Source of the DNA: an uncultured Candidatus Saccharibacteria bacterium | GTDB taxonomy: Bacteria > Patescibacteriota > CALEFQ01 > G965231055 | DNA length: 64,000 bases | Direction: 5' to 3' | NCBI GenBank assembly: GCA_965231055.1 | Contig: OZ246411.1 | Location: 277,041-341,040, forward strand | Part shown: piece by piece, positions 1 to 64,000 of the stretch | How positions within the stretch are numbered: the stretch's first letter is position 1 | How the letters are laid out: each line of letters begins with the position of its first letter | Position numbers and translations under genes: made by a program | The notes under the pieces: generated by a model | Database searches by the model: none | Told to the model about the DNA's origin: nothing | Seen by the model: only the letters and a program-made list of their open reading frames with translations

Positions 1-828
1 AATTTCCAATAACTCTTTTTCCAAACCAAGAGATGTCAAATCTAGTTCTATTTGTTTTATGTCGTCTTCTCCATTGGGATCTTCGATTTCTGCTGTAATT
101 TTTATTTTCGTATTCGAGTTCTCTATTATATTTTCTGGAGAGTAATAAACATCCAAAATTTCTGGCGAGAAGTTTATAAATGGATTATTCTCTTTGCTTG
201 GCGTGGAGCTCTCGTCTACGTTTTTTGCCCAGTTTTCTTCCGTGTCTTCGGCTTCGAGATCAATCCTTTCTATGGATATATTTTTTCCCGGATCAAATGG
301 GATGCCGTCTAGTCCGTCATCATCTCTCTTGAGTGGATCTGCATCATCGATCGGAGTGCCAAAGGTGCTAACCATAGCCATCGCTGGATCAAATAGAGTT
401 ATCGGATCTGTTGCCGTTAATTCATTTCCTAGTGTTGTATTGGCGCAAGTAATAACTACTGAATTTTCTTCAAAACTGTATGGTTTGGTGCCATTGTTGT
501 ACTCGCTATCTAGAATCACTGCGTACTGTCTTGGTTCAAGAAGTGTGGTTTGTGTTTGTGCGTTTTCTATTTCTCCAAGAGATACAGTGTCCCATTGAAT
601 CAGGGTGTCGAGCGAATCTCCATCTGTAAATTTCCAACCACCAAGATCTACTGCTTCGTCTCCCGCATTGTAAAGTTCTATGAATTCATCTGTGTCCTCG
701 TTTTGTGCATTGGCGAGAACTTCAGAAATTACTATTGTTGGAGTTGTACTGGCTTTGATTTTGATGTTGCTTGGAACGATGCTCATAAGCATCGTGCATA
801 GCAAAATCACTGCATAAATTTTTTTCAT
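1..828 (-). CDS. Secreted lamin-tail-domain (LTD) protein, partial (runs off the window start)
   Basis: Minus-strand ATG at 828-826 preceded by GGAGGG RBS. N-terminal signal peptide, then ISEVLANAQNEDTDEFIELYNAGDEAVDLGGWKF, a canonical LTD motif. Plus-strand track ORFs 52-801 overlap it and are judged spurious. Confidence 0.55.
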   Translation of the reverse strand, partial: MKKIYAVILLCTMLMSIVPSNIKIKASTTPTIVISEVLANAQNEDTDEFIELYNAGDEAVDLGGWKFTDGDSLDTLIQWDTVSLGEIENAQTQTTLLEPRQYAVILDSEYNNGTKPYSFEENSVVITCANTTLGNELTATDPITLFDPAMAMVSTFGTPIDDADPLKRDDDGLDGIPFDPGKNISIERIDLEAEDTEENWAKNVDESSTPSKENNPFINFSPEILDVYYSPENIIENSNTKIKITAEIEDPNGEDDIKQIELDLTSLGLEKELLEI

Positions 829-940
829 TTTTCCCTCCTGTTAATGGATAAAGTACGAAGCGATAAGTGTTAAGCTTCGATTTTTAAAGTTTAGATTTAA
901 GTGTCCAAATCATTTTGTTTGGTGATTAGTGGACTATCCT

Positions 941-983
941 TCGTCGTCATCCCCGTGAAAACGGGGATCCAGACGTCGTCGTG
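941..983. repeat. Copy 1 of the GTCGTCATCCCC-hairpin element (tcGTCGTCATCCCCgtgaaaacGGGGATCCAGACGTCGTCGtg)
   Basis: Hairpin ATCCCC/GGGGAT flanked by direct GTCGTC(G) repeats. Near-identical copy in inverted orientation at 59646-59689, variants at 59474-59550 and 59749-59765. Confidence 0.6.
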
Positions 984-1372
984 ATGCTTCGCGGAGTGAC
1001 TTTTCATAACTAAAAAGTCACCAAAAGGTTTCGGGGGAGTTCAAGGTCGCTAGTCGTTTACATATTGAAAGCGCAATGATTTATAGGAAGACGCTCCAAC
1101 AGTGCGAACTCCCCCGAACCCCCTACTGATACATGAAATAGTTTATTTATGGGTTTCTACTAAATCTGACTACTTAATACTTTTTGGAATACAAAAAAGC
1201 CGTGGGAGGTCCCTTGGCTTTCTTATACCTTAGCTTGGTGTCTAAATATTAATTCCAAATTAATTATTAGTCAAGTCATAAAAAAAAGTTTGCTAAGAGT
1301 GGATTGACAATACCAATAAAAATGCTAGTTTTTAGCGTTGCGGATCGAACAAACACCAAGGAGGAGATTGCA

Positions 1373-2287
1373 ATGAGAAACCTATTCGTTCTTTTGACAA
1401 TTTGTTTTGTGTTTTCTGTTTCTTGTGGTGCCTATGATTTTTCTTCGAAAGGGCTTTTTGTCGGCAAGTATGAATACGATGGATATCCAGACGACAGCGG
1501 CGACGGAATGTTTACCGTTGCCAAGGCTGAGATGAGTATTTCATTGGTTCAGATGTATGGAAAGACAAAGGCCACCGGCTACATAAAAACTGCCGTAAAA
1601 GAAGGAAAACTTGTAGCCTCAAAATACTACTTGGGCTTATCTTCTGGCTCGAAGATTCCCATTACTTTCCAGTTGGGTGTCATTGATACGCCATTTTTGG
1701 CTTTGACCCCCGGAAGCGCGGATATTCTAACTGTTTCATACCCAATCATGGCGGATCTGCAGACTTTCTATATGTCAGGAGCTAAAATCGATGTTGCCTT
1801 GTCCAAGTTTTCTATGAAGGTTGCTGTTCTTGAACGAGAACCGGAAAAAGACAAAGAAAAGCAGTTTCAAGCTCTGTTGTGTCGTGATTTCGAGTGGGGG
1901 TTTGCGGAGGTTTATGCTGGCAGTCGGTTTGATGGTTGTAAAAATTCTTTTGGTGGAGATATCGAAATTAGGCTTCCCGTCGGCACCCTTTTCAAGGCTG
2001 CCTATATTTATGTCGATGAGGCTTGTCCGACATGTAAGCCAAAAGAATTTGTGTTTAAGCACGGTTACTATATTCTTCTGGCACAGCGATTTAGTCATTG
2101 GGTACCCCTGATTCAGTACGATTGGTACGATGAGGAATCTGAGCAAGATCAGAAAGGAATACTCGGAGGAATCAATTACTATTTTCTCAAAGACAGTGTC
2201 TGTATCAAGCTTGATTACAGAACTGATCTTGACGATTCTTCCAAGTGGAAAGTCGAAGGCGACATAGCTTACAAATTCGCTCTTTAA
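1373..2287 (+). CDS. Hypothetical secreted/lipoprotein (signal peptide with VSCG lipobox-like end)
   Basis: ORF with GGAGG RBS 8 nt upstream of ATG 1373. N-terminus MRNLFVLLTICFVFSVSCGA. No recognisable catalytic motif. Confidence 0.45.
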   Translation: MRNLFVLLTICFVFSVSCGAYDFSSKGLFVGKYEYDGYPDDSGDGMFTVAKAEMSISLVQMYGKTKATGYIKTAVKEGKLVASKYYLGLSSGSKIPITFQLGVIDTPFLALTPGSADILTVSYPIMADLQTFYMSGAKIDVALSKFSMKVAVLEREPEKDKEKQFQALLCRDFEWGFAEVYAGSRFDGCKNSFGGDIEIRLPVGTLFKAAYIYVDEACPTCKPKEFVFKHGYYILLAQRFSHWVPLIQYDWYDEESEQDQKGILGGINYYFLKDSVCIKLDYRTDLDDSSKWKVEGDIAYKFAL

Positions 2288-2347
2288 AGTTTATAAAATA
2301 AAAATGCCCAGATGTAGAAATACGTACTGGGCATTTAATTATGGAAA

Positions 2348-3364
2348 TTATTTTTTCGAGCTACTTATGATTTTTTCCGAATGATGTTTATGAGATATTT
2401 TTTCTTTGAGTTCGTTTACGAGTTCGAGTTTTGAAGGATCTTCATTGTAATATTCACAGAGTTTATATCCTAGCCACATTCCAAATATTATAGAGTAAAA
2501 AAGTTTTTCAATTTGCGTGTTTCCTTTTAGTTTTATCGTAAATGTTGTTGTTCCGCACTTATTCATTAGATCTTGAGTAACCGATTGCCTTTCCACGATT
2601 CTTTTATTGTCGCTAGGATCTTGTAATATTGCTATCGTGAAATCTTCTCCGTATTTGGAAAAGCTTACTGATTCGTAGTGGTTTACCTCTGAAAAATTAT
2701 TGAAAAAGGCTGGTCGCTTTGTATCTTCGCCTACTTCTATTCGCATTATTTTTGCCAAAACACAAAGTTTTTCTGGGCCATGAAAGACCATGTGTTTGTC
2801 TCTCGTTTGATCAGCTATGAAGAAAGCTTCTTCTTTTTGTGCATTTGCATCGAAGCGATTCATAACATCTCCCAATTCTTTTTTGAATGTAGTGATATGA
2901 AAAGTATTGGCTATTATAGATCCGATAACCGTAAAATTGTAGCCATATGACCACCTAGCTTGCATTTCTGGATATGGTTTATTGATTTTTAAAAATGGTA
3001 TTTTTGCTTGTTTACAAATTTCTTCCAAATTTCCCCCAAACCCAGTAGCAACTATATTCTCCTTTAGTCCCAAGTCTAGCGCTTGTTTTAGGTTTGTTAG
3101 TGTCTCTTCGGTTTCTCCAGAAGATGAAGAGATGATTATCAGCGAATTTTTGGACACTGTTTTGGGAAGTGAGTAGCTACTTGAAATTTCAACTTGAAAA
3201 TCAAAATATTCCTTGAAAAAATCTCCCAAAACTGAGCTTGCTCCCATTCCGCATATTACAACGTTTTCAAATTTTCTTTTCAAACTAAAATCCCCCGCCA
3301 CATCAAGTGCCTCCTTGATTTGCGATGGGAATTTTTGAATAGTGTTTTCTAGGTATTCAAACAC
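2348..3364 (-). CDS. SIS-domain bifunctional phosphoglucose/phosphomannose isomerase
   Basis: VVICGMGASSVLGDF and IIISSSSGETEETL SIS-domain motifs. Length 338 aa, typical of archaeal-type PGI/PMI. Confidence 0.65.
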   Translation of the reverse strand: MFEYLENTIQKFPSQIKEALDVAGDFSLKRKFENVVICGMGASSVLGDFFKEYFDFQVEISSSYSLPKTVSKNSLIIISSSSGETEETLTNLKQALDLGLKENIVATGFGGNLEEICKQAKIPFLKINKPYPEMQARWSYGYNFTVIGSIIANTFHITTFKKELGDVMNRFDANAQKEEAFFIADQTRDKHMVFHGPEKLCVLAKIMRIEVGEDTKRPAFFNNFSEVNHYESVSFSKYGEDFTIAILQDPSDNKRIVERQSVTQDLMNKCGTTTFTIKLKGNTQIEKLFYSIIFGMWLGYKLCEYYNEDPSKLELVNELKEKISHKHHSEKIISSSKK

Positions 3365-3374
3365 GTTTTATATT

Positions 3375-3974
3375 TTAATTTTGTTGTGTGTTTTTGATTT
3401 CTGCTCTTGCCTCTCTTTGTTCTTCGGCAAGAATTTTGTCTCCGTATTTTTTGAGGTATTTATCGTGAAGATCCAAAATAATCTTTTTTACTTCATAGGG
3501 CCTTGCGACTTGTTCAAAAATAAATCTCTCCCTTGTACTAGCTGTTTGCACATAGACGTGACCATAATTTATTATTGTTGGGAAAAATCCTTTTATTTCT
3601 GTGGTGATATCTTGGACTCTATTTATTTTTTGCTCGGAGGCTATTCTTCTAAACATGCCCTCTTGTTCTATGTTTATAATTCTTTCTGTTGTAACTATCC
3701 AAACATCAAGATAATAGTCGTTCCATATAGCAAAAAACTTTGCCCATATAAATAATCCTGCGCTTATTAGTATTACTACGATAATCGGATAAAAATCGGA
3801 TTCGGTGATTCCTGGCATGAGTCTAAGTACAAGATAATACGCTATTAGAATAAGCAATGTAAAAAAAATCAAACCAGCTACTTTTGCTCCAAGTATAAAC
3901 CAGTGTCTTCGGAGAAACAAAACTATTTTTTCGTTTTTGTATTGGCCAGGAAAATTTAGATCCTTTTTAAACAT
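3375..3974 (-). CDS. Membrane protein with bacterial PH (bPH_2/YdbS-like) domain
   Basis: Two N-terminal TM helices followed by a bPH-like segment (VWIVTTERIINIEQEGMFRR...VQDITTEIKG). Confidence 0.5.
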   Translation of the reverse strand: MFKKDLNFPGQYKNEKIVLFLRRHWFILGAKVAGLIFFTLLILIAYYLVLRLMPGITESDFYPIIVVILISAGLFIWAKFFAIWNDYYLDVWIVTTERIINIEQEGMFRRIASEQKINRVQDITTEIKGFFPTIINYGHVYVQTASTRERFIFEQVARPYEVKKIILDLHDKYLKKYGDKILAEEQREARAEIKNTQQN

Positions 3975-3977
3975 TGT

Positions 3978-4181
3978 TTAAAAAATTAGAGCCCATTCTG
4001 TGCCGAAAACATATTTCCAAGAGAAATATATGATCAGCGCGGAGATAATAAGATATATTACTGTCATTGGTTTTGTGGCATCACCCCTAAATCCAAATCT
4101 GAGCGCATGATAAATCGTGATAGAGGAGTAAACCCCAAATATCACTAGTACCAATATGTATAACCACTGAACAATATTCAT
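3978..4181 (-). CDS. Small integral membrane protein (67 aa), hypothetical
   Basis: Two hydrophobic helices. Tightly packed between the bPH gene and ruvB. Confidence 0.3.
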   Translation of the reverse strand: MNIVQWLYILVLVIFGVYSSITIYHALRFGFRGDATKPMTVIYLIISALIIYFSWKYVFGTEWALIF

Positions 4182-4226
4182 GTGTTTTGTTTAACTCTTT
4201 GTTTTGATTTTACCTCAAAGCTTTCA

Positions 4227-5276
4227 TTAAAACAACTTGCCCTTGGTAGTTATTCCTAAGTGTTTATAGGCGTGTTCCGTGACCTCCCTACCCTTTGGGG
4301 TGCGTTTTAGAAAGCCGATTTGCATCAAAAATGGCTCCACTACTTCTTCTATGGTATCTATTTCTTCTCCAGTTGAAGCAGCTAGTGTAGAGATTCCCAC
4401 TGGGCCACCCGCAAATTTTTCTATGATTGTATTTAGTATTTTTCTGTCCACATCATCAAGTCCTATCTCATCTATCGCTAGCATTTTTAGTGAGTCTTTT
4501 GTGAGTTGCTCATCAATTTTTTCTTTGTCGTTCACGGATGCGAAGTCTCTGGTTCTTCTTAAGAGTCTATTTGCGATTCGGGGAGTTTTTCTGGAGCTTT
4601 TTGAGAGTGCCCTTGCTGCTCCTGACGACATATTTATTTTAAGCGCGCTTGCTGATTGCTCTATGATTTTTTGTATGTCTTCGTCGTTATAAAAATCAAG
4701 ATGATGTGTCATCCCAAATCTGTCTCGCAAAGGAGATGATAAAAGTCCAAGTCTCGTAGTTGCTCCTACTATGGTGCATTTGGGTATTTCAAGGCGCAAG
4801 CTCTTCGCTGAAGGTCCTTTGCCTATGACTATATCTATGGCTGACTCTTCCATCGCTGGATATAGAATTTCTTCAACCATTTTATTTAGTCTATGAATTT
4901 CATCTATAAAAAGCACATCATTTTCTTGCACGTTTGTGAGTATGGATGCTAGATCCCCTGCTCTTTCTATTGCTGGACCAGAAGTAGTTTTTATATTTAC
5001 TCCGAGTTCATTTGATACGATATTTGCAAGAGTAGTTTTTCCGAGTCCAGGAGGTCCATAAAACAAAATATGTTCTATTGGTTCTTTTCTTTTTGATGCT
5101 GCCTTGATCGCGATTTTGAGATTTTCTTTTATTTTTTCTTGTCCAATAAAATGACCAAATGTTTTTGGCCGTAGTGTTTTATCAAAAGTCTTGTCTGTTG
5201 TTTTTTCTTTGGGTGAGGTTATTTTGTTGTTGTCTTTTTGAATCACGATTTTATTGTGGGTCATAGGACCCTTCAT
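4227..5276 (-). CDS. ruvB: Holliday junction branch-migration ATPase RuvB
   Basis: LRPKTFGHFIGQE, Walker A GPPGLGKTTLA, and the RuvB C-terminal winged-helix region. Confidence 0.9.
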   Translation of the reverse strand: MKGPMTHNKIVIQKDNNKITSPKEKTTDKTFDKTLRPKTFGHFIGQEKIKENLKIAIKAASKRKEPIEHILFYGPPGLGKTTLANIVSNELGVNIKTTSGPAIERAGDLASILTNVQENDVLFIDEIHRLNKMVEEILYPAMEESAIDIVIGKGPSAKSLRLEIPKCTIVGATTRLGLLSSPLRDRFGMTHHLDFYNDEDIQKIIEQSASALKINMSSGAARALSKSSRKTPRIANRLLRRTRDFASVNDKEKIDEQLTKDSLKMLAIDEIGLDDVDRKILNTIIEKFAGGPVGISTLAASTGEEIDTIEEVVEPFLMQIGFLKRTPKGREVTEHAYKHLGITTKGKLF

Positions 5277-5331
5277 ATAAGTAATCAGTATTCAGGTTCG
5301 ATTTTTATGATTACTGAATACTGAGCGCTGA

Positions 5332-6033
5332 CTATTTATTTGGTTTCCATCCTTTTTTATTCATAGCGTCCTTTGCTGCTGCTTCTTGGGCTTTTTGTTT
5401 ACTGTGTCCTTCTCCTATTCCTGCTTCCTCGTCGTTTATATACGCACCTACTTTGAAATGTCTGTTGTGATCTGGTCCGCTTTCCTCGATAACTTTGTAT
5501 TCTGGAGTGAATCCCATTTTTTCTTGTACGATTTCTTGGAATGCTGTTTTAGCGTCTATGTATAAGCCTTCTTCGATGATTTCAGGAAGATGCGCTATAA
5601 GATTTTTTATCAAAAATTGTTCGCATATATCATATCCCTGATCCAAAAACATAGCTCCCACTACTGCTTCAAAACAATTGGCGAGTATTAGGTCTCTGGC
5701 TTTTCCTTCGGCTTTTGATTCGCCTTTGCTCAAAAACAAATAGTCATTGTATCCGAGTGTCTTTGCCACTTTTGAGATCATTTCTCCTTTGACAAGACTA
5801 GACCTCCAGTTTGTGAGTTCTCCTTCTGGATTTTCGTAGTTGAGATAAAGAAATTTGGTTACGATAAGTTCCATAACAGCATCTCCTAGAAATTCCAATC
5901 TCTCATTGTGCCCCAATGGATAGTTTCTATTTTCGTTTAGGTAGGATTTATGAATAAAGGCTTGTTTGAGTAAATCTTTATTTGTAAATTCTACCCCGAG
6001 CTCTCTTTCGAGTTTGCTGAAATCTTTTTCCAT
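5332..6033 (-). CDS. rnc: Ribonuclease III
   Basis: ERLEFLGDAV catalytic signature plus a C-terminal dsRBD. Confidence 0.9.
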   Translation of the reverse strand: MEKDFSKLERELGVEFTNKDLLKQAFIHKSYLNENRNYPLGHNERLEFLGDAVMELIVTKFLYLNYENPEGELTNWRSSLVKGEMISKVAKTLGYNDYLFLSKGESKAEGKARDLILANCFEAVVGAMFLDQGYDICEQFLIKNLIAHLPEIIEEGLYIDAKTAFQEIVQEKMGFTPEYKVIEESGPDHNRHFKVGAYINDEEAGIGEGHSKQKAQEAAAKDAMNKKGWKPNK

Positions 6034-6099
6034 AAATAAAGTATTAAATGTTCAGTTTTTTATTATGAATACTGAGCGCTGAATGCTGAATATTGATTA

Positions 6100-6519
6100 C
6101 TATTGTTTTTTCATGTCGTTGTATATGCTTCCGAGTACGCCATTTACAAATCTTCCCGAAGCTGCACCACCGAAAGCTTTTGCAAGCTCTATGGCTTCAT
6201 TTATAGCTACTTTCGGAGGTATGTCGTTTGAAAATCTAAGCTCATAAACACCTAATCGCAAAATATTGCGATCAACCGGTGTGATTTTTTCTATAGGCCA
6301 GTTGGGAGCGTATTCGGCGATGACTTTGTCTATGCCTTCTATTTTTTCAATCACGCCTTTTACGGTTTCAATAGCATATTTCTCTTCTCCGGTGTCTTTG
6401 GCAAAATCTGTGAGGTTTCTATTTAGAATAAAGTCTATGTTTTCATTTTTCCTGTCGTTAAAGTCCCACTCGTAAAGTGTTTGCATAACTACTGTTCTGC
6501 AAAGGTGTCTACTGGACAT
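6100..6519 (-). CDS. nusB: Transcription antitermination factor NusB
   Basis: [17 protein letters not shown]...[14 protein letters not shown], NusB family. Confidence 0.8.
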
Positions 6520-6552
6520 AAGAAAAAATTAATTTAGAAATGAAAACTAGAT

Positions 6553-6795
6553 TTATTTCTTTTTGGCTTTGGCTCTTTTTTCTCTTGCTTTTCTTTTTTC
6601 TTGCTTGATCTCTTTTCTGCTTCTAGTGTCTATCGCCATTTTTCCATTGATAAAGCCACATTCACTGCAGGCTCTGTGTGGAAGTATCGAGGCTCCACAA
6701 TTTTTGCATTTAACAAAATTGCGTCTTTTTATAGCATGATGAGATCTACGGGTTCTGGTTCTTGTTTTCGAGGTTTTTTTCTTTGGTACTGCCAT
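6553..6795 (-). CDS. rpmF: 50S ribosomal protein L32 with lysine-rich C-terminal extension
   Basis: MAVPKKKTSKTRTRTRRSHHA and a CxxC...CxxC zinc ribbon. Unusual ~25-aa K/R-rich tail. Confidence 0.8.
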   Translation of the reverse strand: MAVPKKKTSKTRTRTRRSHHAIKRRNFVKCKNCGASILPHRACSECGFINGKMAIDTRSRKEIKQEKRKAREKRAKAKKK

Positions 6796-7031
6796 TTTTG
6801 GTCAATTAAGTGTTAAGATTAGCAATTTTGAATCTGATTTTTGGGTTTCAAACTCTTAATTACTGATTACCTTATGTATTTTACCTTAAATTTGATGTTT
6901 TTTCAAGGGATAATCCTCGCTATACTGCCTTGATACAACTTTTGTGTCAAGTTTCAATCTTGCAATTTAAAAACCCTTTTGGTATTGTTTGCTTAATCTA
7001 AACCGTTCTTTGTGAAAGAAAGGAGTGCATT

Positions 7032-7460
7032 ATGGGTAGTCTTAATGGTTTTCTTAGCAGTTTAATCGGCAAAGATATTGAGTTGAAATGTCGGATTGAA
7101 TTGTGGCATTACATTTGTCATCTGGATGCAGATGGCAGAACCAACCTGAAAGAAGGTCCGTTTTCTTCCGATGATTTGGTTTACGCCTCCGCCACCATTC
7201 CTGACAAAGGTGACGGAAAAAGAGTTGAGGACATTTTGGTGATGATTGTTGTTGAGGATAATTCGAGGATAGCCTTTCAAATCTTAGAAGAAGCGATCTC
7301 TCTCGAAAGTGTAGATAGAATAGTGGCCGCAAGATATATTGCGAAAAACATTTCTGAAAAACTTTCGTCCGAAGAGCTCGAATTTCTCAGGAAATTAGGT
7401 GTTGATGTCTTGAAGCATCTTTGCAAAAAACGAGAAGAACCCAATACAGACGACGTTTAG
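7032..7460 (+). CDS. Hypothetical protein (142 aa), higher-GC cassette gene
   Basis: AAGGAG RBS. Own terminator hairpin at 7484-7511. Opposite strand to the flanking minus-strand housekeeping genes. Confidence 0.4.
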   Translation: MGSLNGFLSSLIGKDIELKCRIELWHYICHLDADGRTNLKEGPFSSDDLVYASATIPDKGDGKRVEDILVMIVVEDNSRIAFQILEEAISLESVDRIVAARYIAKNISEKLSSEELEFLRKLGVDVLKHLCKKREEPNTDDV

Positions 7461-7589
7461 TTTCGTACATTTAGTTATTACATAAAACCCATCCATGGTG
7501 TGATGGGTTTTTAAAATGCCTTGATTTTATTTCTGAACTAGCGTATTTTGATTTTGCTCATTTAATCTTTGCAAAAAAGAGGAGGTTAT

Positions 7590-7802
7590 ATGCCTGGTTT
7601 CTGCATTCCTTGGTTTGTGATGTCTACTCACTTGCATGCTGATGAAGATTGTTTTGATCGAGATTATGTGCAAGTTGGCAATGTTGACGACTTGGGTGTC
7701 CCGATGGAAGTATTTAAGGGATCCATGAATTTCAAGAATCCGCCACAAAAAATCCCAAAACCTACTTTCCAAGCAAAACCCCCATTTCACCGCAAAGGCT
7801 AA
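7590..7802 (+). CDS. Hypothetical small protein (70 aa)
   Basis: AAGAGGAGG RBS 7 nt upstream of ATG 7590. Terminator hairpin 7831-7856. Confidence 0.35.
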   Translation: MPGFCIPWFVMSTHLHADEDCFDRDYVQVGNVDDLGVPMEVFKGSMNFKNPPQKIPKPTFQAKPPFHRKG

Positions 7803-7914
7803 TCGCATTATTTCTTCGTTCTTTAACACAACAAGACCATATGGTCTTGTTTTCTTTTGCACATAATACAATTATTATAATAGGCTAGTCCTTTTGGATC
7901 TAGCCTATTGATAG

Positions 7915-10539
7915 TTATTTTTTGCGTTTGGTGTAATAGGGTTTATTTATTTTGAGAGATTTCTTTGGTTTTTCTTTTTTAGGACTTTCTTTTTTCTCTT
8001 TTTGGGGCGCAGGATTCTCAATCTTTTCTTTGGGTTTTGATTCCTTGCTTTCCTCTTCATCCCCTTTCTTTGGCGTCTCTTTACCTTCGGTTACTGTGAT
8101 AGTCGCAACTTTGTCTCCCTGTTCTAGTTTCATTATCCTTACTCCTTGAGTGGCACGTCCTAGTAGCGAGATATCAGCGACAGAGGTTCTGATTACCTGA
8201 CCCTTTGTTGACATCGCGATGATATCGCAATCAGTTATTTGTTCTTTGGACAAAAGATCCATAGAAACTAGCTTGCCTGTTTTGGTTGTGACATTTGCTG
8301 TTTTGATTCCGCTTCCTCCTCTTTTCTGTACTTTGTATTCCGAAAGCTCACTTCTTTTTCCGTATCCATTTTCTGTAATATTTAGAATCTCTCCTTGCTT
8401 TTGCATTGCTTCGTTTAGATCGTCCATACCTATTACCACATCATCTCCTTTGAGCTTGATGGCTCTTACTCCGGATGCAGTTCTTCCCATTGGTCTCACG
8501 TCTCCTTCTTTGAATCTGACGGATTGACCTTTGCTAGTCACGATCATTATTTGGCTGTTTCCACTGGTGCCTTTTACCCATCGTAGCTCGTCGCCTTGTT
8601 TGATCGTTATGGCTATGAGTCCTGATCTTCTGACATTGGCGAAATCTTCTACTTTGGTTTTCTTTGCTGTTCCCTTCTTGGTAACCATAAATAGGAATTT
8701 GGGCATCTCACCGCTCTTTAGAGAGATAACTCCTGTCACATGCTCTTCGGGTGCAAGCTGTAAGAAGTTTACTATCGCTTGGCCTTTGGCTTGTCTTGAG
8801 GACTCTGGTATTTCGTATGCCTTGGCATTGAAAACTCTTCCTTTATTGGTGAAGAAAAGAATTTCAGAATGAGATGTGGTGGCAAATAGGTGTTCCACTA
8901 TATCTTCTTCTTTTGTGGTCATGCCTATTACTCCTTTGCCTCCTCTACCTTGAGATTTGTAGGTATCTATGGGAAGTCTCTTTATATATCCACCCTTGGT
9001 GAGAGTAATAGCAACTTCCTCGTTTGGTACCAAATCCTCTTGGCTAAACTCACCCACGGGTCCTGAAAATACCTTGGTTCTTCTTTCGTCTCCGTATTTT
9101 TCAGCAATTCCTTTTAGTTCATCCGTGATTATTCCCATGATTCTAGCTTTGCTTTTCAAAATACTTTCAAGTTCTTTGATGAGCTTTCTTTTTTCTTCTA
9201 GCTCGTCTTCGATCTTCTTTCTTTCAAGTCCTGCAAGGGTTTGAAGTTTCATTTCCAAAATTGCAGTTGCCTGTATCGCTGTGAATTTAAATTTTTTCAT
9301 CAAGCTCTCGTGAGCTATTTCTTTGGTTTTGGAAGACTTGATTGTCTTTATGATAGCGTCTATGTGATCCAAAGCTTTTTTGAGTCCTTCCAAGATGTGT
9401 GCTCTTTCTTTTGCTTTCTTGAGTTCGTATTTAAGTCTCTTGGTAACGACATCAAGTCTGTGAGCTATAAAATATTCCAAAACTCCTTTGAGGTTTAGTA
9501 CCCTTGGTTGCAAACCATCCACGAGTGCCAGCATGTTTACGTGAAAAGAACTCTGAAGCTGTGTGTGGTTGTAAATTTGGTTTAGGATTTTCTTTGGATA
9601 GGTATCTCTTTTCAATTCCACTACGATTCTTACAGCCTCTTCTCTACCTGATTCATCTCTAAGATCTCTAATTCCCTCTAGTTTTTTATCCTTTACAAGT
9701 TCTGCAATTTTTTCTACCAAGGAAGCTTTATTTACCATGTATGGAAGAGAAGAAATTATAATTCTAAAACTTCCGTTCTTAGCTTCTTCTATGTTTGCTT
9801 CTCCTCTTATAACTATTCCTCCTTTTCCTGTGGCATATGTCTGGAGTATAGCTTTTTTATCAAAAATTTGTGCACCTGTTGGAAAGTCAGGGCCTTTTAC
9901 GAATTTCATCAAGTCTTCTATGGAAGCGTCAGGGTTTTCAATAATGTGGCAAGTGGCATCCACTATTTCTTGCAAATTGTGTGGAGGAATACTGGTCGCC
10001 ATACCTACGGCTATACCAGAAAGTCCATTTATAATTAGGTTTGGAAGTTTGGCTGGGAGTACTTTTGGTTCTTTGAGTGTGCCGTCGTAGTTTGGCATAA
10101 AATCTACGGTTTCTTTCTCAAGATCCGCTAGCATTTCTTCGGCGACAGATGTCATTCTTGCTTCTGTGTAACGCATGGCAGCAGCCTCGTCTCCATCCAT
10201 GGATCCAAAGTTTCCTTGTCCATCAACGAGGGGATATCTCAAGGAGAAATCTTGGGCCATACGAACCATTGTGTCGTATATCGCAGAGTCTCCGTGTGGA
10301 TGGTATTTTGCCATTACGTCTCCAACCAAACGTGCAGACTTTTTGTAGGGTCTGCTGTGGGTCATTCCTGTGTTGTGCATTGAATAGAGCACTCTTCTGT
10401 GTACTGGTTTGAGTCCATCGCGCACATCTGGCAAAGCTCTATCTACAATAACGCTCATGGAATAATCCAAGAACGAGTCTTGCATCTCTTCTGTTATTTC
10501 TCTGTTTTGAACTGCATTGATTTTTTTATCTTCTGACAT
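7915..10539 (-). CDS. gyrA: DNA gyrase subunit A with K/E-rich C-terminal tail
   Basis: [14 protein letters not shown], catalytic Tyr region and six-bladed C-terminal repeats. ~55-aa lysine-rich tail. Confidence 0.95.
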
Positions 10540-10579
10540 AAAATTATCACAGCGGTTTTATTTCGCTGTTTTGAAATTA

Positions 10580-11254
10580 TTATTTAGGCAAATCTAATTT
10601 GAAACTGAATAAAAAGTTTTCTTTTTGATCTTCTTTTGATGGAACATCTGGAAACTCTAGTTCTATTTCTCCTGATTCAATCAATATTGGAAAAACTATT
10701 TCAAATCCTTTTAACTCTCCTATGGAAATTGTTTCTGTTGATATTTCTTGGTTCATTTCTGCTTGATATTCTTTGTCTTCAAATTTCATTCTTACGATAA
10801 TTGGTTTGTAGTCCACTGGATTTTCTCCCGCATTTATGATTTCTAGCAAAAAAGCAGTTTTTCCGTCTTTGTTGTATGCGCTGTTTACTCCTATCGCTAT
10901 ATTATCTTTTATGACTGATTGCTTGATCTCTTGTTTGGTTCTATCTGCAATTTTTTCTTCTGTGTTTGCTGTTAGGGTCTGTATGGGTTTATCTTCTACT
11001 TGCAAAAAGTTTCTGTTTTTTTCTTGTTCTAAGCTACTATCATCCGGTGATTTAAACGAATCAATGCTTGCCACGTCTTTGAATTCTTGAAGCGAGGCTG
11101 ATAATTCTGCTGTATCTAATTTTTCTATATTTTTCGGAAGATCTACGAAAGCCCAGATTATAGCAAGGATAGCGAGTATGGAAATAGAAAATACAAAGAC
11201 CAATCTAGTCTTTTTGTGCGTTGCAGTTCTTTGGATTCTTTTTATGAATTCCAT
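10580..11254 (-). CDS. Hypothetical membrane-anchored protein
   Basis: Single N-terminal TM helix (LVFVFSISILAILAIIWAFV) then a soluble domain. No motifs recognised. Confidence 0.45.
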   Translation of the reverse strand: MEFIKRIQRTATHKKTRLVFVFSISILAILAIIWAFVDLPKNIEKLDTAELSASLQEFKDVASIDSFKSPDDSSLEQEKNRNFLQVEDKPIQTLTANTEEKIADRTKQEIKQSVIKDNIAIGVNSAYNKDGKTAFLLEIINAGENPVDYKPIIVRMKFEDKEYQAEMNQEISTETISIGELKGFEIVFPILIESGEIELEFPDVPSKEDQKENFLFSFKLDLPK

Positions 11255-11261
11255 TTGCGGT

Positions 11262-11909
11262 TTATTCTGGTTTAAGTATGACTACTTTTATATCTTCTTC
11301 CGAGATATCTTTTTTCTTTATTGTGAATTTGCAATCCTCAGCGTCTGGTTTTGTTCCCATTTCTTTTGCAAAAGATTCTACTCCATCCATCTTCATTTTT
11401 AGTCCTGGAACTTTGAAATGCATCGGAATTACGATAGATGGCTCTATTTCATTTACTATGGTTGATGCGGTTTTTCCATCTATTGTGGAATTGCCACCTA
11501 CTGGTATGAGTAGTATGTCTATTTTTTCTAGCTGTCTCACCTGGGTTTCTGTAAGCTCTTTTTGTCCTAGATCCCCCATGTGAGCTATTCTTACCCCCTC
11601 TATCTCGATAATATAAATAATATTTGAACCAAACTCCTTGCCTTGTTTGTTGTCATGAAAGCTGTGAATTCCCTTGATCATCGTGCCACTTACATCATAT
11701 TCACCAGGTGTTTCCACAACTAGTCTATGATCCTTTACCAAATCAATATTGTTGTGATCGTCGTGCTGTTTGTGAGTAATTAAAACAACATCGGCTTTTG
11801 GTCTAATATTTTTAAGTCCAGTAGCTTTTGGATCAAATGGATCTATTACGAGGCTGACCTCTTTTCCTATGATTTTGAAGCAACTTTGTCCGTGCCAGAT
11901 GAGTGTCAT
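11262..11909 (-). CDS. Metallo-beta-lactamase-fold metal-dependent hydrolase (UPF0173-like)
   Basis: MTLIWHGQSCFKI...VLITHKQHDDHNN...PVGG, an MBL-fold pattern. Confidence 0.7.
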   Translation of the reverse strand: MTLIWHGQSCFKIIGKEVSLVIDPFDPKATGLKNIRPKADVVLITHKQHDDHNNIDLVKDHRLVVETPGEYDVSGTMIKGIHSFHDNKQGKEFGSNIIYIIEIEGVRIAHMGDLGQKELTETQVRQLEKIDILLIPVGGNSTIDGKTASTIVNEIEPSIVIPMHFKVPGLKMKMDGVESFAKEMGTKPDAEDCKFTIKKKDISEEDIKVVILKPE

Positions 11910-12192
11910 TTGTTTATTTTTAGTTAAAAAGTGACGCTATTTACTCGTCCAATTTAGCACAAAAAGAGTGCGTAGTCAAAGGCTATCTAGGGTCGAACAT
12001 CGTTTTATTCTGACGAATTTGTAGCATAGGAAATAATAATTTGATTTCTATTCTTCATAATGCGTTGTGCCTTTTTTTATTTCTTGAAAATCAAATAAAA
12101 TAATTAATAAGCTTGACATTTAGCGAATATTGTTGTTGTGTAAGAGTAAATCCAGCAAATCGCTGGCTGTTCTATAACAAAGGAGGTGCGTC

Positions 12193-12558
12193 TTGAACAA
12201 GATGGTAATGTTTTTTCTGTGTGTTTTGCTTGTGCCATCGGTTTTTGCTACCACGCAAAGAATTGATGGTGTCAAAGTGGAAGAGGTTCCCTTTCTGGTG
12301 AGCTTCGACTGGGATTTCGAGGACTTTGATGCTGCGGAGCCAACCGATCTCTTCTGCTACGAAGTTGGCTGGTGTTATAAGATTCCCGTGTTCGGTAAAC
12401 CCAACAACTTCGTTCTGGCAAACGGGTGGAGTGACGGAAGCGGAGCAGTAACATGGACGCTATACCTCATCCAAGAAGAAAGCTTTTCTGAATTTGGCTA
12501 TTGGAATCAAGTGCCGATGGCTTTCTACTTGGATTATGAGGGTACGTGCGATTCCTGA
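12193..12558 (+). CDS. Small secreted hypothetical protein (higher GC)
   Basis: AAGGAGGTG RBS. TTG (12193) or ATG (12202) start. Signal peptide MFFLCVLLVPSVFATTQ. Confidence 0.45.
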   Translation: MNKMVMFFLCVLLVPSVFATTQRIDGVKVEEVPFLVSFDWDFEDFDAAEPTDLFCYEVGWCYKIPVFGKPNNFVLANGWSDGSGAVTWTLYLIQEESFSEFGYWNQVPMAFYLDYEGTCDS

Positions 12559-12880
12559 CTGAATCCGATTTTTGCGACCCTTCCGGTGGAAGGCGGGATG
12601 TTTTTGACTGGTGCACTTTTCGTTTGCGCCTCCAAAACCGTTGTTGTATTCGGTGACACTGATCCCCCATTGCCGCACATTGACAGATTGTGGTGGGACG
12701 CCTCTGCCACAGAACTTGTTTGTACCCTCAAGGGATTCGTTTGGTAATCCCGAACAAGTTACGTTCATGAAAGCCGGTTGCTTGCAACTGGCTTTTTTAT
12801 TCTCCGTATTTAGCCTTGCCAAAAAAAGACTGATGTTGTAGAGTAGCCTTACTTATTTATTTAATCTTATCCATTAAACA

Positions 12881-14092
12881 ATGTCAGACAAAAAAGCAGA
12901 CAAATCTGCAGATCAAATGACGCCTACTACAATGGGCGATCTTTTAAATGACAATAATATTCCTCCAAAGGTTGGCGATATCGTAGAGGGAGTTATTATG
13001 TCTAGCGGTAAAAATGAAGTTTATATAGACTTGGGTCCCTTGGGAGTGGGAATAGTAAGAGGAAGAGAAATTTTTGATGTTATGGATTCTCAGGGTGAAA
13101 TGAAAGCAGGGGCAAAAGTTCCTGTGACTATCATTGATTTTGAAAACGAAATCGGTTATGTGGAGCTTTCACTCAAACAAGCTGGTCAAGAAAAAGCTTG
13201 GGAAGAGCTCAAAGGTAAATACAAGAACAACGAAGTGTTTTCTATAAAGGTAGCTGACGCAAATAAAGGAGGACTCATCGTATTTATGTACGGTATCCCC
13301 GCTTTCATGCCAGTATCTCAGCTCACTACTGAACATTATCCACGAGTTGATGGTGGAGACAAGAATGAAATTTTGAAAGTTTTGAAGAGCTTTGTGAGAA
13401 AAGAACTCAAAGTAAAGATTATAGATCTCAGTCAAGATGAGGAAAAAATAATCCTTTCAGAAAAAGCAGCAGTAGCTGAAGAAAAAAGAGGCGAAATTTC
13501 AACTCTCAAAGTTGGTGATATGGTTGAAGGCAAAGTTAGCGGAATTGTGGACTTTGGAGTATTTGTGAAATTTGGTGACGGTATAGAAGGACTAGTTCAT
13601 ATTTCAGAACTCGCTTGGCAGAAAGTGGAAAGCCCAGAAGATATTGTAAAAATCGGAGATGATGTAAAAGCCAAGATAATCGGAGTAGATGGAACTAGGA
13701 TTTCTCTCTCTATAAAACAGCTCAAAGATGATCCATGGGCGAAAGATGTGAAGAAATATGAAGTGGGTCAAGTGATAGAAGGAAAGATTACAAAAATCAA
13801 TCCTTTCGGAGCATTTGTTCAGCTTGATAACAAAATTCACGGACTTGCTCATGTTTCTGAGCTTGGTGATATGCTCAAAGCAGAATCAAAGAATCCTCTC
13901 AAGGAAGGTGATACAATGAAATTCAAGATTCTTTCCATAGAACCACAAGATCACAGACTAGGGCTCGCTCTAGCAAAAGATGGTGATGTTAAAGGTAAAA
14001 AGGAAGAGACAAAAAAACCAAAAGAGGATAAAGAAGAGAAGAAGGCTGATGTAAAAGAGAAGCCAAAGAAAGAAGAAACTGAAAAGAAATAA
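12881..14092 (+). CDS. rpsA: 30S ribosomal protein S1 (multiple S1 domains) with K/E-rich tail
   Basis: Repeated S1 motifs (VGDIVEGVI..., VGDMVEGKVSGIVDFGVFV..., VGQVIEGKITKINPFGAFV...). Confidence 0.85.
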   Translation: MSDKKADKSADQMTPTTMGDLLNDNNIPPKVGDIVEGVIMSSGKNEVYIDLGPLGVGIVRGREIFDVMDSQGEMKAGAKVPVTIIDFENEIGYVELSLKQAGQEKAWEELKGKYKNNEVFSIKVADANKGGLIVFMYGIPAFMPVSQLTTEHYPRVDGGDKNEILKVLKSFVRKELKVKIIDLSQDEEKIILSEKAAVAEEKRGEISTLKVGDMVEGKVSGIVDFGVFVKFGDGIEGLVHISELAWQKVESPEDIVKIGDDVKAKIIGVDGTRISLSIKQLKDDPWAKDVKKYEVGQVIEGKITKINPFGAFVQLDNKIHGLAHVSELGDMLKAESKNPLKEGDTMKFKILSIEPQDHRLGLALAKDGDVKGKKEETKKPKEDKEEKKADVKEKPKKEETEKK

Positions 14093-14113
14093 TAAAATCA
14101 ATTTATATTCTAA

Positions 14114-14139
14114 AGAGCGCCTACCGGCGCTCTTTTTTT
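14114..14139 (+). terminator. Rho-independent terminator of rpsA
   Basis: AGAGCGCC-taccg-GGCGCTCT followed by TTTTTTT. Confidence 0.8.
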
Positions 14140-14165
14140 GTTTAGGGCACTTGATTGTTCTAGTG

Positions 14166-14194
14166 TTGACATTTTTGGTTTTATGTTTTATACT
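14166..14194 (+). promoter_or_regulatory. Sigma70-like promoter (TTGACA-17-TATACT) for a small ORF
   Basis: TTGACA at 14166-14171, 17-nt spacer, TATACT at 14189-14194. Confidence 0.5.
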
Positions 14195-14227
14195 ATTAAC
14201 AAATAATCACCGCAGAAGGAGGTGTCT

Positions 14228-14368
14228 ATGCGTTCTTTCGGGAGAAGGATCAGGAGTATGAAGGGGCGAGTAAATAAAGAGTTGGAAAAAATTCCTTTTC
14301 ACACAATCACGATAGCATTACTTGCGTGTATGTCCCTATATGTAGCAGTGAACAAGATTTTCAATTAA
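14228..14368 (+). CDS. Small membrane peptide (46 aa) in a standalone promoter-RBS-ORF-terminator unit
   Basis: AGGAGGTG RBS. MRSFGRRIRSMKGRVNKELEKIPFHTITIALLACMSLYVAVNKIFN. Terminator hairpin 14379-14412. Confidence 0.35.
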   Translation: MRSFGRRIRSMKGRVNKELEKIPFHTITIALLACMSLYVAVNKIFN

Positions 14369-14511
14369 CATCGCTCTCTGGTTAGCTTTCTCATAAAGCT
14401 AACCTTTTTTATTTGATTTTATTCTGATAATAGTGTTAATTGGTAAGTAGTGTTTATAGAAAAAATTATTGGGATAAGAATAATTGTTTGGAGTTTGTGT
14501 AAATTACAGAA

Positions 14512-15870
14512 ATGATCTCAAAAAGCATAAAGACAATTGAAGAGCACCAGATGATACGAAATGGCGACAAAGTTATTTTGGGTGTTTCTGGTGGACCTGA
14601 TTCTATGGCGATGCTTAATCTTTTTTTGGAACTTCATAATCTTTATAGAATAAAAATTATTGTAGCTCATCAAATTTGCTATTTTTCTGAGAAACATAAA
14701 AATCTTGATAAAAGCTATGCCAAGATGGTGGAAAAATTTTGTCTTGCCAAGGGTTTGACTTTTAAATCTTCAATTGTTGATTTAATAAAAGAAAACAATA
14801 AAGAATCTAGGGCGAGAGATGAGAGATACAAGTTTTTTGAAAAACTTTTAAGAGAAGAAAAAGCCAATAAAATTGCGCTCGCTCATAATTTGGATGACAA
14901 TAGAGAAACGGTGTTCATGAATCTAATAAGAGGTACGGGTATTTTGGGTTTGGCAGGGATTCCTTATAAAAGAGGATTTTACATAAGACCCTGCCTAGAT
15001 ATTTCGAAAAAGGAGCTACTTCAATATTGCGAAAATAAAAAGATTCCATTTATCACCGACTACGCCAATTCTTTTGCTGAACCACTTAGAAACAAAATCA
15101 GAAACAAGGCGATGCCATTTCTAAAGAAAGAAGTATCTTCTGATTTTGGAATTTCTTTTGACAATCTTTCAAGACTCATGAAGGATGCTTCTTTGTATCT
15201 GGAAAACGAGTCAGCTAAAAAAGAAAAAGAGATAAAAATAGCTCAGGATAATTACAGTTTGAAAAAATGGACAAAGCTAGAGAGCTTTATGCGGTTAGAG
15301 GTTTTACGCAGAATTATAAATGAAAAAGCCACTCTCAAAGATGTCGGTTATAAGCACCTCAAAGAGCTTGAATCTTTGCTTTTATACTCCCCCACTGGTT
15401 CTTCCAAGGAGATCTGCAATGATTTGATTTTGAGTAAATCTTATAACTCGTTCAAGATAGACAAAGCTATTACAAAAAATGTTTTGTGTGAAACGAAGAA
15501 GCTGAAGACTGGAAAGAATAGTTTCAATGATTCTTTTTTGATTGTATCCAAAACCAAAAACACAAAAAGATTGAGTAAGGATAGCAATGTCTTGATGGCG
15601 GATTTTGATAAAATCGTTTTTCCTCTCAGTATTAGAATTCCTCAAAATGGAGACAAGTTTATGCCACTTGGAATGAAAAATCTAAAAAAGTTGCAAGATT
15701 TCTTCATTGATATTAAAATACACAGAGATGAAAGAAAAAGTATTTCACTTATTGTTGATGCTAGTGAAAATATCGTATGGATTTGTGGAATTAGGATGGA
15801 TGAAAGGTATAAAATCACCAAGAAAACTAGATCAATATTGAGAATTGAATTTGGTCCCATAAAAAGCTAA
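14512..15870 (+). CDS. tilS: tRNA(Ile)-lysidine synthetase
   Basis: PP-loop VILGVSGGPDSMAML and the TilS C-terminal domain. Confidence 0.85.
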   Translation: MISKSIKTIEEHQMIRNGDKVILGVSGGPDSMAMLNLFLELHNLYRIKIIVAHQICYFSEKHKNLDKSYAKMVEKFCLAKGLTFKSSIVDLIKENNKESRARDERYKFFEKLLREEKANKIALAHNLDDNRETVFMNLIRGTGILGLAGIPYKRGFYIRPCLDISKKELLQYCENKKIPFITDYANSFAEPLRNKIRNKAMPFLKKEVSSDFGISFDNLSRLMKDASLYLENESAKKEKEIKIAQDNYSLKKWTKLESFMRLEVLRRIINEKATLKDVGYKHLKELESLLLYSPTGSSKEICNDLILSKSYNSFKIDKAITKNVLCETKKLKTGKNSFNDSFLIVSKTKNTKRLSKDSNVLMADFDKIVFPLSIRIPQNGDKFMPLGMKNLKKLQDFFIDIKIHRDERKSISLIVDASENIVWICGIRMDERYKITKKTRSILRIEFGPIKS

Positions 15871-15947
15871 ATCACTACCATCCTGTCTGCTGTCAGCACG
15901 ACCCTCCTCGTGTTTGTCTATGCAGACAGGATAGTGGTGATTTTTTT
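15871..15947 (+). terminator. Large hairpin (20-bp perfect inverted repeat, 31-nt loop) plus T7 run
   Basis: ATCACTACCATCCTGTCTGC ... GCAGACAGGATAGTGGTGAT then TTTTTTT. Starts immediately after the tilS stop codon. Confidence 0.6.
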
Positions 15948-16018
15948 AATAAAACATGCTAGGATAAACAAACCGAATATGCTAAAATATCATATTATAT
16001 AATCAATTAAATACCCCT

Positions 16019-17854
16019 ATGGCTTCAAATAAAAAGTTCAAACAATCTTTATGGAAAAATATTTCTGCTGCAGTTCTTGTTTTTGTGGCAGTTTTGATTC
16101 TATTTTCTTTTATAGAGGGTGATTCGCTCCAGAAAAAGACCAAAATATCTTTATCTGATCTCGTTGGTGAGATAAATGAAGGTAGAGTCGAGTCTATCGT
16201 TATAGAAGACAGCGGACTTGATATATTGCTCAAGGATGGTGAGAAACAGGAATCTTACAAAGAATCCAGTGTTTCTTTGATAGAAACTCTTGATAGCTAC
16301 AAGGTAGACAAAGAAAAGCTCCAAAATGTAAAATTAGAAATAAAAGACACTACTGGATTGAATTTTTGGGTGGGAACCATACTTCCATTTTTAGTTCCAT
16401 TAGTTATTATAGTTGGATTTATCTGGTTTATGATGCGCTCAGTTCAGGGTTCTAGCAGTAAAGCTTTTTCCTTTGGCCAGTCTCAAGCTAGAAAAATAGA
16501 AGCCAATGGCAGAAAAAGAGTTACTTTCAAGGATGTCGCAGGTTGCAAAGAAGCTAAAGAAGAGCTTTTTGAAGTAGTTGAATTTCTTAAAGAACCTACT
16601 AAGTTTTTGAGACTAGGGGCCAAAATACCAAAAGGAGTACTTCTTATGGGAGCTCCTGGTACTGGAAAAACACTGCTAGCTCGAGCCGTAGCGGGGCAAG
16701 CCAATGTTCCCTTTTTCCATATTTCTGGTTCTGAATTTGTAGAGATGTTTGTGGGAGTTGGAGCAAGTAGAGTGAGAGATCTTTTCAAGAAAGCCAAAAA
16801 AGAAGCTCCAGCTATAGTATTTATTGACGAGATTGATGCCGTGGGAAGACAAAGAGGAACTGGGCTTGGTGGATCTCATGATGAACGAGAGCAAACTCTA
16901 AACCAAATACTCGTAGAGATGGATGGTTTTGATACGAATACAAATGTAATAGTAATAGCCGCTACCAATAGACCTGATGTACTAGACTCTGCCCTACTTC
17001 GTCCAGGTAGATTTGATCGTAGAGTGGTTATCGAAAACCCAGACATAAAAGATAGAATAGAAATTTTGAAAGTTCACAGTCGAGGCAAGCCACTTGCAAG
17101 TGATGTTGATCTAGAGGTTTTGGCTCAGCGTACTCCTGGATTTTCAGGAGCCGATCTTGAAAACTTGCTAAATGAAGCTGCGATACTTTCAGCTAGAAGA
17201 GCAAGAAAAACTGTGGGTATGGCTGAAGCAACTGAAGCGATAGAAAAAGTTGTATTGGGACCAGAAAGAAAGAGTCGTGTGATTTCCCCAGAAGACAAAA
17301 AACTTACCGCATATCATGAGGCAGGTCACGCTGTAGTGGCGCATGTTTTAGTACACGCGGACCCTGTACAGAAAGTTTCTATAGTTTCTAGAGGTATGGC
17401 CGGTGGATATACGATGCACCTTCCAGAAAAAGAAAAAAGATACAAAACCAAGAACGAGTTTATTGACAACCTTTCAGTTTATCTGGCAGGATATGCGGTG
17501 GAGAAAAAATTCTTGGGAGACATCTCGACTGGAGCTAGTTCAGATCTCCAAGAAGCCACTGATCTTGCAAGAAAATTGGTTGTTAAATTTGGAATGAGTG
17601 ATAAAATAGGCCCTGTTGCCTATGGAACTGGAGATGAATATGTATTTTTGGGCAAAGAAATCGCAGAAAGAAAGGATTATAGCGAAGCTACTCAGCGAGA
17701 CATAGATCAAGAGATCAAAAACTTCATAGATACAGCATATAAGAGAACCAAGGAAGTTGTTGTAGAGCAAGAAGAGCGAATAAGAAAAGTTGCAGATGCT
17801 TTGATGGAAAGAGAAACTTTGGAGAAGGCTGAATTTTTGAAGATAGTTAAGTAG
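16019..17854 (+). CDS. ftsH: ATP-dependent zinc metalloprotease FtsH
   Basis: Two TM helices, Walker [17 protein letters not shown], and HEAGHA zinc motif. Confidence 0.95.
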
Positions 17855-17928
17855 TGTTAGAGGCTAAGCCCTAGTAGATAGATTATGTATATAATATTTG
17901 TACATTTTTACTGTTGGGGCTAAATTGG

Positions 17929-18004
17929 GGGCCCGTAGCTCAGGGGTTAGAGCGGACGGCTCATAACCGTTAGGTCATAGGTTCGATTCCTATCGGGCCC
18001 ACCA
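17929..18004 (+). tRNA. tRNA with CAU anticodon (elongator Met or Ile2-lysidine), CCA encoded
   Basis: Cloverleaf. Acceptor GGGCCCG/CGGGCCC, anticodon loop CTCATAA, T-loop GGTTCGATTCC. G1-C72 pair rules out an initiator. Confidence 0.85.
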
Positions 18005-18017
18005 TTTTTTCACTACG

Positions 18018-18746
18018 TTGCGAAGTGTAAATCATTTTACGTTGTTTCGTGAATTGCCTAGCTTAGTAGAATTAATTTTTGAAATAATACTAAAATATAT
18101 GGGCGAATTTATGTCCCCTTCACCAGAGGAAATGGGAATCGTGGTTTCCAATAAGTCAGAAACTTTACCCATAGAACATAGTGACTCATCATCTTTAAAG
18201 GCAAATACTATGCGCGAAGATTCATCCCTGATTCAAGGTGGGGAAAAAGAAAAAGTTTCTCCTGAAAAAAAATCTGTTTCTGGGTTAGAATCATTTGCTC
18301 AAAGGGCTAAAAGATTGGCCCAAGAACATGAATTGGATCTCAAAGATTCCAGTGATGCAGCAGAGGCACTTGAGTTGATGCTGGAAAATGGAAGCCAAAT
18401 ATTACACACCGTACCCATTGAATATTCTACTGATATCAATAGAAATGGAATCAAAAGAAAGCGTCCTAGCTGGGAAAAAAGCAATCCATTTAGGGACAAC
18501 GTTATTACTTGTATGGTTGATAACGCTTTCACTCCCAAAAATGAAGCTCGAGATGTTTTCGAAGTCAAAATTACAAAAAATGATTTAGATAATGGAGTGG
18601 TTACACCCATTATCCCACAACCAGGACGCAAAGAATGGTCTGGTACAGTTGATATTCATATAGATATACCTCCTGAAAGACTTAGAAAATTGACTCCAGA
18701 AGAAATCGCCAATATTCAAAGACAGTTAGAGATACGAGCCAATTAG
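18018..18746 (+). CDS. Hypothetical protein; start uncertain (probable ATG 18099)
   Basis: ORF of 242 aa with no recognisable motifs and no clear RBS. Terminator hairpin at 18764-18796. Confidence 0.35.
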   Translation: MRSVNHFTLFRELPSLVELIFEIILKYMGEFMSPSPEEMGIVVSNKSETLPIEHSDSSSLKANTMREDSSLIQGGEKEKVSPEKKSVSGLESFAQRAKRLAQEHELDLKDSSDAAEALELMLENGSQILHTVPIEYSTDINRNGIKRKRPSWEKSNPFRDNVITCMVDNAFTPKNEARDVFEVKITKNDLDNGVVTPIIPQPGRKEWSGTVDIHIDIPPERLRKLTPEEIANIQRQLEIRAN

Positions 18747-18847
18747 CGATTAATAATTTGTTTTAAAACACACTAGTTAACGCTAGTGTGTTTTTGGGTA
18801 AAAGAAATCCCCCTCGAGACAAGCTACGAAGGAGGAGTTTGTGTGGC

Positions 18848-19168
18848 CTAAACCACGGTTGAAGTTCTGAAAGTGATTAAGATTGAATGATCAGTGTGGT
18901 CGGGACGATGAAGTGTCCCAGACGTTGGTGATTCGAGAACAAACTCGAGAAACAATTTAGGTATCTTTAGTGAACCATAATCGATACCTCTATCGATGAT
19001 CACCAAGAGAACGCTCGGAAGTTTCATGAATTTTTCTAACGATTTCAGAGAGCTAACTATCAGGAGAGCTCCTTCGTCGTAGCTAACCCAGTGATTCATG
19101 AATTCCAAGTATTGTCCCATGTACAAGACAATATTGCCCTGTATCACTCGCGACAATGACTCGCTCAT
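18848..19168 (-). CDS. Hypothetical protein (106 aa), higher GC
   Basis: AGGAGG RBS directly upstream of ATG 19168 on the minus strand. Confidence 0.4.
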   Translation of the reverse strand: MSESLSRVIQGNIVLYMGQYLEFMNHWVSYDEGALLIVSSLKSLEKFMKLPSVLLVIIDRGIDYGSLKIPKLFLEFVLESPTSGTLHRPDHTDHSILITFRTSTVV

Positions 19169-19311
19169 AGACTGCCTCCTTTGCTGAATTAACCAACACT
19201 GACACGATAAAGCTTGCTTGTCAATAGTTGCAGCCTGATTTTCAGTGAGTGTTTTTGTTTTGTTGTATTTCGCTCGGAGGTGAGTTTCTAATAATTACTA
19301 GTACGTAAAAT

Positions 19312-19341
19312 AAAAAATCCGGAAATATCCGGTTTTTTATT
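19312..19341 (-). terminator. Bidirectional intrinsic terminator ending the pilus operon
   Basis: AAAAAATCCGGAAATATCCGGTTTTTTAT, a palindrome flanked by A/T runs. Confidence 0.7.
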
Positions 19342-19376
19342 TAGTTTAATATTCACAATTTTATCTGGAATAAAAT

Positions 19377-19658
19377 TTAGTAAAACGAATTTCGGGGCAT
19401 GGGGTTTATTTCTCTTTGCTCTATTTTTTTATCAAATTCATTTTTAACTCTTTTGTATTTTAGCATTTCTTCGTTTGGAATAAGGTTTGAATCAGCTATG
19501 TTTTCATCTGAGGTGTCCGAATTTAGATCCAGCCAAAACCATATTATGAGTACTGCTCCAACTATTACTATTAAAAGCAAAACAAATTCCATCAGATTTT
19601 CTGTGGAAACTTTTTTGAATATACTTTTTAGTTTTGGTGATAGTTCTATTTTTTTCAT
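19377..19658 (-). CDS. Small membrane protein (93 aa), last gene of the pilus operon
   Basis: One TM helix (FVLLLIVIVGAVLIIWFWL). Overlaps the pilO stop by 4 nt. Confidence 0.4.
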   Translation of the reverse strand: MKKIELSPKLKSIFKKVSTENLMEFVLLLIVIVGAVLIIWFWLDLNSDTSDENIADSNLIPNEEMLKYKRVKNEFDKKIEQREINPMPRNSFY

Positions 19659-20251
19659 TGTTGTTTGGCGTAAGTATTTGCTGTGATTGTTGCCTTTATT
19701 CCATTTGCTGGAATTGATAGCTCTTCCCCACTCTCCATGGGCCTTGTGAATTCTATTGAATTTATTTTTATGTATAGATCCGTGCTTTCCAGTGCCTCTA
19801 GATAATTCAAAATTCCATCAAAAGAGGCCCCTATTTTTAGTTGAAAATCTACGATTTCTATGTCCGTGCCTTCTAGTTTCGTACTTTGGGTTTGAACTGT
19901 TTTCGCTCTGTTGTTTGTGTTATCTTCGCCTAGCATTGCGATTTGCTGAGATACTCCTTTGTCCGATGCTAGCTTTTCAAGTGTATTTATGAGATTTATT
20001 TCGTCTCCTTTTGTGAGTGTGGTAGTTTCGAGTCTATCTGAGTTTTCAAGTATGGAATCAATCAGCTCTAGAGTAGAAGATGCTTTTGAATTTGAGGTGT
20101 AGTTTCGTAGCTCCTGCTTGCTTTGTATTATGGCTAGTTTGTTTGAATTGATTTTTTCTACGCTTTTGTAAATTACAAAATACCCCAAACACGAAACCGA
20201 AATGAGTAACAATATTATTATAAGTTTTGAACTATTTATCTGTTTTTTCAT
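19655..20251 (-). CDS. pilO: Type IV pilus assembly protein PilO-like
   Basis: N-terminal TM, coiled coil, and position after pilM and pilN. Confidence 0.5.
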   Translation of the reverse strand: MKKQINSSKLIIILLLISVSCLGYFVIYKSVEKINSNKLAIIQSKQELRNYTSNSKASSTLELIDSILENSDRLETTTLTKGDEINLINTLEKLASDKGVSQQIAMLGEDNTNNRAKTVQTQSTKLEGTDIEIVDFQLKIGASFDGILNYLEALESTDLYIKINSIEFTRPMESGEELSIPANGIKATITANTYAKQQ

Positions 20252-20807
20252 TTGAAAGCTTTTTTATTTCTGCTTGATTTGGTATTATTTCTATTTCGAA
20301 ATTTATATTTGACTGAGCTACTAAGTTTGAGAGCGGATTTTCTACCCTTGAAACCGAGGGAAGATTTTTTAGGTTATCTATGAAGCTAAGTAGTTTATCT
20401 CTAGATAGTGAATTGCCTTTTATAGTGATTTTACTCTCAGTGAAATTCATAGAAACACTTTCAAGTCTTGTGTTGTCTGGTATGGCACTATATATAGATG
20501 CCACAAAGCTTGATATATATAGTTGATCCTTTTGTACTTCTGATAAATCATCAGCTAGGGTTTGCATTTTGTCTAGTTGATTTTGTTTTTTTATGAGCTC
20601 TGTGTTTGCTGGTAATAGTTTTGCGTTTGTGAGCTGATTTTGCATCATCTCTTCCTCGTCTCCTGTTACTTTTTCGAAACTAATTATTACCAATGAAAAA
20701 ACCAATACACAAAAAGCAAAAATAAAAGTCAGAAACATGAATTTTCTAATCTTGTTTCTGTTTTTTAGTTCTGTTTTCAGATTTTCTGGAAGTAGGTTTG
20801 TTTCCAT
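20232..20807 (-). CDS. pilN: Type IV pilus assembly protein PilN-like
   Basis: Short cytoplasmic N-terminus, TM (FMFLTFIFAFCVLVFSLVI), periplasmic domain. Follows pilM with a 1-nt overlap. Confidence 0.55.
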   Translation of the reverse strand: METNLLPENLKTELKNRNKIRKFMFLTFIFAFCVLVFSLVIISFEKVTGDEEEMMQNQLTNAKLLPANTELIKKQNQLDKMQTLADDLSEVQKDQLYISSFVASIYSAIPDNTRLESVSMNFTESKITIKGNSLSRDKLLSFIDNLKNLPSVSRVENPLSNLVAQSNINFEIEIIPNQAEIKKLSNEKTDK

Positions 20808-21883
20808 TAGTAGTTTTTGTTGTTGGCTCCTCTAATTGCTAGGCCTATTACGGTAGCAAATCCAGCGGAGTGTTCGTTACTTGATTTAAAAATATGCTCA
20901 ACTTGTTTCTTCTCTACGTTTACCCACGGGTTTCCTATTAGAACCGGTAAATTTAGTATTTTGCTTAGTTGGTTATCTATTCCTTTTAGTTTTGCTCCTC
21001 CACCAGATAGTAGTATTTTTAGGTCGTTACCTTTTTCACTAAAGTGTTCATTGAAAAAGTTTATCGTTCCTTTTATTTCGTTGGCTAGGGTTTTTATAAC
21101 ATCCCCCACTGCCAAATTTGTTTCTGGCTGAGTGTCTGAGGTAAGATCAATGCTCTTTTTGATTTTCTCCGCTTGTGAAAATAACAAGTTTTTTGTTTTT
21201 TGTATGGCTTCGGTGATAGATTTTCCCGCAGTTTCGAGGCTAGAAGTAAAAAGAGGAATATTTTCTTTAAATATTGCTAGTCCAGTTCTATTTGTACCTA
21301 TGTCTATAATGAGGCAAGGAGTTTTTTGATCTTTTTCTGTGAGCATACTTCTTGCCAACGAAAAAGATTCTATTTCCATGGAGATGGGCTTTAGCCCTGC
21401 AGAAACTAGTATCTCTATCATCGGATCTACTGTGTTTTTTGGAGCTGCCGTGAATAAAATCTTTTGAGATGGCTTACTACTGATTATATTGAAATCGGTA
21501 TAAACTTCGTTTATGCCAAGCGGAATATGCTGTTCTGCTTCATACATCAATTCTTCTTTTAGATTTTCTTTATCTAGTGGAAAATCAGTGCCGATAGTTC
21601 TTACGAAGCATTTTGATTCGGGAAGTGATGCTATGACTAGTTTTGTATCTAGTTTTCCAAATTCCGGTTTTGATATAGAATCTAGGATTATTTCTTTTAG
21701 TATTTTGGGGTCTTTGATCTCATCTTTTACTATAACTCCCTGAGGGAAAGCGGTTTCTTTGAATCCAGCTACTCTAAGAGTGCCTCCTGAGTATTTCAAA
21801 AGCATAATCTTTAGTGAAGAATCGCTGATGTCTATACCAAGCGCAGGTTTTCTTATGGCGAATATGTCTTTTGTATTTTTCAT
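20807..21883 (-). CDS. pilM: Type IV pilus assembly ATPase-like protein PilM (actin fold)
   Basis: LGIDISDSSLKIMLL, an actin/FtsA-like N-terminus, and the PilM family size (358 aa). Confidence 0.75.
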   Translation of the reverse strand: MKNTKDIFAIRKPALGIDISDSSLKIMLLKYSGGTLRVAGFKETAFPQGVIVKDEIKDPKILKEIILDSISKPEFGKLDTKLVIASLPESKCFVRTIGTDFPLDKENLKEELMYEAEQHIPLGINEVYTDFNIISSKPSQKILFTAAPKNTVDPMIEILVSAGLKPISMEIESFSLARSMLTEKDQKTPCLIIDIGTNRTGLAIFKENIPLFTSSLETAGKSITEAIQKTKNLLFSQAEKIKKSIDLTSDTQPETNLAVGDVIKTLANEIKGTINFFNEHFSEKGNDLKILLSGGGAKLKGIDNQLSKILNLPVLIGNPWVNVEKKQVEHIFKSSNEHSAGFATVIGLAIRGANNKNY

Positions 21884-21942
21884 TTTTACGAGAATTGCTT
21901 TGCTATAATCTTAGACTGTATTAACTAAAAGTCAATATGATT

Positions 21943-23331
21943 TTACGGATTGGCTACTTCTTGCCATGAAACAAGTTCGTATTGTCCACTTACAGACAGT
22001 GTCGGAAAATATGGAGGAGGACTTTCTAATAAGTATGAATTGTAATCGTAGTTTGTGTTTATAAAACCTGATGAGTAATTGGGATAAGTTCCATATTTTA
22101 GGGCACTTGGCTCGTTGCTTATTATTGCGCCCAAGACATCTAGTGTTGATTTGGTGTTTCCAGGATACTGCGCTCTGAAGACTTTGCCTTTTTGGGCTAT
22201 CATAGCGGCGTGGATGATCGTATCTTCTGGAACATGAAAGGGAAACTCTACATTTCCTTGAGCTATTAGTCCTAATGAATCAATCTGCGGACCATTTACG
22301 TAAGTAGTATTTGCATTAATAATAATATCTGTGTAGTTGGCTATTTGTTCTGGAAATTTTGCAGAAGCTACCGTTACTCTTCCCGAGAGCTCCCCATCCA
22401 CCCAGACATCATCTTCCACAAAAATAATTCCATTTGAAGGAAGTGGGTAAGTACCTATGAGTGTTTGCTGTTGTATTTCTAGTCTTTTTTTGACCCATCC
22501 TTTTCCGGGAACATATCCATCATGGCCTTGCTTTAGTCTAGTGATATTGTAAACATCATATGTTCCATTTGCATTGAAATTTATGTGGTATCCAATATTT
22601 TCAGTACTTGCTAAATACTTTCCTCCGTTTTGTGCAGAAGTTTTCATTTCTCCCAAGTCCACAGAAATATCGTCAAAATTTATCAATGATACTGGAAATT
22701 CCCAAAATGAAGATGGACATGTGTCGGGAAGCCCCGTACTTCTCCATACTCCATCTTTGGTTGTTCCGTCGTAATCGTAATCTGGTTTGTAGCTTGATAC
22801 TATAGAATCACATGCGCCATCAAATTTTATTCCGCCGTTACTGTGAACTCTTCCAGAAACCGAGGTTGTAGCTGAGAAATCAACATTGCTATTTAGCAAA
22901 AACATAAAGTTGGCAAGCGTGGGTATTCCATATTTAGCTTCTATTGTTCTCTTTCTTTCTGGATTTGAAAGTAGATATGAGGTGGATCTTACTGTAACTG
23001 TTGATGATCCCACATCTGGCGGATCAATCTCTAGCGAATATCTGCCTATTACATCTCCTGCTGGATCTTTGAAGTCATGAACATATGGTCCGGCATTTCC
23101 GCTTCCTTGTCCGTCAAAATAGTCATCTGGATTGTGGGCCAAAACCCATTTGTAATGATTTATTCCCGCTTCCGAGATATCCAAAATTTGCTCCTTATTG
23201 TTTTCAATTCTCGTTGCTGTGTGTTGAGTGGAGACATACTGCAAAATAACACTAGCCACCGCAACAATGATTGATGTAAATATTAGTGCCTGAATTAATA
23301 TTGATCCTTTTGTGTTTTTGATGTTTTTCAT
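21943..23331 (-). CDS. PilX-N-like minor pilin/pilus-associated protein (462 aa)
   Basis: N-terminus KGSILIQALIFTSIIVAVASVILQYVSTQ resembles the PilX_N domain. Large beta-rich C-terminus. Confidence 0.45.
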   Translation of the reverse strand: MKNIKNTKGSILIQALIFTSIIVAVASVILQYVSTQHTATRIENNKEQILDISEAGINHYKWVLAHNPDDYFDGQGSGNAGPYVHDFKDPAGDVIGRYSLEIDPPDVGSSTVTVRSTSYLLSNPERKRTIEAKYGIPTLANFMFLLNSNVDFSATTSVSGRVHSNGGIKFDGACDSIVSSYKPDYDYDGTTKDGVWRSTGLPDTCPSSFWEFPVSLINFDDISVDLGEMKTSAQNGGKYLASTENIGYHINFNANGTYDVYNITRLKQGHDGYVPGKGWVKKRLEIQQQTLIGTYPLPSNGIIFVEDDVWVDGELSGRVTVASAKFPEQIANYTDIIINANTTYVNGPQIDSLGLIAQGNVEFPFHVPEDTIIHAAMIAQKGKVFRAQYPGNTKSTLDVLGAIISNEPSALKYGTYPNYSSGFINTNYDYNSYLLESPPPYFPTLSVSGQYELVSWQEVANP

Positions 23332-23918
23332 TTCAAATTTCTAAGTTTTACCAATGTTGAAAATACTATTTTTGAATTTGATTCTACGTTCTCTTCCAAT
23401 GCGCATATCATGGATATCTTGGCGACTCTCACATCGCTTTCGCTTATTGGGTCGCTTATTGGATTTTGTGTACCACTGAAATCTGATCCGTAGTATGCAA
23501 AAATATTGTCTCCCACTTCTTGAGAAAAGTGTGATGAGATGTTTACTGTATTCGTTGCACTCTCGGGATATATTTCATTGACCGGCTCAAAAATTTCTTT
23601 AGTAATAATTTTTGAATTTTTTGATATTTTTATTTTTTCCACTGTTCCGTCAAGATCGGTATCAGAATAAAATATTATTTGATTACTTTCAGCTAAGGCT
23701 AGTGGGAATGCGCCGTTTTCTCCTTCAATCATGCTTATCATATCTTTCTCGACTCCACTAAGTGCTCTTTGACATTCTTCTCCTACCGAAGCTTTTTCTA
23801 CAGCTACTCTCTGCATTCTAAATGAATCAGTGAGTAAAGTTGATATCATAGCCATAACTATTCCGGTTATACCTATTACAACAACTATCTCCATCAATGT
23901 GAAACCTTTTTGTGACAT
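23328..23918 (-). CDS. Type IV pilin/pseudopilin with prepilin-type N-terminal cleavage/methylation motif
   Basis: MSQKGFTLMEIVVVIGITGIVMAM, the classic G/FTLxE class III signal. Confidence 0.7.
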   Translation of the reverse strand: MSQKGFTLMEIVVVIGITGIVMAMISTLLTDSFRMQRVAVEKASVGEECQRALSGVEKDMISMIEGENGAFPLALAESNQIIFYSDTDLDGTVEKIKISKNSKIITKEIFEPVNEIYPESATNTVNISSHFSQEVGDNIFAYYGSDFSGTQNPISDPISESDVRVAKISMICALEENVESNSKIVFSTLVKLRNLK

Positions 23919-23940
23919 AAAATACCAGTGTTAAAATTAT

Positions 23941-25248
23941 TTATAGAGGTTCTAGCTCGTAAGTTTTCCAAATTGGCCCATTTGTATTTATCAATTCATT
24001 TATCGTGTTGTATCCGGGTACTGTTATATTTATTGTGTATGCTGTATTTTCCAGCGATTCAAAAAATACTTGTCCATAATCAGTCACTCCCCTAGTTTCA
24101 TCATATCCTTCTTTACTTAGATTTACATTTGCAGGATAGATTGGTGATTTGGTATCTATATCAAGTAGTGTCGTAAGAAGATTGAAATCTGTTTTGGGTA
24201 CCATGAAGATGCCTATGTTTCCACTCGTCGCTGGGTCTAGATCTAGTCCATTGGCAGGATTGATGCCTCCTATATTGTATTCAGATTCACCGGGTCCATA
24301 TGTTGTGAAATAAGTATCAAATTCCATTCCCGTAAGAGTTAGTACTCCATTTTCAGGGGTGATTATGTCTTGGTCGTATTTGTAAACTGGATTTCCCGCG
24401 CCATCTGTTCCCAGCACCTTGTTTCCTCTTAGGTGTAGTGAAATATTTCCAACTGCTTCAGCTGTAGCTTTGTCTGTTGTTACTATTGTTAGGTTTGAAA
24501 CTCTGTCTATGGACAAGGCTATTGGATTTACTTGATCTTCCAAAACCGAAGGGTCAGCTTTGTCGGGACTTGGAGTAATATTTAATCCCGGAGTGATAGT
24601 ATAGTCCGAACTATGTCCTGATTTAGAAGCGACTACATGATATATTTCTGTTCCTGGGTTTAAGTTGTATTGGAAAAGTATGCCGTTTATATCTGTGTAA
24701 CCATAAAAATATTCTCCTGTTCCATTTCTTGTAAATTCTACCTTGGCTCCTTCTACGGGGTCACCATTCGCAGAAGCTACTATTACTTTGAGAGTTCCTT
24801 TTCCTTCTGAGATCTCAGTTTGACCTGAGGAAAAATCACTTATCATTGTTACTGGATTTGTACATTCTATTTCTTTCCAGCATACGGAAATTTTTACTCT
24901 TTTATAATCATTTGGTGCAGTATCTCCTTCCTCTACCGTTCCATCGTAGAGATCATCAAACCACGAAATATATGTTTCTATATTGAAATCTGAATTTGCT
25001 ACGGTTTCTGTTTTTGTGTTTGGTAAATTTCCCGAAGGATTGCCTTGCAACGTTCCTATATTTTCGTATTCCATATTTCTTATGATTTCCATTTCTTGGT
25101 TTGCTACCTTTGAGGCAAGGGCTTGGAGTCTGTTTTGGTTTACTGTTTTAAATATCGTTGTAAAAAGAGAATAAACAGCAGTTATGATTATTAAAAACAC
25201 GCCGATACTTATAAGTAGTTCAATAAGGGTAAACGCTTTCTTGTTCAT
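23941..25248 (-). CDS. Large (435 aa) prepilin-type protein, possible tip adhesin
   Basis: MNKKAFTLIELLISIGVFLIIITAV prepilin motif. The C-terminus contains a carboxypeptidase-regulatory-like beta-sandwich region. Confidence 0.65.
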   Translation of the reverse strand: MNKKAFTLIELLISIGVFLIIITAVYSLFTTIFKTVNQNRLQALASKVANQEMEIIRNMEYENIGTLQGNPSGNLPNTKTETVANSDFNIETYISWFDDLYDGTVEEGDTAPNDYKRVKISVCWKEIECTNPVTMISDFSSGQTEISEGKGTLKVIVASANGDPVEGAKVEFTRNGTGEYFYGYTDINGILFQYNLNPGTEIYHVVASKSGHSSDYTITPGLNITPSPDKADPSVLEDQVNPIALSIDRVSNLTIVTTDKATAEAVGNISLHLRGNKVLGTDGAGNPVYKYDQDIITPENGVLTLTGMEFDTYFTTYGPGESEYNIGGINPANGLDLDPATSGNIGIFMVPKTDFNLLTTLLDIDTKSPIYPANVNLSKEGYDETRGVTDYGQVFFESLENTAYTINITVPGYNTINELINTNGPIWKTYELEPL

Positions 25249-26456
25249 TAGATTTGACCTGTTAGGGAGTAAATTGGAGATATAACTGAAACAGCAACCA
25301 CGGCAACTCCCACTCCGAGTATTAGCATTAGTACCGGTTCTATGATAGACGAAATATTTTTAAGTTCTTGATCAACTTCTGATTCGTAAAAAGAAGCGAT
25401 TTCGTTCAAAATCTCATCCAAGCTTCCAGTTTCTTCTCCTACGGAGATGATTTGGTTTACAACAGGAGGAAATATGTTTGAAAATTTTGCTAGTCCTTGG
25501 GACAGCGAATCTCCTTTTTTCACTATTTCAGCTGAATATAGTAGAGCCTCTCTGTATTTCAAGTTTCCTAGTGACGCAGCAGTAATTTCTAGCGCTTTTA
25601 CTACTGGTACTCCACTTTTTAGCATTGAGCTAAGCGATCTTGCAAATCTTGCCGTGTTTATCTCCTTTATTATCATTCCCACCTTTGGAAGCTTGAGTCC
25701 TGCCATGCTTGACATTTGTTTGCCTTTTTCAGTTTTGAAAAACATAACAAATAAAACAACTATTACTGCCAAAACCCCTACTGCTATTGGCCATTTGTAG
25801 ATCAGGAAATTGCTTGCCCCTATAAGCATTTTAGTTGTAATTGGAAGATCTGCTTCGAAGCTATCAAAAATTTGAGTTAACTTTGGCATCACAAAAACGA
25901 CCATCATAATAGCTATTCCTACCATTGCTGTAAGTATAACTATAGGATAATACATCGCACCTTTCACTTTTCTTATTAGTTCATAATCCCTCTGCATTTG
26001 AAATGCTAGCTGTAAAAGAACTTTATCAAGACTTCCGGAAAGCTCTCCGATATTGATCATGCTAGTAAACATAGAAGGAAATATTCTAGGATATGCACTC
26101 ATGCTTTCTGCTAAGGGTTTTCCTGATTCAACTCCTTTGTATATTTCGCTAAGTATTTCTTTGAAATATTTATTCTTTGTTTGATCTTTTAGGTTTCCTA
26201 GTGCTCTTGAAAGAGAGAGACCTGATTTGAGCATTATCGCCAAGTGTCTCGTGAAAAGAACTTTTTCCATAAGAGGTACACCCGTAGTTATTTGTATATC
26301 TAGCAGGCTTTTCTTTTTTTTCTTTTCTTCTGAGTGTACCAAATACAACCCCTTCTTTCTGAGGGTTTCTGTGAGAGTTCTTTTGTCTGCTACTACCATT
26401 TCACCCTTATGGTCCTCTCCGTTTTTATTTTTTGCTTCGTATGAATATGTTGCCAC
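25248..26456 (-). CDS. pilC: Type IV pilus inner-membrane platform protein PilC (GspF family)
   Basis: Duplicated GspF domains and three TM segments. Confidence 0.85.
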   Translation of the reverse strand: MATYSYEAKNKNGEDHKGEMVVADKRTLTETLRKKGLYLVHSEEKKKKKSLLDIQITTGVPLMEKVLFTRHLAIMLKSGLSLSRALGNLKDQTKNKYFKEILSEIYKGVESGKPLAESMSAYPRIFPSMFTSMINIGELSGSLDKVLLQLAFQMQRDYELIRKVKGAMYYPIVILTAMVGIAIMMVVFVMPKLTQIFDSFEADLPITTKMLIGASNFLIYKWPIAVGVLAVIVVLFVMFFKTEKGKQMSSMAGLKLPKVGMIIKEINTARFARSLSSMLKSGVPVVKALEITAASLGNLKYREALLYSAEIVKKGDSLSQGLAKFSNIFPPVVNQIISVGEETGSLDEILNEIASFYESEVDQELKNISSIIEPVLMLILGVGVAVVAVSVISPIYSLTGQI

Positions 26457-26481
26457 TTGCCAATTATTAAAAAATTATAAT

Positions 26482-28218
26482 CTAATCTTGGGTTACTCTT
26501 AAAACTTCTTCTATCGTCGTGACTCCCGTAGCTGATTTTATAAATCCATCATTGAGCATGGTTATCATTCCCTCTTCTATCGCTTTTTTCTCTATTTTTT
26601 CTGTAGAAGCTCTTTGTTCTACCAATTCTTGAATTGCAGTAGTTACTTCCAAAACTTCGTAAATACCTATTCTTCCTTTAAATCCTTTGTTGTGACAATT
26701 TACACAACCCTTGCCTCTGAAAAACTTCAGATTTTCTATTTCAGCTTTTTCTGGAACAAGCTTTTCTTTCTTCATGGTTTCTACTACTTTATTCAAGTCG
26801 TAGTGCTGTTGGATTTCTTTGAGAGTTTTCGCATCGGGTGAATATGATTCTATGCATTTGGGGCATATCCTTCTTACCAGTCTTTGTCCCACTATTACAT
26901 TGATCGTTGATGATGCTAAGTATGGTTCTACTTCCATATCCAGAAGTCTAGGAACAGCTCCCGAAGCATTGTTGGTGTGAAGTGTGGAAAGCACTATGTG
27001 CCCGGTAAGTGCTGAGTGAATCGCTATTTCTGCTGTTTCATTGTCTCTGATTTCCCCTACCATTATTATGTCAGGGTCCTGTCTCAAAAGAGATCGTAGC
27101 CCCTTTGCAAAAGTGAGTCCTATCTGGGGATGTACCTGTGTTTGGTTTATTCTGGGCATGTGGTATTCAACCGGATCTTCTATTGTGGCGATATTTACGT
27201 CTGTAGTATTTAAAACATTGAGTATCGAATAAAGAGTGGTAGTTTTTCCTGATCCCGTAGGTCCCGTGACAAGCACCATTCCATGTGGTTTTTGTATGGC
27301 GTTTTTTATTATTTCAAGTGCCGAGTGCTGAAAGCCTAGTTGCTCTAGTGTCAGTATCTGGGTTCCTTCTTTTAGAATTCTAAGTACCACTTTTTCTCCT
27401 CCAAAAACTGGTATCGTTGAAACACGAAAAGAGACTTTGTAGTCGGAACTCTCTTTTTTAAATCGTCCGTCTTGTGGGAGTCGTTGCTCGTCAATTTTTA
27501 GATTTGATAGTACTTTGATTCTTGCGATGATGGCTCTTAGTGTTTGTTTTGGAAGAGTCATTACGTCTTTCAAAATTCCATCCACTCGGTATCTCACCAC
27601 TAGTTCCAGGTCTAGGGGCTCTATGTGTATGTCGGAAGCATCTTCTAGTATTGCGTGCTCAAGAATAGAATCAACTATTTTAATTACGGGCATGTCTTGA
27701 GCTATTTCTTCCAAGCTTTTGTCTGTGCCTTCTACTTTTTGAACTTTATTCACTTCGCTTAAAATATCTTCAAATTCTGATTTGAGACTTTGTTTGTATA
27801 GTTTCAGTGCAAAATTTATTCCCGAAGTTGTAGTTAGATACACTACTGTCTTTTTGCCCGTTTTCTTTTTTATTGATTCGCTTGTCTCTAAATCTGTGGG
27901 ATCCGCCATCGCTATCTTCAAAGTTTTTGGATCACTTTCAAATGCTATTATTCTATGTTCTCTAGCAAGTGGCTCGGGAATAATTGATAGTACTTCCTTT
28001 TTTATTTCCGTGTTTTCCAAATCAACAAACTCAAAACTTATGTTTTGAGCGATTGCTTTGTACAAATCTTTTTCCTTTACAATATTTTCAGATATCAAAA
28101 ATTGCTCCAAGTCTTCTTTGCTTGTTTTGTGTTTTTCTTTCACTTCTTGAAGTTTTGATGCGGTGAGAAAACCTTTTTCTATTATTATTTTTTCTAGTTC
28201 TGATTGATTGATAATCAT
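26482..28218 (-). CDS. pilB: Type IV pilus assembly ATPase PilB (GspE family)
   Basis: Walker A VLVTGPTGSGKTTTLYS, Asp/His boxes, and C-terminal CxxC...CxxC. Confidence 0.9.
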   Translation of the reverse strand: MIINQSELEKIIIEKGFLTASKLQEVKEKHKTSKEDLEQFLISENIVKEKDLYKAIAQNISFEFVDLENTEIKKEVLSIIPEPLAREHRIIAFESDPKTLKIAMADPTDLETSESIKKKTGKKTVVYLTTTSGINFALKLYKQSLKSEFEDILSEVNKVQKVEGTDKSLEEIAQDMPVIKIVDSILEHAILEDASDIHIEPLDLELVVRYRVDGILKDVMTLPKQTLRAIIARIKVLSNLKIDEQRLPQDGRFKKESSDYKVSFRVSTIPVFGGEKVVLRILKEGTQILTLEQLGFQHSALEIIKNAIQKPHGMVLVTGPTGSGKTTTLYSILNVLNTTDVNIATIEDPVEYHMPRINQTQVHPQIGLTFAKGLRSLLRQDPDIIMVGEIRDNETAEIAIHSALTGHIVLSTLHTNNASGAVPRLLDMEVEPYLASSTINVIVGQRLVRRICPKCIESYSPDAKTLKEIQQHYDLNKVVETMKKEKLVPEKAEIENLKFFRGKGCVNCHNKGFKGRIGIYEVLEVTTAIQELVEQRASTEKIEKKAIEEGMITMLNDGFIKSATGVTTIEEVLRVTQD

Positions 28219-28584
28219 TTAAGCTTTCTTTTTTATATTGTTTACGATTTCTTCAAGTGAACTATCTGCTTTTGTTATAAAATCTATTGCTCCCAGTTTT
28301 TTACACCTATCTTCTGTCTCCTTTTCTCCTAGGTTGGTAACTATAATTACTGGAATTTTCTTGGTTTCGTTGTTTTTCTTTAGATCCTCCAAGACTTGAA
28401 ATCCATCCATTTCAGGGAGTCGTAGGTCTAATACTATTAGATTTGGCTTACTGGATCGTGCCAAGACCAATCCTTCTTTTCCATTCGTTGCTGTTAGAGC
28501 TTCTAGTCCCTCCACATTCAATGTCGCGGAAAGCGCATACAATAGAGCGGTTTCATCCTCTATTATTAGTATTTTTTTATTCAT
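28219..28584 (-). CDS. Single-domain response regulator (CheY-like receiver)
   Basis: ILIIEDE ... LIVLDLRLPEMDG ... phospho-acceptor Asp and a conserved K. Confidence 0.8.
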   Translation of the reverse strand: MNKKILIIEDETALLYALSATLNVEGLEALTATNGKEGLVLARSSKPNLIVLDLRLPEMDGFQVLEDLKKNNETKKIPVIIVTNLGEKETEDRCKKLGAIDFITKADSSLEEIVNNIKKKA

Positions 28585-28593
28585 AAATTAAAA

Positions 28594-29958
28594 TTATTTC
28601 TCTTTTGGAAGCGAAATACTAAAGACAGATCCTTTTTCTAACTTGCTCTCCACCCAGATTTTACCTTTGTGTCTTTCCACTATGTTTTTGCATATAAATA
28701 ATCCAAGTCCCGTTCCTTTTACCGAAATTTTTGATGCATTGCTGGCTCTGAAAAATTTTGCGAATAGTTTGGAAATTTCTTTTTCAGGTATTCCTATTCC
28801 ACTATCTTTGATTTCAAGCGTGACGTATTTATTTTTTATCTGAGTTCCTTTTGTGCTTTTTCCATCCTTGGTTGTTGGATACTTTATTCTTATCGAAACT
28901 TTGCCATTCACGGGAGTATATTCTATGGCGTTTTCGATAAGATTTATCACCACTTGCTTTATGTGAGCTTCGTCAATTCTAAATTCAGGTATTTTTTTGG
29001 ATTTGAATTGTAGGGATATTTTTTTAAGTCTAGCTTTTTCTGAGAATTTTTCGATAACCTCGGAAATTATTTTTTCAAATGAGACAACTTTTTTATCAAG
29101 TCTCACTCTCCCCTCTTCTATTCTTGAAACATTTAAAAGATCATTAACTATTTCTATCATGTCTTGGTTTGTCCTTGCGGATTGGTTTACTATGTCTAGC
29201 TCTTTGTTTTTATCAAAATCAATTTGATTCAGTTTCATCTTCTGAAGCAATTCCAGGTTCCACCTGAGTATAGCGAGTGGAGTTTTTAGTTGATGCGATG
29301 CCATGGAGACAAAGTCTGTCTTCATTGTATCCATTTCTTTTTCCCTCGTGATGTCGTCTAGTAGCTTCACGACTCCCAAAACTTTTCCAGACGGATTCAT
29401 AACTGGTGTGGTAACAATTTTTAGCATTCTTTTTCTCGGGAAATCTATTTCTATTTCTTCTCGTATTGGCTCAAGTTTTTTGAAATTTTTTATATCAACG
29501 GTATTTTTAAGTACCTTGTTTAACGAAGAAAAAGTTTTTGTTTTTTTGTGTCCCGCCTTGTATCCCAGAGCTTCCTCTGATGAAATTCCGAGTATGTGTT
29601 CGGCTCGTGGATTTATCATTGTTACATTTTCATCTCGACTTAGCATAATCAAGCCATCAGCTAAAAAATTTATAATAGCTCTTATTTTTTCTTCTTCTAT
29701 TTGAAGCATTCTTTTTGCTCGTGAAATCTTTTCTACCCCAGAAGATACTAAGTATGCGAGAGTGATCATGGAGATTGCTATGATTGCCACTCCTAACATG
29801 ACTATATCTGGGGAATAATAATTTTTGGCAAGTATGTATGTGCCCACTTCCACTATCGCGGTGATTATTCCTATAAAGGAAAAAAGAAAATTAGGGCACT
29901 CCCATATAGAGAGTCCTTCGTCATGGCACGAACGAAAAAATTTCTTATAAAACGACAA
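28594..29958 (-). CDS. Sensor histidine kinase (TM, PAS, HisKA, HATPase_c)
   Basis: H-box SHQLKTPLAILRWNLELL. N, G1 and G2 boxes (GTGLGLFICKNIVERHKGKIWV). Confidence 0.8.
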   Translation of the reverse strand: MSFYKKFFRSCHDEGLSIWECPNFLFSFIGIITAIVEVGTYILAKNYYSPDIVMLGVAIIAISMITLAYLVSSGVEKISRAKRMLQIEEEKIRAIINFLADGLIMLSRDENVTMINPRAEHILGISSEEALGYKAGHKKTKTFSSLNKVLKNTVDIKNFKKLEPIREEIEIDFPRKRMLKIVTTPVMNPSGKVLGVVKLLDDITREKEMDTMKTDFVSMASHQLKTPLAILRWNLELLQKMKLNQIDFDKNKELDIVNQSARTNQDMIEIVNDLLNVSRIEEGRVRLDKKVVSFEKIISEVIEKFSEKARLKKISLQFKSKKIPEFRIDEAHIKQVVINLIENAIEYTPVNGKVSIRIKYPTTKDGKSTKGTQIKNKYVTLEIKDSGIGIPEKEISKLFAKFFRASNASKISVKGTGLGLFICKNIVERHKGKIWVESKLEKGSVFSISLPKEK

Positions 29959-29988
29959 GATTTTTATTTATGTTTTAAAATATTTTTG

Positions 29989-31536
29989 TTAGATCAGTGA
30001 TTGTCCGGTCATTTCTAGTGGTTTTTCTAGTTCCATTAATTTTAATATGGTAGGAGATATATCTCCCAATATCCCATCTTTCATTTTTTTGTGTTTTTTC
30101 CCGTACTCAACTAATACTACAGGCACAGGATTTTTTGAGTGAGATGTTTTTGGACTTCCATCCGGATATATCATTTCTTCTATATTTCCGTGGTCAGCTG
30201 TTATCAAAACTTTTCCATGTTTTTGCATAACTTTCGAAACTACTTTTTTGATCTCTCCATCCAAAAATTCCAAAGCCCTTACGGCAGAAGGAATATCTCC
30301 GGTGTGCCCTAGCATATCTGGATTTGCATAGTTCATTACAGTGAGATCTGGATAGTGTTTGTTGTATAGCGACGATACTACTCTTTTTGTGATTTCAGAT
30401 GCGCTCATCTCGGGTGCCATGGCATATGAAGTTACGTCTTTTGATTTGATCATTATTCTCTTTTCATTTTTGGCAAGTATCGCAGATCCTCCGTGAAAGA
30501 AAAAAGCAACTGGAGCAAATTTTTCTTCTTCAGCAATATACATCTGTGTGAGATTCTCTTGTTTTGCAATAAAAGCTGGAAGTGAATTGTGAACATAGGA
30601 AGAGGGAAATGCTATGGACATAGGAAGATCATCCCCGAAGCTAGTCATGCCCGTGAAATACAAGTTATCAATTTTCTTGCCTCTATTGAAAAAATTAAAT
30701 GCAGGAAGTACGAAGGGTTTGGTTAGTTGTCTCGTTCTGTCTGATCTAAGGTTGTAAAAAATAAAAGCATCTTTGTTTTTTACGAGTGAACCATCTTTTT
30801 TTGGGTCCCCTATTATTGTTGGTTCTATTTGAAAATCATCGAGCCCTTGTTTGTATGCTTTGTTCAGTGCTTCCTCTGGTGTTTTTGCATGAAGTCCTAT
30901 TCCATGGACGATAGCGTCGTAAGCTTTTTTTGTACGATCATATTTGTGTGCCCTATCCATAGCATAATATCTTCCCATCACTGTGGCTATGTGCCCTACC
31001 CCTAGTTTTTTTATTTTCTGTTCAAGTAATTTTATAAATCCAGATGCACTTCGTGGAGCAGAATCTCGCCCATCAGTTATCGCATGAATTTCTACTTTTG
31101 AAATATTTTGTTTTTTGCAAAGCTTGAGAAGTGCAAACAAATGATTTATATCACCGTGTACTTTTCCGTCGCTTAGAATTCCGACCAAGTGCAGGGCGGA
31201 TTTATTTTCTCTGGCGTGATTCATCGCAGCGAGCAGTGTCGGGTTTTGGAAAAAAACACCGCTTTCAATCGCATTGTCTATTATAGTGAGTTCTTGTTCT
31301 ACTACTCTCCCCGCTCCCATGTGCATGTGCCCTACTTCAGAATTTCCCATAAGTCCCACCGGAAGCCCCACGCTTTCGCAACAAGTCTGGACGTAGGAAA
31401 CAGGACACTCTTTTTTTAGCGAATCAAAAAAAGGCATTCGTGCAAGTTTTATTGCGTTGCCTGGATAGTTTTTTCCTTCACCAAAACCATCCAAAATCAT
31501 CAATACGGTTGGCGGTTTTTTTGCGTGAGTTTGCAA
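29989..31536 (-). CDS. gpmI: 2,3-bisphosphoglycerate-independent phosphoglycerate mutase
   Basis: iPGM family. Catalytic Ser region and metal-binding His/Asp motifs. 515 aa. Confidence 0.9.
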   Translation of the reverse strand: MQTHAKKPPTVLMILDGFGEGKNYPGNAIKLARMPFFDSLKKECPVSYVQTCCESVGLPVGLMGNSEVGHMHMGAGRVVEQELTIIDNAIESGVFFQNPTLLAAMNHARENKSALHLVGILSDGKVHGDINHLFALLKLCKKQNISKVEIHAITDGRDSAPRSASGFIKLLEQKIKKLGVGHIATVMGRYYAMDRAHKYDRTKKAYDAIVHGIGLHAKTPEEALNKAYKQGLDDFQIEPTIIGDPKKDGSLVKNKDAFIFYNLRSDRTRQLTKPFVLPAFNFFNRGKKIDNLYFTGMTSFGDDLPMSIAFPSSYVHNSLPAFIAKQENLTQMYIAEEEKFAPVAFFFHGGSAILAKNEKRIMIKSKDVTSYAMAPEMSASEITKRVVSSLYNKHYPDLTVMNYANPDMLGHTGDIPSAVRALEFLDGEIKKVVSKVMQKHGKVLITADHGNIEEMIYPDGSPKTSHSKNPVPVVLVEYGKKHKKMKDGILGDISPTILKLMELEKPLEMTGQSLI

Positions 31537-31642
31537 TTTATTTTTTGTGTTTCTATTTCAAAGCTGTTTGTTTATTATATCACAAATTGCTGACTTAATA
31601 AAGGTTGAAAAAAAGAAATTTCTGTGCGATAGTATTTTACGT

Positions 31643-31719
31643 GTCCCTGTAGCTCAACTGGATAGAGCAATTCCGTCCTAAGGAAGAGGTTGCAGGTTCA
31701 ACTCCTGCCAGGGACGCCA
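31643..31719 (+). tRNA. tRNA-Arg (CCU)
   Basis: Acceptor GTCCCTG/CAGGGAC, anticodon loop GTCCTAA, T-arm GCAGG-TTCAACT-CCTGC, CCA encoded. Confidence 0.75.
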
Positions 31720-31984
31720 CTTACGAGAAGTTTTAGAAGGATTGGGTTTTAGGTGTTAGGTTTTGAGTTTTAGATGAACTAGTAGAACTAGAAGGATTGG
31801 GTTTGAGGTGGTAGGTATTAAGTCCTTAAAGATTAGTATTGGCAGAAGAAACGATATTGTATTACAGACCATATTGACATAATTTGATATCGTTGTGTGA
31901 TATGGCAATCAAATAATTATAACACCCTTTTATCAAATTTAGCGCTGAATCACTCTTATCTATATTTAGCCAAAAAATGAAAAA

Positions 31985-33430
31985 ATGGCACTAAAAATGT
32001 TCCACGTGGAACAAATTGGATTCAAAAAACTCATTTCATATATCAAAAATAGGCCAATTCAAATATTGGCTTATTTGTTTTTTCTATCTATCCCCTTTCA
32101 GATCCGAAAAGTGCTTTTTGTTTTTGGTCCAGAAGTCAATAATTTCTTTCCCGAATGGGAGTCGGTTTTTATTTATGCATCTGATATTGTTTGGCTTTTG
32201 TTTATCTGCGTTGCTGTTTTCTTTGTCATTAGAAACAAAATTAGGGTCGCTAGCAAATACCAGATATATATTGCAATCTTGCTTTTTACTTCTGTGATAA
32301 TTGGTCTATGGACTAATTTTAACTGGGTTTCGCTTTATAGATTTGTAGTTATTCTACAAGTGATATTAATTGCGTTTATTGCCGTGATTTATCGTAACAA
32401 ACTAAAGTGGGCTTTTTTATACTCCTCATTTGCCACTGCTATTTGGACTTCGGTTATCGGCATAGTCCAATTCGCTATTCAGCGTTCAATTGGCGTGCGC
32501 TGGCTTTTTGAATCCATCCTTTCGGTAGATCTTAATAATGTGGCAAAAGTTGTAACTCCAGATGCGGTATATTTGCGAGCATATAGTATTTTTCCACATC
32601 CCAATGTTTTTGCATTTTTCCTTCTAATAGGACTGGTCTCGGGTATTGTTATTTTGCTGTCATGCAAAAAAAATAGGGGGAGGATTGTCGCTCTAATTAG
32701 CAATGCATTGATTGGAGTTGCCTTGTTTTTCACATTTTCAAGGAGTGTTTGGGTAGTTGCATTACTGTCTTTACTAGCTATTTCAGCTTATATTTTTTAT
32801 AGAAAAAGAGGGGAGAGTGGAATTTACAAAAGTGAAGAGTCTCTAAGACAAGGCAATATTTTCGAAAAGCTACTAAAAAATGTTCCACGTGGAACATTTT
32901 TTATGCAAATGGTTTTATTGCTAATTATATTGATAGCGCTTGGTTGGATTTATTTTCCATTAGTATTTTCCAGAGTGACTAGTTATGATGCAAATGGTGA
33001 TATAGCTTTGACCGCTAGAATTTCGGCACTTGAGTGGGGGAGTCGGGCTTTGCAAAAAAATGAGCTTTTTGGTGTGGGTACTGGGAACTATGTTTCTTGG
33101 CTTAGAGCAAATCACGCAGATCTAGAATATTGGGAGTACCAACCAGTTCCAAATTCTCTTATCCTTTTAATAGCTGAAACCGGCTTTGTTGGTTTTTTCT
33201 TAGTAACTTTATTCTTTGTTTTAATTATGATTCGTGGAACCAATATGCTGAGGGGTTATTACGTGAAACAAAAAATGTTCCACGTGGAACATTTTGTTGA
33301 TTTCGCTTTATTTATACTTTTTATATCTATATTGCTACTTTCCCTTTTTGACCACTATGTTTGGACTAGTCATCAGGTGGTTTTAGTCTCTGCAGTAGTA
33401 CTGGGCCTTAGTTTTAATAACAAAAAATAG
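31985..33430 (+). CDS. O-antigen ligase/polymerase-like (Wzy_C family) polytopic membrane protein
   Basis: About 12 TM helices and a periplasmic loop, Wzy_C-like topology. Contains three copies of a perfect palindrome (see repeats). Confidence 0.55.
   Translation: MALKMFHVEQIGFKKLISYIKNRPIQILAYLFFLSIPFQIRKVLFVFGPEVNNFFPEWESVFIYASDIVWLLFICVAVFFVIRNKIRVASKYQIYIAILLFTSVIIGLWTNFNWVSLYRFVVILQVILIAFIAVIYRNKLKWAFLYSSFATAIWTSVIGIVQFAIQRSIGVRWLFESILSVDLNNVAKVVTPDAVYLRAYSIFPHPNVFAFFLLIGLVSGIVILLSCKKNRGRIVALISNALIGVALFFTFSRSVWVVALLSLLAISAYIFYRKRGESGIYKSEESLRQGNIFEKLLKNVPRGTFFMQMVLLLIILIALGWIYFPLVFSRVTSYDANGDIALTARISALEWGSRALQKNELFGVGTGNYVSWLRANHADLEYWEYQPVPNSLILLIAETGFVGFFLVTLFFVLIMIRGTNMLRGYYVKQKMFHVEHFVDFALFILFISILLLSLFDHYVWTSHQVVLVSAVVLGLSFNNKK
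31993..32015. repeat. Palindrome copy 1 (aaaaaTGTTCCACGTGGAACAaa) at the 5' end of the ligase-like gene
   Basis: 16-nt perfect palindromic core identical to copies 2 and 3. Confidence 0.9.
32875..32902. repeat. Palindrome copy 2: 28-bp perfect palindrome AAAAAATGTTCCACGTGGAACATTTTTT
   Basis: Equals its own reverse complement. Lies in a different reading frame from copies 1 and 3. Confidence 0.9.
33270..33295. repeat. Palindrome copy 3 (AAAAAATGTTCCACGTGGAACATTTT)
   Basis: Same 16-nt core flanked by an A-run and a T-run. Confidence 0.9.
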
Positions 33431-33463
33431 TGTTCGTATTTTGTTCGTACTAAATACTATCTA

Positions 33464-33742
33464 TTATAATTGAATATTGAGTTTGGTGATTAGCTTGTCT
33501 CCCCAGTTTTCTAAGATGCCGTATTTCTTATCGGCGATAGATAGAGCCACAAAAATCGTTACAATAACAAGCGTTGATACAAGTATCATAACCATATCAC
33601 GTCTCGCCGTGATTTTTTTATTAGTCAAAACTGGATTGTTTTCTATCTTCTCTACTTCTTTGACTGGTGACTTGATTTCATTGGCAACGGGACTATCTCC
33701 TGTTGTTTTTTGTTGTCTTCTTTGTTTTCGTGAAAGTTTCAT
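33464..33742 (-). CDS. Small membrane protein (92 aa)
   Basis: Basic N-terminus and one TM helix (MVMILVSTLVIVTIFVALSIA). Confidence 0.35.
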   Translation of the reverse strand: MKLSRKQRRQQKTTGDSPVANEIKSPVKEVEKIENNPVLTNKKITARRDMVMILVSTLVIVTIFVALSIADKKYGILENWGDKLITKLNIQL

Positions 33743-33860
33743 GTTTTATTGTTATTGTAATAATAGTATAATGATATATAGGCACAATTGCAATAAATAA
33801 TTTTTTAGTTGTCTTTGTTTTTGCTGTTTTTTAGGGTATATTGTATAGATAAAAGAAATT

Positions 33861-34316
33861 ATGGATATAATCATTTTGGTATCAATTATTGTGTCAGTAG
33901 CATCCCTCGCTATTTCTTTGTATTTGATTTTGAAGTTGAGAAAAATTCAAAATTCCCAAAAGATTCTATTTGAAGGAAAGGATGCAAAAAATCTTGAGCA
34001 GATAGTTATGGATATGGTGAAGAGGGGACAGAGAAATGAAAATGACATAAAAGAGATTTACAAAATCACCGATGATACTTCTGGTATTCTTGACGGTGCT
34101 ATAAAAAAGATAAAGGCGATACGATACAATCCTTTTGGTGACAAGGGAGGCGATCAGAGTTTTTCAGTGGCACTTCTTGATTCTCATGACAATGGAATAA
34201 TAATTTCAAGTTTACATTTGAGACAAGCGAGCAGGGTATTTTGTAAACCCATTACCAAGGGAGAATCAAAATATATTCTAACTGATGAAGAAAAAGAATT
34301 ACTAAATAAAAAATAA
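33861..34316 (+). CDS. Membrane-anchored hypothetical protein (DUF4446-like?)
   Basis: N-terminal TM, then an IRYNPFGDKGGDQSFSVALLD segment. Confidence 0.35.
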   Translation: MDIIILVSIIVSVASLAISLYLILKLRKIQNSQKILFEGKDAKNLEQIVMDMVKRGQRNENDIKEIYKITDDTSGILDGAIKKIKAIRYNPFGDKGGDQSFSVALLDSHDNGIIISSLHLRQASRVFCKPITKGESKYILTDEEKELLNKK

Positions 34317-34330
34317 TTTAACAAAAAAAT

Positions 34331-34726
34331 ATGGCAATGTTTTCAAAAAAACCAGATGAAAATTCTTCAGAAGAAATAACTTCCGATGAAACAATCATAG
34401 GTCCTTCGGTAAAGCTTGAAGGAGAAATCAAGAGCAATGGAAATCTAAAGATAGAGGGTGAAGTTGTGGGAAAAATAGATGTGAAGGGCGAACTTTTTGT
34501 GGGAGAAGATGCGAAAATAGATGCTGATATTGTAGCTGGCAGAGCCAAGATACTTGGGAAAATTACTGGAAATATAGTGGTTGCTGATGAGCTTGAGCTT
34601 GGAGAGAAATCAGAACTTCTTGGTGATGTTACGACCAAGCTACTTTCTGTGAGCAGGGGAGCGAAACTCAAAGGACAGTGCAATATGGGAGAAGATCTTT
34701 CGCAAATCAAATCTTCCAAGAAATAA
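34331..34726 (+). CDS. Bactofilin (polymer-forming cytoskeletal protein)
   Basis: Beta-helical repeats: GPSVKLEGEIKSNGNLKIEGEVVGKIDVKGELFVGEDAKIDADIVAGRAKILGKITGNIVV. Confidence 0.75.
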   Translation: MAMFSKKPDENSSEEITSDETIIGPSVKLEGEIKSNGNLKIEGEVVGKIDVKGELFVGEDAKIDADIVAGRAKILGKITGNIVVADELELGEKSELLGDVTTKLLSVSRGAKLKGQCNMGEDLSQIKSSKK

Positions 34727-34788
34727 TTTAGCTATCTCCTAAAACCTCTAATACTTCTATTTCCACTAATCCTTCTAACCTCCGATAA

Positions 34789-35610
34789 ATGTATTGCTAT
34801 ATATATGATAAAATTGCTTCAGACTCAAGATACAAAAGACTCGTTTCTGATATAGAAAATCGGCTTACCGACCTTGGTCTACAAGGCGAGGTGGAAAGAG
34901 TTACTCCTATTAGAACTGTTTCTTCTTGTATAGAACTCTCTGCTGGTCGCAAATGTAGTACTTTGGTAATCGTTGGTGATGATGATTCATTTTCTCGAGC
35001 TATCACTTGCGCTGTAAATTTGGGAGTGGTTGTGGGATTTATTCCTATAAGACAAGGTGTGATTTCGGAAATACTAGGTATTCCTAAAGGAGTTAGTGCT
35101 TGCGAGGTCTTATCAAAAAGAAAAATTGAAAAAGTTGATTTAGGAAAAGTCGAGGGTAGCTATTTTCTTACTACCGCCGAAATTTCAGCCAAAAAAAGTT
35201 CTACCAAAAATATTTTTGGTATTGTTACTGATAGTTTCGCAAAGGATACAAATGTGAAAATAAATATAGATGGTAAATTTGATGTGTCTTCGTCAATAGC
35301 TGGTATAAGGATCGTAAATATGGATCCGATGAGTCCTGGTTCATATGACATCTCAGATGGACTTTTGAATCTGGTAATAATTCCCAAAGAGGATTATGCT
35401 ATAAAGGATAGAGCCTTCAAAAAAGGTGAGTGGAGTGCGGTAACTGCAAAAACAGAAATAGCATTCAAGCGAGCGAGTGTGTTTGGTCCAAGAGCGCTTA
35501 GGGTATCTGTTGACGGTAGAGGAATTACTAAGCTCCCTGTTAATATTGAAGTGGCGCCCAAAAAATTGAGTGTCATTGTTGGTGGTAAAAGGTTACTGGA
35601 GAAACAATAA
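34789..35610 (+). CDS. DAGK_cat/YegS-like lipid kinase family protein (degenerate)
   Basis: LVIVGDDDS in the GGDGT position. IPIRQGVISEILGIP resembles the lP.GT.N.fa..lgi motif. Confidence 0.4.
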   Translation: MYCYIYDKIASDSRYKRLVSDIENRLTDLGLQGEVERVTPIRTVSSCIELSAGRKCSTLVIVGDDDSFSRAITCAVNLGVVVGFIPIRQGVISEILGIPKGVSACEVLSKRKIEKVDLGKVEGSYFLTTAEISAKKSSTKNIFGIVTDSFAKDTNVKINIDGKFDVSSSIAGIRIVNMDPMSPGSYDISDGLLNLVIIPKEDYAIKDRAFKKGEWSAVTAKTEIAFKRASVFGPRALRVSVDGRGITKLPVNIEVAPKKLSVIVGGKRLLEKQ

Positions 35611-35632
35611 AATTAATTTTTAATAAAAAAAA

Positions 35633-36091
35633 GTGGCCACAAAAATAGAAAAATTTTATAAAAAGCTTTTGAGATTTTTGGGATGGCTTTTGGACAATAT
35701 TCCAAACAAAGCTCCTTGGCTCGCGTATTTTGTCATATTTGCTATATCTTTTATAATCTTTTGGTTCAATGGATTGTTTGTGCTAATGGTTGTTTACGCT
35801 ATATTCCTTTGGATCGTTGCTGGTGTGATGATTTTGGTTACAACTATGGATAAAATCAAAGGAGGAAAGGGGCTATTTCTCAAGGCTGTACGAAGTTTCA
35901 TGGCCAAAGGTGACGTAGACACCGAAACAGATGAAGAAATAGATCAAGAAAAAAGAGAAAAAAAAGTAGAAGATAAGGTAGTTGTGCAGCCAAAACAAAA
36001 AAAAGAAGAAAAAAAAGAAACCCCAGGTGGAGAAAAAAATAAATCAAATTTGCCAGGAATAGATGGGGGAGATGACGAGCCTGTTTATTAG
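35633..36091 (+). CDS. Hypothetical membrane protein with K/E-rich C-terminus
   Basis: Two TM helices, then a charged low-complexity tail. Confidence 0.4.
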   Translation: MATKIEKFYKKLLRFLGWLLDNIPNKAPWLAYFVIFAISFIIFWFNGLFVLMVVYAIFLWIVAGVMILVTTMDKIKGGKGLFLKAVRSFMAKGDVDTETDEEIDQEKREKKVEDKVVVQPKQKKEEKKETPGGEKNKSNLPGIDGGDDEPVY

Positions 36092-36203
36092 AATCTGAAA
36101 TTTAGAACTTTTTATACTCATCAATACGAAATAGAATTTTAATTTTTCCTGTTGACCAAGGGCGTTTTTTGGGGTAGTTTAGTTATATCAAATAATCTTA
36201 TTA

Positions 36204-38003
36204 ATGAATTCAGAAAACAAAGAACTTGAAATCATCAAAATTGATTCTCCTTTCACGGTGAAGGATTTTGCTTCAGCCTTATCAAAAACTCCTGCAGAAA
36301 TTGTTGCCAAGCTCATGGAAGATGGAGTTATGCTTACTATAAATGAAGTGATCGATGAAGAAATCGCTCAAATTATAGCGGAAGAATTTGGATACAAACT
36401 AAATATAAGCCAAAGAAATCCAGACGCAGATGAAAAAAGCTGCAAAGATAGACTTTGCGAATTGGTTGAGCTTGACGATCCAAAAAAGCAAAAGCCAAGA
36501 CCAGCTATCGTAACTATTATGGGACATGTTGATCATGGCAAAACCAAGCTTCTTGATGCTATAAGGACGACTGATGTGGTTTCAGGTGAAGCTGGTGGTA
36601 TCACTCAGCATATAGGCGCATATCAAATAGATAAAAAAGGTAAAAAAATTACTTTTTTGGATACTCCTGGGCACGAAGCTTTCGCAGCTATGCGTGCTAG
36701 AGGAGCAGAAGTGACTGATATTGTAGTCCTGGTAGTTGCTGCAAATGATGGTGTGAAACCACAAACCAAAGAAGCTATAGGACATGCCAAGGTGGCAAAG
36801 GTTCCTATTATTGTTGCTATAAATAAAATTGATCTTCCAGATGCTGATATAAATAGAACCAAAAAAGAACTTGCAGAGGCAGGTATTCTTACGGAGGGAT
36901 ACGGTGGAGACATAGTCACTGTTGAAGTTTCTGCAAAACAAGGTACGAACATAGATCAGCTTTTGGAAATGATAGTGCTCGTAGCAGATATGCAAGAATA
37001 CAAAGCAGATCCAACGAGAGAAGCGGTGGGCCCAGTGATAGAATCTCGAAAAGGAATAGAGGGTCCCGTGGCAACTGTGCTTATAAAAACAGGAACACTT
37101 CATAAAGGAGATGCTATAGTTGCGGGTACCGCATGTGGAATAGTAAGAAGAATGGAAGATTGGACTAAAAAAGAAGTTTTGGAAGCTTCTCCAGCTATGC
37201 CCGTGAGAGTGATAGGTTTTGATATTGTTCCCGAGGTGGGAGATATTTTGGAAGTAAAGAAAGATAAAAAAGCAGCTAGGATTATAGCGAATCACAGAAT
37301 AGCCACGGAAAGACTTAAAAAGCTCAAGGGTGTTGGTGAATTTGGACTAGTAGAAATGGCTAGAGCCATAAAACACGGTAAACTCAAGAAGCTCAACGTA
37401 GTACTAAAAGCTGATGTGGAAGGATCTCTCGAGGCAGTTGCAGCTTCTCTTGAAAAACTCAAAAACAATGAAGTTATGGTTCAAGTGCTTATGAAATCGG
37501 TTGGTATTATTTCGAAAAGTGATGTAATGATGGCAAAGGCATCGAAAGCTATCGTGATAGGATTCAATATTTCTATACCAGCAGAAGCAGCTGAGGTAGC
37601 AAAAAGAGAAGGTGTGGAAATAAAGACATATAAAATTATTTACGAACTTATTGATGAACTCAAGGCAGCCCTAGAAGGAATGCTTGCTCCTGAAATTATC
37701 GAAGAGAGTTTGGCAAAAATCAAAGTTTTGGCAGTCTTCAAGACTACAAAAAAAGAAATGATTTTTGGAGGACGTGTGATAGAGGGAAAAGCTATGAGAG
37801 GCGAAGGAGTTTTTGTAAAACTAACTAGAGATAAGAAAGAAATTTCTCGCGGAAAACTTATGGAACTTCAAGCTGAAAAAGAAAATTGTGCCGAAGTTAT
37901 AAAAGGCAAAGAAGCTGGCATGAGAGTTGAAGGAATTGAAGGCGTGAAAGAAGGAGATGTCGTAGAAATGTTTACCATCTCAGAAAAAGCTAGAAAAATT
38001 TAA
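36204..38003 (+). CDS. infB: Translation initiation factor IF-2
   Basis: G1 GHVDHGKTKLLD, DTPGHEAF and NKID G-motifs. IF2 C-terminal domains. Confidence 0.95.
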   Translation: MNSENKELEIIKIDSPFTVKDFASALSKTPAEIVAKLMEDGVMLTINEVIDEEIAQIIAEEFGYKLNISQRNPDADEKSCKDRLCELVELDDPKKQKPRPAIVTIMGHVDHGKTKLLDAIRTTDVVSGEAGGITQHIGAYQIDKKGKKITFLDTPGHEAFAAMRARGAEVTDIVVLVVAANDGVKPQTKEAIGHAKVAKVPIIVAINKIDLPDADINRTKKELAEAGILTEGYGGDIVTVEVSAKQGTNIDQLLEMIVLVADMQEYKADPTREAVGPVIESRKGIEGPVATVLIKTGTLHKGDAIVAGTACGIVRRMEDWTKKEVLEASPAMPVRVIGFDIVPEVGDILEVKKDKKAARIIANHRIATERLKKLKGVGEFGLVEMARAIKHGKLKKLNVVLKADVEGSLEAVAASLEKLKNNEVMVQVLMKSVGIISKSDVMMAKASKAIVIGFNISIPAEAAEVAKREGVEIKTYKIIYELIDELKAALEGMLAPEIIEESLAKIKVLAVFKTTKKEMIFGGRVIEGKAMRGEGVFVKLTRDKKEISRGKLMELQAEKENCAEVIKGKEAGMRVEGIEGVKEGDVVEMFTISEKARKI

Positions 38004-38028
38004 AAACTTTTCTTAGGAATATATAAAA

Positions 38029-38403
38029 TTGCTAAAGGATTTACTAAAAAAAGATACTCATAGAACTGAAAGAGTAGGAAGTACTATCATAAAAATACTT
38101 TCCGAATTTTTTGCAAAGGAACTAGATTTTCCTGTGGGAGTTTTTGTAAACATAACAAGTGTTCAGGTTAGCGATGATCTCGAGCATGCAAAAGCTTGGC
38201 TCGCTGTTATACCAAAAACTCAAAGAAAAGAAGCTTTGGAATTTTTGAATGATAATATTTACGATATACAAGGCGAGATAAATAAAAAAATGGTTATGCG
38301 GAAGAAACCTAGGATACGATTTGTTATAGATGACAGAGAAGATAATTCAGATAGAGTAGAGGAGCTAATAAAAAAGATTCATGGAGAAGATTTTGAGAAA
38401 TAA
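38029..38403 (+). CDS. rbfA: Ribosome-binding factor A
   Basis: RTERVGSTIIKILSEFF, KH-like RbfA family. Immediately downstream of infB. Confidence 0.75.
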   Translation: MLKDLLKKDTHRTERVGSTIIKILSEFFAKELDFPVGVFVNITSVQVSDDLEHAKAWLAVIPKTQRKEALEFLNDNIYDIQGEINKKMVMRKKPRIRFVIDDREDNSDRVEELIKKIHGEDFEK

Positions 38404-39334
38404 AGTATTTGACAAGGTGCTTTCTCACAAAAGTCTCGCAATTCTAATACACACTTCGCCAGACGCCGATGCCGTGGGATCGGGACTAGCTATGCAGAAA
38501 GCTCTTGAAAAAAAGAATATAAAATCAGAAGTTTTTTGCAATGATTTTATCCCAAAAGAATATAGATTCATGTCCGGATGGCATAGAATAAAAAATAAGT
38601 TAGACACTGATGCCGAAGCGATGCTTGTGTTGGATACTGGGGGAGAAGAAAAAATAGGATTCAAAAATTTCAGAAAATTTTCCGTACCGGTTTATTCTAT
38701 TGATCATCATATTCAAAGCAATCGTTATTATATAGATGCATATGTGGATCCTGATGTTTCTTCCACGTCAGAAATAATCTATGATCTTTTTATAGATTAT
38801 GGTTTGGAGATTGATAAAGATATGGCCAATTGTCTTTTGGCGGGGATCATATATGATACGCAGTATTTTCAGCATACAACCGTGAGTGATAAACTTTTTT
38901 GTATCGCATCTGATCTTGTTGGAAAAGGAGCGAGACTTCCAAAGATAAATAGTCACATGAATGAAAAAAGATCTGTCGAAGTTTTGAGACTTTGGGGTAG
39001 AATTATTGAGAGAATGAAATTTGATAGAGACTTGGGATTCACTTCCACTGCAATATTGTCTGAAGACACAAAAGCAATGGGGGATGATCTTTCTGGGCTA
39101 AAAGGTTTGAGTTCGCTTCTGAATTCTATCAACGGTTCTTCTGCTTCTGTTATTTTGAAAGAAGATGAAAAAGGTACTATACAGGGCTCTCTTCGTTCAG
39201 ATGAATTCAAACACCCAAATATAAATGTAGCAGATATCGCAAATGAATTTGGTGGTGGTGGACATAAGTATGCTTCAGGTTTCAGAAAAAAAGGAAAAGT
39301 GGTGGAAACAAAATCAAACTGGGAAATTATCTAA
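38381..39334 (+). CDS. DHH-family phosphoesterase (NrnA-like oligoribonuclease/pAp phosphatase)
   Basis: DHH motif region ILIHTSPDADAVGSGLAM. DHHA1-like GGGH near the C-terminus. Confidence 0.7.
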   Translation: MEKILRNKVFDKVLSHKSLAILIHTSPDADAVGSGLAMQKALEKKNIKSEVFCNDFIPKEYRFMSGWHRIKNKLDTDAEAMLVLDTGGEEKIGFKNFRKFSVPVYSIDHHIQSNRYYIDAYVDPDVSSTSEIIYDLFIDYGLEIDKDMANCLLAGIIYDTQYFQHTTVSDKLFCIASDLVGKGARLPKINSHMNEKRSVEVLRLWGRIIERMKFDRDLGFTSTAILSEDTKAMGDDLSGLKGLSSLLNSINGSSASVILKEDEKGTIQGSLRSDEFKHPNINVADIANEFGGGGHKYASGFRKKGKVVETKSNWEII

Positions 39335-39346
39335 TAATCAAAAAAT

Positions 39347-39922
39347 ATGAATCTAATTCCAACAGTTATAGAAAAATCAAACTATGGAGAACGCGCTTAC
39401 GATATTTACTCACGACTTCTAAAAGAGCGAATAGTTTTTTTGGGAGCTCCTATTGATGATGATGTAGCAAACAATGTTATAGCTCAGCTTCTTTTCTTGG
39501 CTTCAGAAGATCCAAAAAAAGAAATCAGTCTATATCTAAATACTCCTGGAGGATCTGTGACTTCTGCTCTTGCGATTTATGACACGATGCAACACATAAA
39601 ACCGGCTGTTTCTACTATTTGTGTGGGACTTGCAGCTTCGGGGGGAGCCATACTGCTTTCTGGGGGAGAAAAAGGAAAAAGATTTGCTCTTCCAAATTCA
39701 GAAATCATGATTCATCAGCCACTCGGAGGAACCGAAGGACAAGCTGTGGACGTTCACATCAGAGCTCAGCACATGATCAAGATAAAAGAGAGACTTGAGA
39801 AAATTTTGGCAAAACATACGGGAAAGCCTATGAATAAAATACGACAAGATACAGATAGAGACTATTTCATGTCTGCCGAAGAAGCCAAAAAATATGGAAT
39901 TATAGACAAAGTTCTCGAATAA
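39347..39922 (+). CDS. clpP: ATP-dependent Clp protease proteolytic subunit
   Basis: [24 protein letters not shown] and catalytic Ser in GLAASGGA. Confidence 0.95.
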
Positions 39923-39940
39923 ATTTCAAACAATAAAAAT

Positions 39941-39967
39941 CGCAGATTAAACCCTGCGGTTTTTTTG
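39941..39967 (+). terminator. Intrinsic terminator after clpP
   Basis: CGCAG-attaaaccc-TGCG followed by GTTTTTTT. Confidence 0.6.
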
Positions 39968-40036
39968 TCCTTTACTTTTTATTCAATATTTGGTTGAGTG
40001 GGGGTAAACATACGTTCTTTGAAAAGGGGGTGTCTT

Positions 40037-40495
40037 ATGGAATGTGAGTTTTGTAATAAAGAGATATCGGGAGTAATTGTCTTTGTTCCTTCTTTGCCAC
40101 ATATTCGTGATGGATCAATTACGAGTTCTGCATGCAAAGAATGTGCTATTGCAAAAAAGATTTTCTGTGAAAAACACCAAACTTCTCATCAAGGTTTCAA
40201 GGATGAAACCACGGCTTGTAAAAAATGCATCAATGAATTGACTAGACGAAGTTTTGGGTGTTATTGGAGGTTTCTGGAAAGATTCTGTGAGCTTTTTTCT
40301 GCTGAGGAATTCGCGCGAATCAAGGAGTGGATTCAAGCAGTATCTCATAACGAAGAAGTTCACAGTTATTGTGTTGTTCGTGCTATGGCGTCTGTATCTT
40401 TGCGTACTGGAATGACCATGAAAGACATTTATAAAAAAATGGTTAAAGATAAAAATGCTCTTCTGATCATTCCCAGTGACTGGATGCTTGTGTAG
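40037..40495 (+). CDS. Cys-rich hypothetical protein (zinc-ribbon-like CxxC pairs), higher GC
   Basis: AAGGGGGTG RBS then ATG 40037. MECEFCNKE...CKEC...CKKC. Followed by AAAATTTCGTTCATCG and a hairpin. Confidence 0.4.
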   Translation: MECEFCNKEISGVIVFVPSLPHIRDGSITSSACKECAIAKKIFCEKHQTSHQGFKDETTACKKCINELTRRSFGCYWRFLERFCELFSAEEFARIKEWIQAVSHNEEVHSYCVVRAMASVSLRTGMTMKDIYKKMVKDKNALLIIPSDWMLV

Positions 40496-40606
40496 AAAAT
40501 TTCGTTCATCGCTAATATCCTCCTTGCCCTAAAGGAGGATTTGCTTTTTTATGAGGATGGTGTAGAAATGAGATATTGAATAAACACCATCATGAGGGGG
40601 TTATTT

Positions 40607-40837
40607 ATGGGCTTTTTTCTGACTATCCTGCTATTCATACTCGCAGAAGACACCTTTCGTGTTGTGAAAAAAATCCCTAAACAGATCATTGCGAGTGCGT
40701 TGGTCTCAGTGATCGGTATTGTTCTTTATTGCGTTGGGGTCAGCGGGTTTGCATTTGCATGCATTCCCATTTCTGCACTATTTTTGTATGTATCCAGGGG
40801 TAAAGAGGTGATGTATGGTAAGGAAAACTCCACGTGA
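40607..40837 (+). CDS. Small membrane protein
   Basis: AGGGGG RBS. Two TM helices. Confidence 0.3.
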   Translation: MGFFLTILLFILAEDTFRVVKKIPKQIIASALVSVIGIVLYCVGVSGFAFACIPISALFLYVSRGKEVMYGKENST

Positions 40838-41027
40838 ACTGACTCCAAGAGAGCATCGTTTACTCTTGTTATCGGTTGAAACCACCTTACAAGGTGCGAA
40901 TGCATCTTGTGCTATTGAGGGTGAGGGCATAGATCCTATGCTACTCCCCACTGCCGAATCTTTGCTCATAGGAAAGACCATGCAAGAGCTTCATGATATG
41001 GCTGTAAATGCTCATATTATAGAATAG
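40815..41027 (+). CDS. Hypothetical small protein (70 aa)
   Basis: Overlaps the upstream ORF by 23 nt. Followed by the same AAAATTTCGTTCATCG and hairpin as ORF 40037. Confidence 0.3.
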   Translation: MVRKTPRELTPREHRLLLLSVETTLQGANASCAIEGEGIDPMLLPTAESLLIGKTMQELHDMAVNAHIIE

Positions 41028-41337
41028 CGTGGTTAAACAAAATTTCGTTCATCGGGGTGCTATTGCTTTAAATAGCACCCTTTTTCTTTTGAATTGACAT
41101 TTCTCTTCTAAAAAAGTAACATAGCTTTAGGTCGTATTATTATTAGATTAAGGAACGGCTAAACTAATCTTGATGAAATGGTTGAAAAGGATACTTATTT
41201 TGAATTTGATTACACAAACAAGTTTTCTTACTCCCTTTGAGATATAATTGATAACCCTTCTCACCCCGATTCGTAAAAGCAAAAGGGATAAAAACTACAA
41301 TTAGGTTCATCCAGCAGGTTGGTTTTGCCGTCCATGT

Positions 41338-42879
41338 TTGAACAAAAAAATGACAACTACACTAGGAATAGTGCTCTTAATTGTTGGTATCGCCGGAGGC
41401 ACCGGGATTGGTTTTGTTATTAGACAATCAATCGCAAAAGGCAAGGCAGCATCAGCTGAAGCCAAGGCAAACAAAATCATTGATGATGCAAAAGCAAAAG
41501 AAAAAGATTTATTGCTTCGTGCCAAAGAAAAATCAATCGCAGTTATAGATGAAGCAAAAAAGGAAGAACACGATAGGCGAAGAAATATAGCTGATCTTGA
41601 AAACAGGCTAAGTAAAAGAGAAGAAGCTGTAGAAAAACGCTATCTTGAACTTGATTCAAAAAGAGAAGAGCTTATAAAAAAAGCTGAAAAAGTAAAAGAA
41701 ATAAAAAAGCAACTTGAAGATCTAAAACAAGAGCAACTTGAAAAATTGGAAAAAGTTGCTGGTTTTAGTAGGGAAAAAGCTAAGGATGTACTGATTCAAA
41801 ATGTTGAAAAAGATATGAAAGATGTAGTAGCTAGCAGGATAGAAAAACTTGAGCGAGAAGGCGAAGAAAGATTTGAAGGCAAAGCTAGAGAAATCTTGAA
41901 CTTAGCAATCCAAAAAATTGCGAGCTCCCACACATCTGAGACAACCGCTACTACAGTTGCACTTCCTTCAGATGAAATGAAAGGTAGAATTATAGGAAGA
42001 GAAGGAAGAAATATCAAAGCTATAGAAAATCTTACCGGAGTTGAAATAGTGGTTGATGATACTCCTGAGGCGATAGTGATTTCCGGATTTAGTCCTATCA
42101 GAAGACAGATCGCAAAAATGGCGCTCGAAAAACTTATTCATGATGGACGAATTCACCCAACTCGCATAGAAGAAGCAGTGAAGGAAGCGAAAGAAACCGT
42201 AGCCAAGCATGTAAAAGAAGCAGGCGAGGCAGTGGTTTATGATCTTGGAATTACAGGAGTTGATCCGAAACTTGTTCAGCTTATAGGTAGACTAAAGTTT
42301 AGAACAAGTTATGGACAAAATGTATTGAAACATACTTTGGAAGTAGCTCATCTTGCTGGAATTATAGCCGGAGAACTTGGACTAAATGTAAGACTCGCCA
42401 AGGAAGCAGGACTTTTCCATGACATAGGAAAAGCGGTGGATCATGAAGTAGAAGGAACTCATACAGAAATTGGAGCCAAGCTTTTGAAGAAATTTGGAAT
42501 AGATGAAAAAGTGATAAAGACAGCTATGGCCCATCACGAAGATATTCCTTATGAAACTCCTGAAGCTAGGGTGGTACAGGCTGCGGATGCTATTTCATCT
42601 TCAAGGCCTGGAGCCAGAAGAGATAGTTACGAAGATTATATAAAGAGACTTGGAGATCTTGAAAAAATTGCTTCTGGATTTGATGGAGTTGATAAGACTT
42701 ATGCCATTCAAGCTGGAAGAGAAATCAGAGTATTTGTAAAACCCAACGAAATAGACGACAGCAAATCAAAAATACTCGCAAAAGATATTGCAGAAAGAAT
42801 TGAAGAGGATCTCAAATATCCTGGAGAAATCAAAGTCCATGTTATCAGAGAAACCAGAGTTATTGACTTCGCGCGCTAA
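41338..42879 (+). CDS. rny: Ribonuclease Y
   Basis: N-terminal TM, coiled coil, KH domain, and HD domain (HxxEVAHLAGIIA...HDIGK). Start probably ATG 41350. Confidence 0.9.
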   Translation: MNKKMTTTLGIVLLIVGIAGGTGIGFVIRQSIAKGKAASAEAKANKIIDDAKAKEKDLLLRAKEKSIAVIDEAKKEEHDRRRNIADLENRLSKREEAVEKRYLELDSKREELIKKAEKVKEIKKQLEDLKQEQLEKLEKVAGFSREKAKDVLIQNVEKDMKDVVASRIEKLEREGEERFEGKAREILNLAIQKIASSHTSETTATTVALPSDEMKGRIIGREGRNIKAIENLTGVEIVVDDTPEAIVISGFSPIRRQIAKMALEKLIHDGRIHPTRIEEAVKEAKETVAKHVKEAGEAVVYDLGITGVDPKLVQLIGRLKFRTSYGQNVLKHTLEVAHLAGIIAGELGLNVRLAKEAGLFHDIGKAVDHEVEGTHTEIGAKLLKKFGIDEKVIKTAMAHHEDIPYETPEARVVQAADAISSSRPGARRDSYEDYIKRLGDLEKIASGFDGVDKTYAIQAGREIRVFVKPNEIDDSKSKILAKDIAERIEEDLKYPGEIKVHVIRETRVIDFAR

Positions 42880-42932
42880 ATAAATTTTCACTTTTAATCT
42901 TCATCCTTATTATTCATCTCTAATATATAATC

Positions 42933-43724
42933 ATGAACATATTATTTTTTGGAGACATTGTGGCAAGAGCAGGGAGAAGAGCTGTGAAAGAAGCGCTACC
43001 AAAGCTTCGTGAAAAGTATTCACCAGATTTGGTAATAGCAAATGTTGAAAACCTGGCCCATGGTACAGGAATAAGTTTGGATCCCATAAAGGAAATGATG
43101 GATGCTGGTATTCAGGTGATGACATCTGGAAATCATGTTTTCAAAAACAAAGAAGGTATAAATCTATTGGACGATAAAAATATCCCGATAATTCGCCCTG
43201 CCAATTACCCCGAAAAAGTTCCTGGCAGGGGTTTTATTTTTGTGGAAGTTGGGAGTAGGAGAGTGATGGTGATAAATGTTTTGGGACAAGTCTTTTTTGA
43301 TGAAGGACTTGATTCACCATTTGAAAAAATAGAAAAGATTTTGGAACAGACAAAATCAGAAAAGAAAGACTCTATAATTATTGATGCGCATACCGAAGCA
43401 ACGAGTGAGGCCAAAGCGCTAGGATACTTTCTTGATGGCAAAGTGAGTGCCGTGTTTGGAACTCATAGTCATATACCTACCGCTGATGAACAAATTCTTC
43501 CAAAAGGAACTGCGTATATAACTGATGCAGGAATGTGTGGTGCAAAGAATTCTGTGCTTGGAGTAAGTATCGAAAGTAGCCTAAGTCATTTTCTGACCAA
43601 GATGCCATCTACTTTTGAAAGGCCAGAAGCTACCTCTTTGGTTCAGGGCGTTGCCTTGGAAATTGATGATGAAACAATGAAACCCAAGAAGATAGAGAGA
43701 TTTGAGGAAACTGTCACGATGTAA
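42933..43724 (+). CDS. ymdB: YmdB-like (TIGR00282) metallophosphoesterase
   Basis: MNILFFGDIVARAGRRAV...ANVENLAHGTGIS. Conserved rny-ymdB pairing. Confidence 0.8.
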   Translation: MNILFFGDIVARAGRRAVKEALPKLREKYSPDLVIANVENLAHGTGISLDPIKEMMDAGIQVMTSGNHVFKNKEGINLLDDKNIPIIRPANYPEKVPGRGFIFVEVGSRRVMVINVLGQVFFDEGLDSPFEKIEKILEQTKSEKKDSIIIDAHTEATSEAKALGYFLDGKVSAVFGTHSHIPTADEQILPKGTAYITDAGMCGAKNSVLGVSIESSLSHFLTKMPSTFERPEATSLVQGVALEIDDETMKPKKIERFEETVTM

Positions 43725-43871
43725 TGAATTTTGGATGTGAGATGCGTCTTACTTTCAGAATTTAACTAATCTAGTTTTTAACTTTTGCTTTTGTTGTTTT
43801 TCTGCTATACTAAGCTAAAAGTTATCCACAATGACTTTTTTCAAACGGATTCATTAACAAAAAAGCGTATA

Positions 43872-44120
43872 ATGGAAAACACCAATAAATCCCTTATTTA
43901 TGCGGTTATCGTGCTTATATGCGCTATTGTTGCAACTGTGGTTCTGGTATTCACTCCAAAGACCGAAAAACAGACGGATCTAAAAGCAGTTGAAGCAGAA
44001 TTTATAAATACCAACGATACAAAAAAAGAAGTTGATAATACAGAAAATATAGAGCAAACACAAGACACCGCCGAAGATGAAATTCCTAAACCAGATATCT
44101 CAGAGGAATATTCAATGTAA
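43872..44120 (+). CDS. Small membrane-anchored acidic protein (track ORF 43785 with later ATG)
   Basis: MENTNKSLIYAVIVLICAIVATVVLVF TM helix then an acidic tail. Confidence 0.3.
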   Translation: MENTNKSLIYAVIVLICAIVATVVLVFTPKTEKQTDLKAVEAEFINTNDTKKEVDNTENIEQTQDTAEDEIPKPDISEEYSM

Positions 44121-44158
44121 AATAAATAATTAATATAAAGAAAGGGGGTGCTAAAAAA

Positions 44159-44434
44159 ATGACAAAATCAGAATTAATCGAGCAAATCGCAACTTCAACA
44201 GGTCTTTCAAAAAGAGATGTTGAAACAGTTGTTGAGTCAGTACTTGAAACAATTACCAAGACTCTAACTAGCGGTGGTGAAGTAACTATTACAGGATTCG
44301 GTAGCTTCTCTGTATCAGACAGAAAAGCAAGAGAAGGAGTGAACCCACAAAATCCTTCACAGAAGATTCATATCCCTGCAACTAAGGTTCCAAAATTCAA
44401 AGCAGGAAAAAGTCTCAAGGACGCAGTTAAATAA
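44159..44434 (+). CDS. hup: DNA-binding protein HU
   Basis: MTKSELIEQIA...GFGSF...R.GRNP.T, the HU/IHF signature. Strong AAAGGGGGTG RBS. Confidence 0.9.
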   Translation: MTKSELIEQIATSTGLSKRDVETVVESVLETITKTLTSGGEVTITGFGSFSVSDRKAREGVNPQNPSQKIHIPATKVPKFKAGKSLKDAVK

Positions 44435-44446
44435 TTCAGTTCAACA

Positions 44447-44474
44447 AAACACCCCGTTAATCGGGGTGTTTTTT
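44447..44474 (+). terminator. Intrinsic terminator after hup
   Basis: AACACCCCG-ttaat-CGGGGTGTT followed by TTTT. Confidence 0.8.
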
Positions 44475-44560
44475 ATTGACTAAATGTGTTTTATTAAGTA
44501 CGATAGCACAGTCATCGAGCTAAAAGTTACAAGGGAGGTGTTGCATTTAGGAAGATACTA

Positions 44561-44637
44561 TCGGGGCGTGGCGCAGCTGGCTAGCGCGCTTGGTTTGGGA
44601 CCAAGAGGCCCTGGGTTCAAATCCCAGCGCCCCGACC
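44561..44637 (+). tRNA. tRNA-Pro (UGG)
   Basis: Acceptor CGGGGCG/CGCCCCG, anticodon loop TTTGGGA, T-loop GGTTCAAATCC, CCA encoded. Confidence 0.85.
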
Positions 44638-44738
44638 AACTTTCTTCTATCGTGGAACGAAGAGAGATATATAAGAGTTAAAAATTATAAATCAGTGTGG
44701 CTGTATCCGTTGTGGCTTTTGTGAACTTAAACCGAATA

Positions 44739-44815
44739 CGGGGATTGGCCTAGTGGCTTAAGGCGCCACGTTCGGGACGTGGAGATCGGGAGTTCAAGTC
44801 TCCCATCCCCGACCA
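44739..44815 (+). tRNA. tRNA-Pro (CGG)
   Basis: Acceptor CGGGGAT/ATCCCCG, anticodon stem CCACG/CGTGG with loop TTCGGGA, T-loop AGTTCAAGTCT. Confidence 0.85.
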
Positions 44816-44936
44816 ACTTTCGATGAGCCTTGGCTCTAGAACAGAAAACCATAGTGATTCTATGTTGAGGGGTGGTAGTGGGGGAGCAAGTACTTTTTAA
44901 AAAATATAGTATAATATAAATAGTTAAAACTAATTT

Positions 44937-45011
44937 GCGGGTGTCGTACAATGGTTAGTACGCTAGCCTTCCAAGCTTGCGATGACGGTTCGATTCCGTT
45001 CACCCGCTCCA
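44937..45011 (+). tRNA. tRNA-Gly (UCC)
   Basis: Acceptor GCGGGTG/CACCCGC, anticodon loop CTTCCAA, T-loop GGTTCGATTCC, CCA encoded. Confidence 0.8.
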
Positions 45012-45134
45012 CAAGAATATCGCTTAAACAGGCGGTATTTTTGTATACCCCTAGGCGAAAGTAGAACTTTTATATTATTAAAATAAAAAGAGCTTCGGCG
45101 TGAAGCTCCTTCTTTAATCGTGCGAAAGGTGCGG

Positions 45135-45665
45135 TTATAAGTTTATGGCTGATATGATTTGTTGCCACAGAATATTGCCACCGCTTGCAACCATAGCGGG
45201 AGTTTGGTTGAAGATTGTGGCGTCGCGAAAGTATTGTTCATCAATTATGCTTGCGACTGCTGAAAATTTGTGTTTGCTGATAAGTGTTGCGATGAATTGG
45301 ATTTCAGCCTCTTTAATCTCTGCTACATCGTTGTTAAAGATTGGTGCAAGAATGATTTCGCTTGTGTCCATTTTTTCACAAGCTATGTCTAATACTTTCT
45401 GACATTCTTTTTTGTGCCATCCCTTTGTGAGTCTGTCGAGAGGGAGAAAGATGACAACTTTATCGTAATCTCTTTTCCATTCCGCTATGCTTTCGATAAA
45501 CTCGTCCAGATAGCTATTGTCTTGGTATACGAAAAGTGGTTGGGTGAACGCTACGCATTTACAAGCACTTGCAATTGCGCACTCGATTACCTCGACGACA
45601 GTAGCTAACAAGCTATCGAATGCATTAGATCCATCGATAATCCAAATCAAAAGAACATTTTTCAT
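45135..45665 (-). CDS. Hypothetical alpha/beta (Rossmann-like?) protein, higher GC; first gene of the tRNA-adjacent islet
   Basis: 176-aa ORF. Terminator hairpin (GAGCTTC-ggcgtg-GAAGCTC plus T-run on the minus strand) at 45090-45122. Confidence 0.4.
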   Translation of the reverse strand: MKNVLLIWIIDGSNAFDSLLATVVEVIECAIASACKCVAFTQPLFVYQDNSYLDEFIESIAEWKRDYDKVVIFLPLDRLTKGWHKKECQKVLDIACEKMDTSEIILAPIFNNDVAEIKEAEIQFIATLISKHKFSAVASIIDEQYFRDATIFNQTPAMVASGGNILWQQIISAINL

Positions 45666-45860
45666 AAACCCCCTTGGTTTAACTGTTTTTACGGGAATAT
45701 CCTGAATAACAGGTTAGAATACAATACTTTACTGCGTTTGTCAATCACATTGCAATATACAAGTTCTAACATCCCCCACCACGGAGCTCCAGGGCTTTAT
45801 TCACGACTCCGTCGCGGTCTGCGCCCTGTGAACTAATAAAAAATACCGCCAAATCTGGTT

Positions 45861-46118
45861 GTGTTTTTTTGTATAGTTTATAGGACAGAAAAACATCTTG
45901 ACAAAGTTGCCAGGGCTCTGGCTGCTGTAGCAATAACTATGTTTGTAGCTACGATACTTGAGATGGACAGATATCTGGGACTATTACCCGATGAATATTC
46001 TAATATCATTTTTGCTATTTCTCGTTTTATTGGACTTGGATTTTTAGTTATTGCGCTTGGAATATTTTTGAGAATCACCAATGATGTTGCAAAAAAAAAG
46101 CAAGATGATCAAAAGTAG
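45861..46118 (+). CDS. Small membrane protein
   Basis: Two hydrophobic helices. Start uncertain. Confidence 0.25.
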   Translation: MFFCIVYRTEKHLDKVARALAAVAITMFVATILEMDRYLGLLPDEYSNIIFAISRFIGLGFLVIALGIFLRITNDVAKKKQDDQK

Positions 46119-46333
46119 AACATTTTTAGAGTATTAAAATTAGTCAAATATTTAAAGATAGAAAAAGGGACAGCACGTAGGGGCTGTTCTTTTATTTGAC
46201 AAAATGTATGCGGGAGTTATTATGTAGACAATAATAAGGGGTAGAAGGAGGGTTCTACGTCAGTTTTGCCCGAGCTCTTTCCCAAGATTTTAAAACGAGA
46301 CCAGAGTCTCACATTTTGTCAGGAGGTGCGGTG

Positions 46334-46585
46334 ATGAGTGTAGCAGTGTTTGTTGAAGTGAAGAGTTTGGGTGTGTGTTTGTGCGGAAAACCAGCGAAAC
46401 AGCATCCAAAGTATCGGAGTGGCAGAGTCTGCAGTGTAAATTGCGGACGAAAATCGTGGTATACTAATTATTGTTGGAATTGCGGTACAATGGTTGATTC
46501 ACGAATCCACATAAAGGATACAGAATCAGGATATTATTTTTGTCCTGATTGTGGATGCTCTGCTCCGCCAAAAGATGACAAATAG
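46334..46585 (+). CDS. Cys-rich zinc-ribbon protein (83 aa)
   Basis: AGGAGG RBS 7 nt upstream of ATG 46334. CLCGKP...CSVNCG...CWNCG...CPDCGC. Confidence 0.4.
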   Translation: MSVAVFVEVKSLGVCLCGKPAKQHPKYRSGRVCSVNCGRKSWYTNYCWNCGTMVDSRIHIKDTESGYYFCPDCGCSAPPKDDK

Positions 46586-46611
46586 TCATTAGATCTCTTT
46601 TTAACTCGCGT

Positions 46612-46640
46612 GGATCCGACTTCGGTTGGATCCTTTTTTA
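46612..46640 (+). terminator. Intrinsic terminator (GGATCCGAC-ttcg-GTTGGATCC then T-run)
   Basis: Stable hairpin with a TTCG tetraloop, then TTTTTTATTT. Confidence 0.7.
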
Positions 46641-46752
46641 TTTCAAATTTTTCAGTAAAATGGGTGTAATTTTACGGTTGGATTAATTATACAGTGGTGT
46701 TAAGAAAAAGCCGGCACTTGTAGTGTCGGCTTGATTTTGAGTTATAAGAGCT

Positions 46753-46998
46753 TTATTTTTTACCGCGCGAGTTTATTTGCCTGAGTTTCTGTTGGCACCT
46801 GCTTCTGATTCGCGCATCTTTTGTTTTTAAAAGGAGCAATTTTATTTGTCGCGGTTCTTTTGCGATCATGATGGCGCGTCTCATGAGAGCTCTTCTGTTG
46901 CATCTCGTGTACTCAATTAATATCATTACGCCTTCAAATGTTTTACAAAAGCTCAGTATCTTACATTCAACCGCAAAATCGAAAACCGTCTTTGCCAT
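46753..46998 (-). CDS. Hypothetical basic protein (81 aa)
   Basis: AGGAGG 10 nt upstream of minus-strand ATG 46998 (MAKTVFDF...). Arg/Lys-rich C-terminus. Confidence 0.3.
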   Translation of the reverse strand: MAKTVFDFAVECKILSFCKTFEGVMILIEYTRCNRRALMRRAIMIAKEPRQIKLLLLKTKDARIRSRCQQKLRQINSRGKK

Positions 46999-47191
46999 AC
47001 TCTTCATGCCTCCTTTGAAGTATTGAATTTTAGTTCCCCGATACATTTCCTGAATATGTTTTGAAGACTATTATGATCAAGGCTTTGTGTCAATAAATCG
47101 ATTTATCTTAGTTCTTTGTTTGACTTGAAGGGTTTTTGAGAGTAGTTTTTACTTGTTCTTTCATACAAACCAAAAAAGGAGGAGAATACTC

Positions 47192-47617
47192 GTGAAAAGA
47201 CTTATTTCCTTGGATTATGCTTTTTTTTCTGTTTTTGCATTTCTCGTGTGCGCCCTTTATTCGGCACCGATTTACTTTTTTCACATCCTGAGGACGGGGG
47301 CATTTCCAGATACTACGGCTGTCAAATATTTAGAAAATGTTTTAGTTCTGAATTCTCTGTTTTTAGCAGTCTCTATCTGTCTCAGCATTGGGTTTGCAAA
47401 AGTAATTCACTATGCCGTCAAAAAGATTTTTGTGGTTGATGCTTTCCTGGAGGCAATCATTGTCTTGATCTTTTTGGTGGTGACCACGGTTTGTCTGATC
47501 TATTTCGAAGCTGGTATCCTGCACTCACTTGTGTTTTCGATCCTATTCTTCTTCATTTATATATGGATCAGGTTTGAACCAAATAAAGTGAATTGGGCAG
47601 CTTATCTTGGGTTTTGA
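47192..47617 (+). CDS. Hypothetical polytopic membrane protein
   Basis: AAGGAGGAG RBS then GTG 47192. Four TM helices. Confidence 0.4.
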   Translation: MKRLISLDYAFFSVFAFLVCALYSAPIYFFHILRTGAFPDTTAVKYLENVLVLNSLFLAVSICLSIGFAKVIHYAVKKIFVVDAFLEAIIVLIFLVVTTVCLIYFEAGILHSLVFSILFFFIYIWIRFEPNKVNWAAYLGF

Positions 47618-47660
47618 TCCGTAAACAACACACTTTTTTATCTCGCTATTTTACGACATA

Positions 47661-47687
47661 AAAACTCTCACCAAGTGAGAGTTTTTT
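47661..47687 (+). terminator. Intrinsic terminator
   Basis: AAACTCTCAC-caag-GTGAGAGTTTTTT. Confidence 0.75.
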
Positions 47688-48052
47688 AAATTCTACTATT
47701 TGTTCTGCAAGAGAGGCGAGGCCTTGATTGAAAGGGTGGTCAAATAATTGAGACCCTTTATGCCGGCCACGAAAGCTAAACTAAGGTAGTAGCTTTCTAA
47801 GATCCGGTTATCTTGGGTAAAAAGGTATATAACCCTTTAACCCTTGATTGGACTCTCCCTTGCAGAACAGATGGCATAATCGTTTTTTTCACGACCTATA
47901 GGCTCTGACACATCAACCTCAGGAGGGTGAGGAAGAAAATCATTGCCTATAGATGGTGAAAAAAAGCTTTTTTGATTACATTATATGTTATCATAACTCT
48001 TATATTTTGTCAAGTATATTGGTGTTTATTGGCTTAAAACATGGGTTTGAGT

Positions 48053-48083
48053 AAGAAAAAGGTTCTACTTTTTGAGTAGAACC
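48053..48083 (-). terminator. Intrinsic terminator of the minus-strand lipoprotein gene
   Basis: GGTTCTAC-tttttgag-TAGAACC with a T-run on the minus strand. Confidence 0.65.
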
Positions 48084-48111
48084 TGTGATCGGTCGTTTCT
48101 TTGTGAGAGCG

Positions 48112-48459
48112 TTAGAGCAAGTAATGGATTCCTTCCATCGAGACTACGACAATCCCGTTTTCACTGTCTCGGAATCTTAAGAATTCAGTTTCATTTAACT
48201 CTGCTGGGGGAGTTTCCATCTCCCATTCTTTTTCCTCCCAATTGTATCGATGGATTTGTCCGTCGACAATTTTGAATTTTTCGACGACTCTTCCGTTAAA
48301 CACGATCTTGGCAGTTTGCCCGTTGTCGGAAACGCAGTATTTGACCTCTGCCGCCCGTAATCCGAAGCATATAACCGAACTTGCGCTTTCGCGGGCGAAT
48401 TGAGCGCATCCAGTAAAACAAAAGCAAACCGCTATCAGAATTGCGACTATCCTCTGCAT
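48112..48459 (-). CDS. Small lipoprotein, higher GC
   Basis: AAAGGAGG RBS. Signal peptide ending CFCFTGC (lipobox-like). Confidence 0.45.
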   Translation of the reverse strand: MQRIVAILIAVCFCFTGCAQFARESASSVICFGLRAAEVKYCVSDNGQTAKIVFNGRVVEKFKIVDGQIHRYNWEEKEWEMETPPAELNETEFLRFRDSENGIVVVSMEGIHYLL

Positions 48460-48588
48460 AAAACCTCCTTTGAAGCGAACGTTGACGATAAACTACAACT
48501 TTTAAAGTTTTTTGTCAAGTTACGTGTTTTTCATAAGATTAGTAGATTTTACTTGTATTATGATATCTCAAACTGTTAAACTGAGCTT

Positions 48589-49221
48589 ATGACTCACCCA
48601 ACAATAAAAGAAGAGATAGAATTGATGAAGCACGGCCACTTGCTTGTTTCGGGTTCTGATGAAGCTGGTAGAGGGGCATGGGCTGGGCCCGTGGTTGCGG
48701 CATCTGTAGTTTTGAATTTTGAAAAAGGGGAAGATTTGTTAAAAACATTGGATGGAGTAAATGACTCCAAACTTTTGACTCCCAAAAAACGCGATTATTT
48801 TTTTGAAATAGTGCGAGAGAATTGTATAAGCATAGGAGTTGGAATTGTGAGTAGTGATTTTATTGATACAGAGGGAATAGCTCAGGCTACCAAAAATGCT
48901 TTTTTTGAAAGCTTCCAAAAACTAGAATGCAAAACTAGTTTCGCGCTTCTTGATGCTGTAGGTTTCAAAGATTTTCCAGTTTCTCACAAAGCTATTGTCA
49001 AAGGTGATTCCAAAGTTCTATCCATTGCGTCAGCATCCATTATTGCCAAAGTCACTAGAGATAGAATTATGAATGAATTACATTTGAAATATCCCGAATA
49101 TGATTTTGCATCTCATAAAGGATATGGCACAAAAAAACACCTAGCCTCCATAGAGAAATTCGGGGTTTGCGATATCCATCGAAAAAGTTACGCCCCGATT
49201 CGTAAAGTTTTACTGAAGTAG
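48589..49221 (+). CDS. rnhB: Ribonuclease HII
   Basis: GSDEAGRGAWAGPVVAASVVL...D.VNDSKLLT, the RNase HII catalytic DEDD region. Confidence 0.85.
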   Translation: MTHPTIKEEIELMKHGHLLVSGSDEAGRGAWAGPVVAASVVLNFEKGEDLLKTLDGVNDSKLLTPKKRDYFFEIVRENCISIGVGIVSSDFIDTEGIAQATKNAFFESFQKLECKTSFALLDAVGFKDFPVSHKAIVKGDSKVLSIASASIIAKVTRDRIMNELHLKYPEYDFASHKGYGTKKHLASIEKFGVCDIHRKSYAPIRKVLLK

Positions 49222-49269
49222 CTCGAAGTGGTATAATAGAGATATAAATTCCTCTCTTATTACAAAAAA

Positions 49270-49866
49270 ATGAAAAAAACAAATCGCAAAACTTCGCCTT
49301 TTCTTATGCCACTTTCGCTTACTACGAGACAAGCAGGTAGTATTGTGAATCCTAGATTGGCACTAAAGCAGGCTGGATTGAGACAAGGAATGTCTTTTGT
49401 TGATATGGGATGTGGATCTGGATATTTTGTTAGTCCTGCCGCAAAAATAGTCGGAGATATGGGCAAGATTTATGCTATAGATATTTTGCGTTCCGCACTA
49501 GATCATGTGAAAAGCAAAGCTCGAATGGAAGGCAATAGAAATATAAAGGTTATTTGGGCAGATTTAGAAAAAGTCGGAAGCACCAAGATAAAACCAGGTG
49601 TCGCAGATATGATATTTGTTTCTAGCACACTTCACCAAGTTGAAAAGAAAGAAAGTATATTGGAAGAAGCGAAAAGAATTATGAGCCCAGGGGGGAAGCT
49701 TGTGATTTTTGAATGGGAGACTTCGGCAATTCCCTTTGGACCACGATCCAGACACAGAATCTCAGAAGATGATGTTATTGCGATTTGCCGAGAGCATGGT
49801 TTGAAATTGTATGACGCATTTAAACCTGGGAAATATCACTACGGTTTGGTGTTTATAAAAGAATAA
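49270..49866 (+). CDS. Class I SAM-dependent methyltransferase
   Basis: Motif I VDMGCGSGYF. Confidence 0.7.
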   Translation: MKKTNRKTSPFLMPLSLTTRQAGSIVNPRLALKQAGLRQGMSFVDMGCGSGYFVSPAAKIVGDMGKIYAIDILRSALDHVKSKARMEGNRNIKVIWADLEKVGSTKIKPGVADMIFVSSTLHQVEKKESILEEAKRIMSPGGKLVIFEWETSAIPFGPRSRHRISEDDVIAICREHGLKLYDAFKPGKYHYGLVFIKE

Positions 49867-49867
49867 A

Positions 49868-50056
49868 ATGCAGGATAGGCCACCGAGTAAATTCAAAAGT
49901 GATCCGAGGGATCCAGATATGGAGGTAAGGTATGGGCCCGGAATAGTTTTGCCTTTTGCCATACTTTCATTTTTCATTTTTCTGCTCAGAATAGTTTTTT
50001 GGATAGTGAAACCAAAATCTACTTTAGTTCAGGCGAAAGAGGGAAAAAAAAGATAG
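49868..50056 (+). CDS. Small hypothetical membrane protein (62 aa)
   Basis: One TM helix. Weak call. Confidence 0.2.
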   Translation: MQDRPPSKFKSDPRDPDMEVRYGPGIVLPFAILSFFIFLLRIVFWIVKPKSTLVQAKEGKKR

Positions 50057-50155
50057 CTAGTCATTGGTTTGTAGTTAGTAGTTATTGGCTGGTAGTAAAT
50101 CACACTACTTACTAATTACTAAAGACTACTAAATAGGAAAGGGGGGATTTTTTAA

Positions 50156-50515
50156 TTGAGGACAAATAAACAGAAAACAGGAGATTATGGCGAGAATCTC
50201 GCTATCTGGTGGCTTTTGAAACAAGGATTTAAGATTGAAGTTAGGAGATTTAGAACTGCCGCAGGAGAAATAGATGTAATAGCGCGCAAGAAAAATGCGT
50301 TGTATTTTTTGGAAATAAAAACACGAAAAAGTGATAGATTTGGGAGAATAGGGGAGCTGGTTTCTCCTCAAAAATGGGAGGCCAAAACTGAAGTTGTATA
50401 TGCCTTTATTGAAAAGAATCAGGAAAGATTTGGAGAGTGTGATTGTGTCATGGGGCTATTGGGTGTAGAAATTAAAAACAAAAAAACTGTTTTCAATCTT
50501 TTTCTTTTGGATTGA
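50156..50515 (+). CDS. yraN: YraN-family (UPF0102) endonuclease
   Basis: GENLAIWWLLKQGFKIEVRRFRTAAGEIDVIA...FLEIKTR. Classic rnhB-yraN neighbourhood. Confidence 0.8.
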   Translation: MRTNKQKTGDYGENLAIWWLLKQGFKIEVRRFRTAAGEIDVIARKKNALYFLEIKTRKSDRFGRIGELVSPQKWEAKTEVVYAFIEKNQERFGECDCVMGLLGVEIKNKKTVFNLFLLD

Positions 50516-50574
50516 CAAAAACTTTTGTTTGCCTGAGTATTCTAACTAGCACCTTAAACTATGAGGAGAATGAC

Positions 50575-50901
50575 ATGAAAGAAAAATCAGAAGTTGATCA
50601 TTTATTCGAAGTTATGGAAAAAGTATTGAGGCGTGTGGTTTATGGAGAGCAAGGTATGCTCACAAATACAGACTTTAAAGATTTTGATCGAGCTCGTGAG
50701 GCATGGAGTAAAAGACAGTGTAAAAGAAGGGGGTGTCAGCACAGAGCCGACACATGTTCCTTTGCTTCCCCCGGTATTCAATGGCTTACCTCACTTGGCT
50801 GGGTTGATCTCTGTGAATTTCTTAACCGCGAGCATTCCCCCAAAACCATTAACGCTCTTGACACTAAGTGGCTTCGTCGTCCAGGCCACTTCAATCCTTG
50901 A
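50575..50901 (+). CDS. Hypothetical protein, higher GC (~47 %), Cys-containing
   Basis: GAGGAGA RBS then ATG 50575. No motifs recognised. Confidence 0.35.
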   Translation: MKEKSEVDHLFEVMEKVLRRVVYGEQGMLTNTDFKDFDRAREAWSKRQCKRRGCQHRADTCSFASPGIQWLTSLGWVDLCEFLNREHSPKTINALDTKWLRRPGHFNP

Positions 50902-50994
50902 AAAGCTTCGTTATTTTTTAAGCTCACTTTGGTGAGCTTTTGCATTTACCTTTTTAAAATAAACCGCTATATTGGATAGGTAATTAATTTTTTT

Positions 50995-51456
50995 ATGCCA
51001 AAGAAGTCAAAACTACAATTAGTTTTCAGTGACAATTATCTCGCGCTTATTAAAAATAGCGTTGGCTCAGCTTTGTTTAAAAATTGCTATGCCGAAATTG
51101 AAAACAAGAGGCTCGATCTTACTAAAAATGGTAAATTTTCCTGTGCTTATTTTGTTTCCTTTGTTCTAAAATATTTTGATTTGATAAAAAAAGGCCATCT
51201 TACGGTTGATGGTTTGATTAGGGATATGTCTAGCAGTAATTGGATTAAAAGAAAATATCACAATCTAAAAAGTGTAAAAGAAGGTAGTGTTTTGCTCTGG
51301 GAAGAAGTTGATTCGAATAAACATGTAGGTTTTTATATTGGCAAGGGAAGGGCGATTAGTACTAATCCTAAAACAGGCAAGGTAGCGATCCATAGCTTCA
51401 ATTATGGTGGAAAAAGAAATGTGGAATATGTTTTGTGGAACCGCACTAGGTTCTAA
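50995..51456 (+). CDS. Hypothetical protein, possibly NlpC/P60/CHAP-like Cys-His fold
   Basis: Candidate nucleophile in SCAYFVSFVL and a downstream HVGFYIG. Confidence 0.3.
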   Translation: MPKKSKLQLVFSDNYLALIKNSVGSALFKNCYAEIENKRLDLTKNGKFSCAYFVSFVLKYFDLIKKGHLTVDGLIRDMSSSNWIKRKYHNLKSVKEGSVLLWEEVDSNKHVGFYIGKGRAISTNPKTGKVAIHSFNYGGKRNVEYVLWNRTRF

Positions 51457-51790
51457 CTAGAAGTATTAGTGGAGCTAGAGGGATTAGGGGTTTTAGGTGT
51501 CTGCCTCGCTTTGACGAGCAACGCGAGTCAAGGCGGGTTAGGTTTCAGAAGACCTAGGAGTATTAGAGGTTTTGGGTTATAGGAGAAACGGTGGGGTTAC
51601 TTGCCAAAAACAAGGGATGTGTTATTATAGGACTGTATTTACTGTTGCTGGAGCTTATGGGCTCTGGCTCGTTTTTTAGCTAGAAGTGTTAGAAGAATTG
51701 GAAATATTAGATGAACTAGATTATAATTATTATCTTTCCTTCTTCTAATCCCTCTAAATATTTCTAAATCTTCTAATCCCTCTAATCAAC
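51457..51790. repeat. Degenerate repeat block bounded by inverted CTAGAGGGATTAG / CTAATCCCTCTA(A) ends
   Basis: Shares TAGAAG-ATT-GG-TTTTAGGTG and TTAGATGAACTAG motifs with 31720-31860. CTTCTAATCCCTCTA occurs twice at the right end. Confidence 0.5.
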
Positions 51791-51794
51791 AACA

Positions 51795-53141
51795 ATGAAC
51801 AAAATCAATTTTGGCGAAATTATAGATCAAATCGCCGACGAAAAAAATATAGATAAAAAAATAGTGCTTGAAACTATTGAAGCAGCTCTTGCGGCTGCAT
51901 TTAGAAAAGACTATGGAACACCTGACCAAAACATCAAGGTGAATTTTGATACAGAAAATGGAAAAATCAAAGTATTTGATGTAAAGGAGGTTATCAAGGA
52001 GTATCCTGAATACATAAAAGATGAGATAAAGATCAAAGAACTGAAAGAAAAAGGAGAAGAAATACCATCAGAGCTTCTTGCGAGACAAAAAGCTGAGCAA
52101 GAGAAGAGGGATGCGCTAAGAATGGAAGGCAAAGAAGTAGAAAGAAAAAAACTTAGAGAAGTTGTGCTTTTGGAAGATGCTAAAAAAATCAAAAAGAAAG
52201 CAAAGGTCGGAGATATTATAAAAACTGAAATTACTCCAACTGGTGACTATGGAAGAATCGCAGCTCAAACCGCAAAGCAAGTTATTATTCAAAGAATAAG
52301 AGAAGCTGAAAGAAATTCAGTTTTCAAAGAGTTCAAAGGTAGGGAGGGTGAAGTGTTAAATGCTTCCGTACAAAGAACTGAAGGACGCAATGTATTTGTG
52401 GACTTGGGTCAGGCTACGGGAATTCTTTTTCCACCAGAACAGATAAGAGGTGAAAGATACAATATCGGTCAAAGACTAAAAGTTTTGGTACTAGAAGTGA
52501 GAGAAGGCAATAAAGGACCAGAGATTGTGGTATCTCGATCACATCCAGATTTTGTACGTAAACTTTTTGAGCTTGAAGTTCCAGAGATTTATGCAAAGAC
52601 TGTTCAAATCAAATCACTCGCAAGAGAAGCAGGATCTAGAACCAAAATGGCTGTGTTTACAGATAAGGATGAAATAGATCCAGTAGGATCATGCGTGGGG
52701 CAAAGAGGCACTAGAGTTCAGGCAGTTATCGCAGAACTTGGTGGTGAAAAAATAGATATCGTCGAGTGGAATGATAGCTACAAAGTTTTTATAGAAAATG
52801 CTTTGTCACCAGCAAAAGTAACAAACATAAAGCTTGATGAAAAAAATAAAGAAGCCAAGGTTGATGTAGAAGAAGATCAGTTGTCTCTCGCTATTGGTCG
52901 TGAAGGTCAAAATGTAAGACTTGCTGCGAAGCTTACCGGATGGAAGATTGACATAGTCAAAGATCAGAAAGAAACTGAAAAGAAAGACGACAAAGAGGTC
53001 AAAGAAGAAAAATCCGAAAAGGAGTCTGAGAAAAAAGAAGAAAAAAAGGAAGTTGAGAAGGAAGAGAAGAAAGACAAATCAAAAGAAAAGCCCGCAAAGG
53101 AAGAAAAAGCAAAAGCGAAAAAAGAAGAAACAAAGAAATAA
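51795..53141 (+). CDS. nusA: Transcription termination/antitermination factor NusA with K/E-rich tail
   Basis: N-terminal domain, S1 domain (GEVLNASVQRTEGRNVFVDLG), two KH domains, ~70-aa K/E tail. Confidence 0.9.
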   Translation: MNKINFGEIIDQIADEKNIDKKIVLETIEAALAAAFRKDYGTPDQNIKVNFDTENGKIKVFDVKEVIKEYPEYIKDEIKIKELKEKGEEIPSELLARQKAEQEKRDALRMEGKEVERKKLREVVLLEDAKKIKKKAKVGDIIKTEITPTGDYGRIAAQTAKQVIIQRIREAERNSVFKEFKGREGEVLNASVQRTEGRNVFVDLGQATGILFPPEQIRGERYNIGQRLKVLVLEVREGNKGPEIVVSRSHPDFVRKLFELEVPEIYAKTVQIKSLAREAGSRTKMAVFTDKDEIDPVGSCVGQRGTRVQAVIAELGGEKIDIVEWNDSYKVFIENALSPAKVTNIKLDEKNKEAKVDVEEDQLSLAIGREGQNVRLAAKLTGWKIDIVKDQKETEKKDDKEVKEEKSEKESEKKEEKKEVEKEEKKDKSKEKPAKEEKAKAKKEETKK

Positions 53142-53272
53142 ATTTTTATTATAAATAGTTTGTGAGATTTGGTTTGTGGCTATGTCCAAAATCATCGCTA
53201 CTCACTACTTGCTTGTTTTTTTCAGCTATTGGCTGGAAGCGAGCTCAATATAAGCTAATAACCAACAAAAAA

Positions 53273-55342
53273 ATGAACATTGAAATCTGGGCGATTATCG
53301 CCGGAATCATTGCACTAGGGTACGCTCTATATTTAGGAGCGAGTATTAAGAAATTCAGCAAAGGAAATGAAAAAATGCAAGAAATTGCAAAGGCAATACG
53401 ATCTGGATCGATGGCTTATCTTTCTAGACAATACAAAGTTATTGCAATCTTTGCTGTCATCATCGCTGTTGTGCTTTGGTTTGCTGTAAATTGGCAGACC
53501 TCCGTAGCGTTTGTTGCTGGTGCTATTCTCTCGGCAACTGCTGGCTATGTGGGTATGAATATTGCTACAGAAGCCAATGTTAGAACAGCAGAAGCTGCTA
53601 AAGGTGGAATCAAGAAAGCTCTCTCGGTAGCTTTCAAAGGCGGAGCGGTTTCTGGAATGACAGTTGTGGCTCTCGGATTACTTGGTGTCGCGATTTTTTA
53701 TTACTGGTTCAAAGATCCCATTTTGCTTTTGGGTTTTGGTTTCGGTGCTTCATTGATCTCTCTTTTTGCTAGAGTCGGTGGTGGAATTTTTACAAAAGCT
53801 GCTGATGTGGGAGCTGACTTGGTAGGAAAAGTAGAAAAAGGAATTCCAGAAGATGATCCAAGAAATCCAGCTGTTATTGCAGATAATGTCGGTGACAATG
53901 TCGGTGACTGCGCAGGAATGGGAGCTGATTTATTTGAAACTTATTCAGTTACTTTGATTGCAGCAATGCTTCTTGGCGTAGGATTTGGTGGAGGAATCAC
54001 TTATCCTTTGGCTCTAGGAGCTGTTGCAGTTATCGCTTCTATTATCGGAACGTTTTTTGTGAAGCTTGGGAAGACAAACAATATTATGGGTGCGCTTTAC
54101 AAAGGAACTTATGTTACAGCAGGTCTTTCTGCTATAGCTTTTTATTTTATCACTAAATATTTGGATCAAGATATCAAGCTTTTCTTTGCGACACTCGTTG
54201 GTCTAGTGATAACAATTGTGATCACTCTTATTACTGATTACTACACCTCAAAAAAATATGCTCCTGTAAAACTCATTGCCACTGCTAGCAAAACTGGTCC
54301 TGGAACCAACGTAATTTCCGGACTTGCGATAGGACTTCAGAGCACATTCTTTCCAGTGATCCTAATCGTAGTCGGAATTTTGGTTGCTTACTGGCTCGGG
54401 GGAGTTTATGGAATAGCAATTGCTGCGGTAGCCATGCTTGCTACAACTGGAATGGTTGTTGCCATAGATTCATATGGACCAATTACTGATAATGCTGGTG
54501 GTATCGCTGAGATGTCAAATCTCCCAGAAGATATCAGAAAAACTACCGATGCACTTGATGCTGTAGGAAATACAACAAAAGCAGTGACCAAGGGTTATGC
54601 CATAGGATCTGCGGCTCTTGCGGCGCTAGCATTGTTTGCAGCATACAGAGAAGAGATTGTTAAGGCTATGGATAAATTTGATTTGCCAGGTAAATTGGAT
54701 TTGGCTATCGATAGTCCATTGGTTATGGTTGGACTTTTTATAGGTGCTGTTCTTCCATTTGTATTCAGCGCATTTACAATGAGCGCTGTGGGAAAAACTG
54801 CTTTCAAAATTGTAGAAAATGTTAGAGAGCAGTTTAGAACAAAGAAAATTATGGAAGGAATAGATAAGCCAGATTACGCGCAGTGCGTGAAGATTGTTAC
54901 AGCGGCTGCTCAAAAAGAAATGATCATGCCTGCTGTTTTGGCTGTTGCTGCTCCTTTGCTTGTTGGATTTATTCTTGGTCCAGTAGCGCTCGGTGGACTT
55001 CTCGCTGGAGTTATTGTTTCTGGACTATTGCTTGCTATACAAATGACAACTGGCGGTGCCTCTTGGGACAATGCCAAAAAATATATTGAAGATGGAAATT
55101 TTGGCGGAAAAGGATCCGATGCTCACAAGGCAGCGGTTGTAGGAGATACTGTTGGTGATCCATTCAAAGACACAGCTGGACCAGCTCTTAATGCATTGAT
55201 TAAAGTAATAAACACCATAGCTTTGATTTTTGCTTTTCTGATTGCCCAGTACACTCTTATTCATTCTGACAAATTCAATGTTAAAGATGTTTCAAAAGCT
55301 TTGAACGAGCAGGGTGTCAAAATAACGCAGTTGATAAAATAG
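53273..55342 (+). CDS. hppA: Membrane-bound ion-translocating pyrophosphatase
   Basis: AADVGADLVGKVE...DNVGDNVGDCAGMGADLFE. Start placed at ATG 53273 rather than the GTG at 53162. Confidence 0.9.
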   Translation: MNIEIWAIIAGIIALGYALYLGASIKKFSKGNEKMQEIAKAIRSGSMAYLSRQYKVIAIFAVIIAVVLWFAVNWQTSVAFVAGAILSATAGYVGMNIATEANVRTAEAAKGGIKKALSVAFKGGAVSGMTVVALGLLGVAIFYYWFKDPILLLGFGFGASLISLFARVGGGIFTKAADVGADLVGKVEKGIPEDDPRNPAVIADNVGDNVGDCAGMGADLFETYSVTLIAAMLLGVGFGGGITYPLALGAVAVIASIIGTFFVKLGKTNNIMGALYKGTYVTAGLSAIAFYFITKYLDQDIKLFFATLVGLVITIVITLITDYYTSKKYAPVKLIATASKTGPGTNVISGLAIGLQSTFFPVILIVVGILVAYWLGGVYGIAIAAVAMLATTGMVVAIDSYGPITDNAGGIAEMSNLPEDIRKTTDALDAVGNTTKAVTKGYAIGSAALAALALFAAYREEIVKAMDKFDLPGKLDLAIDSPLVMVGLFIGAVLPFVFSAFTMSAVGKTAFKIVENVREQFRTKKIMEGIDKPDYAQCVKIVTAAAQKEMIMPAVLAVAAPLLVGFILGPVALGGLLAGVIVSGLLLAIQMTTGGASWDNAKKYIEDGNFGGKGSDAHKAAVVGDTVGDPFKDTAGPALNALIKVINTIALIFAFLIAQYTLIHSDKFNVKDVSKALNEQGVKITQLIK

Positions 55343-55362
55343 AAATATAGAAATTTGAATGA

Positions 55363-55391
55363 ATAGCCCCGCGAATTTGCGGGGCTATTTT
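55363..55391 (+). terminator. Intrinsic terminator after hppA
   Basis: ATAGCCCCGC-gaattt-GCGGGGCTATTTT. Confidence 0.8.
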
Positions 55392-55449
55392 ATTTGCACT
55401 TGAAAAAAAAGTCGTAAACGTGCTATGATATTATAACAATAATAAACTA

Positions 55450-57024
55450 ATGTTTAGCGAATCAGGACAACATAGGGGTGGTCAGGATGCTAGTCTTCAA
55501 AAGACTGACAAGATTTTGAATACGAGAAAAGTTGAGAAGGATTCGGAAATTATAGAGAGTCCCGACCAAAATAAGATTCCAACAGAGCCCTTAAGAGAGC
55601 CAGTGGTTTTATTGCGTGAGGGCGAGAGGTGTAAGCTAAATATATCCATATCGAATAAAAAAGGTAGCAGTGAGCTGTATGACAATGTGGTATTTGATAT
55701 AAAAAGAAAAATAGGAGCTGGTGGTCAGGGATCTGTTTTTGAAGCGGAACATCCTTCCGTTGATTTGGACTTGCCAGAGGTTCCCAGACGAATAGCTATA
55801 AAAACTGTCGAAGCTCAAAAATACGAAAATGTCAGGGGTGGCAGTGAAAATAGTTTGTTCTTAAGGAATGCCTACTTGATGAATGAATTTCACATAGCAA
55901 GAGTTCTTTCGAATGGAAGTAAAAAACCAAATAGAGTTACCGGCGAAGTTATAGAAGCCATGCCAGAGGGAATGATTCCAAAATATTATGGAGTCACCAA
56001 GCTTTTTAAAGAAAATGATAAAGGAGAGAGATCTATAGCTGGATACGCTTTTGCTATGGAGCAAATCAAGGGAGTTGATCTAAAAAAGATTTTGGAAAAA
56101 AGACAAGAAGCGCTTTTCGATTTTGCTGAAAAAGGAAAAGTAGATGTTAGCACTGCAGCAGAGAGGAGTATTTTTTTGAAGGGTTCAGTGGAAGAGGTGA
56201 TCGAGATAGTTAATATAGTCGCTGAGCTACATAAGCGTAATGTGATTTTTAATGACCTGAAGCCTCAAAACATGATAAGAAGAGCTAATGGAGGCCTTTG
56301 CTTTGTAGATTTTGGATCTGCTCAGTTTTACAATCCCAAGTATTCTCATATTGAACAAAGAAAAAATGCCATTATTGCATCAGAGAAAAAGAAAATAGAA
56401 AAACAGGTACTAAGCGACGCTGATGTTATGAGTATGTCAGAAGAAGCTAGGGCTGATTTGATAAAAAGTATTCAAGAAAGAGAAATGGAATCTATCATGC
56501 ATCAAATCAGAAAAGTATCTCCGATCAATGATCATTTTGTAGAACGAAAGAAATATATACTAGGTTCGTTGGACTACATGGCTCCTGAACATTATTTTGA
56601 TACAGCGAATGTTTCTCTTGAATCAGATATTTTTTCTTTGGGAGTAATTTTGTTTGAGTATATCTATGGAGAAGGAGTTCTTGATAAGGAGGGTGTTTCT
56701 CTTGAGGATGTTGGGCTTAGGATGGAAGAACAAGCAAGAAGAAAAATGGAAGGCAAACACATAGACCTGGAAAATGTTATGATGCAAACAAAAGTAAGCG
56801 TTGATGGTGAAAATCATAAAAAAAGACTAGCAACGCTAGAAGAAGAGTCCAAGTTAATAGCTTTGTTAAAAAAATGCATCGATCCCGATGTCAAAAAAAG
56901 ACCAACGGCAAGCCAATTGGCAGGGAAGCTTGAAGAAATAAAATCTCTTTTGAGCGAGCAGTCTCATTGGTCAATTAAAGAGCTTTCAGATACTGATGTA
57001 AATCGCGTGGTTAGGCGTAGATAG
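55450..57024 (+). CDS. Hanks-type (eukaryotic-like) Ser/Thr protein kinase
   Basis: IGAGGQGSVFEA (Gly loop), RIAIKTV (VAIK), NVIFNDLKPQNMI (HRD/catalytic loop), VDFGSAQ (DFG), LDYMAPE (APE). Confidence 0.8.
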   Translation: MFSESGQHRGGQDASLQKTDKILNTRKVEKDSEIIESPDQNKIPTEPLREPVVLLREGERCKLNISISNKKGSSELYDNVVFDIKRKIGAGGQGSVFEAEHPSVDLDLPEVPRRIAIKTVEAQKYENVRGGSENSLFLRNAYLMNEFHIARVLSNGSKKPNRVTGEVIEAMPEGMIPKYYGVTKLFKENDKGERSIAGYAFAMEQIKGVDLKKILEKRQEALFDFAEKGKVDVSTAAERSIFLKGSVEEVIEIVNIVAELHKRNVIFNDLKPQNMIRRANGGLCFVDFGSAQFYNPKYSHIEQRKNAIIASEKKKIEKQVLSDADVMSMSEEARADLIKSIQEREMESIMHQIRKVSPINDHFVERKKYILGSLDYMAPEHYFDTANVSLESDIFSLGVILFEYIYGEGVLDKEGVSLEDVGLRMEEQARRKMEGKHIDLENVMMQTKVSVDGENHKKRLATLEEESKLIALLKKCIDPDVKKRPTASQLAGKLEEIKSLLSEQSHWSIKELSDTDVNRVVRRR

Positions 57025-57062
57025 TTTATTGACTTATCTTTACTAAAAAGCTATATTTGTTT

Positions 57063-57092
57063 TGCTCTCCTTGAGTAGGGAGAGTTTATTTT
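57063..57092 (+). terminator. Intrinsic terminator after the kinase
   Basis: CTCTCC-ttgagtag-GGAGAG then TTTATTTT. Confidence 0.6.
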
Positions 57093-57138
57093 AACCATAA
57101 AAATAGTACAATATTTCTATAATCTAATAAATATTATT

Positions 57139-58464
57139 ATGAAAGTATCAGTAACAAAACTTCCAAAATCAGAAATAGAGCTTAGCATAGAGGTTCCAAA
57201 TGAATCTCTGGATCCGTATCTCAAAAAAGCTGCGGAAAATATTTCCAAGAATTACAAATTTGAAGGATTTAGACCAGGAAAAGCCCCTGCAAATGTAGTT
57301 GAGCAAAAAGTAGGTAAAATGGCTCTTTGGGAAGAGGCTATGGAGCTTGCTATACCAAAGTTTTATGTGGACGCAGTTTTGCAGGAAAAACTGGAAGTTG
57401 TGGGACAGCCAGAAATAACTCCTCAGAAAGTAGCTCCCGCAAATTCTTTTATATTCAAAGCCAAAGTAGGAATACTCCCTGAAATAAAACTTCCAAAACT
57501 TGAAGAGCTAAAAATTAAAGGCAATAAAGTTGAGGCAACTGACAAAGAAGTAGGGGAAGCGATAGAGGAGATTAGAAGCAAGAGAGCTACCTCAGTCAGA
57601 GTAAAAAGAGAAGCTAAAAAGGGAGATAGGGTAGAAATAGATTTTACAGTGAAAGTCGATAAAGTTGTTATAGAAGGTGGACAGAGCAAAAATCACCCAC
57701 TAGTTATAGGTGAAAACAAATTTATTCCAGGTTTTGAAGATCAGCTTGTGGGAATGAAGGAAGATGCGAGTAAAAACTTTGCACTCACTTTTCCAAAAGA
57801 TTATGGCAAAAAAGATCTTGCAGGAAAAAAAGCTGACTTTGAAGTAAAAGTAAAATCGGTTCAGGAAATGAAGCTTCCAGAAGTCGATGATAAATTTGTA
57901 AAAGAGCTTGGTGATTTCAAAGATGTAAAAGACCTAAAAGAAAAACTCAAGGCAAATATTTTGAGAGAAAAGGAAGAAAAGGAAAAGCAAAGATTTGAGT
58001 CTTCCATTGTTGCTAAGATTCAGGAAATAATTGAAAAAGAAAAGGAATTGGAACTCCCAGAAGTGCTAGTGGCATCGGAACAACACAAAATGATTCATGA
58101 ATTTGAAGACACACTCGCTCAGCAAGGAGCCAATCTAGAACAATACCTTCAATCAATCAAAAAATCAGTAGAAGATTTTGAAAAAGAGCAAAGACCAATG
58201 GCGGTGAAGAGAGTGAAATTTGGTTTGATTGTGAGAAAAGTAATAGAGGATCACAAGATAAAAGTAGATTCAAAAGAAGTAGAAAAAGAGATCGCTCAAA
58301 TCAAAGGTGTCTACGAAAAACTCTATAAATCTCAAAAAGCAAATCAAAATATCGGCGAGATACTGAAACAATTTGACACAGATGAGTATAAAAATTATGC
58401 AGAAAGCATAATACTAAATAGAAAAGTATTTGAATTTCTGGCTGGAAAGGTTAAAAAAATCTAA
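57139..58464 (+). CDS. tig: Trigger factor
   Basis: MKVSVTKLPKSEIELSIEVP N-domain. PPIase domain (FIPGFEDQLVGMK). Confidence 0.9.
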   Translation: MKVSVTKLPKSEIELSIEVPNESLDPYLKKAAENISKNYKFEGFRPGKAPANVVEQKVGKMALWEEAMELAIPKFYVDAVLQEKLEVVGQPEITPQKVAPANSFIFKAKVGILPEIKLPKLEELKIKGNKVEATDKEVGEAIEEIRSKRATSVRVKREAKKGDRVEIDFTVKVDKVVIEGGQSKNHPLVIGENKFIPGFEDQLVGMKEDASKNFALTFPKDYGKKDLAGKKADFEVKVKSVQEMKLPEVDDKFVKELGDFKDVKDLKEKLKANILREKEEKEKQRFESSIVAKIQEIIEKEKELELPEVLVASEQHKMIHEFEDTLAQQGANLEQYLQSIKKSVEDFEKEQRPMAVKRVKFGLIVRKVIEDHKIKVDSKEVEKEIAQIKGVYEKLYKSQKANQNIGEILKQFDTDEYKNYAESIILNRKVFEFLAGKVKKI

Positions 58465-58480
58465 ATTTTCTTCATAAACT

Positions 58481-58506
58481 AAGGCGCTCCAAAAGGGCGC
58501 CTTTTG
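58481..58506 (+). terminator. Intrinsic terminator after tig
   Basis: AAGGCGC-tccaaaagg-GCGCCTT then TTTG. Confidence 0.65.
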
Positions 58507-58582
58507 TGATATACTATGAATATTAAGCTATCAGCTTTCAGTGCCCAGTCGCTATGAATACTGAACATTGAATACTATACCT

Positions 58583-59440
58583 ATGAACATCGGGGCTCAC
58601 GTATCTATAAAAAAGGGTTTGGTTGGTGCTGTGGAAGAAGCGCATGATTTGGGTTGTACTACTTTTCAAATATTTTCAAGAAACCCCAGAGGAAGAGGAG
58701 AAAAAGAAATTACTGATGGGGAAATAAAAGACGCCCATAAAAATATGAAAAAATACGGCATAGAGTCCTTTTATATTCATACGCCGTATTATACAAATCT
58801 CGCTTCGTTCAACGAAAAAACCTTTCACTCATCTATTTTTTATATTTTGAAGGATCTGGAAAAAGCAAAGCGCATAGGGGCAAGAGGATTTGTAATGCAT
58901 ATGGGAAGTCATCTCGGAAAAGGTGAGGACTATGGGATCAAGAGAGTGGCTAGGGGACTTGAGAAGATTTTTCAAAAAGACAAAAGCGGCACACCTATTT
59001 TAATGGAAGATACTTCGGGAGCTGGAAATGAAGTGGGAAATAGTTTTGAATCACTCGGAGAGATAATGAAAATAATTAAAAACAAGAAGAAGGGATATGA
59101 AAAACAGCTAAAAATTTGTTTGGATACTTGCCATTCATTTGCTGAGGGGTATGACTGGCGCGAAGAAAGCAAACTTCAAAAAAATCTCAAAGAATTTGAT
59201 AAGTATTTGGGAATTGATAATTTGTGGCTAATACATACAAACGACTCAATGGGGGATTTGGGAAGTCATAAGGATAGACATGATCATCTGGGTAAGGGGA
59301 AAATGGGGAAGCGCGCTTTTGAGATGCTTGCTAGTCATAAGTTACTTAAAAACAAAGATTTTATCGTAGAGACTCCAGATGATGGTGAAAGAATAAAAGA
59401 TATAAAGATGCTAAAGAAAATAGCGTCAAAAAGTAAATAA
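58583..59440 (+). CDS. nfo: Endonuclease IV (AP endonuclease family 2)
   Basis: MNIGAHVS, the HTPYYTNLAS, HMGSH and CLDTCH metal-binding motifs. Confidence 0.85.
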   Translation: MNIGAHVSIKKGLVGAVEEAHDLGCTTFQIFSRNPRGRGEKEITDGEIKDAHKNMKKYGIESFYIHTPYYTNLASFNEKTFHSSIFYILKDLEKAKRIGARGFVMHMGSHLGKGEDYGIKRVARGLEKIFQKDKSGTPILMEDTSGAGNEVGNSFESLGEIMKIIKNKKKGYEKQLKICLDTCHSFAEGYDWREESKLQKNLKEFDKYLGIDNLWLIHTNDSMGDLGSHKDRHDHLGKGKMGKRAFEMLASHKLLKNKDFIVETPDDGERIKDIKMLKKIASKSK

Positions 59441-59473
59441 TCTGGCAATTACAAATTGTTATTGCAATGTTTT

Positions 59474-59550
59474 CTTCGTCATCCCTGTCGGCAGACAGGC
59501 AGGCCCGCACCCACTTTTGTGAGTATAAACTCCAGCAGGGATCCAGACAC
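59474..59550. repeat. GTCGTCATCCC-hairpin element, long-loop variant
   Basis: CTTCGTCATCCCTG ... CAGGGATCCAGACACC with a 48-nt insert containing a CTGTC-ggca-GACAG hairpin. Confidence 0.55.
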
Positions 59551-59645
59551 CACGTATGATTAATTTTAGGAGGGATAAATGAATAAAAGCTATTATGCAT
59601 ATATTTTAGCAAGTAAGTGTAGTGATACTATTTTTTGATATTAAA

Positions 59646-59689
59646 CCGCGACGACTTCTGGATCCCCGATCGGGGTCGGGGATGACGAC
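59646..59689. repeat. GTCGTCATCCCC-hairpin element, inverted-orientation copy
   Basis: Reverse complement GTCGTCATCCCCgaccccgatcGGGGATCCAGAaGTCGTCGcgg matches copy 941-983 almost base for base. Confidence 0.65.
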
Positions 59690-59748
59690 TGTGGTAAATT
59701 TCTGTTCATAGTTTAAGATAACTAAATTACTCGCAAGTCTTCTTTTTT

Positions 59749-59765
59749 GCGGGGATGACGACGGG
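59749..59765. repeat. Half-copy of the GTCGTCATCCCC element (GCGGGGATGACGACGGG)
   Basis: Reverse complement CCCGTCGTCATCCCCGC. Confidence 0.5.
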
Positions 59766-59788
59766 AGAGATTATAACAATAAAAACAA

Positions 59789-60361
59789 ATGGATACACTG
59801 GAAAAAATCGCTGGTGAAATAAAAGAGTGTAAAAAATGCCAGCTTTGTAAGACGAGAACAAATACTGTACCAGGTCACGGAAGTGAAAAAGCGGAAATTC
59901 TTTTTATAGGAGAAGGACCAGGGGCAAACGAAGACAAACAAGGCCTTCCTTTTGTGGGAGCTGCGGGGAAATATCTAGATAAACTTCTCGCGCTAATTAA
60001 TCTCAAAAGAGAGGATGTTTTTATTGCGAATGTGGTGAAATGCAGGCCTCCCCAAAACAGAGATCCTCTTCCTGAAGAGGTAGAAGCTTGTTGGGATTAT
60101 TTGCAAAGACAAATCAAAACCATAAAGCCGAAACTGATTGTTACACTCGGTAGACACTCGATGGCGAGATTTATAAAGATAGGAACTATTTCTTTGAATC
60201 ACGGACAGCCAAAGAGAGTCGCAGGACAAGTGTATTATCCCGTGTATCATCCCGCGGCCGCACTTTATAGAGGCGCGCTCAAGATTGATTTGGAAAAAGA
60301 TTTCAAAAAAATTCCTGCGATAATCAGGAAAATAATAGAACTTGAAGTAAAAACAAAATAA
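59789..60361 (+). CDS. Family-4 (Fe-S) uracil-DNA glycosylase
   Basis: CKKCQLCKTR...ILFIGEGPGANEDKQGLPFVGAAG. Confidence 0.85.
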   Translation: MDTLEKIAGEIKECKKCQLCKTRTNTVPGHGSEKAEILFIGEGPGANEDKQGLPFVGAAGKYLDKLLALINLKREDVFIANVVKCRPPQNRDPLPEEVEACWDYLQRQIKTIKPKLIVTLGRHSMARFIKIGTISLNHGQPKRVAGQVYYPVYHPAAALYRGALKIDLEKDFKKIPAIIRKIIELEVKTK

Positions 60362-60380
60362 GTCAAAATAAACAATAATA

Positions 60381-60406
60381 AAAAGAGCCAATAAGCTCTT
60401 TTTTGT
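60381..60406 (+). terminator. Intrinsic terminator after udg
   Basis: AAGAGC-caataa-GCTCTTTTTTG. Confidence 0.75.
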
Positions 60407-60456
60407 TTGTAAGAAAATGCCCTAAACACAACTTGTTGAGCCGAAGCTCGTTGTGC

Positions 60457-60663
60457 TTAGGGCGAGATGGTGCCGATGTCCTCCGTGATTGAGATTACTT
60501 CAAGGAATGTGTGTTCAGGTCGTCTTACTCCAATGGGTTGAGTTTTCTGTCTTGCCTTATTGGCAGACGAAATTGGTTGCGTGTCCTGATTTTCGGGAGT
60601 TTTTCTCACAATTCGTACGAAGATCTCAGCATCAGAAGGATATCTTCTTTTTGATTGTTCCAT
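60457..60663 (-). CDS. Hypothetical basic small protein (68 aa), higher GC
   Basis: AAGGAGGG RBS 5 nt upstream of minus-strand ATG 60663. Confidence 0.35.
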   Translation of the reverse strand: MEQSKRRYPSDAEIFVRIVRKTPENQDTQPISSANKARQKTQPIGVRRPEHTFLEVISITEDIGTISP

Positions 60664-60881
60664 ATTGTCCCTCCTTGCGCGATGTTTCTGCCTAAAAGCT
60701 ATCATTAATAGCTTTATTGTAAATAAAAAAGTAGATAATGCCATTTTGTATTATATTTGTCAAATAGCAGCTTGCTTATGTTTATTCTCATTAAATTTGA
60801 AGTGGAGTTATGTAATAGAAAACTCACCCTTTATAGAGTGAGTTGTGTGAAAATGTAATAGATGTAATGAGCTTGTGAGTA

Positions 60882-61694
60882 TTATGTCTTTGAAAAAGTC
60901 TTTTTAATATGAAGTAGTTCTTCTTTGACCTTTTCGCGAAGATCTTGGTCGAGCAATTCAGCGATTTGCATTGCGCGATCTATTCTCGCGGGATTACAGT
61001 TCTCTGATATTGCCCGAAGTAGCGTTGTTTTTTCGATTATCCTGTAGAATTTGAGTCTCCTGAGTTCGTCTATGTCGGTTTTGACACTCGAGGCGGATCG
61101 TTGAATTCTTTTTAGTAGATATGATACGTATATTCTTTCGAATTTTTTTGCCTTTGCTTTCAATCCAAGATTCTCTGCAAGTTGCATTTTTAAATATGCA
61201 TTTACCTTTGTTGATTCAAAAAAAGATCGTGAAGCCATGGCTTTGTGTTTCACTCGAAGATGTCCAAAATCAGCATAAGAAAGATTGTTTCCGCTGAAGA
61301 TGTCGTGCCATGAAGAAATGAAAACTTTGAACGCTTCAATTTCAAGTTTCAGAACGAACTCAGGGATTGTTGTTGGATTATCGCCGAGGTGTCTATAGAG
61401 CTCGCATAAAAAGTACTCGTATTCTACCCTGGTGAGGTGATCTCGTGTGCTGATTTTCTCGCGACAGAGTTTTTTGAATAACATGAGGAGTACTGTGACC
61501 GTGAGGTATTTTCTTACGGTTGGATGTGCTTGAGTGATTTCAGAAATCATCCCTTCCATTTTTTCTCCGTAAAGATTGCTCGACATGACATGGTACAGGG
61601 CCCTCATTGCCATGCGATCCTTCTTTTTCTCGTCAGTTAAATCCGTAAAAAAAAGCTTGAATCGCGTGTAGGGGTTATTGATTTTAATGAACAT
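60882..61694 (-). CDS. Hypothetical all-helical 270-aa protein (Abi-like?) adjacent to tRNA-Cys
   Basis: No catalytic motifs. Composition and size resemble AbiD/F-type proteins; weak. Confidence 0.4.
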   Translation of the reverse strand: MFIKINNPYTRFKLFFTDLTDEKKKDRMAMRALYHVMSSNLYGEKMEGMISEITQAHPTVRKYLTVTVLLMLFKKLCREKISTRDHLTRVEYEYFLCELYRHLGDNPTTIPEFVLKLEIEAFKVFISSWHDIFSGNNLSYADFGHLRVKHKAMASRSFFESTKVNAYLKMQLAENLGLKAKAKKFERIYVSYLLKRIQRSASSVKTDIDELRRLKFYRIIEKTTLLRAISENCNPARIDRAMQIAELLDQDLREKVKEELLHIKKTFSKT

Positions 61695-61813
61695 AAATCT
61701 CTCCTTTCAGGGTTGCAACAATTTCAGTGAATAATAAACTCATACTACTCATACTAAATGTAAAATGCAAGCAATAAAAAAAGCCTTCTTGGGCTCCTAA
61801 AACAAATTTATTT

Positions 61814-61887
61814 TGGAGGCCTGGAGCGGAATTGAACCGCTGTGCGAGGTTTTGCAAACCTCTGCCTAGCCACTCGGCCACCAGGCC
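61814..61887 (-). tRNA. tRNA-Cys (GCA)
   Basis: Reverse complement GGCCTGGTGGCCGAGTGGCTAGGCAGAGGTTTGCAAAACCTC...TTCAATTCCGCTCCAGGCCTCCA. Anticodon loop TTGCAAA. Confidence 0.85.
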
Positions 61888-62017
61888 ATGTTAGTTGTTA
61901 GTGATCAGTATTTAGCTGTCACGTAGTATTTAGTTTTACTAAATGACTTAATCATAGTATAGAAAACAAAGACTTTGGTCAATAAAAATCCCCTGTCATG
62001 CGACAGGGGATTTGTTG

Positions 62018-62626
62018 TTATTGTACTATTCTTACTTCTATAGATCTTCTTCCCCATGCAAGTGCTTGCTGGTAATCTCCTGTATAAACATCAAGAATGT
62101 TACCTTTAATAGCACCACCAGTGTCTTCAGCTCTAAAAATTCCAACACCTTTTATTTCAACCATAGATCCGAGTGGAATAACTCTAGGGTCAACAGCTAT
62201 TGTTTTCCATGCTGCTGGGTTTGTTCCTGTAGCAGTTCTTCTGCTAGGTGAACAACCTTCTGAAGCAGCTTGGCATGAATAAGCAGTTGATCTGAAAAGC
62301 ATCCATCCATCGGTAGCATCTTTGGTGCTAGGGTAGTTGGTAGGAGAGTAAGAAGCAACCTTGCTTCTAAGTTTTGCCTTTTCTTCGGCAACTCTTTTTT
62401 CCTCTTCCTGTTGCTTTCTCTTTTTTTCAAGAGCTATTTCAGTAGTTTTCTTGGCATCAGTAATTTCATTTGATATCGCCTTTGTTGACATTGCAACTCT
62501 GGCGTCAGTAGTAAATTCAATAGTTTTAGCTTCGGCCACATTGGTCATAGCAATTATTGATGGACCGATAGCTGTAGCTAGGGTAGCTACAAACGCGACG
62601 ATTACGAATGATTTGATTGTAATCAT
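62018..62626 (-). CDS. 3D-domain protein (MltA/YocH/Rpf-like cell-wall binding domain) with N-terminal TM and coiled coil
   Basis: The C-terminus (AYSCQAASEGCSP...GTNPAAWKTIAVDPRVIPLGSMVEIKGVGIFRAEDTGGAIKGNILDVY) matches the 3D-domain pattern. Confidence 0.65.
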   Translation of the reverse strand: MITIKSFVIVAFVATLATAIGPSIIAMTNVAEAKTIEFTTDARVAMSTKAISNEITDAKKTTEIALEKKRKQQEEEKRVAEEKAKLRSKVASYSPTNYPSTKDATDGWMLFRSTAYSCQAASEGCSPSRRTATGTNPAAWKTIAVDPRVIPLGSMVEIKGVGIFRAEDTGGAIKGNILDVYTGDYQQALAWGRRSIEVRIVQ

Positions 62627-63208
62627 AAAAAAAGTCGCTCCGTTTAATTAATGCGACAAATGGAGTATACCATATACCAAATACTTTGTCAAGCCGATTA
62701 CTTGATAAAGGTTGATTTTTGGCTTATTTAAGCCAACTAGGTAAGTCTCCAAAGCCAATCGAGGCTTTACCTATAGGTATATACGTAGCTCCTTTGTCTT
62801 ACGACCGCCCAAGATCCTTTTGATCGGATCTAAGGGCAAGTTTCTGCCTTATTATGAGCAAAAACAGGTTATTTAGTTATAAAAAGCGGATCATATTGAT
62901 CGCTTGCCGAAAAAGTGTAGCATATCATCACTTTGCGTCAAGCAGACTGGGGATAGAGTGGGGATGAGTGAATTTTGGGCTATAAGTTGCTAGTTAGTAA
63001 GCGTATTTTTACCTAAGTTGACATAATGGGGTTATATGGTATTATGCATTTTGTAAATAAAAATTATGGAAAGTCGCATTTGTAAAAATTCATGGAATGC
63101 CATGCATTCACCACTTTTCACTGGTGTATTTGTGTATGCACACATGAATAGATTGCGACTTGTTAATTTTTCTACAAAACTCTAGATAAGATACTTTTAT
63201 AGATAATC

Positions 63209-63238
63209 TAACCTGTCAGCAATCTGAACAGGTTTTTT
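63209..63238 (+). terminator. Orphan intrinsic terminator in a 700-bp gene-free region
   Basis: ACCTGT-cagcaatctga-ACAGGTTTTTTTG. No ORF of 60 aa or more upstream on the plus strand. Confidence 0.5.
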
Positions 63239-63343
63239 TGTTCTATAGAGTTGTCTGGTCCTGAATTTCGGAGCTAGTCGAGTCTAGAGATACTAGGCTT
63301 CCTCGTATGAGGACTAGCTCTTTTAAAATTTAGGAGGTGTAAA

Positions 63344-64000
63344 ATGAAGCGCAATGTGCAACTTTTCTTGGCATATCAGTTTTTTTTCGCTTTGGTATTC
63401 TTTGGACCATTTTGGCAGCAATTCTGTAATACCACTCTTGGAATCAGTCAATCATCGATTTTTGTTATAGAAAATTTGATGGTGCCAATACTATTGGTGT
63501 TTGAAATTTTTTCTGGTGTCATGGCTGACAGATTTTCACGGAAACTAATGCTCGTAATCGGTCCACTTTTTTGTGCTGGCTCAATGCTGTGTTTAGCTTT
63601 CACTCAGGGAATTAAACTTTATGCGTTGAGTGATTTTCTCTGGTGTGTCGGATGGGTGATCATAAGTGGAACTGATGTTGCCATGCTCCGTGATTCCATG
63701 AATGGTGAATTTGTGGAGCAGAAATTTAGGCGCATTCTTAATCTAGCGACTTCGTTGGGACTTGTGGTTACGTCTTTATCAAACGTTCTACCTGGAATAC
63801 TAATAGCAATGGGTGTGTTCACTGATTTGCGCATTACTATGCTGGCTACTGTCCCGGCGTCAATCGCATGTTCTACTTGCGCCTTATTTATGAACGAACC
63901 TAAGCGTAATACAATTAAGTCGAGCAGGCATATTCTGATCATCGGAACGTCTCAAGTGCTGAAACAAAAAAAAGTATTGCTGTTGGGATTTTTCTTTAGC
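63344..64000 (+). CDS. MFS-type transporter, N-terminal part (runs off the window end)
   Basis: AGGAGGTG RBS. Six TM helices. MADRFSRK (D-R-x-G-R-K-like MFS motif A region). Confidence 0.55.
   Translation, partial: MKRNVQLFLAYQFFFALVFFGPFWQQFCNTTLGISQSSIFVIENLMVPILLVFEIFSGVMADRFSRKLMLVIGPLFCAGSMLCLAFTQGIKLYALSDFLWCVGWVIISGTDVAMLRDSMNGEFVEQKFRRILNLATSLGLVVTSLSNVLPGILIAMGVFTDLRITMLATVPASIACSTCALFMNEPKRNTIKSSRHILIIGTSQVLKQKKVLLLGFFFS

Follow-up and report, generated by a model that had tools for sequence, protein, structure and literature searches.

A type IVa pilus gene cluster with a putative three-pilin tip module in an ultrasmall patescibacterium

A stretch of DNA of 64,000 nucleotides, referred to here as the window, carries a minus-strand block of genes for a histidine kinase, a stand-alone receiver, PilB, PilC, three minor pilins, PilM, PilN, PilO and a small membrane protein (Table 1). 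The locus is a real yet fairly ordinary type IV pilus gene cluster and its host belongs to the ultrasmall Patescibacteria (CPR), as homology searches with GyrA and with the pilins returned homologues that were all patescibacterial. A sequence-only reading had already proposed a pilus cluster with a two-component pair in front in a CPR host, and domain matches and the patescibacterial homologues confirm this. All 11 minus-strand open reading frames (ORFs) that it listed are present with the sizes and order claimed, and the junctions are as tight as described, with overlaps of 1, 4, 1, 20 and 4 nt and gaps of 0-59 nt. The proposal of a twelve-gene operon holds for eleven pilus and signalling genes; the twelfth gene within its coordinates encodes a glycolytic enzyme, iPGM, and is not a pilus gene.

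Table 1. Features of the pilus locus, in positions of the window
Feature	Coordinates	Strand	Evidence or remark
Extended -10 promoter-like box TGATATAAT	31574..31582	-	Putative; consensus match upstream of the first gene
iPGM, cofactor-independent (2,3-bisphosphoglycerate-independent) phosphoglycerate mutase	29989..31536	-	iPGM_N 3.5e-71, Metalloenzyme 1.1e-61
Sensor histidine kinase	28594..29958	-	PAS + HisKA + HATPase_c (Pfam)
Stand-alone CheY-like receiver, 121 aa	28219..28584	-	Response_reg 4.9e-24; no second domain
PilB-type extension ATPase	26482..28218	-	T2SSE 1.5e-131, MshEN 2.6e-14, TIGR02538 PilB 5.7e-173
PilC platform protein	25248..26456	-	T2SSF 5.2e-59, two repeats
Modular minor pilin, 435 aa	23941..25248	-	Pfam N_methyl + CarboxypepD_reg
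Minor pilin, 196 aa, GspJ/PilW position	23328..23918	-	N_methyl 1.4e-6
ComZ-like / GspK-class tip pilin with beta-solenoid, 462 aa	21943..23331	-	Predicted structure
PilM (actin-like ATPase fold)	20807..21883	-	PilM_2 2.5e-46, TIGR01175 5.5e-54
PilN	20232..20807	-	PF05137 2.1e-6, exceeding the gathering score
PilO, 198 aa	19655..20251	-	Family profile against M. xanthus PilO
Bitopic membrane protein, 93 aa	19377..19658	-	Recurrent fourth gene after pilO
Bidirectional intrinsic terminator hairpin CCGGA-TATT-TCCGG	19319..19332	.	A-run and T-run flanks; terminator scan, both strands

Judged from its genes, the locus appears to encode most of the machinery of a monoderm-style type IVa pilus, namely PilB and PilC together with the PilM-PilN-PilO alignment subcomplex. 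The translation of the ATPase contains the Walker A motif GPTGSGKT and a CxxC...CxxC arrangement; the protein retains an N-terminal domain and scores 576 bits as PilB compared to 263 bits as ComGA. The 198-aa protein gives no direct Pfam match, and its assignment is based on a family profile that matches PilO of M. xanthus (3jc8) over nearly the full length (E 8.7e-9) and on the Pfam PilO matches of 8 of 13 family members. A competence pseudopilus of the ComG type, with ComGA/ComGB, short ComGC-G pilins and no PilMNO, does not match the cluster, which has PilM, PilN and PilO. The description of the module as complete was overstated, in that the window lacks a major pilin, PilD and PilT. As had been claimed, neither PilD (Peptidase_A24) nor PilT nor a secretin was detected elsewhere in the window among the ORFs of at least 190 aa and four shorter ones that were scanned, and PilD and PilT are also absent from the conserved neighbourhood in 80 related loci. 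Six-frame translation of the 64-kb window revealed only three pilin-like N-termini, none of the short major-pilin type, while in eight related loci pilM is accompanied by a gene of 157-168 aa whose product has the N-terminus typical of major pilins. To complete the system, the genome would have to supply from outside the window a major pilin, a prepilin peptidase and probably also a retraction ATPase.

The block is preceded by one extended -10 box and followed by one terminator, consistent with its being a single transcription unit. No second perfect match to TGnTATAAT occurs in the minus-strand interval from the terminator to a tRNA-Arg gene. The single terminator that had been placed at 19312-19341 was recovered as a hairpin, which together with its flanks has a dG of -14.1 kcal/mol (z -4.74), and the terminator scan found no convincing internal minus-strand terminator within the block. 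Promoter-like matches inside the block are not in excess (43 observed versus 40.4 expected from shuffled sequence); internal promoters may occur, for instance in the 59-nt gap before pilM. The housekeeping gene iPGM, with a likely start at the ATG at 31500 (Met13, gene caller) rather than at the TTG at 31536, is probably co-transcribed with the pilus block, and the order iPGM-kinase-receiver-pilB is kept in three related loci. The whole block including iPGM would probably be read as one transcript that ends at the hairpin.

The kinase and the receiver have the hallmarks of a classical two-component pair. Two transmembrane helices, read from the translation and separated by an outer loop of about 7 residues, precede the cytoplasmic PAS domain of the kinase, followed by HisKA (8.7e-13) with the H-box SHQLKTPL, likewise read from the translation, and HATPase_c (7.4e-30). 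In the translated receiver the acidic pocket (E9/D10), the phospho-accepting D53, T83 and K105 are all in place. A regulator of the PilS-PilR type (NtrC, with a sigma-54 activation domain and HTH) is ruled out by the 121-aa, receiver-only protein. Chemotaxis-like control of the Chp/Pix type, with a CheA kinase and an MCP-like receptor, does not match the adjacent HisKA-class PAS kinase, and no CheA, CheW or MCP was present among the window ORFs scanned against Pfam. The stop codon of the receiver gene directly abuts the ATG of pilB (0-nt gap). Receiver domains are rare in related loci (12 out of 1,373 ORFs); seven of these 12 ORFs, found across 80 loci in several arrangements and lineages, lie directly upstream of pilB. 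In 7 of 44 other loci, pilB is immediately preceded by a receiver-only gene; these cases come from about four independent lineages. An alternative order, pilB-kinase-receiver-pilC, occurs in one related locus.

This adjacency supports, without proving, a post-translational control of the motor. The membrane-anchored PAS kinase would phosphorylate the receiver on Asp53 and the receiver, because it has no DNA-binding output, would act by protein contact, touching PilB, or else PilC or PilM, and thereby gating pilus extension. That the regulator lacks an output domain was correctly seen at the outset; the direct control of the motor that had been read from it was overstated: such control is suggested by gene adjacency. 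Precedents are PixE/PixG acting on PilB1 in Synechocystis, where CheY-like regulators bind the ATPase (10.1101/2021.06.11.447907), and PilG/PilH of P. aeruginosa, which are likewise receiver proteins without DNA-binding output that affect pilus extension via protein contacts. Both receive their input from CheA-type kinases and MCP-like receptors, whereas a classical PAS-HisKA kinase is found here, and the cyanobacterial regulators carry PATAN domains, whereas we infer PilB contact for a bare receiver. Since the nearest NCBIfam families of the kinase are PnpS, WalK and PhoR, each below its cut-off, the pair might regulate something else. It would then be an unrelated neighbour, such as a PhoR/WalK-like envelope or phosphate sensor, without motor control, and the receiver would serve as a phosphate sink or signal to a partner encoded elsewhere. 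This alternative draws on the purely predicted nature of the motor interaction, on the housekeeping gene next to the pair and on the 37 of 44 related loci that have no receiver gene upstream of pilB. The missing output domain, the junction with the pilB start, the recurrence of receivers in front of pilB in varied arrangements and the cyanobacterial precedent speak against it, and it is considered on balance unlikely.

The order of the 435-aa, 196-aa and 462-aa pilins corresponds to GspI-GspJ-GspK and PilV-PilW-PilX. Two structure models of high confidence (pLDDT 91.7 and 87.0) underlie the reading of the pilins. The 435-aa protein is predicted to consist of a GspI-like pilin module, as expected of the first member of such a complex, and three transthyretin/CnaB-like (Ig-like) beta-sandwich domains. 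The modular pilins PilB and PilC of Streptococcus sanguinis likewise combine an N-terminal pilin module with extra folded modules, different from the three domains found here, which the pilus presents for adhesion (PMC8179133). The model of the 462-aa protein has a triangular beta-solenoid resembling ice-binding proteins grafted on a GspK-like pilin domain that lacks Glu5. The protein itself gives no strong Pfam match, and its homologues carry PilX_N. Pilin strands at residues 83-135 precede the solenoid (142-430) and a final strand (452-459) with the invariant Trp456. This order would fit an insertion of the solenoid into the pilin fold, the insertion point being taken from the order of secondary-structure elements rather than from coordinates. 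For the 196-aa protein, the role of a GspJ/PilW-like middle member is suggested by position and size; neither PDB nor Pfam gave a match to its globular part, and within the family only the N-terminal helix resembles known pilins.

The sequence-only reading had tied the pilin assignments to a conserved Glu5 and a cleavable leader, and this held in part. Both features are found in the 196-aa protein, whose leader MSQKG|FTLME is a canonical class III signal peptide and whose family has Glu5 in 29 of 29 members. The proposed 435-aa prepilin has Glu5 (27/32 in the family) in the leader KKA|FTLIE and carries Ala at -1 where 30 of 32 relatives carry Gly, which may reduce processing. In the 462-aa family Gly-1 is invariant (40/40) and Glu5 is absent (0/40). 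With the GspI-like module of the one and the ComZ/GspK architecture and Gly-1 of the other, the view of the two large proteins as pilins and plausible tip components stands; the adhesin role, in host attachment or DNA uptake, that had been proposed for them is hypothetical.

The best structural match of the 462-aa model is the DNA-binding competence pilin ComZ of Thermus thermophilus, which sits at the tip of the competence pilus together with its GspI-like binding partner PilA2 (PDB 6QVI; PMC6561018). No sequence similarity between the two is detectable: a profile of 40 family members hit no PDB sequence below E 0.26. The common architecture could be convergent. The CPR protein is acidic and, at 462 aa, shorter than the ComZ chain as crystallised (518 residues), its GspI-like partner bears three additional Ig-like domains, the locus has no outer membrane secretin and DNA binding is hypothetical here. 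In the cyanobacterial proteins PilX1-3, as is predicted for the CPR protein, the pilin fold is interrupted by an ice-binding-protein-like solenoid, for which a role as tip plug has been proposed (10.64898/2026.02.12.705559). Both systems also lack PilY1 and have a specific co-occurring PilV-type partner. The cyanobacterial proteins come from another phylum, and in CPR the three genes form a fixed cassette adjoining pilB-pilC. According to the model, the architecture of the 462-aa protein would be that of Thermus ComZ and cyanobacterial PilX.

Relatives of the 462-aa protein occur in at least 562 species genomes, and the trio in the same order adjoins the 462-aa homologue in nearly all of 80 related loci from other species. 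The 196-aa homologue lies directly upstream of it in 75 of 78 cases and the 435-aa family at position -2 in 66 of 72; PilC (36/69) and PilB (30/68) follow further upstream. This suggests that the two large pilins are part of a pilus-tip module of three proteins that occurs in hundreds of CPR species. Compared to GspI-GspJ-GspK of type II secretion and PilV-PilW-PilX of type IVa pili (PDB 3CI0, 5VTM), the CPR trio has no fourth pilin of the GspH/FimU type, a beta-solenoid takes the place of the alpha-helical insert of GspK, the GspI equivalent has three beta-sandwich domains added to it and the middle member is without structural match. The T4P-1 and T4P-2 loci of Saccharibacteria (TM7x, Southlakia) are likewise CPR type IVa systems with pilB, pilC, pilM, pilN, pilO and the minor pilins PilV/W/X. 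Their pili serve host binding and twitching, and their PilX proteins have extra C-terminal domains, described in TM7x PilX1 and PilX2 as jelly roll and beta-propeller, and no predicted PilD signal (PMC12206443, PMC10633639). Unlike the locus described here, locus one of TM7x includes genes for PilT, PilD and the major pilin; two-component genes were not reported, and pilins were found to be poorly conserved across CPR (PMC12206443, PMC10633639), whereas the present trio is widely conserved outside Saccharibacteria.

The explanation favoured overall, with a probability of roughly 70%, is a type IVa pilus machinery with a three-pilin tip complex, a receiver that gates extension and a single transcript. 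The three pilins would together prime the pilus and make up its tip, the 462-aa protein serving as cap or "plug", and the solenoid and Ig-like domains would be displayed at the distal end for adhesion. Alternatively, the filament could be a competence pilus dedicated to DNA uptake, with the 462-aa pilin as a tip DNA receptor, as proposed for Thermus, feeding ComEC. Besides the match to ComZ (PMC6561018), weak N-terminal matches to ComGE, ComGF and ComGD point in this direction, as do a ComEC gene that follows downstream, at a distance of about 6.7 kb, in 17 related loci and the natural competence of CPR, which have T4P plus ComEC (PMC10633639). The very strong conservation of the 462-aa family across CPR classes (35-44% identity, 25 invariant residues) also agrees better with a universal than with a host-specific ligand. 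However, the three pilin families are all acidic, with median pI values of 4.6-5.4 and a net charge of -16 for the window protein, which weakly disfavours DNA binding, and neither sequence homology to ComZ nor its DNA-contacting lysines could be established. PilM, PilN, PilO and a full-length PilB with N-terminal MshEN are features of type IVa rather than ComG-type systems, the cyanobacterial solenoid is found in motility-type and competence-type PilX alike (10.64898/2026.02.12.705559), and Saccharibacteria cannot do without T4P but can do without comEC (PMC10633639). A dedicated DNA-uptake pilus is clearly unlikely.

A universal ligand also features in a speculative and rather improbable extension of the type IVa reading. 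Most CPR lineages other than Saccharibacteria would share an ancient tip cassette that recognises, for instance, extracellular DNA or a polymer common to cell walls; its members would be a GspI-like pilin bearing Ig-like domains, a pilin of 200 aa and a solenoid cap resembling ComZ. In several of these lineages a bare receiver, phosphorylated by a PAS kinase, would dock post-translationally on the N-terminal domain of PilB and switch on extension in place of c-di-GMP, a substitution suggested by the loss of the c-di-GMP-binding residues from that domain. It is very improbable that the 196-aa pilin is the major, fibre-forming subunit, which would make the locus a filament system that lacks nothing but a peptidase: the pilin has the most canonical leader of the three, an invariant Glu5 and no further pilin gene beside the trio in the window, but its homologue sits between the GspI-like and GspK-like pilins in the GspJ/PilW position, the eight loci mentioned above have a separate major-pilin-like gene, and its 4-nt overlap with the 462-aa gene suggests an expression similar to, and not much higher than, that of its neighbour.

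The 93-aa membrane protein at the end of the block has no family match in Pfam or NCBIfam. In 11 related loci, pilO is likewise followed by a gene for a protein of 88-128 aa; these positional counterparts have one transmembrane helix and a C-terminal (D/N)(P/I/S)F motif at an identity of merely 15-25%.

Type IV pili (T4P) are the best-supported means by which the ultrasmall CPR bacteria (Patescibacteria) find and hold a host and take up DNA, and to our knowledge the published work on CPR T4P has been done almost entirely on Saccharibacteria. The organism that carries the cluster described here is, judged from sequence, a CPR bacterium of a sparsely sampled Parcubacteria-type lineage: its GyrA is 62-63% identical to those of Moranbacteria, Parcubacteria and Buchananbacteria and 66-68% identical to further sequences, and every named homologue of its pilins comes from Patescibacteria. 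The window lies within an 843,892-bp NCBI contig, and the same DNA has also been assembled from SRR10912415-18.

The minus-strand gene order proposed in the sequence-only reading is matched exactly by the ORF list (see table), and the overlaps of 1-20 nt that it gave correspond to measured overlaps of 1, 4, 1, 20 and 4 nt, next to gaps of 0-59 nt. Its count of twelve genes is right in that a twelfth gene exists within the cluster, but this gene encodes the glycolytic cofactor-independent phosphoglycerate mutase (iPGM), which was never named. The 198-aa protein, for which the domain scan gave no direct match, was assigned by a profile of this protein and 12 positional homologues that matched M. 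xanthus PilO (3jc8) at 8.7e-9; 8 of the 13 members of this set match Pfam PilO.

Genes of the pilus cluster, with window positions and the matches on which each name is based
Gene product	Position	Strand	Length (aa)	Domains and matches
Sensor histidine kinase (HK)	28594-29958	minus	454	PAS, HisKA, HATPase_c (domain scan)
Response regulator (RR)	28219-28584	minus	121	receiver domain only
PilB	26482-28218	minus	578	T2SSE 1.5e-131, MshEN
PilC	25248-26456	minus	402	two T2SSF repeats
Large pilin	23941-25248	minus	435	N_methyl, CarboxypepD_reg
Pilin	23328-23918	minus	196	N_methyl
PilX-like protein	21943-23331	minus	462	no strong Pfam match
PilM	20807-21883	minus	358	PilM_2 2.5e-46
PilN	20232-20807	minus	191	PF05137 2.1e-6
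PilO	19655-20251	minus	198	family profile
Bitopic membrane protein	19377-19658	minus	93	no family match

PilD, PilT and a secretin, already noted as missing, were not found among the other window ORFs scanned (all of at least 190 aa and four shorter ones), and a six-frame motif scan of the window detected no pilin-type N-termini beyond those of the three pilins. The description of the module as complete has to be given up: the window holds no equivalent of a major pilin, and PilD and PilT are not part of the conserved neighbourhood at 80 related loci, so that the cluster is an assembly-plus-tip module. A candidate for the major pilin is seen elsewhere, as eight of these loci (e.g. L017, 5236-5739) carry, inside a divergent pilM block adjoining the pilin cassette, a gene for a 157-168-aa protein with a major-pilin-type N-terminus (KG|FTLIELLVVIGIIGILAAI). 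Two clusters of neighbouring proteins, c56 and c57, were considered as PilT and PilD and rejected, as from sequence alone they read as housekeeping-type, non-pilus proteins.

The 80 loci come from other species and were each retrieved around a 462-aa homologue; in nearly all of them the three pilin genes keep their order. The 196-aa family lies directly upstream of the 462-aa homologue at 75 of 78 loci and the 435-aa family at position -2 at 66 of 72; PilC follows at -3 (36/69) and PilB at -4 (30/68). Directly downstream, PilM (19/79) and TPI (18/79) are found. The three closest loci (L003, L008 and L013) keep the entire order iPGM-HK-RR-PilB-PilC-435-196-462-PilM-PilN-PilO-small protein, and recurrent neighbours across the whole set are TPI, PGK, RecJ, RNase H, ComEC, NusA, trigger factor and MraY. 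In both fold and gene order, the pilin genes form a GspI - (GspJ position) - GspK cassette. CPR pilins have been described as poorly conserved in a study of TM7x (PMC12206443).

At the GspI-like position, the 435-aa pilin has the leader MNKKA|FTLIE, with Ala at -1 versus Gly in 30 of 32 relatives, and its family ranges from 430 aa to more than 1,100 aa, which implies that its members differ in how many domains they have added. The 196-aa pilin has a textbook leader (QKG|FTLME), with Glu5 present in all 29 family members; a profile of this family searched against PDB and Pfam matched only over the N-terminal helix, the globular part having no recognisable relative there. Such a leader is compatible with a major subunit, but this role is less likely for a protein so regularly placed between the other two pilins.

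The 462-aa protein belongs to a large family. A word-indexed search returned 265 matches with 35-44% identity across the full length, and clustering of its relatives at 50% identity gives 487, 1,669 and 3,795 clusters (E<=1e-30, E<=1e-10 and E<=1e-3, respectively); at least 562 species genomes encode a relative. A confident AlphaFold model built from 40 homologues (pLDDT 91.7) opens with a long N-terminal helix (residues 8-66) followed by a pilin sheet of four strands (83-135); beyond the sheet lie a large beta-rich domain (142-430) and a last strand (452-459). In the fold comparison, T. thermophilus ComZ (16.5; 299) came before ice-binding-protein solenoids (13.6-15.1; 176-190), GspK (9.5; 98) and XcpX (8.4; 90). 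ComZ was found by fold comparison only: the sequence profile of the family matched nothing in the PDB, and no sequence-level relation to ComZ was found. Across the family alignment, Gly occupies -1 in 40 of 40 sequences and Glu occurs at +5 in none. This combination is the hallmark of capping pilins of the GspK/PilX class. In ComZ itself, an ice-binding-protein-like solenoid is inserted into a GspK-like pilin domain ahead of its last strand, and the case has been made that the protein sits at the pilus tip and binds DNA and the GspI-like PilA2 (PMC6561018). All cyanobacterial PilX proteins carry the same insertion, and a PilY1-like 'tip plug' role has been proposed for them (2026 preprint, 10.64898/2026.02.12.705559).

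The favoured reading is a type IVa pilus whose tip would be built of the three pilins, with the conserved solenoid protein serving as cap or primer and the variable stalk of Ig-like domains as the likelier host-specific adhesive element. Dedicated DNA uptake is a possible alternative, in keeping with the likeness to ComZ and with how strongly the 462-aa family is conserved; however, all three pilins are acidic, the machinery is of the T4aP type, and in Saccharibacteria T4P are essential whereas comEC is dispensable (PMC10633639). A type II secretion system was rejected, since no secretin was found among the window ORFs scanned, the GspC/L/M set is missing and PilMNO is present. Nothing here is new in kind: what is known of T4P from ComZ, cyanobacterial PilX, modular pilins and CheY-like motor regulators is carried over to CPR bacteria. 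CPR T4P loci (PMC12206443, PMC10633639), modular pilins (PMC8179133), solenoid-bearing PilX/ComZ pilins and CheY-like control of PilB have all been described, and no link between ComZ and CPR was found in the searchable literature. The one paper there that names CPR, two-component systems, type IV pili and histidine kinases together is a phylogenomic study of salinity adaptation, in which each appears once or twice. The wide spread of the ComZ-like cap and of the fixed I-J-K cassette in CPR outside Saccharibacteria appears to be unreported there, as does the repeated association of pilB with a PAS kinase and a bare receiver. The finding is useful for annotation and target choice, and the conserved trio and cap offer a defined target for structural work and for the identification of the ligand, be it host or DNA.

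The kinase combines two TM helices about 7 residues apart with a PAS domain on the cytoplasmic side, and its H-box is normal. The response regulator, as stated earlier, lacks an output domain; the catalytic residues of a receiver are all present (D10, D53, T83, K105), and the pilB ATG immediately follows its stop codon. At 7 of 44 other loci, representing about four lineages, pilB is immediately preceded on its own strand by a receiver-only gene (gaps of -11 to +49 nt). Across the related loci, only 12 of 1,373 ORFs contain a receiver; at L019 the order is pilB-HK-RR-pilC. Guilt by association thus makes a good case for a functional link, and a two-component pair unrelated to the pilus is less likely. 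As the regulator has no DNA-binding domain, protein contact with the motor would be the simplest mechanism, by analogy with PixE/PixG, which act in this way on PilB1 of Synechocystis (10.1101/2021.06.11.447907), and with Pseudomonas PilG/PilH. The recurrent pairing offers a testable route to the control of piliation in regulator-poor organisms. Cyclic di-GMP was rejected as an unlikely input to PilB: in its MshEN-like N-terminal domain (residues 6-58; window 28045-28203) both RLGxx(L/V/I)(L/V/I)xxG motifs lack Arg and Gly, and the score with the c-di-GMP motif model of NCBIfam, 28.2 bits, stays below the cut-off of 38, which suggests that binding has been lost.

One 12-gene transcript is plausible. 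The sole perfect extended -10 box predicted for the block's minus strand, TGATATAAT (31574-31582), lies upstream of iPGM, and the terminator proposed at 19312-19341 is real, with a hairpin (19319-19332; dG -14.1 kcal/mol, z -4.7) between an A-run and a T-run. No credible internal terminator splits the block on this strand, and promoter-like hexamer pairs within it occur at chance frequency (43 versus 40.4 in shuffles). Internal starts may nevertheless exist, particularly in the 59-nt gap before pilM or the 25-nt gap before pilC. The 40 nt 5' of all 12 start codons (19658-31536) are A-rich and devoid of GGAGG-type Shine-Dalgarno motifs, and three of the genes start with non-ATG codons (TTG in iPGM and HK, GTG in pilC). 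Between the bidirectional terminator and a convergent plus-strand gene ending at 18746, about 630 nt (18747-19376) hold no called gene, a long stretch for a compact CPR genome; an Rfam scan (E<=1) gave nothing meaningful, and the sole content is an uncalled 106-aa minus-strand ORF (18848-19168).

Elsewhere in the window, the match of a 524-aa protein (55450-57024) to the Ser/Thr protein kinase domain (Pkinase) is confined to the domain's C-terminal half (positions 154-257); an H+-pyrophosphatase gene (53162-55342) lies next to it. Glycolysis genes often flank the CPR pilin cassette, with iPGM upstream in the window and the three closest loci, and TPI directly 3' of the 462-aa homologue, followed by PGK, at others (including L022 and L055); this may be mere conserved synteny. 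Directly after pilO, diverse CPR loci encode a single-TM small protein of 88-128 aa ending in (D/N)(P/I/S)F (besides the window, L003 13806-14078, L008 11951-12217, L013 13745-14011, L016 4046-4312 and 7 more loci). These proteins share just 15-25% identity and may be a fourth part of the alignment complex that has not been described before. Some kilobases downstream of the cassette, 10 loci (e.g. L027, at about 18.6 kb) contain arrays of ~186-aa paralogues, 71 copies in all. The paralogues carry a signal peptide plus two TM helices and resemble the TrbC/VirB2-type T4SS pilins described for CPR (PMC12102498).

Follow-up and report, generated by a model that had tools for sequence, protein, structure and literature searches.

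A predicted parS array inside an O-antigen-ligase-like gene of Patescibacteria

What is a perfect 16-bp palindrome doing three times inside one membrane-protein gene, read in two different frames? The gene lies in a 64-kb stretch of DNA (the window) from an uncultured Candidatus Saccharibacteria bacterium, an organism that also turns up in the Logan assemblies of SRR10912415, SRR10912416 and SRR10912418. A sequence-only reading of this locus offered phase variation by recombination, frame-tolerated insertions, restriction targets and attenuator hairpins as explanations. It missed the match of the core to the parS centromere consensus. We consider it quite probable, on the strength of sequence comparison, that the three palindromes are chromosomal parS sites and that their host gene habitually carries a parS array in a deep branch of the Patescibacteria. 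The element itself, parS, is of a known kind; what is new is the arrangement, inside one conserved membrane-protein gene and in any frame. Searches for parS or ParB in the CPR, for the encoded peptides and for ParB in Moranbacteria returned nothing in the searchable literature, an absence that is no proof of novelty.

Three palindromes in a ligase-like gene

The features of the host gene are these, the parS labels being predictions.

31985..33430, + strand: WaaL/Wzy_C-like polytopic membrane protein of the O-antigen-ligase family (Pfam, model and structure match)
31998..32013: parS copy 1, a perfect 16-bp palindrome only, with A5 before it; amino acids 5-10 of the longest ORF
32874..32903: parS copy 2, core 32881-32896, in a perfect 30-bp palindrome, T A6 core T6 A (TAAAAAA...TTTTTTA)
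33261..33270: perfect right half of parS, ACGTGAAACA, 5 nt upstream of copy 3
33272..33295: parS copy 3, core 33276-33291, in a perfect 24-bp palindrome, A4 core T4

The 16-mer TGTTCCACGTGGAACA occurs as three exact copies in 64 kb, where none is expected. Allowing up to two mismatches gives no further match in the remaining window, and none of 100 dinucleotide shuffles of the window contained any match. The degenerate form TGTTNCACGTGNAACA finds one additional match at three mismatches, which is at chance level. All three copies fall inside the ORF at 31985-33430 (+ strand, 481 aa), spread across 1.3 kb and using two frames. The earlier reading had placed identical cores at 31998, 32881 and 33276, and these are indeed exact and absent elsewhere in the window. 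It was also right that the extended palindromes of copies 2 and 3 are perfect, but the lengths it gave, 28 and 26 bp, measure 30 and 24 bp. Re-translation returned the same peptides it had reported, MFHVEQ for copy 1, MFHVEH for copy 3 and, in another frame, NVPRGTFF for copy 2.

The description of the host as an O-antigen-ligase-like gene holds up well. The ORF scores 38.6 bits against Pfam Wzy_C (PF04932), above the cut-off of 31.7, and its AlphaFold model (pLDDT 81.7, pTM 0.85) has WaaL (7tpg_B) as its top and only significant solved-structure match in Foldseek (E = 3e-5, TM 0.51/0.59), at only about 11% sequence identity. Alignment with homologues shows that the conserved family motifs are kept, and the large loops bearing them are presumably extracytoplasmic, as in the WaaL topology. 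The host gene is like the WaaL/Wzy_C family in domain and fold; it differs in that its cytoplasmic linkers double as predicted DNA-binding sites.

The copies sit in the parts of the protein that the model resolves least or that join its helices. Copy 1 overlaps the ATG at 31997, the start used by public gene calls (4 codons inside the longest ORF), and its N-terminal segment has a pLDDT below 50. Copy 2, read as KNVPRGTFF (aa 299-304), closes a K/R-rich low-confidence loop at aa 271-300, directly before a transmembrane helix. Copy 3, read as KMFHVEH (aa 431-436), lies in the 429-433 linker that joins two transmembrane helices, both long. Copies 2 and 3 would therefore immediately precede transmembrane helices and lie in cytoplasmic loops, a topology that we infer from crude hydropathy and positive-inside analysis.

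Might the palindromes act as hairpins, that is as intragenic attenuators or bidirectional terminators, as the earlier reading suggested? Copies 2 and 3 do fold as RNA, at -15.6 kcal/mol (z = -5.2) and -17.5 kcal/mol (z = -4.6), and both are flagged as terminator-like on both strands. The ACGTGAAACA half-site and copy 3 together form an imperfect hairpin of about 44 nt. The stems, however, contain only three G-C pairs, the U-run is taken up in pairing with the A-run, and copy 1 has no U-run at all. The exact sequence, beyond mere pairing, is kept across genomes, and termination within a conserved, intact ORF would destroy the product. We regard the attenuator as highly improbable and drop that suggestion. 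An intrinsic terminator was likewise rejected as an identification: there is no G+C-rich stem or unpaired U-tract, and the sites are internal to an intact ORF.

The parS consensus and the arrays of related genes

The general chromosomal parS consensus is TGTTNCACGTGAAACA (PMC7022226), and the window 16-mer conforms to the parS consensus in the form TGTTNCACGTGNAACA, with three exact matches. Letter for letter it is parS2 and parS3 of Pseudomonas aeruginosa, which are perfect-palindrome sites (PMC4368675). The same 16-mer is the parS of P. putida, and that of M. xanthus is one base away (PMC7022226). When the 16-mer was matched to full-text literature, all titles among the matches listed were on ParABS or parS.

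The flanked motif AAATGTTCCACGTGGAACATTT was used to scan metagenome contigs and returned at least 120. ParA and/or ParB ORFs lie close to the motif in 25 of 120 contigs. The ParBs next to the motif come from other phyla and are at most 42% identical to a Patescibacteria ParB; they establish the general identity of the motif and not the binder in this genome. One contig carries a 13-site array adjoining two ORFs, which by eye we take to be look-alikes of rsmG and mnmG.

It is established in general that ParB dimers load at the 16-bp parS, where they seed the partition complex by which the origin region is segregated. The argument from here is by analogy. ParB loading at the window sites would follow from parS biology in general, and dimers bound to the predicted sites in the WaaL/Wzy_C-like gene would nucleate such a complex there.

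Are the three copies an accident of one genome? Distant homologues of the window protein, 22-31% identical, come from CPR/Patescibacteria, and in them the peptides MFHVE(H/Q), (N)VPRGT(F) and (K)CSTWN(I) abound; these correspond to the three frames of the palindrome. These peptides occur in 65 of 83 homologues, a set biased by word-seeded searching. Since such searching favours shared peptides, we used instead a pattern-seeded scan of 80 orthologous loci from species-representative genomes, fetched by a conserved catalytic-loop pattern (QPVHN...), and counted as parS-like any consensus match with at most one mismatch. Carriers make up 19 of the 80 loci, with a maximum of 9 sites per gene in that set. 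The host gene has 71 sites in a total of 113.5 kb, versus 9 in 1,142 kb of flanks, or 0.63 versus 0.008 per kb, an enrichment of about 79-fold. The flank sites are mostly less than 2 kb from the gene, intergenic or in unrelated neighbour genes, and at three loci (L002, L005 and L006) the sites run over into unrelated sequence next to it.

Further carriers, with 7, 8, 11, 11, 17, 17, 5 and 8 sites, came from the metagenome scan and from look-ups of large contigs. The 28 carrier genes have between 1 and 17 sites each, with a median of 5, and the ORF is intact even at 17 copies. At peak density there are 17 sites in about 1.5-2 kb. One gene (L200) has a triplet in each cytoplasmic loop, read in turn as MFHVEH, NVPRGT and CSTWN. 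Carrier genomes include some labelled Moranbacteria. GCA_049287005.1 is a carrier with 17 sites and GCA_013334765.1 one with 8, and the complete chromosome OZ246416.1 belongs to the non-carriers.

It is the DNA that is conserved in these genes and not the peptide, as the earlier reading had concluded from the window. When the carrier proteins are aligned, the sites line up in a set of loop slots that recur between genomes; all three frames are used, and one slot can be read in different frames in different genomes. Of 130 distances from one site to the next, only 29 are divisible by 3, which argues for conservation of DNA over peptide. Copy 2 belongs to the slot group at alignment columns 542-604 (column 604), and the slot of copy 3 (column 801) is common to L006, L018, L030 and L053. 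Of 19 carriers, 11 have a site in the slot that comes right before the GxGxG motif, and all of these read it as NVSR(G/E)T; the residues of non-carrier homologues at this position are unrelated. The earlier reading was also right that the copies behave as frame-tolerated insertions in the gene. A protein repeat motif was ruled out as an identification by the differing frames and by spacings that are not multiples of three.

How can a coding sequence accommodate so many sites? The CC/GG variant, the form in the window, contains no stop codon whichever strand and frame is read. In the TGTTTCACGTGAAACA variant one frame contains a TGA, and that frame is never used for it. The N-terminus and the short K/R-rich linkers between helices would tolerate almost any peptide. 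The flanks are A at -2 in 72 of 83 sites and T at +2 in 67 of 83, and these A-runs and T-runs translate as Lys...Phe, which would suit the point where a cytoplasmic loop passes into a membrane helix. We picture the NVSR(G/E)T slot as widely shared, with the other slots gained, lost or locally duplicated regardless of frame. Longer hairpins of 38-44 bp surround some copies and are common to several genomes. To our knowledge neither these hairpins nor the conserved A/T-run flanks are described features of parS.

These same details invite the idea of a MITE-like or REP-like mobile palindrome that multiplied in the loops of the gene, its likeness to parS being incidental or historical and its centromere role nil. 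The copy number does vary from 1 to 17. Local duplications take the form of triplets spaced at 34-49 bp and of modules about 110 bp long, and one parS is interrupted exactly at its dyad by a 36-bp insert. The conserved A/T-run flanks and the shared hairpins would fit a mobile element too. Yet the core is letter-perfect parS, and in the scan, with its limit of one mismatch, positions 5 and 12 vary just as the parS consensus allows. The sites keep to one gene and its neighbours: they number 0.008 per kb in 1.1 Mb of flanks, and the other 62 kb of the window are free of them; there is no transposase nearby; and local duplication is equally expected of an evolving centromere array. We find a mobile element improbable. 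A REP/MITE dispersed repeat was also rejected as an identification, the copies being limited to one gene and its neighbours in the sequence examined. A clustering test gave the same picture, with no further copy in 62.5 kb of the window and few in the 1.14 Mb of flanks. The likeness to REP/MITE repeats lies in short palindromes, local amplification and occasional extended hairpins; the present sites differ in not being dispersed, in having a known protein-binding site as their core and in staying frame-open inside coding sequence.

The intact ORFs bear as well on recombination sites for phase variation by inversion or deletion, and on the related idea of restriction-modification targets. Identical repeats in a gene of surface-polysaccharide type, with CACGTG in their core, made both ideas attractive. 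They fare badly, and we give them next to no credence. The annotated genes of the 64-kb window include no recombinase and no cognate methyltransferase-endonuclease pair. Two independent assemblies are identical over 21.4 kb, and dozens of genomes keep the ORF whole despite as many as 17 copies, which speaks against inversion or deletion between copies. As for restriction, CACGTG occurs 4 times in the window against 3.7 expected and is neither avoided nor enriched.

A further rival is regulation, in which another regulator, or ParB acting as a roadblock or silencer, has control of the expression of the ligase-like gene as its main role. Copy 1 overlaps the annotated start codon, the sites are inside a transcribed ORF, and there is a precedent in P. 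aeruginosa, where ParB at parS represses adjacent genes (PMC7022226). Up to 17 sites across an ORF are more than regulation needs, though, and the spill into unrelated DNA at L002, L005 and L006 and the tie between the motif and parAB in other phyla speak against it as well. We judge it quite improbable as the main role. Regulation by ParB at copy 1 is compatible with the parS explanation rather than opposed to it.

ParB and the replication origin

If these are parS sites, where is ParB? A Pfam scan of about 60 ORFs, together with regular-expression and phmmer searches, found no ParA, ParB, DnaA or DnaN in the 64-kb window, and there is no ParB, ParA or DnaA within 10 kb of any carrier gene. 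Across the window and all loci, regular expressions and phmmer matched ParB, ParA or DnaA only in L042, L009 and L016. The first of these is alone among the Patescibacteria loci in having parAB close to the orthologous gene, and its 21 kb contain no parS-like site. With Patescibacteria ParBs as seeds, homology searches reached only a Yanofskybacteria/Paceibacterota clade and none of the carrier contigs. An exhaustive search of representative ParBs and cluster look-ups traced no ParB to the source genome or to a carrier genome. Canonical ParB is nevertheless abundant in the phylum, 60-75% identical across many Patescibacteria, and the best solved-structure matches of a Patescibacteria ParB include ParB/Spo0J proteins bound to parS. 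Because no ParB was traced to source or carrier genomes, and because L042 has none of the sites, our confidence in the parS explanation stays good rather than complete and leaves some room for its rivals.

A parS array would be expected near the origin, and two places in the window deserve attention.

31537..31984: intergenic region upstream of the host gene, with a tRNA-Arg (31643-31719), at a switch of gene orientation and GC skew
11910..12880: second divergence point, Lactamase_B_3 on the - strand and rpsA (S1) on the + strand, at the cumulative GC-skew minimum of the window

At the switch at 31.5-32.0 kb, genes to the left are on the - strand with negative skew and genes to the right on the + strand with positive skew. 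The same negative-left, positive-right skew is seen in 7 of 12 carriers versus 1 of 39 non-carriers (counting loci that extend 3 kb or more to each side), and the left-flank skew differs between the two groups (Mann-Whitney p = 4e-6), a comparison that is confounded by coding strand and by the relatedness of the carriers to one another. In 10 carriers the carrier gene has gyrA only a few kb away. A block with gyrA and Lactamase_B_3 on one side of the divergence and S1, TilS and FtsH on the other is syntenic with window positions 7.9-17.8 kb, and it lies less than 10 kb from the carrier gene in L202-L204 and others. The second divergence point, some 20 kb away from the parS cluster, could alternatively be oriC. 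DnaA boxes in the window are below chance expectation and form no cluster; repeats at both divergence points were uninformative, and an Rfam scan found tRNAs only. The skew switch and the linkage to gyrA are signs expected near an origin, so they hint at proximity, and we think it likely that the carrier gene and its parS array are close to the origin.

Directly downstream of the host gene are genes for a DUF4446 protein and a bactofilin, and L005 has the same arrangement. We found nothing on DUF4446 in the searchable literature.

A proposed centromere among membrane helices

How does this array compare with known chromosomal parS sites, such as those of B. subtilis, P. aeruginosa (parS1-4), P. 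putida, M. xanthus and C. crescentus? They share the 16-bp palindrome (identical in P. aeruginosa and P. putida), the clustering of copies and, probably, a location close to the origin. A parS inside a gene also has a precedent, the B. subtilis site inside spo0J. Unlike in the known systems, the whole array here is in one ORF, where the window has 3 sites within 1.3 kb and relatives reach 17; a single host gene family recurs throughout a deep lineage; the array is away from parAB; and the A-run and T-run flanks are conserved. M. xanthus, with 22 parS sites, is among the multi-site chromosomes (PMC7022226). Its dense arrays near parAB are alike in that many near-identical parS sites form one centromere region. 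Arrays of the Myxococcus type, as far as we know, are spread through tens of kilobases with many genes or intergenic stretches, rather than being lodged in the loops of one conserved membrane-protein gene.

It is tempting to go further and suppose that the placement of a centromere in a gene for a polytopic membrane protein is functional and not accidental. We hold this to be doubtful, taking all of its versions jointly, and set them out briefly. If the WaaL-like protein is inserted into the membrane while its gene is being transcribed and translated, this coupling could provide a membrane tether for ParB-parS and the origin region. Such a tether might stand in for polar anchors such as PopZ and DivIVA, which these bacteria may not have. 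Conversely, ParB loading could act as a cell-cycle gate on the expression of an envelope-glycan ligase. As a variant, the carrier lineages may be without canonical ParB and have their sites read by another protein, perhaps one encoded in the adjacent DUF4446-bactofilin cluster.

The parS explanation with which we began would matter for several reasons. We know of no study of chromosome segregation in the CPR/Patescibacteria, a large share of bacterial diversity, and the locus predicts where the centromere lies in these CPR bacteria. It would be an extreme case of dual coding, with up to 17 predicted protein-binding sites in one intact ORF and all frames in use. It is important to realize that MFHVE(H/Q), VPRGT and CSTWN in CPR proteins would then be footprints of parS and not protein motifs, and that they can inflate word-based homology searches. 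Two questions become testable now. One is how ParB sliding clamps would coexist with transcription of the DNA on which they load. The other is whether a membrane-protein gene came to hold the array by chance, its tolerant loops happening to be near the origin, or whether it serves as a tethering or regulatory device.

Reading frame and local structure of parS sites inside the gene

Neighbouring parS sites within one gene are read in the same frame in fewer cases than expected at random. Across 28 carrier genes, that is, the gene in the window and the Wzy_C-like genes of other loci that bear parS-like sites, 29 of the 130 spacings between adjacent sites are divisible by 3, where about 43 are expected.

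Some copies are more than the palindrome itself. Copy 3 (core at window 33276) is preceded, 5 nt upstream, by a perfect right half of parS, ACGTGAAACA, at window 33261-33270, and with this half-site the copy becomes the middle of an imperfect hairpin some 44 nt long. Hairpins of 38-44 bp also enclose some parS copies in loci from Patescibacteria genomes or metagenome contigs (for example CCCCAGTACAAA-parS-TTGTACGGGG), and these are common to different genomes.

Hairpin-extended parS copies
L079 6065
L074 4160 and 4807
L038 3176
L030 10667 and 11235

Other copies are split. In L038 (2865-2918) the parS in the NVS|RGT slot, the recurrent alignment position at which carrier proteins read NVSR(G/E)T, is broken exactly at the centre of the dyad, TGTTTCAC|GTGGAACA, by a 36-bp insert, CTGCCCACTTTGCTATGCAAAGCATTGCAAGCGGGC, and the product reads NVSPAHFAMQSIASGRGT. 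The same split slot is seen in the proteins P0002, P0009 and P0041.

Two further features were seen in the window. Within the ligase-like ORF, in its 5' portion, there is a hairpin (window 32047-32076) whose 12-bp stem is succeeded by a T-run; a terminator scan scored it as terminator-like. Upstream of the ORF, in the intergenic DNA directly 3' of tRNA-Arg, lies a 46-nt direct repeat, its two units (window 31723-31768 and 31778-31823) 80% identical.

Dense arrays inside and outside Wzy_C-like genes

The number of sites in a single Wzy_C-like gene can be extreme.

Extreme parS arrays in Wzy_C-like genes
L200 2288-4279, 17 sites
L202 9651-11088, 17 sites
L134 2298-4550, 11 sites
L148 10714-12966, 11 sites

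In L200 at least, the sites come in triplets, one triplet to a loop, 34-49 bp apart, and all three frames are read. The L134 array is built from a module of roughly 110 bp that has been duplicated and has a parS at each of its two ends.

Dense arrays also lie outside any Wzy_C gene, in L161 (28-2103) and L140 (3490-14790). The first has 13 sites within 2 kb of repeats in which no long ORF occurs, and it adjoins ORFs that, judged by eye, resemble rsmG and mnmG; the second has 8 sites across 11 kb of a contig of 28% G+C. In the Patescibacteria locus L042, parA-parB (15722-17490) stands 5 kb from a Wzy_C-like gene that is not a carrier, and no parS-like site with up to 3 mismatches was found in the 21 kb searched.

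Genes on either side of the parS gene

Flanking genes in the window
19655-28218, type IV pilus genes (PilB, PilC, pilins, PilM, PilN), a histidine kinase/response-regulator pair and iPGM
33861-35610, immediately after the parS gene, DUF4446, bactofilin and a 273-aa ORF that lacks annotation

The pilus cluster, the kinase/regulator pair and iPGM stand between the gyrA block and the parS gene. In relatives gyrA adjoins the carrier gene, which suggests that this segment was inserted or arose by rearrangement. Next to pilus genes, a Wzy_C-type protein might also act as a pilin O-glycosyltransferase. On the downstream side, the whole trio is also present in L005, and bactofilin is found again with the 273-aa ORF in L035, L068 and L073. 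These genes possibly form a module with a role in the cytoskeleton or in partition.

Follow-up and report, generated by a model that had tools for sequence, protein, structure and literature searches.

We lean towards reading the block at positions 45012-48480 as an accessory locus that is resident and evolves fast in an uncultured bacterium with a small genome, not as an element integrated at tRNA-Gly. The block lies in the 64-kb stretch of DNA analysed here, the window, and would comprise seven independent transcription units, six of them monocistronic mini-genes and one a gene, without an ORF, for a structured RNA of about 320 nt. The predicted products of the mini-genes are a cytosolic protein of alpha/beta fold, two membrane proteins (2-TM and 4-TM), a zinc-ribbon protein, a basic protein and a lipoprotein. 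An earlier sequence-only reading had proposed an integrated remnant island or a hypervariable accessory locus; the second of these is supported and the tRNA-integrated remnant is not. We hold to a hypervariable accessory locus because the proteins have no family matches, the DNA upstream of rnhB differs or has diverged extremely in the relatives inspected, and GC3, codon usage and Shine-Dalgarno (SD) strength are atypical.

Gene content and boundaries

A tRNA-Pro/Pro/Gly cluster, itself outside the islet, forms its left boundary and context, and rnhB, a conserved core gene, forms the right one. ARAGORN places the cluster beside the block, as had been proposed, and the ORF positions agree with the earlier description of six small ORFs on alternating strands. 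The features are as follows.

44562..45011, plus strand: tRNA-Pro(UGG), tRNA-Pro(CGG) and tRNA-Gly(UCC); ARAGORN, Rfam tRNA 63-68 bits
45085..45113, minus strand: intrinsic terminator of the 176-aa gene; 12-bp stem, then a T-run
45135..45665, minus strand: 176-aa orphan ORF; SD AAGGGGG; promoter-like site 45744..45716
45861..46118, plus strand: 85-aa ORF with two hydrophobic segments
46196-46223: promoter of the 83-aa gene (11/12), which also has SD AGGAGG and a terminator at 46612-46633
46334..46585, plus strand: 83-aa Cys-rich, zinc-ribbon-like ORF; frame open from 46316
46708-46732, read on the minus strand: terminator hairpin of the 81-aa gene
46753..46998, minus strand: 81-aa strongly basic ORF; frame open to 47046; SD AAAGGAGG
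47192..47617, plus strand: 141-aa ORF with four hydrophobic segments; frame open from 47153; SD AAGGAGGAG
47660..47690, bidirectional: intrinsic terminator AAAAACTCTCAC-CAA-GTGAGAGTTTTTT; 12-bp stem
47660..47978, minus strand: candidate stand-alone structured RNA of about 320 nt, from fold, promoter and terminator predictions
47985..48013, minus strand: sigma-70-like promoter of the RNA candidate; TTGACA, 17 nt, TGaTAACAT (extended -10); 10/12 with TG
48060..48084, minus strand: intrinsic terminator of the lipoprotein gene; 10-bp stem, then TTTTTCTT
48112..48459, minus strand: 115-aa lipoprotein ORF, predicted all-beta, divergent from rnhB
48589..49221, plus strand: rnhB (RNase HII); Pfam RNase_HII 1.9e-34

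Each gene has an individual terminator, as had been noted, and terminator-like hairpins are enriched in the block (11, against 3.9 +/- 1.9 expected). The hairpin at 45085..45113 is bidirectional and also lies 3' of tRNA-Gly, and that at 47660..47690 is common to the 141-aa gene on the plus strand and the RNA candidate on the minus strand. The strong SD ascribed to every gene is present in five of the six ORFs (predicted duplex energy -9.7 to -12.4 kcal/mol) and absent from the 85-aa ORF. This accounts for every ORF of at least 40 aa in the block.

Public gene calls on identical contigs report ORFs of 176, 85, 83, 81, 141 and 115 aa. It is highly improbable that the 83-, 81- and 141-aa ORFs are not genes and that the region is mostly non-coding spacer, even though one public gene-calling run skipped all three, their codon scores lie at about zero or below and they have no homologues. 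Open frames of 81-154 codons are unlikely in DNA of 37 % GC; each of the three has its own terminator at its 3' end and a consensus SD at 6-10 nt (about -11.5 kcal/mol) that core genes are without, and the products have coherent features such as a zinc ribbon and four TM segments. By core codon usage, in five of the six ORFs, the 83- and 81-aa ORFs among them, no other of the six frames scores better than the annotated one; the 141-aa ORF is the exception.

The earlier descriptions of the products agree with the features of each protein. The AF2 model of the 176-aa protein predicts a three-layer alpha/beta fold, in line with the alpha/beta call, and a search of 1.84 billion representatives returns the protein itself alone. 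A TIR-domain or defence protein was considered for this ORF and rejected, there being no specific match to TIR in structure or sequence and no membership of a known defence system. The proposed small membrane protein (85 aa) and 4-TM protein (141 aa) have two and four hydrophobic segments, respectively, and viral relatives of the latter were sought and not found. The Cys-rich 83-aa protein has nine cysteines, including a CWNCG...CPDCG knuckle pair; its best Pfam match is A2L_zn_ribbon, at 21.9 bits just under the cut-off of 22.9 (E 1.4e-4). With 21 K+R against 6 D+E, the 81-aa protein is strongly basic. The 115-aa ORF is a predicted bacterial lipoprotein by its signal peptide, which ends at Cys18 after a hydrophobic segment at residues 4-22, and by its lipobox cysteine, MQRIVAILIAVCFCFTG-C18. 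None of the six proteins matches a family, and neither the 176-aa nor the 115-aa protein found a relative in billions of sequences. A likeness to other cassette genes in the window was not recovered, as tblastn of the six proteins finds only themselves.

Composition and the Shine-Dalgarno class

The block has a GC content of 39.0 %, not about 45 % as first reported; the window mean is 37.3 %. This excess of 1.7 points puts it at the 92nd percentile of equal-size windows in the 64 kb; 3 of the 14 bins of 250 bp in the block reach 43-46 %. Of the compositional contrast that had been claimed, the rise in bulk GC is slight, and what stands is atypical GC3, codon usage and SD strength. GC3 is raised in four of the six ORFs (0.41-0.49, against 0.24-0.33, about 0.3, in core genes), and codon usage is atypical in all six (log-odds from -0.11 to 0.14, where core genes average 0.27). 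The 85-aa ORF, the one without an SD, is alone in the islet in having a native-like GC3 (0.24). In the core, genes are AT3-rich and most have no SD: the median SD energy is -11.2 kcal/mol in GC3-high ORFs (n=13) against -1.1 in first-in-operon core genes (n=27; p = 2.4e-5). Five of the six islet genes would thus form one gene class, marked by a consensus SD, raised GC3, atypical codons, a terminator for each gene and a lack of detectable homologues. Pfam-less ORFs at 1.3, 12.2, 18.8, 40.6, 60.9 and 63.6 kb of the window carry this signature too, as do genes upstream of rnhB in three relatives (L050, L067 and L051). Being scattered in the window and present in these relatives, the signature is no mark of recent insertion.

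The lipoprotein gene in relatives

The 115-aa lipoprotein gene is a positional orthologue next to rnhB, kept in L050 and L067. Its product is only 35 % identical where rnhB is 82 % identical, and blastn finds rnhB at 81 % and nothing upstream of it. The lipobox persists: G17-C18 is invariant in the L050 homologue, and L067 reads LLITGC. In L051 the gene is replaced by unrelated GC-rich ORFs, and in every relative inspected the DNA upstream of rnhB is different or extremely diverged. Judged by these sequences, the gene is fast-evolving and demonstrably old in the lineage. Given that its positional orthologues keep the signature at rnhB identities of 54-82 %, the signature is a stable property of a gene class and not a mark of recent insertion. 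Because the comparison covers 0.01-1.5 kb upstream of rnhB, that is the rightmost gene only, the stretch at 45.0-48.1 kb may still have been acquired recently.

A candidate structured RNA

The 490-bp gap at 47620-48110, overlooked in the sequence-only reading, holds a strongly structured element resembling a transcription unit. On the minus strand the predicted RNA consists of an 83-nt 5' hairpin whose apical loop is CCCUCC, a multi-branch domain of 193 nt that a 15-bp helix closes, and a terminator at 47686..47660. Its fold of -127.9 kcal/mol compares with -75.5 +/- 5.2 for shuffles (z = -10.1) and makes the tract the best-folding 300-nt window in the 64 kb; for the other islet spacers z lies between -1.6 and +0.6. 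Neither an SD-led ORF nor any ORF of 34 aa or longer lies in the element. The element thereby has the predicted features of an sRNA gene: its own promoter, a terminator, no translated ORF and a fold beyond composition.

The candidate has no match in Rfam (Rfam 15) at E <= 1 in 44-49 kb and none at the gathering score in the window, and at E <= 10 a search on 391 nt returns only noise of at most 21.6 bits. RNase P, tmRNA, SRP, 6S, ROOL, GOLLD and riboswitch identities were rejected, no covariance model matching, and ARAGORN finds no tmRNA. Searches of the window, of 48 fetched loci, of viral contigs and of phage and plasmid sets returned no homologue. Since no homologue was found, the element stays an unproven candidate for a novel small RNA.

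The CCCUCC loop is anti-SD-like, and the RNA may modulate translation of the SD-led genes of this locus. When 71 TIRs are ranked by pairing with the hairpin apex, those of five islet genes take places 1, 2, 5, 6 and 8, largely because those genes carry GGAGG. It would be a bold and quite improbable step to see in the element the founder of an undescribed class of structured regulatory RNA, whose loop pairs with consensus GGAGG sites, in this genome found largely in the orphan, GC3-rich, monocistronic genes; if true, it would be a dedicated translation switch for a fast-evolving accessory proteome, leaving SD-independent core genes unaffected. C-rich anti-Shine-Dalgarno loops occur in sRNAs of Gram-positive bacteria, as in RsaE/RoxS and the hairpins of RNAIII. 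Like these, the candidate is stand-alone, with its own promoter and terminator, no ORF and a loop complementary to GGAGG; unlike them, it is about 320 nt long with a large multi-branch domain, is much more stable and has no sequence or Rfam relation to them.

Alternative explanations

Two other readings of the gap were weighed. A DNA-level palindromic or MITE-like repeat, or a pair of them, inserted in the spacer (47689-47965, 290 bp), with incidental promoter and terminator matches, is a possibility to which we give a minor share. Such intergenic repeats, among them ERIC, RUP and Correia-like elements, resemble the tract in being intergenic, 80-200 bp, with nearly perfect inverted repeats that fold on both strands: its helices, one of 21 bp with a single bulge and one of 15 bp, are long and nearly perfectly Watson-Crick, one strand is only weakly preferred (-124 against -118 kcal/mol, z -10.1 against -7.1, 7 against 6 G-U pairs), it matches no Rfam family, and no homologue was found at the equivalent place in L067. 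Against membership of such a family, the multiple dispersed copies and target-site duplication expected of a MITE are not seen in the window: the tract is single-copy in these 64 kb (of a 0.84-Mb genome), and no duplication is evident at 47689 / 47965. Its second domain is a multi-branch fold and not a simple hairpin, and it has promoter- and terminator-like bounds, the 10/12 extended -10 promoter lying at the right distance upstream and the 12-bp terminator directly 3' on the same strand. A type I toxin-antitoxin system appears very unlikely. Here a 33-aa toxin (47953-48054, plus strand) would have a long structured 5' leader sequestering its start codon, and the minus-strand promoter would drive an overlapping antisense antitoxin RNA. 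There is indeed a small ATG ORF, MVKKSFFDYIICYHNSYILSSILVFIGLKHGFE, whose start codon lies within the stem of the 83-nt hairpin, and the minus-strand promoter inside it gives an antisense arrangement; yet upstream no promoter was found on the plus strand, 26 nt separate the ATG from the nearest SD-like GGAGG, the peptide lacks a clean 18-20-residue hydrophobic helix, no plus-strand T-run follows the hairpin downstream, and PADLOC and Pfam find nothing.

For the block as a whole, the alternative is a remnant mobile cassette or island at tRNA-Gly (about 45058-48071) that has lost its integrase and att, with lipoprotein-rnhB ancestral; we consider this unlikely. As in tRNA-linked integrase islands, the block lies directly 3' of a tRNA, and strong SDs, raised GC3 and non-core codon usage mark its accessory genes, which are orphans of unknown function. 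An imperfect inverted repeat of 26 nt (45058-45083 / 48046-48071; simulated p about 0.05) brackets all but the conserved lipoprotein gene, and three of the five window copies of the 9-mer AAGTAGAAC lie in the islet, but both were chosen post hoc and are marginal. Unlike such islands, the block has no integrase, transposase, phage-like protein or mobility gene: the earlier report of no integrase or transposase is borne out, and no Pfam, PHROG or NCBIfam recombinase model matches in the six ORFs. Nor was any phage, plasmid, viral-contig or defence similarity found, or a target-site duplication. The direct repeat of the tRNA-Gly 3' end that an integration might have left is absent at 12-20 nt with up to 4 mismatches on both strands of 45012-50500, and a repeat search (find_repeats) gave no family of this kind. 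Bulk GC is near that of the host, the signature is common to scattered orphan ORFs, and the rightmost gene, an old positional orthologue outside the inverted repeat, carries the same "foreign" signature.

Biological meaning

A resident, fast-evolving locus would most likely encode surface or interaction factors that are subject to diversifying selection or to repeated replacement of alleles, because envelope proteins make up half of the products and the traced gene keeps its place while its sequence changes very fast. Reduced-genome bacteria such as Mollicutes have variable loci of surface lipoproteins and small membrane proteins. The block is similar in that small independent genes outpace their housekeeping neighbours and keep position and not sequence; it differs in having no paralogous family, repeats, phase-variation tracts, recombinase or evidence of switching, and in that one of its six genes encodes a lipoprotein.

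As a genomic island the block would be an ordinary finding, and one headed by a wrong GC value. What gives it weight is that in this reduced genome, and in the few visible relatives, orphan genes form a coherent class, monocistronic and with strong SDs, raised GC3 and their own terminators, set against a largely SD-less core, which suggests two translation-initiation regimes in one small genome. One member of this class keeps signature and place across deep divergence, which undermines the routine step from atypical composition to recent horizontal transfer. To our knowledge, almost no non-coding RNAs have been described in this lineage; if expressed, the exceptionally stable, unannotated RNA-like unit would be a new one.

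Gene content of the islet

Six ORFs on alternating strands occupy the interval between tRNA-Gly and rnhB (45012-48480), next to the genes for tRNA-Pro(UGG), tRNA-Pro(CGG) and tRNA-Gly(UCC), which ARAGORN and Rfam place at 44562-45011. Two 100 %-identical contigs from this organism carry public gene calls for them, with lengths of 176, 85, 83, 81, 141 and 115 aa. The labels that the sequence-only reading had attached to their products agree with our analysis. The alpha/beta character of the 176-aa protein is matched by its AF2 model, single-sequence AF2 models being of low confidence here (pLDDT 62 and 60). Hydrophobic segments number two in the 85-aa protein and four in the 141-aa protein, the 83-aa protein is Cys-rich (9 Cys, CWNC...CPDC), the 81-aa protein is basic (K+R 21 vs D+E 6), and the 115-aa lipoprotein carries a signal peptide up to Cys18. 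Each ORF is followed by a hairpin, in line with the individual terminators that had been proposed; 11 terminator-like hairpins were counted against 3.9 +/- 1.9 expected. The genes are real, but the GC content of about 45 % that had been reported with them is wrong: the block measures 39.0 % against 37.3 % for the window, corresponding to the 92nd percentile among windows of equal size, and 3 of its 14 250-bp bins reach 43-46 %. Between the 176-aa and 85-aa genes, whose promoters diverge, a short segment (45766-45840) has about 60 % GC and folds ordinarily on both strands (z about -1.6).

The locus is a lineage-specific cluster of orphan genes. For the 176-aa protein, a word index of 5.8 billion proteins contains no relative, and an exhaustive HMMER search over 1.84 billion representatives returned its self-match only, as did a profile search with the lipoprotein pair. 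A supposed likeness to other "cassette" genes of the window found no sequence-level support.

Two gene classes in the window

The window holds two classes of genes, an SD-poor core with low GC3, and Pfam-less ORFs with a consensus GGAGG and high GC3. GC3 is 0.41-0.49 in four of the six islet ORFs versus 0.24-0.33 in conserved genes. When codons are scored with a model trained on 37 core genes, the islet ORFs reach -0.11 to 0.14 per codon, compared with 0.27 +/- 0.10 for 100-codon chunks of the core; in all but one of them (5/6), none of the other five frames outscores the annotated one. A consensus SD precedes five of the six, with duplex energies of -9.7 to -12.4 kcal/mol against ACCUCCUUU, whereas core genes are mostly SD-less (median -2.1 kcal/mol). 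Over 71 ORFs of the window SD strength correlates with GC3 (Spearman -0.42, p = 2e-4); the median SD energy is -11.2 kcal/mol in GC3-high ORFs (n = 13) versus -1.1 in first-in-operon GC3-low genes, taken as those preceded by 60 bp or more of gap (n = 27; p = 2.4e-5). The remaining GC3-high ORFs lie at 1.3, 12.2, 12.6, 18.8, 40.6, 60.9 and 63.6 kb and are likewise Pfam-less. Given this distribution, the islet is the biggest cluster of a gene class dispersed over the window.

The region upstream of rnhB in relatives

Sequences from this lineage are scarce. Among GTDB species genomes scanned with rnhB as anchor, identity did not exceed 49 % and synteny was absent, and when rnhB, the 176-aa protein and HU were looked up as exact proteins, the matches were just 100 %-identical contigs from the organism itself. 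No relative sharing the context of the left flank (from tRNA-Gly up to 48.1 kb) came out of the HU look-up or of two scans of JGI metagenomes with tRNA-Gly patterns; the scans gave either no locus or 12 loci that have just the tRNA in common. The five closest rnhB homologues are on short contigs that extend over no more than the right-hand edge of the locus: L050, a 3.9-kb contig whose rnhB is 82 % identical, followed by L051 and L065-L067 with 53-55 %.

In L050, nucleotide alignment extends over rnhB and the downstream genes at 81-88 %, and on the upstream side there is none. The divergent neighbour of rnhB is an orthologue of the 115-aa lipoprotein gene, its product 35 % identical (tblastx E 8e-21). 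The corresponding neighbour in L067 (rnhB 54 % identical) encodes a 196-aa lipoprotein with the lipobox LLITGC, in which the domain of the 115-aa protein occurs twice in tandem (BLASTP E 6e-6 and 1e-4; hhalign probability 83 %). L051 (rnhB 55 % identical) has unrelated small neighbour ORFs of 52-59 % GC on a 42-45 % backbone. The SD and GC3 contrast between gene classes recurs in these three relatives: their rnhB-proximal genes have SDs of -9 to -12 kcal/mol and a GC3 above that of their own rnhB, and rnhB and the methyltransferase gene are without SD. Since the signature is kept in all three informative relatives, the lipoprotein gene is old and positionally stable while evolving far faster than its neighbours, and its atypical composition is a maintained property, not that of an unameliorated import. 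The two other metagenomic contigs, L065 (1-9) and L066 (1-80), break off with 8 and 79 bp left upstream of rnhB; with just two cases, this is weakly suggestive of assembly breaks from population heterogeneity at a strain-variable region.

Indels of small genes also distinguish the window from its 82 % relative L050 outside the islet. A 129-aa ORF after yraN (window 50512-50901) is missing in L050 (2370-2580), which has at 3165-3368 an additional SD-led 67-aa ORF of 50 % GC that is not in the window. L051 carries at 2147-2503, between rnhB and the methyltransferase gene, a gene for a 23S-rRNA-intervening-sequence protein (PF05635) with a strong SD, likewise not in the window.

A structured RNA candidate

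Separating the 141-aa and 115-aa genes is a 490-bp gap in which ORFs do not exceed 33 aa and all lack an SD at proper spacing. It holds a candidate RNA of about 320 nt, which the sequence-only reading had passed over, bounded by the following predicted features.

48013..47985, minus strand: predicted promoter TTGACA-17-TGaTAACAT, by sequence match
47686..47660, minus strand: predicted 12-bp intrinsic terminator, used back-to-back and in common with the 141-aa gene

The candidate is striking and unverified. Its fold reaches -127.9 kcal/mol versus -75.5 +/- 5.2 for dinucleotide shuffles (z = -10.1), no 300-nt window of the 64 kb is more stable once GC is corrected for, and four other islet spacers score z -1.6 to +0.6. 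In the predicted 5' part, 21 near-perfect pairs form an 83-nt hairpin capped by the apical loop CCCUCC, accompanied by a predicted 193-nt multi-branch domain with a 15-bp closing helix enclosing two AAAGGGU hairpins. No family of Rfam 15 matches it, also when 391 nt are searched with a threshold as lax as E <= 10. As identities, RNase P, tmRNA, SRP and 6S were rejected by Rfam and ARAGORN, and inspection finds no P4-type pairing of RNase P. The hairpin apex is complementary to GGAGG, and its pairing with translation-initiation regions (TIRs) is putative, a hypothesis and not evidence: five islet genes rank 1, 2, 5, 6 and 8 among 71 TIRs for predicted pairing with it, a ranking that for the most part restates how strong their SDs are.

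A DNA-level palindromic element is a serious rival to an RNA, if an unlikely one, given that the plus strand folds nearly as well as the minus (z -7.1; G-U pairs 6 vs 7), that the element is a singleton within the window, and that it is not at the equivalent position in L067. With a covariance model built on the single sequence, 645 kb of retrieved loci yielded no second copy, and two exact 22-23-mers are absent from IMG/VR viral contigs. A type I toxin-antitoxin system built on the 33-aa plus-strand ORF is highly improbable, as that ORF has no promoter, usable SD or convincing transmembrane helix.

Two further tracts of the window fold stably. A 500-bp ORF-free spacer between two orphan ORFs (802-1303) has z -4.9 vs shuffles and a 13-bp G/C-rich helix, with no Rfam match at gathering score. 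A 1-kb tract at 62627-63618, with no ORF longer than 51 aa, contains an 11/12 promoter with an extended -10 (63018-63045, plus strand), 436 nt downstream that fold at z -4.2, and an AGGAGG-led mini-ORF; it has no Rfam match at E <= 1.

Discussion

Is the islet an element that integrated at tRNA-Gly, as the sequence-only reading had suggested? Hallmarks of integration are absent, and the atypical signature is not local. Searches of the islet ORFs with Pfam, PHROGs, PADLOC and NCBIfam match no recombinase, transposase, phage family or defence system; no tRNA-Gly repeat of 12-20 nt occurs as far as 50.5 kb; the block has no blastn match among 50,697 phage and 72,556 plasmid records, and searches of IMG/VR viral contigs with the 141-aa and 83-aa proteins are negative too. 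A mobile cassette or island remnant inserted beside tRNA-Gly (about 45058-48071) could account for an imperfect 26-nt inverted repeat (45058-45083 / 48046-48071, 81 %-complementary) that encloses the islet minus the lipoprotein gene, a pair of a kind seen in 5 % of Markov simulations (p about 0.05). The 9-mer AAGTAGAAC occurs five times in the window versus 0.62 expected, three of the copies being in the islet, close to gene 3' ends (45059, 46113 and 48062). Both motifs were chosen post hoc, however, and may be chance, no target-site duplication is visible, and a maintained composition of the lipoprotein gene argues against unameliorated import. We consider such an insertion quite unlikely, somewhat more so than the palindromic origin of the RNA candidate.

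Of the earlier interpretation, the accessory, hypervariable locus is supported and the tRNA-integrated island is not. With modest confidence we favor an accessory locus that is resident and fast-evolving and comprises seven independent transcription units, its genes belonging to a genome-wide class of SD-led, GC3-rich orphans. The dichotomy between SD strength and GC3 is a noteworthy feature of this locus. Given that three of the six islet products are predicted envelope proteins and that the one traceable in relatives has kept its position under extreme sequence turnover, the most likely biology would be that surface and interaction factors undergo diversifying selection or allelic replacement.

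Follow-up and report, generated by a model that had tools for sequence, protein, structure and literature searches.

The 348-nt spacer between nfo and udg (59441-59788) in the 64-kb stretch of DNA analyzed here, hereafter the window, contains three hairpins, of which one is interrupted, one complete and one a half copy. This raises the question of what these elements are: mobile DNA, structured RNA, or recognition sites of an enzyme. An earlier note made from the sequence had placed three hairpin elements (long-loop, full and half) in this spacer and a fourth at 941-983, and had remarked that the cluster lies between two DNA-repair genes; the positions of all four and the identity of both flanking genes are confirmed (Table 1). 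That note left open whether the similarity of the copies reflects recent mobility or strong functional constraint.

Two published descriptions bear on this question. Repeats of the CGTC-1 family possess a CGTC head, an 8-bp stem starting with AT, a 4-nt loop and a CCA tail, and include Neisseria dRS3 and Rickettsia RPE-6; as of 2013, CGTC-tagged REPs were listed from five phyla and "lacked a dedicated transposase", with no dedicated enzyme found (Di Nocera et al., BMC Genomics 2013, PMC3733652). The Ssn proteins, small GIY-YIG proteins of the cd10448 group, are site-specific single-stranded DNA nucleases whose target is the hairpin repeat NTS, CGTCATTCCCGCGMAVGCGGGAATCYRG, generalized as Ssn-related motifs (SRM) that are typically found on both sides of the ssn gene (Chenal et al., Nat Commun 2025, PMC11893778). 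Binding of SsnA to the NTS requires single-stranded DNA, and cleavage takes place directly upstream of the repeat; for the Neisseria and Wolbachia enzymes, it is established that the motif is bound and cut exclusively in single-stranded form, a few nucleotides 5' of it (PMC11893778).

Here, we describe the cluster as what is very probably a decayed SRM-ssn-SRM cassette, the hairpins of which would be recognition sites of an Ssn-family GIY-YIG nuclease acting on single-stranded DNA, given that the hairpins bracket a truncated ssn-type GIY-YIG gene. The system as such is already described, the repeat in 2013 and the enzyme in 2025; in the present case it is decayed and resides in a lineage that those papers leave unmentioned, Patescibacteria being absent from the 2025 account (PMC11893778).

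Architecture of the nfo-udg spacer

Table 1. Features of the nfo-udg locus and of the solitary hairpin, with hairpins and the short ORF named according to the proposed identification; positions are those of the window.
Feature	Position	Strand	Source
Solitary complete SRM in a divergent intergenic region (earlier note: 941-983)	942..975	+	SRM pattern, model R1
nfo (deoxyribonuclease IV / AP endonuclease 2), left flank, outside the element	58568..59440	+	Pfam PF01261 (AP_endonuc_2), E 2e-38
Interrupted sense SRM (copy 1; earlier note: 59474-59550)	59477..59546	+	sequence, arm pattern search
Copy 1, head CGTCAT	59477..59482	+	
Copy 1, 5' arm ATCCCTG	59481..59487	+	
Copy 1, loop/insert, 48 nt	59488..59535	+	
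Copy 1, 3' arm CAGGGAT	59536..59542	+	
Copy 1, tail CCAG	59543..59546	+	
AGGAGG ribosome-binding site (RBS), 5 nt ahead of the stump ATG	59568..59573	+	read from sequence
ssn-type GIY-YIG nuclease gene stump, 19 codons and TGA, MNKSYYAYILASKCSDTIF	59579..59638	+	translation
Complete antisense SRM (copy 2; earlier note: 59646-59689), CGTCATCCCCG-ACCCCGAT-CGGGGATCCAG, 8-nt loop	59655..59690	-	SRM pattern, model R1
Copy 2, 3' extension GTCGTCG	59649..59655	-	
Half SRM, 5' arm alone, CCGTCGTCATCCCCGC (minus strand)	59749..59765	-	direct repeat
udg (uracil-DNA glycosylase superfamily), right flank, outside the element	59789..60361	+	Pfam PF03167, E 7e-35

The spacer reads, in order, sense SRM, RBS, ssn start, antisense SRM and antisense half SRM. 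With a sense SRM upstream and antisense SRMs downstream, the CGTCAT heads point outward on either side. Between the end of the sense SRM and the stump ATG lie 32 nt, and the antisense SRM starts 20 nt past the stump stop; the RBS and the 19-codon ORF between copies 1 and 2 had been overlooked in the earlier note. Homologs of the left flanking gene carry the name deoxyribonuclease IV, the nearest named Nfo homolog (50% identity) being that of a "Patescibacteria group bacterium", from which a Patescibacteria-type host is inferred. The position of the cluster between two repair genes appears to be incidental.

Searching the window for GTCGTCATCCC with at most one mismatch yielded four occurrences (943 and 59475, and 59679 and 59752 on the minus strand) versus 0.28 in shuffled sequences, and a pattern search located GGGATCCAGAC-type 3' arms at 964, 59538 and, on the minus strand, 59656. 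No copies beyond these four were found in the window, either with a pattern allowing 3 mismatches or with the covariance model R1 (see below) run with filters off. Four copies in 64 kb is far below the SRM-rich genomes of Chenal et al. 2025 (PMC11893778). The solitary copy reads CGTC-ATCCCCGT-GAAA-ACGGGGAT-CCAG, with an 8-bp stem and a 4-nt loop, and its DNA fold is at -13 kcal/mol (z -3.7). Copy 1 is a long-loop element with the arms TTCGTCATCCCTG and CAGGGATCCAGAC (59475-59548), and its 48-nt loop has no second occurrence in the window. The copy 1 stem is CCCTG/CAGGG versus CCCCG/CGGGG elsewhere, a compensatory C>T / G>A change that leaves the arms complementary at 7/7 positions and argues for evolution as one hairpin; the long-range stem is not the predicted minimum-energy fold (z = -0.7). 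Over 13 nt, the half SRM repeats 59677-59689 exactly and in direct orientation.

The 941 and 59646 copies had been described as about 95% identical. This figure does not hold for the elements as a whole, which share 34 identical columns among 46 aligned; in the arms, 32 of 33 positions agree (13/13, 12/12, one C/A difference, 7/7), and the loops differ in both sequence and length (TGAAAA versus ACCCCGAT).

Identification of the hairpins as Ssn-related motifs

The published degenerate SRM pattern, HGTCWYN(0-2)YYVSBRHN(0-5)WNVSBRGN(0-2)RNCYNB (motif from PMC11893778), matches the window at 945-972 on the plus strand and at 59658-59687 on the minus strand, that is, two matches versus 0.1 expected from 100 shuffles of the window. 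A covariance model, R1, was built solely from 53 SRMs adjoining ssn genes in unrelated metagenomes; covariation is seen at 6 of its 8 pairs, and pairing holds in 97% of cells, compared to 19-53% when the pairing is slid. Model R1 detected the same two hairpins, at 942-975 (42.8 bits, E 2.9e-10) and 59655-59690 (32.9 bits, E 2.7e-7), and with filters off found nothing else below E = 1 in the whole window. Neither the published pattern nor model R1 matches copy 1 or the half copy, copy 1 being missed because of its long loop.

The element is not confined to this lineage. The arm pair CGTCATCCC..GGGATCCAG was found in at least 120 loci from many phyla in species-representative genomes, including a Paceibacteria and a Microgenomates MAG, and nearly all of the loci matched are 28-nt hairpins with a covarying inner stem; at one inner-stem pair, the combinations in these genomes are GC 16, CG 12, AU 4 and UA 2. 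In one MAG labelled Pseudomonadota, the 28-mer is identical to that of the window and its flanks are unrelated. When the NTS of Chenal et al. 2025 is set against the 941 copy of the window, CGTCATCCCCGTGAAAACGGGGATCCAG, the two are the same oriented hairpin with compensatory stem changes. Judging from these sequence matches, the complete hairpins of the window can be assigned to the Ssn-related motifs, an element also known as the NTS/dRS3 of Neisseria and as CGTC-tagged REPs. Of the two explanations offered earlier for the similarity between copies, strong functional constraint is thus the one borne out, by the occurrence of the CGTCAT-stem-loop-stem-ATCCAG unit with covarying stems in many phyla and by the identical 28-mer; the similarity is constraint kept across phyla, and recent movement of single hairpins finds no support.

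The GTCGTC repeats had been taken for target-site duplications, and the hairpins could accordingly be miniature non-autonomous transposons (MITE or REPIN-like), each a single insertion that duplicated a GTCGTC target. In the 941 and 59646 copies, GTCGTC indeed stands ahead of the stem and GTCGTCG after the tail, and the numbers of CGTC-type REPs vary between strains and species, as is typical of mobile DNA (PMC3733652). The 5' GTCGTC, however, overlaps the conserved CGTCAT head and is therefore part of the element, and copy 1 lacks the 3' GTCGTC. The same GTCGTC recurs in each copy of the window, where a MITE would be expected to show end repeats varying from copy to copy. The flank profiles of 98 SRMs from other genomes show just a pyrimidine at -1 and no GTCGTC, being unconserved outside the head and tail; the identical 28-mer in the Pseudomonadota-labelled MAG likewise has other flanks, and a search of the metagenome collection for the extended unit GTCGTCATCCCC..GGGGATCCAGANGTCGTC gave 0 matches. 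No transposase adjoins the copies, and the sole enclosed ORF is of the GIY-YIG type. On this evidence, insertion of single hairpins as miniature transposons is improbable and the reading as a duplication fails; the GTCGTCG behind the tail represents an extension specific to this lineage and common to two copies.

A second alternative is that the hairpins act as RNA, be it as terminators, attenuators, mRNA-stabilizing stem-loops for nfo/udg, or a small RNA. Such a role would fit G+C-rich stems located just downstream of nfo in a 37% G+C genome, and REPs of other bacteria are often transcribed and can stabilize mRNA (PMC3733652). A consensus scan of 59300-59900, however, identified no terminator-like site (there is no T run) and no promoter-like site. 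In a search of the whole window against Rfam 15, tRNAs alone reached the gathering score, and no meaningful match at E up to 1 was obtained in 59380-59850 or 830-1310. The unpaired head and tail are conserved, and the orientation of the hairpins is tied to the ssn gene rather than to local transcription; furthermore, SsnA does not bind RNA (PMC11893778). In relatives, an overlapping or 63-nt nfo-udg junction suffices, and the spacer is not conserved even in L221, a genome with flanks about 84% identical to those of the window. A function of the hairpins as RNA therefore seems hardly likely. A literature search for peptides that the hairpin would encode, such as VIPAKAGIQ, found no papers.

A truncated ssn gene between the hairpins

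The ORF enclosed by copies 1 and 2 resembles the start of an Ssn protein. Its translation MNKSYYAYILASKCSDTIF and the N-terminus of the GIY-YIG protein P0121, MNKSYYVYILASKKNGTLY, are identical at 13 of 19 and similar at 16 of 19 positions (pairwise E 1e-7), and the stump aligns with positions 1-14 of an Ssn HMM for which four proteins of this kind were used. The pattern YYxYILAS..GTLY marks the region of the N-terminal GIY motif in small GIY-YIG nucleases with a single domain. P0121 and the ssn loci used here carry Pfam PF01541, and the P0121 gene has a sense SRM 12 nt ahead of its ATG. Compared against all 2061 ORF segments of the window, the stump alone is not significant (E 2.2, tied 2nd-3rd); its identification comes from the combination of homology, RBS and position between the hairpins.

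The reading frame ends after 19 codons and lacks a complete GIY-YIG domain with the catalytic residues, and the stump has Asp in place of the conserved Gly of NGTLY. We consider 59579-59638 to be an ssn pseudogene stump, the rest of the ~95-codon gene having been deleted, such that no functional member remains at this site. The nuclease gene at the nfo-udg locus is dead. No intact GIY-YIG ORF was detected in the 64-kb window (best 5.6 bits), and cutting of the window hairpins would still be possible only with an intact ssn elsewhere in the genome. A probe combining the stump with the HMM consensus retrieved 1800 generic family members, and among the 120 of these 1800 matches that were listed, none lies on the source contig. 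At 59568-59590, a stretch within the region of the RBS and start codon, Logan contigs from this organism are interrupted, which hints that the same 5' end is present elsewhere in that sample, that is, that a second sequence sharing the ssn start exists there.

The non-significant score of the ORF across the window is what could be expected if the short ORF were noise and the hairpin matches chance G+C-rich palindromes. Against this, the arm motifs exceed the shuffled expectation (4 versus 0.28), the model R1 matches have E values of 3e-10 and 3e-7, and hairpins, RBS and a GIY-type N-terminus occur together in canonical order and orientation. Coincidence can practically be dismissed.

SRM-ssn architecture in other genomes

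The layout of the spacer was compared with that of 80 independent metagenomic loci encoding Ssn-type proteins. An SRM lies within 300 nt of ssn in 57 of the 80 loci and on both sides of the gene in 32, counts close to the 71% and 42% reported for the same two classes by Chenal et al. 2025 (PMC11893778). Upstream SRMs are sense in 43 cases versus antisense in 11, and downstream SRMs are antisense in 46 versus sense in 13; the sense copies mostly end 18-30 nt ahead of the YYVY codon, and the antisense copies mostly begin 0-12 nt past the stop. The layout of the window, with a sense copy upstream and an antisense copy downstream, is the dominant one in this set.

The unusual components of the spacer also have counterparts elsewhere. 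L193, which encodes an intact ssn, contains a sense SRM with the same inner stem and loop (CCCGTGAAAACGGG) as the 941 copy, as well as an SRM identical to copy 2 at 29 of 30 nt, loop included, ~430 nt upstream of the gene, and tandem arrays of 5'-arm half copies near ssn. Solitary or tandem 5'-arm half copies are common near ssn elsewhere (L193, L016, L031, L094, L100), and long-loop or nested SRM variants, too, are typical of the surroundings of ssn and recur in other genomes, several of which have SRM loops expanded by nested hairpins.

The nfo-udg junction in related genomes

The tig-nfo-udg synteny is conserved in relatives, and the junction between nfo and udg is variable. The two genes overlap by 14 nt in L126 (Nfo 53% identical) and are separated by 63 nt without a hairpin in L002 (Nfo 58% identical), by 140 nt in L124 (Nfo 53% identical), by 188 nt in L221 (flanks ~84% nucleotide identical) and by 348 nt in the window. 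In L221, homology to the window ends at 59432 and returns at 59789. Between these ~84% identical flanks, the two spacers are unalignable, an observation counted as a point for cassette mobility. The L221 spacer contains outward-facing heads, TGTCATTCC on the left and TGTCATCCC on the minus strand on the right, and no further head of this kind occurs in 8.1 kb; neither an ssn stump nor a model R1 match was found in it. Model R1 gave no match in L221, L002, L124 or L126. A long-loop-like element in the L124 spacer was examined as a possible homolog of the window spacer and rejected, the similarity not being significant.

From the comparison of the junctions, the spacer is evidently an insertion relative to the more distant relatives. 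Given the short or absent spacer in those relatives and the different hairpin debris in L221, we infer that a cassette was inserted after the split from the L002 and L126 lineages and then decayed differently in the window and in L221, which would amount to insertion followed by fast turnover. Empty sites in related strains had been proposed as a check on mobility; the comparison with relatives supports insertion of the whole cassette at this site, and no precise filled-versus-empty pair at nucleotide resolution was found.

Proposed mechanism and mobility of the cassette

By the proposed mechanism, the complete hairpin (5'-CGTCAT / 7-8 bp stem / loop / stem / CCAG-3') would be an oriented Ssn recognition site. 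When the motif strand becomes single-stranded, during replication, repair or DNA uptake, the hairpin would form; Ssn would then bind both the stem and the unpaired bases immediately adjoining it on either side, and its cut, confined to the motif strand, would fall a few nucleotides 5' of the CGTCAT head. Activity as a nuclease, the site of the cut and any role in vivo are presumed here by analogy.

Because the heads point outward and the published cut falls just 5' of the head, cuts at an intact cassette would be predicted immediately outside each end, on opposite strands. This geometry raises the possibility that the hairpin-ssn-hairpin unit itself is mobile, with the GIY-YIG nuclease as the mobilizing enzyme. 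L002 has a divergent GIY-YIG gene of 81 aa between TTCGTCC(C)GCC..GGCGG(G)ATCTACGG hairpins, the upstream one being sense and the downstream one antisense; this unit fills exactly the gap between tRNA-Leu and tRNA-Cys, two genes separated by 9 nt in L126 and by 71 nt in L124. Cassettes in this lineage thus sit in different tight junctions, nfo-udg (overlapping in L126) and tRNA-Leu/tRNA-Cys. Against mobility of the cassette, neither the nucleotide-level filled-versus-empty pair mentioned above nor a target-site duplication was found, and against mobility in general, the Ssn protein P0130 has the same neighbors in 24 of the 24 contigs read. Ssn is not known to carry out transposition. That the cassette moves as a whole is no more than plausible, and we regard a mobilizing role of the nuclease as a rather doubtful proposition; if true, it would supply the "missing transposase" of the CGTC-type REPs.

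Comparison with known systems

With the SRM/Ssn system of Chenal et al. 2025, the window shares the SRM-gene-SRM architecture and the Ssn-type N-terminus in the enclosed ORF. It differs in that the gene is cut to 19 codons, one SRM is split by a 48-nt loop and another is reduced to half, and also in the host, which looks like a small genome of the Patescibacteria type (844-kb contig, 37% G+C), and in the low copy number in the window. The Ssn/SRM system is thereby placed in a very small, Patescibacteria-like genome, and the locus illustrates how a cassette decays, with its gene truncated, one hairpin split and half copies present. For annotation, the spacer is best labelled as a probable ssn pseudogene with SRM / CGTC-REP hairpins, not as a new mobile element or a regulatory RNA.

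Compared with the CGTC-1 family (PMC3733652), the 942-975 copy has every defining feature, whereas copy 2 deviates in having a loop of 8 nt; head-to-head dimers predominate in that survey, whereas in the cassette of the window the heads face outward around a gene. Whether CGTC-type hairpins and a GIY-YIG gene move as a unit is a question raised in both 2013 and 2025, and the present locus contributes circumstantial evidence in the form of insertion into tight gene junctions and rapid turnover.

The REP-RAYT (REPtrons/REPINs) and IS200/IS605 systems resemble the SRM-ssn arrangement in that a small nuclease gene is bracketed by inverted hairpins recognized as single-stranded DNA, and in the many orphan hairpins scattered through the genome. 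They employ an HUH tyrosine transposase and a GTAG tag, whereas the ORF enclosed by the repeats of the window is of the GIY-YIG type and their tag is CGTC, and IS200/IS605 cuts one strand at both ends, in contrast to the predicted cuts on opposite strands just outside both ends. The GIY-YIG homing endonucleases of the I-TevI type share the catalytic fold and a selfish-element-like distribution. Homing enzymes of this type are located in introns or as free-standing phage genes, possess a separate DNA-binding domain and cut double-stranded intron-less alleles. Unlike these enzymes, the Ssn proteins are single-domain proteins of ~95 aa and are specific for single-stranded DNA.

The nfo-udg spacer and a possible variant cassette in related genomes

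The flanking genes of the nfo-udg spacer (coordinates in the table) are approximately 77-85% identical at the nucleotide level between the window and the related locus L221, yet the two spacers, 348 and 188 nt long, respectively, are wholly unalignable, an indication that the cassette site is locally hypervariable. Both spacers consist of debris of the SRM (Ssn-related motif) type, with the heads facing outward. In another relative, L124, this spacer carries an element of the form TTCGTCTGCC..(~70 nt)..GGCAGATGTCC that resembles a long-loop version of the hairpins found in L002 (below) and occupies the same position as copy 1 of the window. Comparison of the L124 and window spacers showed no significant similarity, and the element was not detected when L124 was searched with R1, the covariance model built from 53 SRMs adjoining ssn genes in unrelated metagenomes.

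In the relative L002, a GIY-YIG gene is bounded on both sides by TTCGTCC(C)GCC..GGCGG(G)ATCTACGG hairpins, the upstream one in sense and the downstream one in antisense orientation, that are not covered by the published SRM pattern. This hairpin-gene-hairpin unit corresponds exactly to the gap between tRNA-Leu and tRNA-Cys, genes that are separated by 9 nt in L126 and 71 nt in L124, and it looks like a filled-versus-empty site of a variant cassette.

Coordinates of the features described in this section
Sequence	Position	Strand	Feature
Window	59441-59788		nfo-udg spacer
L221	4585-4772		nfo-udg spacer
L124	3881-3975		Long-loop element, nfo-udg spacer
L002	4850-5271		Hairpins and GIY-YIG gene
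L002	4911-5156	minus	GIY-YIG gene, 81 aa; subfamily other than canonical Ssn
L193	1030-1345		Half SRM arrays, 5' of ssn
Window	59568-59590		L001/L129 break
Window	1027-1042 / 1106-1121		16-nt inverted repeat
Window	996-1021		9-bp hairpin

SRM arrays, nested loops, and the ssn stump

At L193, a locus with an intact ssn gene, half SRMs, which have the 5' arm alone, form tandem arrays, one comprising 4 copies of a ~27-nt unit, TTGTCATTCCAGTCCTTTCTTCTCACC, and a second, on the opposite strand, consisting of repeated GCGGGAATGACA units. Three complete SRMs lie upstream of this gene, with one more beyond its stop codon. Among the matches listed, L096, L044, L105, and L030, from unrelated genomes, contain a second SRM-like hairpin within the SRM loop (for example, CGTCATCCCGGATAGAGCCTGTCCCGGTGAAAAACCGGGAATCCGGGATCCAG). 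SRM loops seem to be recurrent insertion points, and such insertion may explain the 48-nt loop of copy 1 in the window.

Two Logan contigs from one sample and from the same organism as the window meet at the ssn stump: L001 ends and L129 starts, with a 23-nt overlap, at the ribosome-binding site and first four codons. This break suggests that the 5' end of the stump is present elsewhere in that metagenome, possibly in another allele or in a copy of ssn that is intact.

Other intergenic features and annotation artefacts

The divergent intergenic region that contains the 941 hairpin, a solitary SRM, also harbors an inverted repeat (GGTTTCGGGGGAGTTC / GAACTCCCCCGAACCC; 94% complementary, arms 63 nt apart), adjoined by a perfect hairpin, GTGACTTTT..AAAAGTCAC. 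A scan of this region against Rfam matched no family at either feature, and the inverted repeat could represent either a regulatory site or a structured RNA that has yet to be catalogued.

Gene callers carry ORFs on through the hairpins (P0121, P0150, and ORFs of L048 and L193). Pseudo-peptides generated in this way recur, among them PAQAGIQ, IPAFAGMT, and VIPVKTGI, either at the ends of proteins or annotated as "hypothetical proteins" in their own right. These are an annotation artefact that deserves flagging; the window hairpins themselves translate into VVIPVKTGIQT and similar peptides.
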